DNA from: Euglena gracilis
Taxonomy: Eukaryota
DNA: 64,000 nt
NCBI GenBank assembly: GCA_039621445.1
Contig: CP154954.1
Location: forward strand, 124,001 to 188,000
Direction of reading: 5' to 3'
The notes under the pieces are model-generated. The model was not told the origin of the DNA. It saw nothing but the letters and a program-made list of their open reading frames with translations, and ran no database searches. The position numbers and the translations under genes are program-made. Shown here one piece after another: positions 1 to 64,000 of the stretch (positions are counted from its first letter, which is position 1; each line of letters opens with the position of its first letter).

Positions 1-79
1 ATTTTTGAGTTATTTTTTTTTTATGAAGTTTTTATGGTCAATTAAGACCTGATACTTATTTTTATTTATTTTTGTATTT

Positions 80-3335
<3,256 letters not shown>

Positions 3336-3509
3336 TTTTTGATGAGCTTAGTTTTAATTTTTTTAATTATTTTTAAATTTTTTTTTAATTATTTTTAATT
3401 TTTTTCTATTTTTTTAAGATTTTTTAACTATTTAGAAATTTTTTAGCTTTTTTTAAAACTATTTAGTTTTTATTAAATTTGATTTTTTTATTGGATTAAA
3501 TAAAAATTT

Positions 3510-7168
<3,659 letters not shown>

Positions 7169-7198
7169 TTAGCAAAATTTACTATAATTTGAGTAACT

Positions 7199-7271
7199 GG
7201 GGGTATAGCTCAGTTGGTAGAGCGTCTGCCTTACAAGCAGAATGTCAGCGGTTCGAATCCGTTTGCCCTCA
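7199..7271 (+). tRNA. trnV: tRNA-Val(UAC)
   Basis: Cloverleaf, anticodon TAC, GTTCGAATCC T-loop. Confidence 0.95.
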
Positions 7272-7287
7272 AAGGTTATTTACTTTA

Positions 7288-7359
7288 TCCTTAATAGCTC
7301 AGTGGTAGAGCAATCGGCTGTTAACCGATCGGTCGTAGGTTCGAATCCTACTTAAGGAG
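7288..7359 (+). tRNA. trnN: tRNA-Asn(GUU)
   Basis: Cloverleaf, anticodon GTT. Confidence 0.95.
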
Positions 7360-7362
7360 TAA

Positions 7363-7436
7363 GGGCTTGTAGCTCAGTGGACTAGAGCACGTGGCTACGA
7401 ACTACGGAGTCAGGGGTTCGAATCCCTTCTTGCCCG
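7363..7436 (+). tRNA. trnR: tRNA-Arg(ACG)
   Basis: Cloverleaf, anticodon ACG. Confidence 0.95.
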
Positions 7437-7481
7437 ATTGATTAGTAATTTCGTTATTTTTTATGATCATTTAATTTTTAA

Positions 7482-7565
7482 TACAGGCAGAGAGACTCGA
7501 ACTCTCACATCATAAAGACACAGGAACCTAAATCCTGCGCGTCTACCAAATTCCGCCATGCCTGC
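7482..7565 (-). tRNA. trnL: tRNA-Leu(UAG)
   Basis: Reverse-strand cloverleaf GCAGGCA...TGCCTGTA, anticodon TAG, long variable arm. Confidence 0.93.
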
Positions 7566-7636
7566 TTTATCAATATTAATAAATGTTAATATTGTTTTTT
7601 ATTTATTTTAAAACGTGTTAAATAAATTTTGTTATT

Positions 7637-8233
7637 TTATATTCTACGTCTCTTGCTAGGTCGACATCCATTATGTGGTAAGGGAGTGACATCTCTTATG
7701 CAACTTATGCGTAGACCTAAACTTTGTACGCATTTTAAAGCTGTTTCTCGTCCGGTTCCAGGTCCACTAATGTTTATCTCAACTTTTTGAAGTCCTTGTT
7801 CTATAGCTTTCTTAACGGCAATTGCAGTAGTTGTCTTTGTAGCTAACGGTGTAGCCTTTTTCGAGCTTTTAAAACCGCATGCTCCTGAAGATGACCAAGC
7901 GATTACATTTCCTTTTGGATCACTTACCGAAACTAAGAATTTAATTAGATGTATTTTCTATTATTTAATATAAAGGAAAATTTTTTTTAGTTTTATTGTG
8001 ATGATTTTTTGTATAATTTTTTTAATATTAAATCGCTTCATTATTATAAGTTGTTTTTTTAAGATATTGATTTTTAAATGCTTTTTTTTAAAGATAAAAA
8101 TTATAATAACTTTATATTACATTATATACTATTAATTTTTGATTGCATGTAAGTTTAATCCCATAATATGGACAATTCCTTTTGGAAATTTTTTTTTTGT
8201 TATTTTGATTATTTTTTTTTTTTGTTTTATCAT
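7637..8233 (-). CDS. rps11: 30S ribosomal protein S11, interrupted by about 100-nt group III introns
   Basis: MIKQKKK...PKGIVHI, then VSDPKGNVIAWSSSGACGFKSSKKATP...GPGTGRETAL...DVTPLPHNGCRPSKRRRI*. Confidence 0.93.
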
Positions 8234-8237
8234 TTTT

Positions 8238-8332
8238 TTATAAATAAATATTTCTTTTTAAGAACAAAATTTGCAAAAAGCATGATTTCCTTGAGTTTTT
8301 AATATTTATTTCATTTTTTATATTATTCACAA
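8238..8332 (-). other. Probable intercistronic group III intron between rps4 and rps11
   Basis: About 95 nt starting TTGTG just after AGGGAAAA and ending a few nt before the rps11 ATG; this intron type is known in Euglena r-protein operons. Confidence 0.6.
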
Positions 8333-8356
8333 TTTTCCCTATAAATTAATTTATAA

Positions 8357-8974
8357 TTAGACCTTGCGTGAATAGAATTCGATTACTAAAAGTTCATTAA
8401 CTATTAACGATATCGCTTTTCTATTGATTAAACCAATAATTTTTGCTTCTAAGTTTTTTTTGTTAAGAGATAAATGTGGTGGTATTAATAGTAATTCTTT
8501 AGATTCTATGTTTTTTTGTATGACATTTTCTGATACAGTACTTTTTTTAGGTTTTATAATACTTTTTGGTTGGCAAATAAAACTAGGTATATTGATAACT
8601 TTGTCATCTACACAAATGTGACCATGATTTATTAGTTGTTTTGCAGCCATTATTGTAGGTGCAAAACCTATTCGATGTACAATATTATCTAATCTCATTT
8701 CCAAAAAAGTTAGCAAAAATCTTCCGGATGATCCTTTTTTTTTCCTAGATTTTTTTACATAATTTAGAAGTTGTCTTTCGGTTATTCCGTAGTTAAATCG
8801 CAGTTTTTGTTTTTCTTTTAATCTTATGTTATATTTTGATATTTTTTTTTTCCTTTTAAAGGATGTTGCTGGTTGCCCTGGGGATTTTCTTTTCTTTGAT
8901 GTTTTATTTGTAAGACTTGGAAGTTTTCCTATTCTACGAACTATTCGCAATCGTGGTCCTCTATATCTTGACAT
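8357..8974 (-). CDS. rps4: 30S ribosomal protein S4
   Basis: Intact 205-aa ORF MSRYRGPRLRIVRR...LEMRLDNIV...ELLVIEFYSR. Confidence 0.98.
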   Translation of the reverse strand: MSRYRGPRLRIVRRIGKLPSLTNKTSKKRKSPGQPATSFKRKKKISKYNIRLKEKQKLRFNYGITERQLLNYVKKSRKKKGSSGRFLLTFLEMRLDNIVHRIGFAPTIMAAKQLINHGHICVDDKVINIPSFICQPKSIIKPKKSTVSENVIQKNIESKELLLIPPHLSLNKKNLEAKIIGLINRKAISLIVNELLVIEFYSRKV

Positions 8975-9050
8975 AGTTTTATCTATATTTTTTTTGATCT
9001 TAAATAACTTTTTCTATGTTAATTGTTTTTGTTGTTTAACATCTAATTGC

Positions 9051-9132
9051 GAGTTGTTGCCCGAGTGGTTAATGGGGGCGGATTGTAAATCCGCTAGTTC
9101 ATCTTTCGCTGGTTCGAATCCAGCACGACTCA
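9051..9132 (+). tRNA. trnY: tRNA-Tyr(GUA)
   Basis: Anticodon GTA, long variable arm. Confidence 0.94.
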
Positions 9133-9197
9133 AAATATTTTTATATTTAATCAGACAGTTTTCGAGTTATAATAAATTTTTATTATATTTTTTATAG

Positions 9198-9269
9198 GTG
9201 GGTGTAGCCAAGTGGTAAGGCAAAGGACTGTGACTCCTTCATTCGCGGGTTCGATCCCCGTCATTCACC
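9198..9269 (+). tRNA. trnH: tRNA-His(GUG)
   Basis: Anticodon GTG, G at -1. Confidence 0.94.
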
Positions 9270-9284
9270 ATCTATTAATTTTTA

Positions 9285-9356
9285 GGCTCAGTAGCTCAGA
9301 GGTAGAGCAGGGGATTCATAAGCCCTTGGTCACAGGTTCAAATCTTGTCTGAGCCA
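9285..9356 (+). tRNA. trnM: tRNA-Met(CAU), elongator-like
   Basis: Anticodon CAT, paired first acceptor position. Confidence 0.9.
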
Positions 9357-9360
9357 AACT

Positions 9361-9433
9361 GCGCTTTTAGTTCAATTGGTAGAACGTAGGTCTCCAAAAC
9401 CTGATGTAGTAGGTTCGAATCCTACAGAGCGCG
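9361..9433 (+). tRNA. trnW: tRNA-Trp(CCA)
   Basis: Anticodon CCA. Confidence 0.95.
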
Positions 9434-9460
9434 TTTATTTTTTTTCTTTATCTTAAATTT

Positions 9461-9533
9461 GCCCCCATCGTCTAGAGGCCTAGGACATCTCCCTTTCACG
9501 GAGGCAACGGGGATTCGAATTCCCCTGGGGGTA
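9461..9533 (+). tRNA. trnE: tRNA-Glu(UUC)
   Basis: GCCCCCATCG..., anticodon TTC. Confidence 0.95.
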
Positions 9534-9539
9534 ATTTAT

Positions 9540-9612
9540 GCGGGTATAGCTCAGTTGGTAGAGCGTGGTCCTTCCAAGTCCAATGTCGCGTGTTCGAATC
9601 ACGTTACCCGCT
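9540..9612 (+). tRNA. trnG: tRNA-Gly(UCC)
   Basis: Anticodon TCC. Confidence 0.95.
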
Positions 9613-9672
9613 TTTAACTTTTTGTCTTTATAGAAAGTTAATTTTTAATTTTTATGATATTTTTAATATACT

Positions 9673-12348
9673 ATGGGATGTGCGATTCGTAAAATTTGGA
9701 TCTTATTTTTAAAAAAATTTTTTGTCCATGTAAATTAAATTTTTACTCTTAATTTTCCGATATTTTAGTAGTTTAGTTTTTATTATCGAAAGAATTTTTT
9801 TATCTTTAAATTTTCTTATGTTTATAAAGAAAAATAATTTGGAACTTTAGTAGGAAATGTTTATACGATCATTTTGTAGTTTTTGTTATTTGTTTCCATG
9901 TTTTATTAAAAAATAATTTATTTATTCCTCTAATTTATTTTTGTTATTAATAAATGAATGATCATTTCATTAAAAGAATAATAAAGCGGATAAAAAAAAC
10001 GAAAAATATATATTAAATTTTATAAGGATGATTTTTTAATCAGAATTATATCTAAGTTATTTTAAGTATTTTTTGCGTTTTCTAATCTTTTAAGATTATA
10101 TAATTGAGTAGCCGTATGTTATTGAATTAACAAGTACGGTTTCGGATAAAAAACTTTTTAATTATTAAAGTTGATTTTACCTGCCTTGGTATCGTGTTGT
10201 GATTTTTAGTTTTTTACTTATAAATGATATTTATAGTTTTAAAAATTTCCTTATAGTTTATTTTTTGATTTTTTAATAAAATTTTTAAAAATATTTGTTT
10301 TACATACTGTTGTTCTTAATGATCCAGGTCGTTTGATTTCTGTTCATTTAATGCATACTGCATTAGTTTCAGGATGGGCTGGATCTATGGCCTTATATGA
10401 ACTTGCTATTTTTGATCCTTCTGATGTTGCGCTAAATCCTATGTGGCGCCAAGGAATGTTTGTTCTTCCTTTTATGACACGTTTAGGGGTAACAAAATCT
10501 TGGGGTGCTTGGAGTGTTACAGGGGAATCTTTTTCGGATCCAGGAATTTGGAGTTACGAAGGTGTAGCGGTAGCACATATAATTTTATCGGGTCTTTTAT
10601 TTTTAGCTGCTATTTGGCATTGGGTTTATTGGGACCTTGATTTATTTCGTGATCCAGCTAGTGGTGAGTTAAAGTTAGATTTACCTAGAGTATTTGGAGT
10701 TCATTTATTCTTGTCTGGAGCATTATGTTTAGCTTTTGGAGTTTTCCATGTTACGGGTGTTTTTGGTCCTGGTATTTGGGTTTCTGATCCTTATGGTTTA
10801 AGTGGGAGTGCGATTCGTTTTTAATGTTCTTTTAATAATTTTATATCGTTAAGAGATTTTTTATGAAATTTTTGTTCAATTAGGTGAAAAACCTTTTATT
10901 TTATTGAAATTATTGCGTTATCAATAAGAACGATAACTTATTTAATTTTTTAACTGTAAAAAATTAACGATTTTTGGATAGATAATCTAAATATTGGCTA
11001 TGCCATAGTTATATATTTTCTAATTAAATTTTGTATAATTTTTAATTTTTCTTCTAATAAGATTAATTTTTTAGCAAAATTGTGGATAAGTGTGTCCTCA
11101 AGAATTTCATTTAGCAAAAAAAAGCAACGAAATAATTTAGTTTCTATCTTTGACATTTTTTGATATGTCTATTTTTAACTTTTTTAGAGGGGATGATTTA
11201 AACGGAAAAATTTTTTATTAATTTTTATTGACTTAAATCACACTTATAAAAGTATCAAAATTATATTTTGATATATAAGTATTTGTTAAAATACAAGTAC
11301 TTTATAAGTGAGTAGTTAAATGATTTAAAAATTTCATATTTAATTTCGGATGAAAGATTTTTAATCTATTCTTGCAAATTGAACCTGTTATTCCTTCTTG
11401 GGGTGCTGAAGGTTTTGATCCGTATAATGTAGGTGGAATTGCTTCTTTGCGAGTTGTAAAAGTTCATACTTATGAGTTAAAATTTTTTAACTTTTTCTTA
11501 CTTTAATACCTTTTATTCAATTTTTAATTTTTAGTAATAAAAAGCCATGTAGATTTTTTTACTAAATAGCCATTTTTGTTTTATGTTAGTTATATTTTTT
11601 GCAATAATATTTGCAGTTTATTAATATTCTTGATAAAAACTTTTTTCGCCCCCCTATACAAGTTTTGTGAGAGTTTTTGGCTGTTAAAGAAGCATAAAGT
11701 GAAATACCCCTTATTTTATTTTATTTTGTTATTTTAATTTTTATTATTTGTGTATGAAAATATGAAATAATAAACTAATTAAATTGTTATTTTTTCCACA
11801 ATTTTTTTTTACACTTTGATTCGAAATTTTTGCCTAAGTTTAGTATGTACGAATATTTTGTAAATAAGTTGATTTAAAAATTTAAAAATAACGTATTTGT
11901 TTAGGTATTTTAAATCTTTAAAATTTGTCCTAAATTTAGTATTAGGAAAAATTGATAATAATAATTATTAATTAATTCTTAAAGCCGTGTGGCATTTGTT
12001 ATTTTGCATGCACGGATTTTTTGATGAAATATAGTGATTTATATTCTATCAAGGCATCATATGCTGCTGCAGGTCTTTTAGGACTTATTGCTGGTGGATT
12101 TCATGTTTTAGTTCGCCCTTCTAACCGATTGTTGTACTTTTACGTTTGGTACTTTTACGTATGGGGATATGAAACTGTTCTTTTTCTAGTAGTATAGCTG
12201 CCGGTTTTTTGGTCTGTTCATTTGTTGTTTCACGGCACTATGTGGTACGGTTCTGCTTTCTAGAAAACAACAACCTGATTGAGCTATTTGGTCCACTCGA
12301 TAACTCAATGGGATAATATAAAGGTGATTTTCAGGAAGAAATAGAACG
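9673..12348 (+). CDS. psbB: Photosystem II CP47, 5' portion with four introns; truncated at a rearrangement junction
   Basis: [37 protein letters not shown]...[33 protein letters not shown]|...FQEEIER; last exon has many indels. Confidence 0.93.
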
Positions 12349-12604
12349 TTACCTCTCTAAAATATTATAAAAAAATAATTTCATTCCAATATTTTTATGC
12401 TTTTCAATTTAAAATATTTTCTTAAAAATTAAAAAGCTATCACAGTTAAAAACAATAATTTAAGTTTAAGAAAAGATGAAATACTAAAATCCTTATCAGA
12501 ATATTCATAAAGTAAAGAAAAAGATAATTAAAGAAAAGTAAATTTAATTGCTTTATAACTAAAAAAATTATAAAATACTTATAAAGCATCTTTAAATTGC
12601 CCAC

Positions 12605-12734
12605 ATTCTGTTTTTCCTTCAATAAGTAATGAGTTATATATATTTGGCATTTTCCCAGAAGGAAAAGAAATATCCATAACAGGACCTATAATTTGCAGAA
12701 TAATACCGGTATTCAAGCGCAGACTGGATTTCAT
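12605..12734 (-). CDS. atpB: ATP synthase beta, isolated inverted copy of exon 1
   Basis: Reverse complement of 21597-21726 ([21 protein letters not shown]). Confidence 0.85.
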
Positions 12735-12801
12735 TAAACAAGGCTCAAGGGTTCCTTATAATTAAGAAATACATCGTAAAAATCATAAACACAAAGAATT
12801 T

Positions 12802-13385
12802 TTATAAAGGTCCAGAAATGCCTTGTTTACGTATCATTAAAAAATGTCCTAACATAAAAGTAGCTGTTAACAAAGGTAAAACAAATGTATGTAAACTATA
12901 AAAACGAGTTAAAGTAGACTGTCCCACACTAACACTTCCTCTCAATAACTCAACAATAAAATTTCCAATTAATGGAATAGCTTCGGGAACACCTGTTACA
13001 ATTTTAACTGCCCAATAACCAACTTGATCCCAAGGTAAAGAATAACCTGTAACACCAAAAGAAACAGTTAAAATTGCCAAAATTATACCCGTAACCCAAG
13101 TTAACTCTCTAGGTTTTTTAAACCCACCAGTTAAATAAACTCGGCAAACATGTAATATCATCATTAAAACCATCATACTAGCGGACCAACGATGAATTGA
13201 ACGAATAAGCCACCCGAAATTAACTTCATTCATAATATATTTAACAGAAAGAAAAGCTTCTGTAACAGTTGGACGATAATAAAAAGTCATTGCAAAACCA
13301 GTAGCTACTTGAATAATAAAACAAGTAAATGTTATGCCACCAAGACAATAAAAAATGTTTACGTGAGGAGGAACATATTTACTGC
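12802..13385 (-). CDS. petB: Cytochrome b6, isolated inverted copy of the last exon
   Basis: [16 protein letters not shown]...[10 protein letters not shown], same protein as 20946-21529. Confidence 0.9.
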
Positions 13386-14010
13386 AAAAACTAGTCATTT
13401 AAAAAATGATTGTTTTCCAACCCTACAAGATTGAAAAATAACTAATCAAATAATCAAAAGGCTTTTTATAAAAAAATTATTATTAAAAAATAGTTTTATC
13501 GATCTTTTATATAAACTTTTAAAAAGTCTCTGAATTATAAAAAATTTATTTAGTATTATAAAAACAACAAATATACAAACATTCAATAAATATTTAAAAA
13601 AATAAAAATAACATTAAATAATTAAAAAACATATATATTTTAAACAATTTAGAACTTTTTAAACTACTAATATTTTATCATAAACATTTTACTAACCAAC
13701 AAATCTATAAAATTTCAAATAAAAAAGTATTCTTAAAATTTTTTAATAAAACATAAAAAATAATATAAAAATTTTCAATTTTTCTAATATTTTCCAAATT
13801 TAATTTATAAAACTGAATAAATTTATTATAAATTGTTTGGTATTCTCGCATTTTAAAAAAATGAACAAGAAGCAATAAAATAAATACCAGATTAAATCCA
13901 AAAATAAACTATAATTTAAACATTACTAAAATTTTTTCAAAAATTAAATAAAAGTAGTAAATAAAACTTATAATAAAACAATTTCTATTATATTTAAATA
14001 AAAAGAATTA

Positions 14011-16133
<2,123 letters not shown>

Positions 16134-16200
16134 TAAACAAGGCTCAAGGGTTCCTTATAATTAAGAAATACATCGTAAAAATCATAAACACAAAGAATTT

Positions 16201-18292
16201 TTATAAAGGTCCAGAAATGCCTTGTTTACGTATCATTAAAAAATGTCCTAACATAAAAGTAGCTGTTAACAAAGGTAAAACAAATGTATGTAAACTATAA
16301 AAACGAGTTAAAGTAGACTGTCCCACACTAACACTTCCTCTCAATAACTCAACAATAAAATTTCCAATTAATGGAATAGCTTCGGGAACACCTGTTACAA
16401 TTTTAACTGCCCAATAACCAACTTGATCCCAAGGTAAAGAATAACCTGTAACACCAAAAGAAACAGTTAAAATTGCCAAAATTATACCCGTAACCCAAGT
16501 TAACTCTCTAGGTTTTTTAAACCCACCAGTTAAATAAACTCGGCAAACATGTAATATCATCATTAAAACCATCATACTAGCGGACCAACGATGAATTGAA
16601 CGAATAAGCCACCCGAAATTAACTTCATTCATAATATATTTAACAGAAAGAAAAGCTTCTGTAACAGTTGGACGATAATAAAAAGTCATTGCAAAACCAG
16701 TAGCTACTTGAATAATAAAACAAGTAAATGTTATGCCACCAAGACAATAAAAAATGTTTACGTGAGGAGGAACATATTTACTGCAAAAACTAGTCATTTA
16801 AAAAATGATTGTTTTCCAACCCTACAAGATTGAAAAATAACTAATCAAATAATCAAAAGGCTTTTTATAAAAAAATTATTATTAAAAAATAGTTTTATCG
16901 ATCTTTTATATAAACTTTTAAAAAGTCTCTGAATTATAAAAAATTTATTTAGTATTATAAAAACAACAAATATAAATACATTCAATAAATATTTAAAAAA
17001 ATAAAAATAACATTAAATAATTAAAAAACATATATATTTTAAACAATTTAGAACTTTTTAAACTACTAATATTTTATCATAAACATTTTACTAACCAACA
17101 AATCTATAAAATTTCAAATAAAAAAGTATCTATAATTTAAAACATAAAAAATTTTATAAAACAAATTAAAATGTAAAAAAAAATTTATTAATAAAAACAA
17201 TTAATTATCTTAAAATTAAGACTAAATATTTATAAACTAAAGCATTTATTCATTAAGATTTTTGTAAATAAATAATCATAATCTAGAATTGAAAAATAAT
17301 AATACAAACCAAATCGCACTAACATCGTCAGCAATCGCTTGAATCTCCAATCTTTCCTCGTACAGGTAAGCAAGCTCCCTTAAAAACAAAACAAGATATA
17401 GATAATCATTTTGCTTTATAATTCTTAAAAACGAATACCAGTTAAAATTCCATATTAACAAATACAACAAATCGCAATTAAAATAAGAATTTTATTGAAT
17501 TTTTTCCTACCTTAATAAAACCGTTTAATAGAATCCTAAATATAATTTTTTAATTTTGTAAAAATATAAAAGAAATGATATTCAAATTATTATATCTTAA
17601 AAAATTAATTCAGAGAAGCTACAACTTAGAAAAACACAACTACAATTATTTAAAATGAATTAAAGTATAACTTTATTATAATACTTTATTCGCAAACTGA
17701 AAAAATATTACTACATATACACAGCTTTTGTCAAAACTAAAATTATCTAAAATTAGATAAGCGATCTTTATAACTCGTAACAAAAATAAAAATTTTTATT
17801 TTCTTTTGAAACTTACAGGTAATTTTAAATATTGATTCTTTTAAGAAATAACATTTAATTTAATAAAAATTAAAATATATAAAAAATATTATGTATTTCC
17901 AATTATTTTTAATCAATATTTAAACTTAGATTAAAATAGTACTTAGAAATTTTTATTAAATTTTTGATTCAAATTATAATATCCTAAAACAAAAACATAA
18001 AACTTTAAGTTAACCCTTTTTTCAAAAAAAAAATAGTAAAAATTATACTGTAACAAACAAAGTTTTTTCCATTACCGAAAAAGTTTAACAAGCAAAAAAT
18101 TTGCTATTTAACATACAAATGCTAAATTACGGAGCAATAAAATAATTAAAATTTTATAAATAACTTTCTAAATTTATATGAAATTAGGCTTCAAACTATC
18201 AAATAGCTAAAAAACGCTAAGTAAAAATCTTCAGGAATTATAACCTAATATGCTAAATTCGGTCCGCACAACCAATCGTAAACTCGACTCAT
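16201..18292 (-). CDS. petB: Cytochrome b6, complete inverted copy with two introns
   Basis: Mirror image of 19440-21529. Confidence 0.92.
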
Positions 18293-18551
18293 AAAAAGAG
18301 AAACTTATCAAACAAGAATTAAAATTTCAAGTATGCATTATAAAGATAAAAGAATTCATTATACCTAACTTCATGCAATATAAATACACAAAAAATTTTA
18401 TATTAAAAACTTAAAATTCTCAAATATATACGAATATAAATAAAACACATTAAATCAAAACCAACAATTTTCGAATTGGAATAAAAATTCTTTAATTTTA
18501 AAAAGTCAGCCAAAAATAATATACTAAAATAAAAGTAATATAAATTTTTAT

Positions 18552-18686
18552 TTAAAATAATATCATTTTTTATCAACTATTTTTTTAGGTTTTTTTATTA
18601 TAAGTACAACAATATACTCAATTTACATGGGATTTGGTCCAATGTCAAGAAAACTTAAAGATCCTTTTGAAGAACATGAAAATTAA
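18552..18686 (+). CDS. psbN: PsbN (start codon not resolved)
   Basis: ...STIFLGFFIISTTIYSIYMGFGPMSRKLKDPFEEHEN*. Confidence 0.85.
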
Positions 18687-18737
18687 AATAAAATAGGTAA
18701 TTTCAAAAGAAAGTTAAAAATTATTAAATTTAATATT

Positions 18738-18950
18738 ATGACAACTATTTCAAAAAACAAAACATCAAATTCTAAAGGTAAAACAACTACTTTAGGAACA
18801 ATATTAAAACCTTTAAATTCTAAATATGGAAAAGTTCTTCCTGGCTGGGGGACAGCTGGAATAATGTTAATTTTTATGACTTTATTCGCAATTTTTTTAA
18901 CAATAATTTTAGAAATATACAACTCTTCAGTAATTCTTGACATTAAATAA
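18738..18950 (+). CDS. psbH: Photosystem II PsbH
   Basis: [23 protein letters not shown]...[11 protein letters not shown]. Confidence 0.96.
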
Positions 18951-19046
18951 AATGAAATAAATAACAAATTAAAACTGTTGTGAAAATTTCATTTTATTTA
19001 TTTTTTATTTCTTTTTCTTTTTAAAATTTTTATTAACTTTTTTATT

Positions 19047-19180
19047 TTAATTTTCATGTTCTTCAAAAGGATCTTTAAGTTTTCTTGACATTGGACCAAA
19101 TCCCATGTAAATTGAGTATATTGTTGTACTTATAATAAAAAAACCTAAAAAAATAGTTGATAAAAATGATATTATTTTAA
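19047..19180 (-). CDS. psbN: PsbN, mirror copy (start not resolved)
   Basis: Reverse complement of 18552-18686. Confidence 0.85.
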
Positions 19181-19439
19181 ATAAAAATTTATATTACTTT
19201 TATTTTAGTATATTATTTTTGGCTGACTTTTTAAAATTAAAGAATTTTTATTCCAATTCGAAAATTGTTGGTTTTGATTTAATGTGTTTTATTTATATTC
19301 GTATATATTTGAGAATTTTAAGTTTTTAATATAAAATTTTTTGTGTATTTATATTGCATGAAGTTAGGTATAATGAATTCTTTTATCTTTATAATGCATA
19401 CTTGAAATTTTAATTCTTGTTTGATAAGTTTCTCTTTTT

Positions 19440-21529
19440 ATGAGTCGAGTTTACGATTGGTTGTGCGGACCGAATTTAGCATATTAGGTTATAATTCCTG
19501 AAGATTTTTACTTAGCGTTTTTTAGCTATTTGATAGTTTGAAGCCTAATTTCATATAAATTTAGAAAGTTATTTATAAAATTTTAATTATTTTATTGCTC
19601 CGTAATTTAGCATTTGTATGTTAAATAGCAAATTTTTTGCTTGTTAAACTTTTTCGGTAATGGAAAAAACTTTGTTTGTTACAGTATAATTTTTACTATT
19701 TTTTTTTTGAAAAAAGGGTTAACTTAAAGTTTTATGTTTTGTTTTTAGTATATTATAATTTGAATCAAAAATTTAATAAAAATTTCTAAGTACTATTTTA
19801 ATCTAAGTTTAAATATTGATTAAAAATAATTGGAAATACATAATATTTTTTATATATTTTAATTTTTATTAAATTAAATGTTATTTCTTAAAAGAATCAA
19901 TATTTAAAATTACCTGTAAGTTTCAAAAGAAAATAAAAATTTTTATTTTTGTTACGAGTTATAAAGATCGCTTATCTAATTTTAGATAATTTTAGTTTTG
20001 ACAAAAGCTGTGTATATGTAGTAATATTTTTTCAGTTTGCGAATAAAGTATTATAATAAAGTTATACTTTAATTCATTTTAAATAATTGTAGTTGTGTTT
20101 TTCTAAGTTGTAGCTTCTCTGAATTAATTTTTTAAGATATAATAATTTGAATATCATTTCTTTTATATTTTTACAAAATTAAAAAATAATATTTAGGATT
20201 CTATTAAACGGTTTTATTAAGGTAGGAAAAAATTCAATAAAATTCTTATTTTAATTGCGATTTGTTGTATTTGTTAATATGGAATTTTAACTGGTATTCG
20301 TTTTTAAGAATTATAAAGCAAAATGATTATCTATATCTTGTTTTGTTTTTAAGGGAGCTTGCTTACCTGTACGAGGAAAGATTGGAGATTCAAGCGATTG
20401 CTGACGATGTTAGTGCGATTTGGTTTGTATTATTATTTTTCAATTCTAGATTATGATTATTTATTTACAAAAATCTTAATGAATAAATGCTTTAGTTTAT
20501 AAATATTTAGTCTTAATTTTAAGATAATTAATTGTTTTTATTAATAAATTTTTTTTTACATTTTAATTTGTTTTATAAAATTTTTTATGTTTTAAATTAT
20601 AGATACTTTTTTATTTGAAATTTTATAGATTTGTTGGTTAGTAAAATGTTTATGATAAAATATTAGTAGTTTAAAAAGTTCTAAATTGTTTAAAATATAT
20701 GTTTTTTAATTATTTAATGTTATTTTTATTTTTTTAAATATTTATTGAATGTATTTATATTTGTTGTTTTTATAATACTAAATAAATTTTTTATAATTCA
20801 GAGACTTTTTAAAAGTTTATATAAAAGATCGATAAAACTATTTTTTAATAATAATTTTTTTATAAAAAGCCTTTTGATTATTTGATTAGTTATTTTTCAA
20901 TCTTGTAGGGTTGGAAAACAATCATTTTTTAAATGACTAGTTTTTGCAGTAAATATGTTCCTCCTCACGTAAACATTTTTTATTGTCTTGGTGGCATAAC
21001 ATTTACTTGTTTTATTATTCAAGTAGCTACTGGTTTTGCAATGACTTTTTATTATCGTCCAACTGTTACAGAAGCTTTTCTTTCTGTTAAATATATTATG
21101 AATGAAGTTAATTTCGGGTGGCTTATTCGTTCAATTCATCGTTGGTCCGCTAGTATGATGGTTTTAATGATGATATTACATGTTTGCCGAGTTTATTTAA
21201 CTGGTGGGTTTAAAAAACCTAGAGAGTTAACTTGGGTTACGGGTATAATTTTGGCAATTTTAACTGTTTCTTTTGGTGTTACAGGTTATTCTTTACCTTG
21301 GGATCAAGTTGGTTATTGGGCAGTTAAAATTGTAACAGGTGTTCCCGAAGCTATTCCATTAATTGGAAATTTTATTGTTGAGTTATTGAGAGGAAGTGTT
21401 AGTGTGGGACAGTCTACTTTAACTCGTTTTTATAGTTTACATACATTTGTTTTACCTTTGTTAACAGCTACTTTTATGTTAGGACATTTTTTAATGATAC
21501 GTAAACAAGGCATTTCTGGACCTTTATAA
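19440..21529 (+). CDS. petB: Cytochrome b6; exons about 19440-19462, 20372-20412 and 20946-21529
   Basis: [27 protein letters not shown]...; introns start with GTGCG. Confidence 0.96.
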
Positions 21530-21596
21530 AAATTCTTTGTGTTTATGATTTTTACGATGTATTTCTTAATTATAAGTAACACTTGAGCCTTGTTTA

Positions 21597-24642
<3,046 letters not shown>

Positions 24643-24792
24643 AATTATTATTGACGTATTGTAAATAATTTTTAACTATATCTTACTTAAAAAGCTTTTA
24701 TTAATATTTATTTAGTTATGCTTTGTTGAGTAAACATAATGTTTCCACTTTGTTTTTTTAGTTTGACTACGAAAAATTATAATTTTTTTACA

Positions 24793-26618
24793 ATGACATT
24801 AGATGTATCAATTAGTACGTTACGAAGTTGCTTTTAGTTTATTAGGTATAAGTTAAAATAAAAGATAAGAAATAAAATTTTATTTATGTGTTTTTTTTAA
24901 GTTAAGTAAATTTTCCTTAAATTGTATGTTTTTGGCTATTCATATTAATTAAAAAATTGGTTAATCTAATTGGTTAATCTTAATATTTTCAATAATTTGT
25001 TAATAAGTTTAGTAATTTTTCAAGTAGAACGTAAATAGGTTTTATTTTGGATTTTTTTTTAATAAAGAATAAACTTTTGACATATTTTTATTTAAAATTA
25101 AATGTTTAAGCTGTATGTTTTTTTTTACTTGTACAGTTTTTTAAGAGAAATTTTAGTTCGCTAATATATTTCTTTTTTCATTAAATTCTAGTTTAAATCT
25201 TTTTTCTTGAGTATTTATTTTTCAAAAGTTAATTTTTTAAATAATTTTCGTTTTTGGTTATTTTATTCTCTTTTTTAAACTTTTCTGTATGAAAAGTAAA
25301 ATTATTTTATTTTTTGGTAATTGAAATTTATTTATTATTTTAGTAGACCAATAAAAGCAAAGAGAATAGGTTTTAATTTAATTTTCTATAAATTTTTATT
25401 CTAAAGAAAATTTTACATTTTAGTTTTAATAAGTCTTGTTTTAGAGTTTTATATAATATAAAACAACCTAACCTTTTTTGCGATAGTATGTTGAAAAGCT
25501 AAATAAATCAACAATTTTTGTTTAGTTTGTGAATAAAATTTTCAAAATTGAATTTATATTTTCTACTTTACTTATTCCTGAAAGAGTTTTTTGGGAAAAA
25601 AGAGTTGAAGAAATTATTCTTCCTACTTTAAGTGGTCAGATGGGGGTTCTTAAAGACCATGTGTGACACATTATTAAAACGTTTGTTAATTTTATTAATT
25701 ATAATTTTTTGATAAATGCTTGTTTGAGATTTAACTTTACTTTTACTTTTAACCATATTAGTTAATTATTTTTATTTTCTGCATTAACATTTTGTTTGTG
25801 CGTGGTAGCTTTGAATATTTTCTAAAATTTAAAATTTACTTTTTTATAAATTATTTTTTATAAATAAGAAAAATTTAAAATTTTAAGATTAATATAATTT
25901 ATAGTTTATTTTGAAAATGTATATTTAAGTCTTGTTTTAGAAGAATATATTTAAACTGTTATTTTATAACTATTTAAAGTGTTTTTACATGTTTTAGAAA
26001 AAATTTTTAATAGTTTTAATTTTTTTAAAAACAATACTTGATAAACATAATTTGTAAGATATAATATTTGAATCTAAAAAATTTTTAAATTTGTATGCAA
26101 TGGTAAGGAATGTGTATTTTTATGTAAATTATTTACAAAATTTTTGTTTTTTTTTAGTACTTTTGATTCTATCACAATTTAGTTTTAGTCAATTTTTAAG
26201 CAAATTTTAAAAGATTTTTTGTTAAATGCCGTATGAGATTTAAATCTCCCGTACTGTATTGTTGGGGAAAAAATTAACTTAATTTATTAATTTTTAATGA
26301 TAAATTTTTTTCTATCTAAATATTCCAATATTGACTGGATTAGATATAGGTATAATCTTAGTTCGTCAAAAGTCTTCTTCCGATTGGACTAGTTTGGTTG
26401 TAACAGGAGGTTTTGCATTAATTAATAGCAATAACGTTACTATATTAGTCAATGAAGCAGAATTTGGTTCCGAAATTAATGTAGAACAAGCACAGATTTC
26501 TTATAATTCATCTAAACATGCTTTAGAAATGAATAAAGATATTAAGAGAAAATTTGAATTAACTTTAAATTTAAAAAAAGCACGTGCTAGATTCCAGGTC
26601 ACTCAACTTAAAAAGTAG
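24793..26618 (+). CDS. atpE: ATP synthase CF1 epsilon; exons about 24793-24814, 25573-25660 and 26322-26618
   Basis: MTLDVSI|IPERVFWEKRVEEIILPTLSGQMGVLKDH|IPILTGLDIG...LKKARARF. Confidence 0.94.
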
Positions 26619-26889
26619 TTTAATTTATTGTTTTATTAAATTATACGTTTTTAATTTATGTTGATAGATTTTTTATAATAAAAATTTTTTCAATTATTAA
26701 TAGTTTAAAATTATGTTTTGTTTATAGTATATTATTACTTAAACTATAAAATAGTGTAGTTAGTGTATTGAAACTGACAGTTTGATTTAAACGTTTTTGG
26801 TTTCGATTCACTCATTTATTCTTTAATTTAATTAAATTAAAATTCAAAATTCGACTTTTAGGCAAGAATTTAAGTAAAAAAAAAATGTT

Positions 26890-27620
26890 ATGTTATCCGA
26901 ATATGATAATCTAAACTTTGAAAAGAGCGTTGAAGGTAAAGGTTCTTTTCTTAATAAAAACCAAATAGAATCTTATTTGGCCTTACGAAAAAAGAAAGGA
27001 AAAATATATAATTTAGATTCTGAATTTTGGCGTGCTTTTTGTGAATCTCACAATATTAATATGGAATCTATTTTAAATTTATATATATCGAATAAATCTA
27101 TTTCTAGTAAGGATTGTTAAAATACTATCTTATATTGTTGGACGAGATTACCTTAAAGGCAGAACCGCTAACTTTTATGCTTACATTAAAGTGGATAAAC
27201 GATTAGATACGCGCTCGACTCGTTTTTTGGATTTGAGATTAAAAAAAGACTGTGAAGAGGTTACAGTTTGTGGAAATTATAGCGCAGCTAAGTCAGAAGA
27301 ATATTCTATCGATTATATAATAAAAATGGTTTTAAGTCAGAGAGCATATGGTATACAAGATTTTACTGATTCGTTAGTAATTAGTCCGTGTTTGTCTGTA
27401 AAATTAGATGATCATTACCAAATGTTGTCACTTTGGAACCGCATGATAAAACTAGCTGAAAAAGGCAATATTTTTAAGGCTCTATCTCTTTTAAAAAAAG
27501 AAAGGCCAGATTACTACATCAAAAAAATTCTGTTTAGCTTTGTAGCAATTAAAAAAAAATTTAAATGCAATTTTTATGTCTTTTAAAAATGATAAAAAAT
27601 TAAATAGGGAGGTTTTATGA
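26890..27620 (+). pseudogene. Degenerate geminivirus-like Rep paralog (ORF A), frameshifted; copy 1
   Basis: YIVGRDY...AYIKVDKRLDTRSTRFLDL...GNYSAAKSEEYSIDYIIK...RMIKLAEKGNIFKALSLLKKERPDYY. Confidence 0.65.
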
Positions 27621-28839
27621 ATTTATTAAATACGAACAAAAATAACATTGATAATAATATGAGACGTATTTCATCAAAAAAAGTTTTTTTAACCTATTCT
27701 TATTGTTCCGCAGATCTTTCAGAAATTTTAAATTTTTTTAAAAATAAATTTGAAGTAAAATATGGACTAGTTGATTATGCGTTGGTAAGATAGTTTCATA
27801 AAACCGGATACCCTCATGTACACTCATATTTCGTTTTTATTAAAAAAATAGACACTAAGGCAGCAAATTTTTTTGATATATATGTTGATTCTAAAACTTA
27901 TAGTGCATATGTTCAAACAGTTAATAACGAGAAAGATTTGTTGGACTATTTAACAAAACAAATATTTAACTTTGTAGATGCTTCAAAAAATTTCATGGCT
28001 TCTCCATCAATTTTGAAAAAGTATGGTAAATATTTTGAATATTGTCCATTAGAAGAAAGGATGATTGAATTAGCAAAAAAAGGAGAGATAGCGGATGCTA
28101 TGTTGTTGTTTGAAAAAGAAAAACCTTCTGAATTTGTATATAAAGGTGATGCTATTGAAAAACGACTTAGAAACATATATTTAAGCACAAGGTTAGGAGT
28201 TAAAGCAAAAATTAATTTTAATGACTATGTGATACCTCGAGATTTAAGGTGGATGTTAGACATTTATGAATCTTATCTGAATATGGGTGAAAATAAAGTA
28301 TTTTTAATTTTAGGCGGTGAGCTTAGGTATTTAATAGATTTTTTTGAATCTTATTTGCAATTCAAAGGCTTTTATCTTCTAGTAGTTAAGGAAGCTAAGG
28401 ATTTACTGCGATTTAGAAATACTTGTCATTACGATGCGATAATTTTTTCAGACTCTAGCATTTTAGAGTATCAAAATGTAGATGAGCTAAAAAATTTATT
28501 TAACTCTTTAGAAACAACGTTAAAAGTTCATAATCGAAAAATAGTGTTAAAGTACTTTTATCTCCTGCTTTACCAAAAGCTATAATGTCGTCAAAACCTT
28601 ATAAAGTTTTGGAACAATTTTTTAAAGAAAAAGGAATTGAAATGGAAGGCATACTACCTTATCAATTAAATGCCGATGATAAATTACTTCCCCCACATTT
28701 TCATAATTCAGAAATGGAAAAATCAAAGGAATACAGAGAACTTGAAAGTAAAACTAAAGTTTATATTCAAGAATTCTTAAAAAAAGCTAATATGAATGAT
28801 GAAAATGAAGGAAATGATAATCAAAAAAATACTAATTAA
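27617..28839 (+). pseudogene. Geminivirus/pCRESS-like HUH Rep with degenerate SF3 helicase (ORF B); copy 1
   Basis: FLTY, R*FHKTGYPHVH (TAG at 27791), FFDI and YLTK; the extra 1-nt homopolymer frameshift near 28540 is absent in copy 2. Confidence 0.8.
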
Positions 28840-29446
28840 TACGTTTTTATTATATGTTATTATTTTATTAGTAATAAAAATATTACTAATTTGTTATTTG
28901 TTATAAATATGTTATATTTATTCTAGGGCGGAAAATTAGTGGTAACATTAATTTGTTAAAAAATGCCTCTTGACATCAAAAGTTCGAATTAATTTTGAAA
29001 AGCATGAGGCATTTTTTTAACAATTATTTTAAGTTTAATAAAACTTAAAATTTTTTTTTAATAAATTTTTTTTTTTCTGTCCGCCCGGAGAATAAAAAAA
29101 TTTAGAAAATTATTGCTCTATTATTTTTGGGAGAATAAAATGAACAATTCAAAAACAAAACTTCAAAAAAAAAAATAAAGTTCGCTGAGAATAAAATACC
29201 AGCGGACACGTTTTTGTTATTTTTTTTTATAAATTTTTTATTAAAATTATTATAAATATTATTACTAGTATAATTATTATCAAATTAATTTTTATTTTAT
29301 TGCTAACTTGTTATTAAATTGTTATTAAATAGCTAATTTGTTGTATGAGCATTAAGCGTTAAATTAATTGGGTAGGTCAACAATAAACTATTGTTGAAAG
29401 AATATAGTTATAGTTAATTGGACAAATTTTTTATGGGAGAATAATT

Positions 29447-31177
29447 ATGGTTCAAAAATTAAGAAAAAAATACAAATTCAAAATTAACACCACAAGTTCG
29501 AGATATTATGGTAGTTATAATATAACACGTAATTGGAGAATTTTAATAAGGACAAATTTTCAATCTTTAATAGAAATGGATTATTCTTTTATTAAAAAAT
29601 GGCATGCAATAATAAACGACGATAAAATTTCTTTTATTATGTATACCATATGCAAATACGTGGATTTTCAGAAAGAAACCGATATTTTTATTAAAGCTTA
29701 CCTCGAACTAAAGAAAAATTGTCGGCCAAAATATTTAGAAGACTTGTTTAGTTTTGATAAAAATACAATTATAAGTATCGAAAAAGCTAAAGGGGATAGT
29801 CCTGGCAATGTTGGTGGTTTTATTATTAATTGCCGAGACCCCGAAGAGGAACTTTTTTGGAATAGAATACCGCGCTATGAATCTAAAAATAATAACTGTT
29901 TAAGTTTTAAATTTATTACTCAATATAATTTAATTGAGAAAGCAAGGGGAAATTATTTTCTACCTAAAATTTTCCTTGAAGTTTTAAAAAAAGGTCCGGA
30001 AGAGATTGATAAAGAAAAAAGAAAAACTGTTTTAGCAAAAAAAATCGATAATGACGAAGAAATAGAAAAAATAGAAATAAAAAAAGAAAAACAATTTGAA
30101 ATTAAGAGCTTTTTCGAGGATTCAGAATTTTTAGCAATAACCGAAAAATATACAAAAAAGTGTGAGGATTTAATAAATATTAACAATAAAGGGAAAAAAA
30201 TAAGAGATTTATTTTGCAATTATATTTTAGAATTATTAATTCTAGAAATAAATATTTTAAATTCTCAAAGTAAACCAAAATATTCGGATGTTTTTATTTG
30301 TAATTAAAAAAAAAAAAAGAACAATAATGAAATAGAGTGGTATTTTAATTGGATGTCTATTGATAGAATCCTTAAACAATTTTTATATAAATCAATTAAA
30401 CCGTGGCAAAATAAAAATATTGACGATATTAATCAAGGAGAAATTTATAATATAATTACTAATAAATCACTTACAGATAATACAATAAATTCTGTTAAAC
30501 GTTCTTTTCAAAATAGATTGAATGAAAATGTTAACTTAACGAACGTAAGAAAATCATACAAAAAAATAAAATTTGTTTCGTTTAGTTTAACTAAGTTTTA
30601 TAGCAATGAAAATAACGTTTTTTTTGTAAAATTAAAAATTGAGATTTTCGTATGTGATAGTTTTAATACTAGCCTTATAAGAGATTTTCTTAATTTAATT
30701 ACAAGTGAAGATATTCTATGGATAATGTATTCGGTAGAACCTGTAATATTAATACATACTGATTCCAAAGATAAAATTCTTCAAGAGACATATCTAAAAT
30801 TAGAATGTAAAGCAGTAAAATCACAGCTATATTTAAATATATATGTGATATTTGATGAAAAAAGAGTATGGACTAAAAATTTAGTTGAAAGCTTTTTTTC
30901 TACTATTAAAAATGATAAAATTTTAAATATATCAAACGTACCAAAACTAGGAGGTCTTTGTTTTTGTTATGTTCTTAATAACCTTTTGCTAAAAGCAAAT
31001 AAAAAAAATCAATTAGCTGAAATTAAAATATATCAGCATACAAAATATGAAATTCCTTCCAAATATAAAATCAAATTTATCAACGAATCGCCATTATTTT
31101 TAAGAGAATATACTGGGTCTTTGAACTTCTTATATATTTTACTTAGTATGTTACTAGATAATATAACTAATAAATAA
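29447..31177 (+). CDS. Uncharacterised ORF C with degenerate circovirus-type Rep domain(s); split into 286 and 274 aa in copy 1
   Basis: Same sequence as the 576-aa ORF at 47734-49464 but broken at a poly-A run near 30305. Confidence 0.7.
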
Positions 31178-32042
31178 TTAAGTTATTATATTATTCCATT
31201 AAAATTTTTTAAAGTCCACCAAGAATAAAATTCTAGTGGACACGTTTGTTATTAAATTGTTATTATTAGTATAATTATTATAAAATTATTTAATTAAAAA
31301 TATAAATAATTTAGTTAGCTAGTTGTTATTAAAATGTTATTAACTTTTTTAAAGTTCACCGAGAATAAAATCCTAGTGGACACGTTTTTGTTTGTTTAGT
31401 TGGTTTTAGTTTAAGGTCAGCAGGAACAACTTTTATAACCTTTTATTATGGTATCGTACTTTAATAAATCTAAATTTAAGGAATTCTGCAACATATTCTA
31501 AAGATAAAGGGCATTTTGGAGATGTAAGAAATACTTTCCTAGCTGACAGTCGGTATTTAGCGTTTTTACCAACGTTTTTTTCAAATTTATTAAAGGAACT
31601 TTTCTTTGATTTTACTTTTTTCTAACGTAATTTTTTGATTAGTTTTATTTGGAGTTATAACCTATTATTAATCTATTAACCTATTATTAATCTATTAACT
31701 TATTATTATATTATTATTATTATTAGGGGCAATTTACTTAGCAAATTCTCGGTCGTTACTGACAAAACGGGGTATGGTTTTGTAAACATTAACCACGCAA
31801 TAACACAATCACAATATTGCACTAATAACTTAAAAAAGTCACTCACATGATATTATTACTAAATAAATGTAATCTGCCTCAGGCAAACGGTTTTGAACTA
31901 TGTGTATGAAAAGTAATGAGAATTCTTTACAATTAAAGGGATGTAACATGTAAATCGTTAAATACGACTGCATACAACTCCTATTTAAGATACTATGTAC
32001 GGGAAATAAGCAAAAATAATACATTATACAAGGAAACATACT

Positions 32043-32251
32043 ATGGTACGTAAAAAGATATATTAAATGAAAGGTTAAAAAATTACACAATAGAAACAGA
32101 CGTGTCCCGTAAGGTGAGGCAAAAAGTTGCGTTCCGTTTAGCGGCTAAAAACATATTTTTGATGTATAATAAAGTTTCATCTTCATTTACTGTGGAGGAT
32201 ATTAGTTATTCTTTACTTGAGAAGCTGAAGCCATATGGTGTATTATCGTAG
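32043..32251 (+). pseudogene. Rep N-terminal fragment (ORF D); copy 1
   Basis: FRLAAKNIFLMY motif-I-like segment. Confidence 0.6.
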
Positions 32252-32443
32252 ATACGTATATTGACTGTGAAACTAACGTAACTGACTTATCTAGAGTAAA
32301 AGAAACTAAACGTGAGTATTATATTTTTAGACCTCAAATAGACAAAAATTAGTAGCAAAACTTATTAATAATAATAATGTAAATTATCTATAAATAACTG
32401 TAAAGTGATTTTTCGAATATAATTTTTATTTTATTATTAAAAT

Positions 32444-38010
<5,567 letters not shown>

Positions 38011-38136
38011 TTAAAATAATTTCGTTTTATCTCAAATTTTTTTGAATATTTTTTAGTATTTTTTAAATACGTTAAATTTTATAATTTTTAGAATAATGTT
38101 TAAATTTTTAAGTTCAAAAAGATCTTTTATTTTTTT

Positions 38137-38301
38137 ATGGCGGTTCCAAAAAAGAAAATGTCCAAATCTCGTAGAAACTCAAGGAAAAGTAACTGGAAAA
38201 AAAAGGTGCTTAAAAAAGTTCTTTTTGCTCTTTCTTTAGGAAAATCTTTTGAAGCGAATACTAATGTTAATTTTTCTTTTGGAGACAAATTACCACAATA
38301 G
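38137..38301 (+). CDS. rpl32: 50S ribosomal protein L32
   Basis: MAVPKKKMSKSRRNSRKSNWKKK..., 54 aa. Confidence 0.93.
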   Translation: MAVPKKKMSKSRRNSRKSNWKKKVLKKVLFALSLGKSFEANTNVNFSFGDKLPQ

Positions 38302-38335
38302 TGCTGTGATAATATGTAAAATTGTAATTATTTTT

Positions 38336-39292
<957 letters not shown>

Positions 39293-39403
39293 ATAAGGTT
39301 TTTCTTTGAGATAGGAAATTTCAAAGGACATATTTATATTTTATTAAAAAAATTTTTTAATATAGAATTTTGTTTATTGTTAAATTTATTTTTAGTTATT
39401 TTT

Positions 39404-41529
39404 ATGAAATTAAATTCTATTGAAGTAATAGGTAAGTTATGGATTTCTTAAAAAATTTTTTATATTTATTTTAGATTTATTATGAATCATATAATTTTTT
39501 TAATTTAATTTTTTTAAAAATTTTTTATTTAACTAGAAAATCTTCTATTGCCAAAATAATTCTCTTCCTTCCTAAAGATGGTGGTGGTGAAATTTTGATT
39601 AATGGAGAAAAAGCTTTTAACTATTTGCAGTTGCGAGTTCTAAAAGTCTTTATTTAATTTAAATTAAGATTTAAAAAAAATAAAAAAAAGAAATTTAAAA
39701 TTTAATAATATAATGAAAAAAAATAGTGAAAGGAAGAGTTAATAAGATTTTATTATAATAAATTAAAAAATAATAAATTTTAATTTAATAAAAATTTTCT
39801 AATTTATTATAATAAATTTTTAATAAATTATTATATCAATTTTTTTAATTTATTTAGATTTTAATAGATAATAATATTATTGTCATAATAAACTTTTCAT
39901 TAATACAAAATTTTTATGAAAAAATTATTTTATAAATTTTTGGAATTTTTCAAAATTTCTTATTTATTTATATCAACTAATAATAGAAAAATTGTTAAAA
40001 TAATTTTTTTATAGTTTTTTAGAAAACTAATTATTATTTATAAAATTTTTAAAAAATTTTTATTTTATAAATTGTTGTGTTTTAAAAAGAAAAATATTAG
40101 TTTATCAAATATATTCTTTAAAAATTAAAAGAATTAAAATAGGTATTGATTTTTAATTAAATTTGTTATAAACATTTTTAAAATATAAGAAAATTTAAAA
40201 TGACTAAATATTAGAAAAATTTAAAAATAAAAATAAATGTTTTTTTAACAGGTTAGAACAAATTTTTTAAAAAAATTCTTTTAATTTATCTTTTATAAAT
40301 TAAAAAAAAAAAGTTTAAACTTTTTTATATTTTTGTTTTTATAAAAAGATAAGTATTTTATTATAATATATATTAAATTAATCTTAAACTATTTAAAAAA
40401 CAAATATAAAAATAAATCTAATTATTATTGTTTTTATCTTTTTTATAAAATTTTAATTAAAAGTATTTATGAAAGTTTTCTATTTTTATTTTAATACTTT
40501 TTATGAGCTGATATTATTGATGTTTTTTAACTATAAATTTATAATTTTAATTTTATCAACTAATAATTTTTGAGAAAAAGAATTTTTATGTATTTTTATT
40601 TTTGTTTTTTTAATAACTATTTTTTATTATAATCTAAATTTTTTAATAAATAAAATTGAAAGTTTATCTTCTTTTCTTTTTTTAAAAATTAAAAAATTTT
40701 TTTTTTTTTTTAAATTTTATTAATAAATTGAAAAATATAAGAATTTAAATTTTTTTTATTTTTAGATATTATTTATTTTGATTTTTGTATAGAAAATAAT
40801 TTAAATATGTACTAAATTAAAAAAATATAATAATTAAATTTTTAACTACAAAGTTTAAACATTTTTTTAAAAAAAATTTATTTATTATCAAAATTTTATT
40901 TGTATAAAATAAGTTATTTTAGTAATAATTTTTATTATATTTATAAAAAATTGTACTCAAAATGATGTAATATACTTTTTTTGTTAAAAAAAAAAAAAAT
41001 TTATTTTTTTTTTTATTTATTGTAAAAAATTTTATTTTATGTAAATGTTGCTAATATTAAAATCATTAGCGTTTTTTATAGAAAAGGAAGACAAAAAAAA
41101 AAAAACAGAAAGTGAACGGTTTTTTAACTTAAAAAAATTTATTGTTAAAGAAGAATTAGTTTTGTATATTTAAGTCCTATTTTTTTTTTGTATTAACTTT
41201 GTAAACTATTTATTACATAAGTTTTTCAAATATTTTTTCATTAATTATTTCATTTTATAAAAATAGTTGTTTATATTATATAATTTCTTTTTAATTTTAA
41301 AAACAATTTTATTTTAATAATAGGGAAAGTATAGTTTTGTATAATCGTTACAATCTCTAACAATAGATTATTAATTAAAAAAAGAAAATAGTATCATCTA
41401 TTTCAAAAGCTTAATCTTACATTTTTTAATGAAATAAAAAAGATGTTTAGTTTGTAACAGAACTTTTTTCTAGTTTATTAATACGGTTTGAAAAAAGCGC
41501 GCAAAGCGCCACAATTCTCAAAAAGATAG
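39404..41529 (+). CDS. rps9: 30S ribosomal protein S9, multi-intron; middle is low-quality sequence
   Basis: MKLNSIEVIGK|RKSSIAKI...GEILINGEKAFNYLQ and C-terminal GLKKARKAPQFSKR*. Confidence 0.85.
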
Positions 41530-41626
41530 AATCTTCTTATTTTTTAAGAATAACTTCTTAATAGGTATATGTAAAAATTTTTGTAGAAAAATTTTATTTT
41601 TTTATTATTGAAGAATTATTTTTATT

Positions 41627-41935
41627 ATGTCAACAGAAAGATGAAATTTTAGAAAGACTTAAAAAATTACTTTACTAGAAGCTTACGAGCTAGTTAAACA
41701 AATTTTGGGGTTTTGTAAAAAAATTTTATTTTTTAGCTTTTATTATTATATTTTTAAAATAATATTTTTTTTATTTTTAGGATTTAGAATATTATTACTT
41801 TTTTGAAAATAACTTCGGTGTTGTTGCTACTATTACTTTGTCAGCCAGTAGTAGGATTCCATCTATTTTACCTTCTAAAGCGGATGATACTGTAGTGCTG
41901 GAAAAAACTGAATTTTATATTATCATCAGAAAATG
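41627..41935 (+). CDS. rpl12: 50S ribosomal protein L12, 5' part, error-laden and truncated
   Basis: MST...EILERLKK...LLEAYELVKQI, then ENNFGV and EKTEF after a short intron. Confidence 0.65.
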
Positions 41936-44621
41936 AAACATTTTCTTTTTTTAAGTCCGTAGTTTAAAACAACTAAAAATCTTATTGAAACTTAAAAAAT
42001 CTTAAATTTTTCTAGAAATTAAAAATTTAAACTAAATTAAAAAATCAAAAATATTAAATAAAATTAGATAAAAAAAATTATTTTTATTTATTTATAATAG
42101 TTTTTCAAATTTATTGATTTTTTTATTATTAAAATTTAAAGAAAGTTCTATTTTAATAAATAAAATATCTATTGGTTTATAAAAAGATAAATTATTCTTA
42201 TTAAAAAGACATTATTTTTAGAAAAATAAATAAATTTTGAAATAATGTATTTTTTTTTTATTTAAAATTTTAACTTATAAAGAAACTTTAAATAATATTT
42301 ATTTTTATTCTTACTCACTTATATTGTTTTTATTATTTTAAAGATTTTATCTTTTAAAAACAATTTTTTTAATTTATTTAATTTTGTAAAATTTTATTTG
42401 AGGAATTAAAAAGTTATTTTATAAAAAAATTTCATAAATTTTCATGTTGTTTACTTTTATTTTCATTAAAAAAAATATGTTTTATTTCATTAGAAACTAA
42501 TAATTTTTTTCTTTTTAATTAAAAATTAAATATATTAAAAAATTTTTTATTGTTTTTTTATATTTTGTTGTATTTGTTTTGATTAAGAAGCAAAAAATCA
42601 ATAAATAGTTTTTTTTCAAATATAAAAATATTATTAACTTATAATATACAATTTTTTAGAAAAATTTTAATTAAATCTTTTTTACAATATTTGATAATTT
42701 AAAAAATAAAATAAAATTTTCTAATTAATTAAAATATATATTAAAATAATTTCTTATAATGTTTTATTATAAAATAAAGACAATTATTAAAAAAAATCGT
42801 AGTTATGCTATTTTAATAGAAACTACTTGTAAAACAAGGAAAGATTACATCACATAACTTTTTAATTAAGATCACTTAAATTGTTATTGTAGCTTCTGTT
42901 TAGCATGACATAATTTGTTTATTTATTAACGAGGGTCTTATAAATTGATCTATTTATATGTAAAATTGAAGGTAAAACCATAAGAAATCTAAAAAGAACC
43001 ATGGTTCGTTTAATAATTTAGTTTCGAATGGATGACTTATATTCCACCTCACGTGATGAATTTATCAGAAACTCTTCAAAATTAATCAGTTAAAAATTAT
43101 GTCAGGTCTTTACAAATAAATGAATTAATTTAAATGTATCTTGTTAAGCATTGGATATAAATCTATAGACCAGTAATTTTTAATTATTTTATTCATGAAA
43201 TAAATCGAAAATCATAGTTTTAAGAAACGCTATTAATAGTCGTGATATTGGCAAATCATATTAAATTTAAGTATAAACTATACAAAAATGAAGCAATTTT
43301 TGATATAAAATTTTTATATGTTACTCACGGAAACATTAGTAAGGTCATTTAACTTCACTAGATTTATTTAGTCTATAATAATTATATTTAGCATATTTAG
43401 ATTGATTGTAAAAGAACCAATAAACTGCATTTTCATCTATAAAAAATATGATAGTTCATCGGATGCTATCAATGAAATGAAGCTTGTTCGCATCTAATCT
43501 TTGGAAGAGTTTCCAAAGTCTGAGTAAACAGTTTCTTTACAAATTGCGTATCTATTTCATAGTCTATTCTACGCAAATTTTAAACAAATACTGTAACAGT
43601 TAAAGCAGATTCATTTGCTATTTTCCACTTTTGTTTAAATGTAAAAAAATTCCGAATAACTAAACTATTGTTAAAATTATCACAACGAAATCGAACATTT
43701 TACGCAGAAGGTCTAGACATATTAATAATAAGAATAAGGTTATCAAATATGTACATATATAAAATAGATAAGAATTAAAATTTTGTTACGATGGAAAATT
43801 TAATGAATGGCTTTTACGAATGCTGATTATAGAATACGTGGCCAGATCTAAGTTACTTTACTGAGATATTATTATCTAGTACTAATGACTTTAAATACTT
43901 ACTAAAATTCTGACAAAGATACTATGCATACAGATAATTAACTACAATTTTATTTACTTAACATTATGCCTTTAATGACTTTTAATATTTTTATAAATAG
44001 AATCAAAACAAAATAATGCTTGTTTGAGATTTAACTTTACTTTTACTTTTAACCATATTAGTTAATTATTTTTATTTTCTGCATTAACATTTTGTTTGTG
44101 CGTGGTAGCTTTGAATATTTTCTAAAATTTAAAATTTACTTTTTTATAAATTATTTTTTATAAATAAGAAAAATTTAAAATTTTAAGATTAATATAATTT
44201 ATAGTTTATTTTGAAAATGTATATTTAAGTCTTGTTTTAGAAGAATATATTTAAACTGTTATTTTATAACTATTTAAAGTGTTTTTACATGTTTTAGAAA
44301 AAATTTTTAATAGTTTTAATTTTTTTAAAAACAATACTTGATAAACATAATTTGTAAGATATAATATTTGAATCTAAAAAATTTTTAAATTTGTATGCAA
44401 TGGTAAGGAATGTGTATTTTTATGTAAATTATTTACAAAATTTTTGTTTTTTTTTAGTACTTTTGATTCTATCACAATTTAGTTTTAGTCAATTTTTAAG
44501 CAAATTTTAAAAGATTTTTTGTTAAATGCCGTATGAGATTTAAATCTCCCGTACTGTATTGTTGGGGAAAAAATTAACTTAATTTATTAATTTTTAATGA
44601 TAAATTTTTTTCTATCTAAAT

Positions 44622-44918
44622 ATTCCAATATTGACTGGATTAGATATAGGTATAATCTTAGTTCGTCAAAAGTCTTCTTCCGATTGGACTAGTTTGGTTG
44701 TAACAGGAGGTTTTGCATTAATTAATAGCAATAACGTTACTATATTAGTCAATGAAGCAGAATTTGGTTCCGAAATTAATGTAGAACAAGCACAGATTTC
44801 TTATAATTCATCTAAACATGCTTTAGAAATGAATAAAGATATTAAGAGAAAATTTGAATTAACTTTAAATTTAAAAAAAGCACGTGCTAGATTCCAGGTC
44901 ACTCAACTTAAAAAGTAG
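44622..44918 (+). CDS. atpE: ATP synthase epsilon, last exon only (duplicate)
   Basis: Same as 26322-26618. Confidence 0.9.
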   Translation: MPILTGLDIGIILVRQKSSSDWTSLVVTGGFALINSNNVTILVNEAEFGSEINVEQAQISYNSSKHALEMNKDIKRKFELTLNLKKARARFQVTQLKK

Positions 44919-45189
44919 TTTAATTTATTGTTTTATTAAATTATACGTTTTTAATTTATGTTGATAGATTTTTTATAATAAAAATTTTTTCAATTATTAA
45001 TAGTTTAAAATTATGTTTGTTTTATAGTATATTATTACTTAAACTATAAAATAGTGTAGTTAGTGTATTGAAACTGACAGTTTGATTTAAACGTTTTTGG
45101 TTTCGATTCACTCATTTATTCTTTAATTTAATTAAATTAAAATTCAAAATTCGACTTTTAGGCAAGAATTTAAGTAAAAAAAAAATGTT

Positions 45190-45907
45190 ATGTTATCCGA
45201 ATATGATAATCTAAACTTTGAAAAGAGCGTTGAAGGTAAAGGTTCTTTTCTTAATAAAAACCAAATAGAATCTTATTTGGCCTTACGAAAAAAGAAAGGA
45301 AAAATATATAATTTAGATTCTGAATTTTGGCGTGCTTTTTGTGAATCTCACAATATTAATATGGAATCTATTTTAAATTTATATATATCGAATAAATCTA
45401 TTTCTAGTAAGGATTGTTAAAATACTATCTTATATTGTTGGACGAGATTACCTTAAAGGCAGAACCGCTAACTTTTATGCTTACATTAAAGTGGATAAAC
45501 GATTAGATACGCGCTCGACTCGTTTTTTGGATTTGAGATTAAAAAAAGACTGTGAAGAGGTTACAGTTTGTGGAAATTATAGCGCAGCTAAGTCAGAAGA
45601 ATATTCTATCGATTATATAATAAAAATGGTTTTAAGTCAGAGAGCATATGGTATACAAGATTTTACTGATTCGTTAGTAATTAGTCCGTGTTTGTCTGTA
45701 AAATTAGATGATCATTACCAAATGTTGTCACTTTGGAACCGCATGATAAAACTAGCTGAAAAAGGCAATATTTTTAAGGCTCTATCTCTTTTAAAAAAAG
45801 AAAGGCCAGATTACTACATCAAAAAATTTGTAGCAATTAAAAAAAATTTAAATGCAATTTTTATGTCTTTTAAAAATGATAAAAAATTAAATAGGGAGGT
45901 TTTATGA
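45190..45907 (+). pseudogene. Degenerate geminivirus-like Rep paralog (ORF A), frameshift near 45410; copy 2
   Basis: The 76-aa ORF continues in the +1 frame into ILSYIVGRDYLKGRTANFYAYIKVDKRLDTRSTRFLDL...IDYIIK; its stop overlaps the ORF B start (ATGA). Confidence 0.65.
45892..45900 (+). promoter_or_regulatory. Shine-Dalgarno sequence of ORF B
   Basis: AGGGAGG a few nt upstream of the ATG at 45904. Confidence 0.65.
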
Positions 45908-47127
45908 ATTTATTAAATACGAACAAAAATAACATTGATAATAATATGAGACGTATTTCATCAAAAAAAGTTTTTTTAACCTATTCTTATTGTTCCGCAG
46001 ATCTTTCAGAAATTTTAAATTTTTTTAAAAATAAATTTGAAGTAAAATATGGACTAGTTGATTATGCGTTGGTAAGATAGTTTCATAAAACCGGATACCC
46101 TCATGTACACTCATATTTCGTTTTTATTAAAAAAATAGACACTAAGGCAGCAAATTTTTTTGATATATATGTTGATTCTAAAACTTATAGTGCATATGTT
46201 CAAACAGTTAATAACGAGAAAGATTTGTTGGACTATTTAACAAAACAAATATTTAACTTTGTAGATGCTTCAAAAAATTTCATGGCTTCTCCATCAATTT
46301 TGAAAAAGTATGGTAAATATTTTGAATATTGTCCATTAGAAGAAAGGATGATTGAATTAGCAAAAAAAGGAGAGATAGCGGATGCTATGTTGTTGTTTGA
46401 AAAAGAAAAACCTTCTGAATTTGTATATAAAGGTGATGCTATTGAAAAACGACTTAGAAACATATATTTAAGCACAAGGTTAGGAGTTAAAGCAAAAATT
46501 AATTTTAATGACTATGTGATACCTCGAGATTTAAGGTGGATGTTAGACATTTATGAATCTTATCTGAATATGGGTGAAAATAAAGTATTTTTAATTTTAG
46601 GCGGTGAGCTTAGGTATTTAATAGATTTTTTTGAATCTTATTTGCAATTCAAAGGCTTTTATCTTCTAGTAGTTAAGGAAGCTAAGGATTTACTGCGATT
46701 TAGAAATACTTGTCATTACGATGCGATAATTTTTTCAGACTCTAGCATTTTAGAGTATCAAAATGTAGATGAGCTAAAAAATTTATTTAACTCTTTAGAA
46801 ACAACGTTAAAAGTTCATAATCGAAAAAATAGTGTTAAAGTACTTTTATCTCCTGCTTTACCAAAAGCTATAATGTCGTCAAAACCTTATAAAGTTTTGG
46901 AACAATTTTTTAAAGAAAAAGGAATTGAAATGGAAGGCATACTACCTTATCAATTAAATGCCGATGATAAATTACTTCCCCCACATTTTCATAATTCAGA
47001 AATGGAAAAATCAAAGGAATACAGAGAACTTGAAAGTAAAACTAAAGTTTATATTCAAGAATTCTTAAAAAAAGCTAATATGAATGATGAAAATGAAGGA
47101 AATGATAATCAAAAAAATACTAATTAA
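45904..47127 (+). pseudogene. Geminivirus/pCRESS-like HUH Rep with degenerate SF3 helicase (ORF B); one frame of 408 codons with an internal TAG at 46078
   Basis: Motif I FLTY (45973), motif II PHVH (46099-46110), GRS-like NFFDI, motif III YLTK (46234), Walker-B-like YDAIIFSD (46717). Confidence 0.82.
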
Positions 47128-47204
47128 TACGTTTTTATTATATGTTATTATTTTATTAGTAATAAAAATATTACTAATTTGTTATTTGTTATAAATATGT
47201 TATA

Positions 47205-47385
47205 TTTATTCTAGGGCGGAAAATTAGTGGTAACATTAATTTGTTAAAAAATGCCTCTTGACATCAAAAGTTCGAATTAATTTTGAAAAGCATGAGGCAT
47301 TTTTTTAACAATTATTTTAAGTTTAATAAAACTTAAAATTTTTTTTTAATAAATTTTTTTTTTTCTGTCCGCCCGGAGAATAAAA
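47205..47385. repeat. Nested inverted repeats (also at about 28917-29097)
   Basis: Outer TTTATTCTAGGGCGGA / TCCGCCCGGAGAATAAA; inner TTGTTAAAAAATGCCTC / GAGGCATTTTTTTAACAA; adjacent ATTTTAAGTT / AACTTAAAAT hairpin. Confidence 0.85.
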
Positions 47386-47463
47386 AAATTTAGAAAATTA
47401 TTGCTCTATTATTTTTGGGAGAATAAAATGAACAATTCAAAAACAAAACTTCAAAAAAAAAAT

Positions 47464-47506
47464 AAAGTTCGCTGAGAATAAAATACCAGCGGACACGTTT
47501 TTGTTA
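47464..47506 (+). repeat. Hairpin repeat, unit 1 of 3
   Basis: AAAGTTCGCTG-AGAATAAAATAC-CAGCGGACACGTTTTTGTTA; also at 29178. Confidence 0.85.
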
Positions 47507-47733
47507 TTTTTTGTTATAAAGTTGTGATTAAAATCATTATAAATATTATTACTAGTATAATTATTATCAAATTAATTTTTATTTTATTGCTAACTTGTTA
47601 TTAAATTGTTATTAAATAGCTAATTTGTTGTATGAGCATTAAGCGTTAAATTAATTGGGTAGGTCAACAATAAACTATTGTTGAAAGAATATAGTTATAG
47701 TTAATTGGACAAATTTTTTATGGGAGAATAATT

Positions 47734-49464
47734 ATGGTTCAAAAATTAAGAAAAAAATACAAATTCAAAATTAACACCACAAGTTCGAGATATTATGGTA
47801 GTTATAATATAACACGTAATTGGAGAATTTTAATAAGGACAAATTTTCAATCTTTAATAGAAATGGATTATTCTTTTATTAAAAAATGGCATGCAATAAT
47901 AAACGACGATAAAATTTCTTTTATTATGTATACCATATGCAAATACGTGGATTTTCAGAAAGAAACCGATATTTTTATTAAAGCTTACCTCGAACTAAAG
48001 AAAAATTGTCGGCCAAAATATTTAGAAGACTTGTTTAGTTTTGATAAAAATACAATTATAAGTATCGAAAAAGCTAAAGGGGATAGTCCTGGCAATGTTG
48101 GTGGTTTTATTATTAATTGCCGAGACCCCGAAGAGGAACTTTTTTGGAATAGAATACCGCGCTATGAATCTAAAAATAATAACTGTTTAAGTTTTAAATT
48201 TATTACTCAATATAATTTAATTGAGAAAGCAAGGGGAAATTATTTTCTACCTAAAATTTTCCTTGAAGTTTTAAAAAAAGGTCCGGAAGAGATTGATAAA
48301 GAAAAAAGAAAAACTGTTTTAGCAAAAAAAATCGATAATGACGAAGAAATAGAAAAAATAGAAATAAAAAAAGAAAAACAATTTGAAATTAAGAGCTTTT
48401 TCGAGGATTCAGAATTTTTAGCAATAACCGAAAAATATACAAAAAAGTGTGAGGATTTAATAAATATTAACAATAAAGGGAAAAAAATAAGAGATTTATT
48501 TTGCAATTATATTTTAGAATTATTAATTCTAGAAATAAATATTTTAAATTCTCAAAGTAAACCAAAATATTCGGATGTTTTTATTTGTACTTATAAAAAA
48601 AAAAAGAACAATAATGAAATAGAGTGGTATTTTAATTGGATGTCTATTGATAGAATCCTTAAACAATTTTTATATAAATCAATTAAACCGTGGCAAAATA
48701 AAAATATTGACGATATTAATCAAGGAGAAATTTATAATATAATTACTAATAAATCACTTACAGATAATACAATAAATTCTGTTAAACGTTCTTTTCAAAA
48801 TAGATTGAATGAAAATGTTAACTTAACGAACGTAAGAAAATCATACAAAAAAATAAAATTTGTTTCGTTTAGTTTAACTAAGTTTTATAGCAATGAAAAT
48901 AACGTTTTTTTTGTAAAATTAAAAATTGAGATTTTCGTATGTGATAGTTTTAATACTAGCCTTATAAGAGATTTTCTTAATTTAATTACAAGTGAAGATA
49001 TTCTATGGATAATGTATTCGGTAGAACCTGTAATATTAATACATACTGATTCCAAAGATAAAATTCTTCAAGAGACATATCTAAAATTAGAATGTAAAGC
49101 AGTAAAATCACAGCTATATTTAAATATATATGTGATATTTGATGAAAAAAGAGTATGGACTAAAAATTTAGTTGAAAGCTTTTTTTCTACTATTAAAAAT
49201 GGTAAAATTTTAAATATATCAAACGTACCAAAACTAGGAGGTCTTTGTTTTTGTTATGTTCTTAATAACCTTTTGCTAAAAGCAAATAAAAAAAATCAAT
49301 TAGCTGAAATTAAAATATATCAGCATACAAAATATGAAATTCCTTCCAAATATAAAATCAAATTTATCAACGAATCGCCATTATTTTTAAGAGAATATAC
49401 TGGGTCTTTGAACTTCTTATATATTTTACTTAGTATGTTACTAGATAATATAACTAATAAATAA
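47734..49464 (+). CDS. 576-aa uncharacterised ORF C with degenerate circovirus/nanovirus-type Rep domain(s)
   Basis: Long intact ORF preceded by GGGAG; RNWRILI...IKAYLELKKNCRPKYLEDLF...ISIEKAKGDS resembles the Viral_Rep pattern without catalytic residues. Confidence 0.75.
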   Translation: MVQKLRKKYKFKINTTSSRYYGSYNITRNWRILIRTNFQSLIEMDYSFIKKWHAIINDDKISFIMYTICKYVDFQKETDIFIKAYLELKKNCRPKYLEDLFSFDKNTIISIEKAKGDSPGNVGGFIINCRDPEEELFWNRIPRYESKNNNCLSFKFITQYNLIEKARGNYFLPKIFLEVLKKGPEEIDKEKRKTVLAKKIDNDEEIEKIEIKKEKQFEIKSFFEDSEFLAITEKYTKKCEDLININNKGKKIRDLFCNYILELLILEINILNSQSKPKYSDVFICTYKKKKNNNEIEWYFNWMSIDRILKQFLYKSIKPWQNKNIDDINQGEIYNIITNKSLTDNTINSVKRSFQNRLNENVNLTNVRKSYKKIKFVSFSLTKFYSNENNVFFVKLKIEIFVCDSFNTSLIRDFLNLITSEDILWIMYSVEPVILIHTDSKDKILQETYLKLECKAVKSQLYLNIYVIFDEKRVWTKNLVESFFSTIKNGKILNISNVPKLGGLCFCYVLNNLLLKANKKNQLAEIKIYQHTKYEIPSKYKIKFINESPLFLREYTGSLNFLYILLSMLLDNITNK

Positions 49465-49497
49465 TTAAGTTATTATATTATTCCATTAAAATTTTTT

Positions 49498-49680
49498 AAA
49501 GTCCACCAAGAATAAAATTCTAGTGGACACGTTTGTTATTAAATTGTTATTATTAGTATAATTATTATAAAATTATTTAATTAAAAATATAAATAATTTA
49601 GTTAGCTAGTTGTTATTAAAATGTTATTAACTTTTTTAAAGTTCACCGAGAATAAAATCCTAGTGGACACGTTTTTGTTA
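49498..49680 (+). repeat. Hairpin repeat, units 2 and 3
   Basis: AAAGTCCACCAAGAATAAAATTCTAGTGGACACGTTT and AAAGTTCACCGAGAATAAAATCCTAGTGGACACGTTT; also at 31211 and 31351. Confidence 0.85.
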
Positions 49681-49948
49681 TTTTTATTGGTTTTAGTTTA
49701 AGGTCAGCAGGAACAACTTTTATAACCTTTTATTATGGTATCGTACTTTAATAAATCTAAATTTAAGGAATTCTGCAACATATTCTAAAGATAAAGGGCA
49801 TTTTGGAGATGTAAGAAATACTTTCCTAGCTGACAGTCGGTATTTAGCGTTTTTACCAACGTTTTTTTCAAATTTATTAAAGGAACTTTTCTTTGATTTT
49901 ACTTTTTTCTAACGTAATTTTTTGATTAGTTTTATTTGGAGTTATAAC

Positions 49949-49992
49949 CTATTATTAATCTATTAACCTATTATTAATCTATTAACTTATTA
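49949..49992 (+). repeat. Short 19-bp tandem repeat
   Basis: (CCTATTATTAATCTATTAA) x2 plus a partial copy; also near 31660. Confidence 0.75.
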
Positions 49993-50328
49993 TATTATAA
50001 TTAATAATAGGGGGCAATTTACTTAGCAAATTCTCGGTCGTTACTGACAAAACGGGGTATGGTTTTGTAAACATTAACCACGCAATAACACAATCACAAT
50101 ATTGCACTAATAACTTAAAAAAGTCACTCACATGATATTATTACTAAATAAATGTAATCTGCCTCAGGCAAACGGTTTTGAACTATGTGTATGAAAAGTA
50201 ATGAGAATTCTTTACAATTAAAGGGATGTAACATGTAAATCGTTAAATACGACTGCATACAACTCCTATTTAAGATACTATGTACGGGAAATAAGCAAAA
50301 AATAATACATTATTCAAGGAAAACTACT

Positions 50329-50538
50329 ATGGTACGTAAAAAAGATATATTAAATGAAAGGTTAAAAAATTACACAATAGAAACAGACGTGTCCCGTAAG
50401 GTGAGGCAAAAAGTTGCGTTCCGTTTAGCGGCTAAAAACATATTTTTGATGTATAATAAAGTTTCATCTTCATTTACTGTGGAGGATATTAGTTATTCTT
50501 TACTTGAGAAGCTGAAGCCATATGGTGTATTATCGTAG
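50329..50538 (+). pseudogene. Rep N-terminal fragment (ORF D); copy 2
   Basis: AFRLAAKNIFLMYNKV...LLEKLKPYGVLS*. Confidence 0.62.
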
Positions 50539-50730
50539 ATACGTATATTGACTGTGAAACTAACGTAACTGACTTATCTAGAGTAAAAGAAACTAAACGT
50601 GAGTATTATATTTTTAGACCTCAAATAGACAAAAATTAGTAGCAAAACTTATTAATAATAATAATGTAAATTATCTATAAATAACTGTAAAGTGATTTTT
50701 CGAATATAATTTTTATTTTATTATTAAAAT

Positions 50731-56295
<5,565 letters not shown>

Positions 56296-56421
56296 TTAAA
56301 ATAATTTCGTTTTATCTCAAATTTTTTTGAATATTTTTTAGTATTTTTTAAATACGTTAAATTTTATAATTTTTAGAATAATGTTTAAATTTTTAAGTTC
56401 AAAAAGATCTTTTATTTTTTT

Positions 56422-56586
56422 ATGGCGGTTCCAAAAAAGAAAATGTCCAAATCTCGTAGAAACTCAAGGAAAAGTAACTGGAAAAAAAAGGTGCTTAAAA
56501 AAGTTCTTTTTGCTCTTTCTTTAGGAAAATCTTTTGAAGCGAATACTAATGTTAATTTTTCTTTTGGAGACAAATTACCACAATAG
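56422..56586 (+). CDS. rpl32: 50S ribosomal protein L32; copy 2
   Basis: Same as 38137-38301. Confidence 0.93.
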   Translation: MAVPKKKMSKSRRNSRKSNWKKKVLKKVLFALSLGKSFEANTNVNFSFGDKLPQ

Positions 56587-56620
56587 TGCTGTGATAATAT
56601 GTAAAATTGTAATTATTTTT

Positions 56621-57576
<956 letters not shown>

Positions 57577-57687
57577 ATAAGGTTTTTCTTTGAGATAGGA
57601 AATTTCAAAGGACATATTTATATTTTATTAAAAAAATTTTTTAATATAGAATTTTGTTTATTGTTAAATTTATTTTTAGTTATTTTT

Positions 57688-58590
57688 ATGAAATTAAATT
57701 CTATTGAAGTAATAGGTAAGTTATGGATTTCTTAAAAAATTTTTTATATTTATTTTAGATTTATTATGAATCATATAATTTTTTTAATTTAATTTTTTTA
57801 AAAATTTTTTATTTAACTAGAAAATCTTCTATTGCCAAAATAATTCTCTTCCTTCCTAAAGATGGTGGTGGTGAAATTTTGATTAATGGAGAAAAAGCTT
57901 TTAACTATTTGCAGTTGCGAGTTCTAAAAGTCTTTATTTAACATTTCCAAGTTAAGGGAAAAAAAATAATCTCGTTTATTTAAATTTTATTATTGATTTT
58001 TATTTAATAATTTTTAAGCATTTAATAGATTTATTATTTTTTAATTTAATCCTAAAGATGATAAATTTCGAGTTAATAATTGAATTTAAATTAAGTTTAA
58101 GATAACAGTTGAAATTTTTAATAAAGTTAAATCGATATTAATATAGTTGCACATATTAATATACTAATATACTTCTTGGATAGAAATTCTTTTTAATTTG
58201 AAATCAAAATATTCAAATTTACCTTAGACGTAAGAACTAAATTTTTTTATAATTTTTATATTTTATTCGAAAGACTTTCTTTAAATTATGATATACAAAT
58301 ATAAAAAAGTAAATGATAGATTATTAAACATTGTTATAAATTATCTTTATTGTTCATAAAATTTTAATTAAGGAAGTATTTATGAAAGTTATTCTATTTT
58401 ATTTTAATAAACTTTTTATGAGCTGGATACATTTATTGATGTTTGTCCAGTTCTTTTGAGGGAAATAATTTATCAATTTTATTTTCTATCAACTAATAAC
58501 CTTCGTTGAGAAAAAGAATTTTTAAAATGTTATTTTTAATTTTTGTTTGTTTAATAAACTATTTTTTTATATATTTTTTCAAGTACAACT
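57688..58590 (+). CDS. rps9: S9, 5' portion, cut by the fold-back
   Basis: MKLNSIEVIGK|RKSSIAK...NYLQ| followed by a group II intron. Confidence 0.85.
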
Positions 58591-58609
58591 TTCAACGTTA
58601 TTTGATTGT

Positions 58610-59510
58610 AAATACTTGAAAAAATATATTAAAAAATAGTTTAATAAACAAACACAAATTAAAAAATAACATTTTAAAAATTCTTTTTCTCAACGAAGGT
58701 TATTAGTTGATAGAAAATAAAATTGATAAATTATTTCCCTCAAAAGAACTGGACAAACATCAATAAATGTATCCAGCTCATAAAAAGTTTATTAAAATAA
58801 AATAGAATAACTTTCATAAATACTTCCTTAATTAAAATTTTATGAACAATAAAGATAATTTATAACAATGTTTAATAATCTATCATTTACTTTTTTATAT
58901 TTGTATATCATAATTTAAAGAAAGTCTTTCGAATAAAATATAAAAATTATAAAAAAATTTAGTTCTTACGTCTAAGGTAAATTTGAATATTTTGATTTCA
59001 AATTAAAAAGAATTTCTATCCAAGAAGTATATTAGTATATTAATATGTGCAACTATATTAATATCGATTTAACTTTATTAAAAATTTCAACTGTTATCTT
59101 AAACTTAATTTAAATTCAATTATTAACTCGAAATTTATCATCTTTAGGATTAAATTAAAAAATAATAAATCTATTAAATGCTTAAAAATTATTAAATAAA
59201 AATCAATAATAAAATTTAAATAAACGAGATTATTTTTTTTCCCTTAACTTGGAAATGTTAAATAAAGACTTTTAGAACTCGCAACTGCAAATAGTTAAAA
59301 GCTTTTTCTCCATTAATCAAAATTTCACCACCACCATCTTTAGGAAGGAAGAGAATTATTTTGGCAATAGAAGATTTTCTAGTTAAATAAAAATTTTTAA
59401 AAAAATTAAATTAAAAAAATTATATGATTCATAATAAATCTAAAATAAATATAAAAAATTTTTTAAGAAATCCATAACTTACCTATTACTTCAATAGAAT
59501 TTAATTTCAT
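58610..59510 (-). CDS. rps9: S9, 5' portion, mirror copy
   Basis: Reverse complement of 57688-58590. Confidence 0.85.
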
Positions 59511-59621
59511 AAAAATAACTAAAAATAAATTTAACAATAAACAAAATTCTATATTAAAAAATTTTTTTAATAAAATATAAATATGTCCTTTGAAATTTCC
59601 TATCTCAAAGAAAAACCTTAT

Positions 59622-60578
<957 letters not shown>

Positions 60579-60612
60579 AAAAATAATTACAATTTTACAT
60601 ATTATCACAGCA

Positions 60613-60777
60613 CTATTGTGGTAATTTGTCTCCAAAAGAAAAATTAACATTAGTATTCGCTTCAAAAGATTTTCCTAAAGAAAGAGCAAAAAGAACTTTT
60701 TTAAGCACCTTTTTTTTCCAGTTACTTTTCCTTGAGTTTCTACGAGATTTGGACATTTTCTTTTTTGGAACCGCCAT
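60613..60777 (-). CDS. rpl32: L32, mirror copy
   Basis: Reverse complement of 56422-56586. Confidence 0.93.
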   Translation of the reverse strand: MAVPKKKMSKSRRNSRKSNWKKKVLKKVLFALSLGKSFEANTNVNFSFGDKLPQ

Positions 60778-60903
60778 AAAAAAATAAAAGATCTTTTTGA
60801 ACTTAAAAATTTAAACATTATTCTAAAAATTATAAAATTTAACGTATTTAAAAAATACTAAAAAATATTCAAAAAAATTTGAGATAAAACGAAATTATTT
60901 TAA

Positions 60904-64000
<3,097 letters not shown>

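What the first reader, a model, noticed from the sequence alone, without database searches (positions are those of the whole stretch)
44920..50730. The atpE-rbcL spacer is an integrated array of decayed rolling-circle Rep (CRESS virus/plasmid-like) genes
Seen: about 5.8 kb of intron-free, co-oriented ORFs in an otherwise intron-rich plastome. Four of them (A, B, C, D) carry HUH-Rep-like motifs, of both geminivirus-like and circovirus-like types, with hairpin repeats between them. Known: such Reps initiate replication of CRESS-DNA viruses and of phytoplasma and red-algal plasmids; as I recall, ORFs in this Euglena spacer are annotated only as hypothetical. Inference: this is the relic of a multi-Rep plasmid or virus, or of repeated captures, in a secondary green plastid. 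Single Rep hits may already appear in endogenous-virus surveys, but I know of no description of the array organisation. A second copy lies at 26620-32440.
Basis: partly seen in the sequence, partly recalled or inferred. Interest (0 to 1): 0.92.

Follow-up and report, generated by a model that had tools for sequence, protein, structure and literature searches.

The report
Rep gene relics in Euglena plastome
The long spacer between atpE and rbcL in this Euglena gracilis chloroplast DNA holds broken remains of replication-initiator (Rep) genes of the geminivirus type, most likely left by small Rep-only DNA circles that once integrated there, next to a long open gene of unknown origin.

Summary
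The 5,812-nt atpE-rbcL spacer (44919-50730) carries four pieces of geminivirus-type HUH Rep genes. B (45904-47127) is a near-full Rep: Pfam Gemini_AL1 32.2 bits against a cutoff of 24, and 8.9e-69 against a profile of 55 environmental relatives. It has one in-frame TAG and has lost its helicase catalytic residues. A (45416-45868) is a truncated paralogue without the HUH motif. ORF C (576 aa) shows no Rep likeness in any test and remains an orphan. Nothing circovirus-like was found. The closest intact relatives (30-34% identity, full length) lie on 1.3-2.4 kb environmental circles that mostly encode Rep alone, so the likely donor was a Rep-only plasmid or satellite-like replicon. The frames are far more open than neutral decay predicts (B 1 stop against 38 expected; C 0 against 52), so exaptation is not excluded. 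The "second copy" is part of a 13.9-kb duplication of the window, probably an assembly artefact. Public records call these ORFs hypothetical, and eight literature searches found no description. Verdict: a new member of a known kind (organelle-integrated Rep relics).

The parts
44631..44918 (+). Last exon of atpE (left flank of the spacer)
   Evidence: Pfam ATP-synt_DE_N 29.5 bits and ATP-synt_DE 21.9 bits; confirmed in the read-through frame scan.
45190..45420 (+). 76-aa ORF just upstream of Rep piece A. It may be A's frameshifted N-terminus, but this is not supported.
   Evidence: ORF listed. No Pfam or PHROGs match. Family HMM score 1.1 bits, reached by 207 of 2000 shuffles.
45416..45868 (+). 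Rep piece A. It covers profile positions 54-195 of 408 (the motif II region, motif III and the central domain). The HUH motif is replaced (NFY where relatives have HxH). There is no helicase part. The frame is open (138-aa ORF 45491-45907; a 176-aa form in public records).
   Evidence: tblastn with B: 26% identity over 149 columns, E 7.5e-12. Family HMM 106.5 bits, iE 4.5e-34. 0 stops against 13.3 expected. P0161.
45904..47127 (+). Rep B, near full length (407 codons, profile positions 12-394 of 408). Motif I FLTYSYC at 45973-45993; in-frame TAG at 46078-46080 (codon 59); motif II HVH at 46102-46110; motif III YLTK at 46234-46245; degenerate Walker A region at 46600-46620; Walker B remnant IIFSD at 46726-46740.
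   Evidence: Read-through translation P0001. Pfam Gemini_AL1 32.2 bits against cutoff 24. PDB geminivirus Rep domains E 2.7e-6 to 5.6e-4. Family HMM 220.7 bits. 14 of 35 conserved columns differ, 9 of them among the 13 helicase columns. AF2 pLDDT 89.2. Foldseek 7vg8 TM 0.86, 6we0 TM 0.81, plus full-length Rep and SF3 helicases. BFVD begomovirus and genomovirus Reps.
47463..47615 (+). Repeat block with hairpin element copy 1 (stem GTTCGCTG/CAGCGGAC, 12-nt loop), 270 nt upstream of ORF C.
   Evidence: Repeat family D1 and related families. Best window-wide matches are only the other copies. RNA fold -12.1 kcal/mol, z -3.27; DNA fold z -1.77.
47734..49464 (+). ORF C, 576 aa, orphan. Intact here and in E. 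gracilis var. bacillaris (586 aa); split into 295 + 274 aa in the E. gracilis record and 286 + 274 aa in the window's other copy.
   Evidence: ORFs. Public names. No family or homologue outside its own species. AF2 pLDDT 32.7, unusable. 0 stops against 52.1 expected.
49468..49701 (+). Two tandem copies (140 nt apart) of the hairpin repeat block, just downstream of ORF C (hairpins at 49497-49545 and 49637-49685).
   Evidence: Families D1 and D2. The pattern is found only in this spacer and its duplicate. Copy 2 folds well (z -3.3 to -3.4); copy 3 does not (z -0.4 to -0.6). One G-C to A-T compensatory change between copies 1 and 2, read from the sequences.
49747..49893 (-). Rep piece E, a minus-strand N-terminal relic (profile positions 5-53) containing YRLSARKVFLTSPKC (motif I).
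   Evidence: tblastn with B E 0.019. Family HMM 20.1 bits, iE 7.5e-8. 30.2 bits as an isolated peptide, reached by 0 of 2000 shuffles.
49945..50011 (.). 19-nt tandem repeat (2.6 copies) plus a 12-nt perfect inverted repeat with a 21-nt loop. It lies between the divergent Rep relics E and D. Iteron-like in position only.
   Evidence: TRF score 91. Inverted repeat 49967-49978 / 50000-50011. No functional test; AT-rich, so chance is not excluded.
50383..50532 (+). Rep piece D, an N-terminal relic (profile positions 10-57) containing FRLAAKNIFLMY. It lies within the 69-aa ORF 50329-50538, which ends 192 nt before the rbcL ATG (50731).
   Evidence: Family HMM 15.7 bits, iE 1.6e-6; 1.5e-5 in the whole-window scan. 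23.8 bits, reached by 0 of 2000 shuffles. Not found by Pfam or by blastp against B.
27116..32245 (+). The same array in the window's duplicated segment (A 27116-27526; B 27632-28809 with a frameshift; C 29447-31177 split in two; E 31606-31460 on the minus strand; D 32096-32245).

Best explanation
The atpE-rbcL spacer of this Euglena gracilis plastid DNA is a graveyard of integrated small circular replicons whose only gene was a geminivirus-type Rep (an HUH nuclease, a central domain and an SF3 helicase). Such Reps nick a hairpin origin and start rolling-circle replication. One or several circles, or a multimer, entered the ancestral short atpE-rbcL junction. They were then duplicated, truncated and, in one case, inverted. 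What remains is one near-full Rep (B), one truncated paralogue (A) and two 50-residue N-terminal stubs (D, E). None can act as an initiator now. B is cut by a stop between motifs I and II, and its Walker A, Walker B, motif C and arginine-finger residues are replaced. A lacks the HUH histidines and the helicase. The composition has drifted to that of the plastome. Shown here: the homology, the lesions, the position, and the nature of the closest relatives. Inferred: integration from a free circle, the order of events, and the present lack of function. ORF C and the hairpin repeats travel with the array, but their origin is unknown.
For: Homology. B matches Pfam Gemini_AL1 above its cutoff, geminivirus Rep structures by sequence and by fold (7vg8 TM 0.86; also full-length Rep and SF3 helicases), and begomovirus, genomovirus and CRESS Reps.

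Relatives. A search of 1.84 billion representatives gave 355 relatives at E<=1e-3 and 8 at <=1e-30. Full-length matches at 30-34% identity keep motifs I-III and Walker A/B. 14 of 14 aligned members, B included, match Gemini_AL1.

Profile scan. A profile of 55 of these relatives finds B, A, D and E, and nothing else at domain E<=0.1 in six frames of the 64-kb window apart from their duplicates. D and E beat 2000 of 2000 shuffles.

Lesions. There is a TAG at codon 59 in both window copies, and a 58-aa product was seen on 8 contigs. 9 of 13 conserved helicase columns are changed, against 5 of 22 in the nuclease and central part.

Donor type. The closest intact relatives sit on contigs of 1.0-3.8 kb. 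Terminal redundancy indicates circles for 5 of the 7 closest metagenome loci and for L001, with units of about 1337, 1397, 1452, 1637, 2387 and 2455 bp. Five of these six show no second ORF of 120 aa or more.

Place. Public records put the ORFs in the 'rbcL-atpE intergenic region' of E. gracilis. atpE/rbcL adjacency is a conserved euglenid cluster (passage in PMC5572947). 20 run rows from 12 studies hold at least half of the stretch's words.

Tree. B groups with two short fragments from other assemblies (SH-aLRT 100). A falls in the same 13-row clade (SH-aLRT 97) as the intact circles' Reps.
Against: The frames are much more open than neutral decay in 22-27% GC DNA predicts: B has 1 stop against 37.9 expected, A 0 against 13.3, C 0 against 52.1, and no shuffle of B or C came below 20 and 38 stops. 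So 'dead relic' may be wrong for the B tail (281-333 aa products in public records), for A and for C. No free circle, junction or target duplication was shown. The 92-nt direct repeat flanking A+B is weak (score 38 against a background maximum of 32). The hairpin loops share nothing evident with hairpins in the relatives' circles. They also fold at least as well as plus-strand RNA as they do as DNA, so they may be transcript 3' stem-loops. The relatives' hosts are unknown. C, 30% of the spacer, is unexplained.
Confidence: 0.75

Rival explanations
1. Domesticated Rep. The pieces came from an integrated Rep replicon, but the B tail (central domain plus an ATPase-dead helicase fold), A and the orphan ORF C are kept by selection as plastid proteins with a new role, for example DNA binding or oligomer scaffolding. 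They would not be junk.
For: There is a strong deficit of stops: B 1 against 37.9 expected, A 0 against 13.3, C 0 against 52.1. Many catalytic helicase residues are replaced while the frame stays open and the fold is still confidently predicted. A fragment from another assembly (P0008, 73% identical) shares the loss of the Walker A GK, so that loss predates the split between the two sources and the frame persisted afterwards. C is intact in var. bacillaris and in one window copy.
Against: B carries an in-frame stop that separates motif I from the rest. In the relative's contig the B region is called as two short proteins (89 and 114 aa), which suggests breaks there. C is split in the E. gracilis record and in the other window copy. 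No expression data were obtained. The high AF2 confidence for B comes largely from the alignment of intact relatives. Near-identical strains give no dN/dS signal.
Confidence: 0.2
2. Still-mobile element. The hairpin-bounded 2.0-kb unit (hairpin - ORF C - hairpin, hairpin) is a more-than-unit-length integrated copy of a circle that can still be released or replicated, with Rep supplied in trans.
For: Direct repeats of a hairpin-containing block flank C at a spacing of 2034 and 2174 nt, within the size range of the relatives' circles. In L001, hairpins lie about 260-350 nt upstream of the single ORF, as copy 1 does for C.
Against: No functional Rep is encoded here. C has no likeness to Rep or to anything else. 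One of the three hairpins does not fold. No canonical nonanucleotide lies in the loops; the only TAATATTAC sites, 2 in the window against 3.9 expected by chance, lie inside ORF C and its duplicate on the minus strand. No reads were laid, so no junction evidence exists.
Confidence: 0.03
3. Not plastid, or not real. The Rep pieces reflect chance motif matches in AT-rich DNA, a native plastid ycf or maturase gene, or a chimeric assembly joining a foreign circle to plastid DNA.
For: The window is visibly misassembled or rearranged: a 13.9-kb direct duplication and inverted duplications of up to 10.8 kb. Pfam alone sees only B.
Against: The E-values are far beyond chance (8.9e-69 and 4.5e-34), and no other hit at domain E<=0.1 appears in 64 kb x 6 frames of equally AT-rich sequence. 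No maturase or ycf family match was found. The same ORFs are annotated in two independent public E. gracilis plastome records, in this intergenic region. The stretch is held by runs of 12 studies. Its GC (0.22-0.28) equals that of the plastome.
Confidence: 0.02

Closest known systems
Geminiviridae / Genomoviridae Rep (Pfam PF00799 Gemini_AL1 nuclease + central domain + SF3 helicase)
   Same: B has the same domain order and motifs I (FLTY..C), II (HxH) and III (YxxK). It passes the Gemini_AL1 curated cutoff. The nuclease fold superposes on the TYLCV and WDV Rep domains (TM 0.81-0.86). The best BFVD matches include begomovirus and genomovirus Reps over 355-400 columns.
   Different: Sequence identity is only about 21-25% in the nuclease domain. 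Gemini_AL1_M matched 1 of 14 family members, and no Pfam table lists it for B. There is no capsid or other viral gene in the spacer. The gene is interrupted and its ATPase motifs are gone. It sits in a plastid genome rather than in a 2.5-3 kb viral circle.
Uncultured Rep-only circles of 1.3-2.4 kb from metagenomes and sequencing-run assemblies (e.g. loci L081, L082, L084, L085, L001; proteins P0004-P0006, P0009, P0010, P0013, P0017)
   Same: These are the closest relatives found: 30-34% identity over nearly the whole of B. A and B fall inside their clade. The DNA is low in GC (0.26-0.41). Each has a single Rep ORF and a short non-coding region with a hairpin.
   Different: They are intact (motifs I-III and Walker A/B present) and free circles. 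Their hosts are unknown. One (L082) has two in-frame TGA codons read as Trp in its database protein, which indicates a code-4 compartment. Their hairpin loops do not resemble those of the spacer.
Geminivirus-related plasmid replicases of red algae (Pyropia/Porphyra) and their integrated copies in Phytophthora mitochondrial DNA
   Same: This is the same kind of event: a plasmid Rep of geminivirus affinity found integrated in an organelle genome. Sources: PMC3198968, passage seen; PMC4814812, section 8 read; PMC6668415, passages seen.
   Different: Those cases are mitochondrial (Phytophthora) or free plasmids. Here the host is a secondary green plastid, and there are four pieces rather than one. 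No red-algal plasmid sequence was at hand, so direct relatedness was not tested. None of the three papers mentions euglenids (0 occurrences).
Endogenous geminivirus-like elements in plant nuclear genomes
   Same: These are also degraded Rep genes, often arranged as tandem or partial multimers. PMC7758297 was seen only in the search listing; the multimer point is recalled.
   Different: They are nuclear rather than plastid, derive from true geminiviruses and are usually accompanied by other viral genes.
Alphasatellites (about 1.3-1.4 kb Rep-only circles; recalled, not tested)
   Same: The closest intact relatives found here are also 1.3-1.6 kb circles encoding only a Rep.
   Different: From recall, alphasatellite Reps are nanovirus-like. 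The family here matches Gemini_AL1.

Membership tests
HUH Rep of the geminivirus type (Pfam Gemini_AL1) | Profile match above the curated cutoff | tested here: met
   B: 32.2 bits against cutoff 24, E 1.2e-7. A, D and E do not reach Pfam, but they match the family-specific profile.
HUH Rep of the geminivirus type (Pfam Gemini_AL1) | Motifs I, II (HUH) and III (catalytic Tyr, YxxK) in order | tested here: met
   B keeps T26/Y27, H67/H69 and Y111/K114 in columns conserved in 57-63 of 64 relatives. A has lost HUH. D and E hold the motif I region only.
HUH Rep of the geminivirus type (Pfam Gemini_AL1) | Uninterrupted reading frame giving one nuclease polypeptide | tested here: not met
   TAG at codon 59, between motifs I and II, in both window copies. 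The column holds Glu in 59 of 64 relatives.
HUH Rep of the geminivirus type (Pfam Gemini_AL1) | HUH nuclease fold | tested here: met
   AF2 model pLDDT 89.2. Foldseek 7vg8 TM 0.86 and 6we0 TM 0.81. Caveat: the model rests on an alignment of intact relatives.
SF3 helicase domain of CRESS/geminivirus Reps | Walker A GxxxxGK[ST], Walker B acidic pair, motif C Asn, arginine finger | tested here: not met
   Conserved G236, G238, K239, D278, N326, R343 and R344 are L, Y, L, S, S, M and E in B. 9 of 13 conserved helicase columns differ. The fold is still predicted and matches SV40 LTag, E1 and AAV Rep.
Geminiviridae (virus family) | Capsid gene and the Gemini_AL1_M central domain, on a 2.5-3 kb circle with a TAATATTAC hairpin | tested here: not met
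   No coat or other viral family in six frames. Gemini_AL1_M matched 1 of 14 family members, and no Pfam table lists it for B. TAATATTAC occurs twice in the window against 3.9 expected, and not in a hairpin loop.
Circovirus/nanovirus-type Rep (Pfam Viral_Rep) | Profile match or the motifs CFTLNN / HLQG / YCxK | tested here: not met
   No such family at E<=10 in any of six read-through frames. ORF C gave no Rep signal.
Active rolling-circle replicon (plasmid or virus) | Origin hairpin with a nick site recognised by its Rep; free circular form | not testable with these tools
   Hairpin repeats exist but show no link to Rep. No whole genome is held.
   No such Pfam match for any ORF or frame of the spacer.

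The most novel reading that the evidence does not exclude
The spacer is not junk. A plastid of a secondary alga captured Rep-only circles and has kept three long frames under selection: the ATPase-dead B tail, A, and the orphan 576-aa ORF C. These would be domesticated plastid proteins. In this reading the hairpin-bounded 2.0-kb C unit is a former satellite-like circle that rode on the same Rep. That would be the first Rep domestication, and the first trace of a Rep/satellite system, inside a plastid.
Probability: 0.2. Interest if true: 0.8.

Novelty: new member of a known kind. Interest (0 to 1): 0.6.

Why it matters
Plastid genomes rarely take up foreign DNA. The known cases involve plasmid ORFs in red-algal and diatom plastids and plasmid Rep genes in Phytophthora mitochondria. 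This finding shows that the E. gracilis plastome, a reference genome, carries several geminivirus-type Rep relics in ORFs that public records still call uncharacterised. It implies that Rep-only circles once replicated in, or at least reached, a euglenid plastid. It ties them to a large, uncharacterised group of 1.3-2.4 kb environmental circles, one of which uses TGA as Trp, a hint that some live in organelles or Mollicutes. It also explains why the ancestral atpE-rbcL junction is 5.8 kb long here. Finally, it raises a testable question: the frames are unusually open, so have Rep-derived proteins been put to use in the plastid? It is not a new kind of system.

Tried and rejected
ORF C as a Rep or any known family. 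Pfam and PHROGs gave none. Word-indexed homologue searches at 'near' and 'shorter' lengths found only its own species. The ESM Atlas gave no usable hit. hhalign against the Rep alignment gave probability 0.15%. tblastn and phmmer against 104 loci and all fetched proteins found nothing. The IMG/VR scan confirmed 0 of 36 pattern hits. AF2 gave pLDDT 32.7, so no fold search was run. By eye, residues 58-130 of C resemble motif I and the following helix, but the profile score was reached by 82 of 2000 shuffles, so this was rejected as evidence.

The 76-aa ORF as A's N-terminus: not significant (207 of 2000 shuffles).

D against B by blastp: no significant alignment. D rests on the family profile only.

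The 92-nt direct repeat flanking A+B as an integration scar: score 38 against a background maximum of 32, too weak.

Hairpin loops against the relatives' hairpins, and the geminivirus nonanucleotide: no link.

Bacterial plasmids (PLSDB, tblastn with B): no match, so no measurable tie to phytoplasma-type plasmids by this test.

Rfam at gathering threshold found only 10 tRNAs in the window and nothing in the spacer.

The first metagenome scan with alignment A1 failed because no stretch was conserved enough; it was repeated with six closer sequences.

No whole genome is held.

The TAG, the indels between the two copies, expression and circular junctions therefore stay unchecked by reads.

Earlier findings of this scan: three look-ups, nothing.

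Literature. Eight searches found no paper linking euglenid plastid DNA to a Rep. Subscription-journal euglenid plastome papers and all supplements were not searchable, so a prior mention there cannot be excluded.

Full report
**What is there**

The window is AT-rich plastid DNA (GC about 0.2-0.3). The atpE last exon ends at 44918. rbcL starts at 50731 and continues through several frames, so it contains introns. The spacer 44919-50730 (5,812 nt) holds these plus-strand ORFs:
- 76 aa (45190-45420)
- 138 aa (45491-45907)
- 58 aa (45904-46080)
- 300 aa (46225-47127)
- 576 aa (47734-49464)
- 69 aa (50329-50538)

Database look-ups by exact sequence show that these are the ORFs annotated as 'Uncharacterized 35.4 kDa protein in rbcL-atpE intergenic region' of Euglena gracilis, and as hypothetical proteins of E. 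gracilis var. bacillaris.

**Rep B**

The 58-aa and 300-aa ORFs share one frame and are separated by a stretch with a single TAG. Read through with X, the 407 codons (P0001) match several resources:
- Pfam Gemini_AL1: 32.2 bits against a cutoff of 24 (E 1.2e-7).
- Geminivirus Rep nuclease domains in the PDB: 6q1m 2.7e-6, 7vg8 3.5e-6, 1l2m 5.6e-4.
- An exhaustive HMMER search of 1.84 billion representatives: 355 relatives at E<=1e-3, 77 at <=1e-10 and 8 at <=1e-30. The best match nearly the whole of B at 30-34% identity.

These relatives are intact. They have FLTYPQC, HxH, YxxK, G.PGTGKT, IFDD, a motif C Asn and an RR finger.

I audited the 35 columns in which at least 80% of 64 relatives share a residue.
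- B keeps the nuclease residues T26, Y27, H67, H69, Y111 and K114.
- B has the stop in a column that is Glu in 59 of 64 relatives.
- B differs in 9 of the 13 conserved helicase columns, which cover Walker A, Walker B, an R-E pair, motif C and the arginine pair. It differs in only 5 of the 22 columns in the nuclease and central part.

With the 65-row alignment, AlphaFold gives pLDDT 89.2.
- Foldseek superposes the N-terminal domain on the TYLCV and wheat dwarf virus Rep domains (TM 0.86 and 0.81).
- It matches the rest to a full-length CRESS Rep, SV40 large T, papillomavirus E1 and AAV Rep helicases.
- BFVD returns begomovirus, genomovirus and uncultured CRESS Reps over 355-400 columns.
- The model leans on intact relatives, so it shows family membership, not present function.

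**Other Rep pieces**

I built a profile from 55 relatives, none of them from this organism, and ran it on the spacer and flanks read through stops in six frames.

| Piece | Coordinates | Strand | Score | iE | Profile positions |
|---|---|---|---|---|---|
| B | 45919-47097 | + | 220.7 bits | 8.9e-69 | 12-394 of 408 |
| A | 45416-45868 | + | 106.5 bits | 4.5e-34 | 54-195 |
| E | 49893-49747 | minus | 20.1 bits | 7.5e-8 | 5-53 |
| D | 50383-50532 | + | 15.7 bits | 1.6e-6 | 10-57 |

Three controls support the weaker pieces:
- The same scan over all 64 kb finds only these pieces and their duplicates at domain E<=0.1.
- D and E, tested as isolated peptides, score 23.8 and 30.2 bits. None of 2000 shuffles reached these scores; the shuffle maxima were 8.6 and 7.6.
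- A is also found by tblastn with B (26% identity over 149 columns, E 7.5e-12).

A has NFY in place of HxH, keeps YxxK and the central domain, and stops where B begins. In a quick ML tree of 55 rows, B groups with two short fragments from other assemblies (P0007, 89% identical; P0022, 51-56% identical; SH-aLRT 100). A lies in the same 13-row clade as the intact circle Reps (SH-aLRT 97) but is not resolved as B's sister. An old in-place duplication and separate captures from one plasmid lineage therefore both remain possible.

**What is not Rep**

ORF C, 30% of the spacer, failed every test.
- Pfam and PHROGs: no match.
- Two homologue searches found only its own species.
- The Atlas gave no usable hit, and hhalign gave probability 0.15%.
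- Local searches against 104 loci and all fetched proteins found nothing.
- The IMG/VR scan confirmed 0 of 36 pattern hits.
- The Rep profile score was no better than shuffles: 82 of 2000 for residues 41-170, 208 of 2000 for residues 1-200, and 860 of 2000 for residues 201-576.
- The AlphaFold model is unusable (pLDDT 32.7).

No Viral_Rep or other circovirus-type match appears in any frame.

**Repeats**

A block of 49-150 nt with a hairpin occurs at 47463, 270 nt upstream of C. It occurs twice more in tandem at 49497 and 49637, just downstream of C. It is found nowhere else in the window except in the duplicate. Copies 1 and 2 fold better than shuffles: as plus-strand RNA z is -3.3 for both, and as DNA z is -1.8 and -3.4. 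Copy 3 does not fold. Between copies 1 and 2, one stem pair changes from G-C to A-T, as read.

The loops resemble neither the geminivirus nonanucleotide nor the hairpins of the relatives' circles. These elements may be origin relics or ordinary transcript 3' stem-loops, and I cannot tell which.

Between the divergent stubs E and D lie a 19-nt tandem repeat (2.6 copies, 49945-49993) and a 12-nt perfect inverted repeat. This is iteron-like in position only.

A 92-nt direct repeat brackets A+B (44934-45025 and 47118-47209, 71% identical). It is barely above background (38 against 32).

**Where it came from**

The closest intact relatives sit on very short contigs.
- The seven checked in the protein collection sit on contigs of 1,524-2,743 bp.
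- IMG/VR gave 121 confirmed loci of 254 candidates. The best was the 2,508-bp L001.
- The metagenome scan gave 24 of 148, all on contigs of 1,070-3,759 bp.

Terminal redundancy marks circles in L001 and in five of the seven closest metagenome loci.

| Locus | Terminal redundancy | Unit length |
|---|---|---|
| L001 | 121 nt, exact | 2,387 bp |
| L081 | 108 of 114 | about 1,637 bp |
| L082 | 127 nt, exact | 1,397 bp |
| L084 | 194 of 195 | about 1,337 bp |
| L085 | 119 of 120 | about 1,452 bp |
| L087 | 123 nt, exact | 2,455 bp |

L083 and L086 show no terminal redundancy. A 2,387-bp contig also appears among the 18 members of L001's protein cluster. L001, L081, L082, L084 and L085 show no second ORF of 120 aa or more, whereas L087 has a second 290-aa ORF. 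The donor type is therefore best described as a Rep-only plasmid or satellite-like circle, not a capsid-bearing virus.

L082's Rep has two in-frame TGA codons that its database protein reads as Trp, so at least one member lives where code 4 is used. tblastn of B against 72,556 bacterial plasmids found nothing.

**State today**

As a replication initiator the array is dead: B has a stop between motifs I and II and no ATPase motifs, A has no HUH, and D and E are stubs. The frames, however, are strikingly open for DNA in which about 9% of off-frame codons are stops. B has 1 stop against 37.9 expected, A has 0 against 13.3, and C has 0 against 52.1. In 2000 shuffles the minimum was 20 stops for B and 38 for C.

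A fragment from another assembly (P0008, 73% identical) already lacks the Walker A GK. The ATPase was therefore lost before that split while the frame persisted. This keeps a domestication reading alive, at about 0.2.

On the other side, the relative's B region is called as two short proteins. C is split in the E. gracilis record and in the window's other copy.

**The 'second copy'**

44015-57941 repeats 25715-39657 at 99.5% identity. The window also contains inverted duplications, including a self-inverted segment at 53199-64000. The 30 differences in the 7.5 kb compared are mostly single-base homopolymer indels, clustered substitutions and one 12-nt indel. They break B and C in the first copy. 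This looks like a noisy or chimeric long-read assembly, or rearranged subgenomic molecules. It is not a second insertion.

**Known or new**

Precedents exist:
- Geminivirus-related replicases on red-algal plasmids, with integrated copies in Phytophthora mitochondrial DNA. Sources: PMC3198968, passage; PMC4814812, section 8; PMC6668415, passages.
- Endogenous geminivirus-like elements in plant nuclei (PMC7758297, search listing only).

None of the three papers read mentions euglenids. Eight full-text searches found nothing on a Rep in a euglenid plastome. Two euglenid plastome papers treat free-standing ORFs as uncharacterised or maturase-like (passages). Subscription papers and supplements were not searchable.

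I therefore rate it a new member of a known kind. It is of moderate-to-good interest, because the host genome is a classic reference and because the open frames and the Rep-only circle family invite direct tests.

Noticed in passing
window 25715-39657 vs 44015-57941; 13728-18701 vs 24008-19032; 53199-64000 (self-inverted); 12345-13770 vs 15744-17161: The window is full of large near-identical direct and inverted duplications (98.6-99.7% identical). This looks like a noisy or chimeric long-read assembly, or rearranged plastid molecules. The gene content of the window is therefore much less than 64 kb.
   Followed up: partly
window 3001-4000 and 40001-43000: There are extremely AT-rich stretches (GC 0.079, 0.088 and 0.121). 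One includes a 123-nt, poly-T-rich tandem array at 3710-4040.
   Followed up: no
L082:1-1524: The Rep of this 1,397-bp circle has two in-frame TGA codons that the database protein (P0011) reads as Trp. The circle probably lives in a code-4 compartment, such as a mitochondrion or a Mollicute.
   Followed up: partly
proteins P0167 (210 aa, ENA contig of 45,328 bp) and P0039 (200 aa, contig of 9,247 bp): These are AT-rich, fragment-length relatives of the same Rep family, on much longer contigs than the circles. They may be further organelle-integrated relics in other organisms.
   Followed up: no
window 48585-48600 and 30300-30310: Whether ORF C is one 576-586-aa frame or two (295/286 + 274 aa) depends on a poly-A tract. 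The E. gracilis record and one window copy split it; var. bacillaris and the other window copy do not.
   Followed up: partly
proteins P0004, P0005, P0006, P0010, P0013: Several intact relatives carry basic N-terminal extensions with RGRPKK-like (AT-hook-like) motifs upstream of motif I.
   Followed up: no

Follow-up and report, generated by a model that had tools for sequence, protein, structure and literature searches.

Nicking of an origin hairpin by Rep is established for HUH Reps, and plasmid-derived Rep genes are found in diatom and red-algal plastid genomes. The catalytic domain of geminivirus Rep (PF00799; 6q1m/6we0 of wheat dwarf virus, 1l2m of tomato yellow leaf curl virus) carries motif I (FLTY), motif II (HxH) and motif III (YxxK), and the same order and spacing were observed in a frame of the Euglena gracilis plastid DNA, referred to here as ORF B. 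The identity between the two is only about 25-30%, and ORF B belongs to a protist plastid chromosome whereas geminivirus Rep belongs to a plant virus. In Phytophthora mitochondrial genomes a truncated Gemini_AL1-type Rep, related to red-algal plasmid Reps, was read as an integrated plasmid by Liu et al. 2011 (PMC3198968). By this description the relic resembles ORF B in being a truncated Gemini_AL1 Rep in an organelle genome, but it resides in the mitochondrion of an oomycete and ORF B in the plastid of a euglenid. The Replitron transposases are presented (PMC10288648) as helicase-less Y1 Reps with a one-Tyr HUH nuclease and an adjacent helical oligomerisation-like domain. They offer a working model for what ORF B may have become after the death of its ATPase, the likeness being in domain plan only; Replitrons are described there as nuclear transposons without a helicase remnant, while ORF B keeps a dead helicase domain.

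The whole stretch of DNA analysed (64 kb, hereafter the window) contains ORF B between atpE, which ends at 44918, and the rbcL exons. Its protein-cluster mates are named plastid proteins of Euglena gracilis and var. bacillaris, and it corresponds to the known "uncharacterized protein in the rbcL-atpE intergenic region". The frame runs on the plus strand from ATG 45904 to TAA 47125-47127, and its 407 codons are open save one TAG at 46078-46080 (codon 59); the frame analysis found the ATG and the TAG where the original prediction had placed them. The string quoted there begins at the internal Met15 (45946), the true start being MNLLNTNKNNIDNNMRRISS. Since the other five frames over these 407 codons contain 24-62 stops against the single one of ORF B, and since a run of 348 stop-free codons after the TAG has a probability of about 1.7e-15 at the local base composition, the frame is more than a product of chance. 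The DNA around it has 26% G+C.

A Shine-Dalgarno-like GGGAGG (45894..45899, plus strand) was found 4 nt 5' of the ATG. This hexamer occurs just three times in the 64 kb, both strands counted, and two of the three belong to the two copies of ORF B, at the same position. Promoter-like sites were at chance level (18 found vs 20.2 expected) and no terminator-like sites were found. The standard ORF list opens ORF B at TTG 46225 and, as had been pointed out, misses the N-terminus. In public annotations the part after the TAG is 281 or 333 aa long, and AKL82394.1 (var. bacillaris, 333 aa) starts 16 codons past the TAG. Since the annotated ORFs begin past the TAG and thus are without the nuclease motifs, the relation to Rep stayed hidden.

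The N-terminus was searched as a read-through translation, with X placed at the stop. In this form it matched Pfam Gemini_AL1 with 32.2 bits (cut-off 24, E 1.2e-7, residues 17-115), and the geminivirus Rep nuclease structure 6q1m was detected by phmmer with E 2.7e-6; the family profile gave E 3.7e-27 for 6q1m and E 1.5e-22 for 1l2m against the PDB. The predicted geminivirus Rep pattern was borne out by these matches. With an HMM of 22 relatives the first 58 codons (45904..46077, plus strand), which include motif I FLTYSYC (45973-45993), matched positions 5-55 with E 7.6e-10, and the remainder of the frame (46081..47127, plus strand) matched positions 58-378 with E 3.8e-58. The motifs follow each other as I (F24-C30), II (H67/H69; HVH at 46102-46110) and III (Y111/K114; YLTK and a following Gln at 46234-46248). 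The motif II columns are His in 23/23 relatives, the motif III Tyr and Lys columns are conserved in 24/24, and in the alignment HxH and Tyr-x-x-Lys are present in ORF B, thus both His residues and the catalytic Tyr are intact as expected. The TAG stands 8 residues before motif II, in a column which is Glu in 23/23 relatives, and its counterpart in 6q1m is the Glu of RELHEDG; its predicted location at the conserved Glu was therefore right, and a G-to-T origin of the codon would fit this column.

The residue at Tyr+4 is Gln115 in ORF B and D/E in 19 of the 22 intact relatives; in the Rep of wheat dwarf virus this acidic residue, Glu110, serves as the third ligand of the metal (PMC7826260). The HGNYQ block is degenerate in ORF B (SAYVQ, 46186-46203). 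Since Gln is able to bind metal in HUQ-type Reps, Gln115 alone is no proof of inactivity. The intact relatives resemble geminivirus Rep in having a GRS-like FHGNYQ block and the acidic Tyr+4, whereas ORF B differs from it in both respects and in the stop at the Glu column. Gemini_AL1 was matched by 24/26 aligned family members; Gemini_AL1_M gave no match in ORF B and a weak match in 3/26 members.

The oligomerisation-like segment noticed earlier proved to be a conserved block of the family, located in the linker of ORF B at 46360-46425. In the linker the identity of ORF B to the 22 intact relatives is 31% (30% among the relatives themselves), in the nuclease domain it is 33% (39%) and in the helicase domain 21% (36%). 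All the catalytic residues of the SF3 helicase are lost: GGELRYLI, IIFSDS and SSK stand at the sites of Walker A (46600-46623), Walker B (46726-46743) and motif C (46870-46884), and at 46921-46938 the Arg finger is missing and M-E is found. Among the 23 rows that cover the Walker A/B columns, G238, K239, S/T240, D278 and D279 are each conserved in 22; among the 21 rows that cover motif C and the finger, N326 is conserved in 20, R343 in 20 and R344 in 21. At these eight columns, in the same order, ORF B has Y, L, I, S, (D), S, M and E. Thus the features of a full CRESS-DNA-type Rep (Walker A GxxxxGK[ST], Walker B hhhDD, motif C Asn and Arg finger) are wanting in ORF B. The description of the frame as a complete nuclease hidden by one TAG was overstated, since Tyr+4 is Gln, the HGNYQ block is degenerate, the helicase catalytic residues are gone and the close kin are fragments.

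With limits of E<=1e-3 and E<=1e-10 the relatives number 355 and 77, respectively. Only three close relatives were found, all of them fragments: P0021 is 91 aa long, and P0006 and P0007 are separate ORFs of a single 1,379-nt contig and have the same dead Walker A. Their fragment state may partly come from contig ends. The linker of ORF B is 89% identical to P0006 (79/89), and the comparison with the helicase part (74/101) gave a Fisher p of 0.0096; if the final 11 residues of P0007, which are probably frame-shifted, are left aside, the helicase value is about 72/90 by a recount and the difference looks much weaker. Since the significance depends on this probably frame-shifted tail, the excess of linker over helicase conservation is not robust.

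Intact metagenome Reps (P0003, P0004, P0005, P0016 and others) are 30-34% identical to ORF B over nearly the full length, with E values down to 1.3e-43. They share with it the architecture of nuclease, linker and helicase, and in the tree they form one subfamily with ORF B (a 14-row group, support 84). Unlike ORF B, they have intact Walker A, B and C motifs and Arg finger, and they carry a basic N-terminal extension and no Shine-Dalgarno-like site. The nearest intact relatives with readable DNA lie on free circles of 1.6-2.4 kb that encode Rep alone. L001 is circular, with a 121-nt terminal repeat and a unit of 2,387 nt, and L081 has 1,751 nt and overlapping ends (read by eye); on each of them Rep is the sole ORF of at least 120 aa. 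No GGGAGG-type motif was found at the Rep starts of these two circles, nor was a shared origin motif found between them; L081 has a hairpin at 60-124.

Further searches brought few additions. The metagenome scan with P0006 gave no match, the scan with P0004 returned its own contig L081 alone, and the prokaryote genome scan with P0003 gave no match. Word-index protein searches returned only the window's own pieces and P0006/P0007. ORF B matched no NCBIfam family and none of the 72,556 plasmid records of PLSDB, and its one match in PHROGs, phrog_12510 (E 0.099), was not significant. The intact relative P0003 matched replication-associated proteins of five phytoplasma plasmids with 22-26% identity (E 5e-7 to 9e-5); these Reps are distant and belong to a bacterial host, and ORF B itself matches no plasmid record.

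The atpE-rbcL spacer holds at least four Rep-derived pieces, namely ORF A, ORF B and the fragments C and D, and an orphan ORF of 576 codons. ORF A (45377..45907, plus strand) is a second Rep relic, more decayed than ORF B, detected by hhalign against the alignment A2 (probability 99.5%, E 5.8e-23) and by HMM (E 4.4e-32). It starts ahead of motif II and stops where the linker ends, the helicase part is missing, both His residues of motif II are lost and YxxK is kept; it has no Pfam match. Its TGA overlaps the ATG of ORF B (ATGA), and the tree neither backs nor opposes the two frames as sisters; they may stem from separate insertions or from a duplication in place. Fragment C (49723..49908, minus strand) is a Rep N-terminus with motif I (YRLSARKVFLTSPKC; HMM E 2e-8, hhalign probability 96.7%, E 3.6e-10). 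Fragment D (50239..50535, plus strand), the weakest of the four, is a Rep N-terminus with a degenerate motif I (FRLAAKNIFLMYNKV; HMM E 1.1e-4, hhalign probability 88.1%, E 3.1e-6).

The orphan ORF lies between ORF B and fragment C (47734..49464, plus strand). No family was found for it in Pfam, PHROGs or NCBIfam, no capsid-like match in Pfam or PHROGs, and the protein search with it returned itself only; a comparison with Rep showed no relationship. It clusters with UniProt P31920, 'Uncharacterized 35.4 kDa protein in rbcL-atpE intergenic region', of Euglena gracilis, and it may be cargo of the same insertion as the Rep pieces. Unlike in the Geminiviridae, no capsid gene accompanies ORF B, and the origin motif TAATATTAC does not exceed chance: it was found twice in the window, 3.9 occurrences being expected, and neither lies in a hairpin near ORF B. 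A hairpin at 47155-47178, 3' of the ORF B stop, contains AAATATTAC and was considered as an origin, but the sequence sits in the stem and such hairpins are ordinary in this DNA (53 perfect 10-bp hairpins in the window).

ORF B is present twice in the window. The other copy (27617..28836, plus strand) has its TAG at 27791-27793, and a one-base deletion in an A-run shifts its frame after codon 310. The two copies of the repeat are 99.48% identical over 13,948 nt, and the 1.75 kb around ORF B contains zero substitutions between them and three indels only. Thus the TAG does occur in both copies (27791 and 46078), as had been claimed, but at this level of identity they do not count as independent observations. 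The 58-residue N-terminal ORF that ends at the TAG was also called on 8 other public contigs, therefore the stop is not an error of this assembly.

We consider that ORF B descends from Rep-only replicons that became integrated, was for some time expressed in the plastid and is today a dead relic (probability about 75%). As is characteristic of organelle-integrated Rep relics, it has native organelle genes on both sides, it is broken, and intact homologs exist on free small circles. The ancestor would have been a geminivirus-type HUH nuclease with a linker and an SF3 helicase, encoded on a small circular replicon whose DNA was inserted into the plastid genome of Euglena gracilis, in the atpE-rbcL spacer. 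Such circles would replicate by Rep nicking an origin hairpin, and they may have recombined into the spacer, possibly more than once. The rare Shine-Dalgarno-like site, the lack of the basic N-terminal extension and a 407-codon frame kept in 26% G+C suggest that the plastid translated ORF B for a while. ATPase activity would have been lost first, with the nuclease and the linker kept, and the TAG would then have knocked out the gene recently. Some observations speak against a dead relic. One stop in 407 codons means that decay has hardly begun, which fits also a gene still partly used; motifs I-III are retained and all the helicase motifs lost, unlike in uniform neutral decay; and the ribosome-binding site together with the ATGA overlap with ORF A has the look of a working translation unit. 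Judged from the sequence, the locus most likely yields no working nuclease today.

Unlikely, though conceivable, is a domestication of the lineage of ORF B: a Rep with a dead helicase, functioning through its nuclease and oligomerisation parts, would have been translated in euglenid plastids from its own Shine-Dalgarno site and long kept by selection. The TAG in the sampled Euglena gracilis contigs would then be the last step only, other Euglena species would have intact orthologs that still nick the DNA of the plastid in replication, recombination or copy control, and the abundant 1.6-2.4 kb Rep-only circles of metagenomes would be plasmids or viruses of euglenids or their plastids. If this holds, the circles gain a host, and a DNA mobile element of this class is met in euglenids for the first time.

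The 348 stop-free codons after the TAG could also make a useful nuclease-less protein from an internal start, consisting of the linker and the ATPase-dead helicase-like domain, e.g. a plastid DNA-binding or oligomerising factor. The improbably long open frame (P about 1.7e-15), the linker conservation (31% vs 30% among the relatives, 79/89 to P0006) and the public annotation of this part as a gene speak for it. However, none of the starts listed (TTG 46225, ATT, an internal ATG) has a ribosome-binding site, the contig of the closest relative (P0006, P0007) has this region split or truncated, every ATPase residue is lost and the excess of linker conservation is not robust. We regard such a protein as improbable. 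Reading through or recoding of the TAG at some rate, by which a full-length nuclease-plus-linker would be made that may nick plastid DNA, is very improbable. Motifs I-III are intact, a good ribosome-binding site precedes ATG 45904 and a single stop interrupts the frame, but atpE in the same window ends in TAG, which indicates that TAG is read as a stop in this DNA. None of the 10 tRNAs of the window has a CUA anticodon to read TAG, the lost Glu is invariant (23/23 relatives) and the acidic residue at Tyr+4 is gone too; neither recoding nor RNA editing is known from euglenid plastids. The least credible possibility is that the TAG arose as an artefact of sequencing or assembly, or as a mutation private to a single laboratory line, and that the natural gene is intact: the window is oddly built, with large direct and inverted repeats, and its two copies differ by homopolymer indels typical of long-read errors, but the 58-residue ORF recurs on the 8 other contigs, the var. 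bacillaris record opens just past the TAG, a substitution is not the usual long-read error and, as weak evidence, 19 listed sequencing runs from several studies contain at least half of the sampled words of the stretch. None of the listed runs is recorded as RNA, which speaks neither for nor against transcription.

The frames of the atpE-rbcL spacer are named only 'uncharacterized' or 'hypothetical' in public records, and the literature search, which covered main texts, found no paper in which the Euglena frames are linked to Rep, a question on which the Rep lists of PMC6668415 may bear. An origin can now be given to them: they are the remains of at least one, probably several, Rep minicircles of the geminivirus-like branch. 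ORF B is most likely a fossil of a past invasion by small circular virus- or plasmid-like DNA and not a working enzyme. Since virus infection of euglenids lacks experimental verification according to a 2021 review (PMC8061765), these relics would record at the molecular level that such an element was present in the lineage. They also point for the first time to a possible host of the Rep-only circles, a family otherwise known from metagenomes alone.

The reading frame of ORF B, the geminivirus-like Rep interrupted by a stop, extends over 407 codons from ATG 45904 to TAA 47127 and contains a single in-frame stop, the TAG at 46078-46080, as the original prediction had it. The reason offered there for its having been overlooked was also correct, since the standard ORF list holds a 58-codon ORF (45904-46080) and a 300-codon ORF from TTG 46225; the peptide said to start at ATG 45904 in fact opens at the internal Met15. 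The five alternative frames carry 24-62 stops across the same stretch, and the chance of 348 stop-free codons at the base composition of ORF B is about 1.7e-15. Therefore the frame is a real coding sequence, or was such until very recently.

The predicted assignment to the geminivirus Rep family proved right. In the profile search proposed for the repaired N-terminus, the read-through of ORF B with X at the stop (P0001) matched Pfam Gemini_AL1 over residues 17-115 with 32.2 bits (cut-off 24, E 1.2e-7). Among PDB chains phmmer found the wheat dwarf virus Rep nuclease domain (6q1m, E 2.7e-6), and in this alignment the X stands opposite the Glu of RELHEDG. A HMMER search of 1.84 billion representatives gave 355 proteins with E<=1e-3; 77 of these reached E<=1e-10, and 8, the window's own pieces among them, reached E<=1e-30. 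Full-length relatives (P0003, P0004, P0005, P0008 and others) are 30-34% identical to ORF B over residues 16-390. When ORF B was aligned with 25 relatives, Gemini_AL1 was matched by 24 of the 26 rows, and the profile of this alignment matched 6q1m (3.7e-27), 1l2m (1.5e-22) and 7vg8 (1.6e-21) in the PDB. The intact metagenomic relative P0003 falls among Cressdnaviricota Rep clusters in the ESM Atlas; five phytoplasma plasmid Reps match it at 22-26% identity, and the same plasmid search gave no phytoplasma Rep match to ORF B.

Motifs I (FLTYSYC), II and III are all present in the nuclease domain, so the His pair and the catalytic Tyr are intact as predicted: His67 and His69 stand in columns that are His in 23/23 relatives, Tyr111 and Lys114 in columns conserved in 24/24. 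The TAG occupies a column that is Glu in all 23 rows, the residue expected there. Two further departures of ORF B had been missed. The residue at Tyr+4, D/E in 19 of 22 intact relatives, is Gln; according to PMC7826260, the counterpart in wheat dwarf virus Rep, Glu110, forms a metal triad with His59 and His61, and the PCV2 triad is Glu48, His57 and Gln59. The HGNYQ block, counterpart of the geminivirus FHPNIQ (His in 20, Gly in 21 and Asn in 17 of 23 relatives), reads SAYVQ.

The helicase domain has lost its catalytic positions, Asp279 of Walker B being kept (usual residue in 22/23 rows). Gly238, Lys239 and Ser/Thr240 of Walker A, each usual in 22/23 rows, are replaced by Tyr, Leu and Ile; Asp278 of Walker B (22/23) by Ser, Asn326 of motif C (20/21) by Ser, Arg343 (20/21) by Met and Arg344 (21/21) by Glu. 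With the 22 intact relatives ORF B shares 33% identity in the nuclease, 31% in the linker and 21% in the helicase, against 39%, 30% and 36% among the relatives themselves, which suggests that constraint was lost earlier or more fully on the helicase than on the remaining domains.

Only three close relatives of ORF B were found in the collections searched. P0021 (91 aa, 48/85 identical) extends over the position of the stop, where it has Glu. P0006 (89 aa, 79/89 identical) and P0007 (114 aa, 74/101 identical) are separate ORFs on a single 1,379-nt contig; in P0007 Walker A is dead in the same way as in ORF B (GSEHRYL), and Walker B is dead too. In a quick-method tree of 55 rows (full-length hits of at least 300 aa among P0003-P0069, plus fragments), ORF B, P0006 and P0021 form a clade with SH-aLRT 99 whose stem is long, at 1.56 changes per site. 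Every sampled member of this clade is broken, at differing places, although contig ends may explain some of the cuts.

ORF B lies after atpE (which ends at 44918) and before the rbcL exons, in plastid DNA of about 23% G+C that carries exon pieces of rbcL, petB, atpB and psbB, together with rpoC2, rps4 and ten tRNA genes. The predicted second copy of the TAG does exist, in a direct repeat (25715-39657 and 44015-57941; 99.48% identical over 13,948 aligned nt, with 46 mismatches and 13 gap openings). Since no substitution separates the copies over the 1.75 kb surrounding ORF A and ORF B, where their sole differences are three indels (one of 12 nt and two single-base ones, each in an A-run), this second TAG is not independent evidence. 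The first copy of ORF B has an additional frameshift past codon 310. Independent support for the stop is given by public records: the exact 58-residue N-terminal ORF ending at the TAG is called on 8 other contigs, and the annotation of var. bacillaris (AKL82394.1, a hypothetical protein with which the part past Met127 clusters by exact look-up) opens 16 codons past the stop. Readthrough of the TAG would be unlikely, because atpE in the window itself terminates with TAG, none of the window's ten tRNAs reads this codon, and an intron masking the TAG is ruled out by the alignment, which runs colinear across the stop.

The map of the window is not that of a simple plastid genome: besides the direct repeat, several near-perfect palindromes were observed, with inverted arms at 53199-57314/59885-64000, 17025-18570/19162-20707 and 57780-58569/58630-59419; through these and the direct repeat the petB and rbcL exons each occur in three copies. 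Such a layout may reflect either a chimera that arose when long reads of high-copy plastid DNA were assembled, or a real rearrangement or amplification of the plastid DNA. Between the repeat copies, 39660-44010 consists of 4.3 kb at 14-20% G+C, where short AT-rich tandem repeats are numerous and ORFs of at least 100 codons are absent.

A six-frame search of the window with an HMM built from the 22 intact relatives detected four Rep-derived pieces per repeat copy. ORF B was matched on the forward strand at 45895-46077 and 46081-47124 (HMM positions 5-55 and 58-378, E 7.6e-10 and 3.8e-58). ORF A (45377-45907 with its stop, forward) was matched at 45377-45904 (HMM positions 45-186, E 4.4e-32; hhalign E 5.8e-23); it has lost both motif II His, keeps YxxK, and ends in a TGA that overlaps the start codon of ORF B (ATGA). 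Fragment C (49723-49908, reverse; HMM positions 5-45, E 2e-8; hhalign probability 96.7%) and fragment D (50239-50535, forward; HMM positions 6-48, E 1.1e-4; hhalign probability 88.1%) each carry motif I, together with the basic leader that characterises the free relatives. ORF A, at 26% identity to ORF B and up to 34% to free relatives, is no closer to ORF B than to the latter; the pieces may have been inserted separately or may stem from an old duplication.

ORF576 (576 codons; 47734-49464, forward) lies between ORF B and fragment C; for it, family profile and protein searches gave no family and no relative besides itself. It is whole in the second repeat copy and split in the first (29447-30307, 30353-31177). 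It clusters with UniProt P31920 ('Uncharacterized 35.4 kDa protein in rbcL-atpE intergenic region', Euglena gracilis); one public E. gracilis record has it in two pieces, of 295 and 274 aa, and in var. bacillaris it is recorded at 586 aa. Directly past the ORF B stop are two hairpins, at 47155-47178 and 47251-47300, one with a perfect 10-bp stem that includes AAATATTAC, the other with the stem AATGCCTC/GAGGCATT; both resemble the 3' stem-loops usual in plastids.

The contigs bearing relatives of ORF B are 1.3-2.8 kb long. The terminal repeat of L001 measures 121 nt (unit 2,387 nt, 30% G+C), and in L081 (1,751 nt, 40% G+C) the two ends overlap over about 115 nt, differing at one base, as read by eye, the exact-match test not having flagged it. 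On both of these loci Rep is the sole ORF of at least 120 aa. Among the more distant IMG/VR loci (L002-L040), each of the 39 carries one or more large ORFs besides Rep, that of L002 with an Arg-rich capsid-like start. A strong hairpin lies just upstream of Rep in L081 (60-124; 9-bp stem GAGGTTATT/AATAACCTC, 8-nt loop, z -4.4); L001 contains a 10-bp hairpin, repeated twice (1258-1352). Both are candidate origins; no motif common to the two was found. The free Reps have a basic N-terminal extension and lack a Shine-Dalgarno-like site. In ORF B the extension is missing, and GGGAGG stands 4 bases 5' of the ATG, a hexamer occurring 3 times in the 64-kb window, twice as the ORF B site of the two copies. 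We infer that these changes would be an adaptation to plastid translation.

With a probability of about three in four, ORF B is the relic, inactivated recently, of a Rep whose helicase was already dead, among several Rep remains left in the spacer by small Rep-only circles. In the literature covered, no published link of these Euglena ORFs to Rep was found. For a Rep relic of Gemini_AL1 type within an organelle genome there is a precedent in the mitochondria of Phytophthora (PMC3198968).
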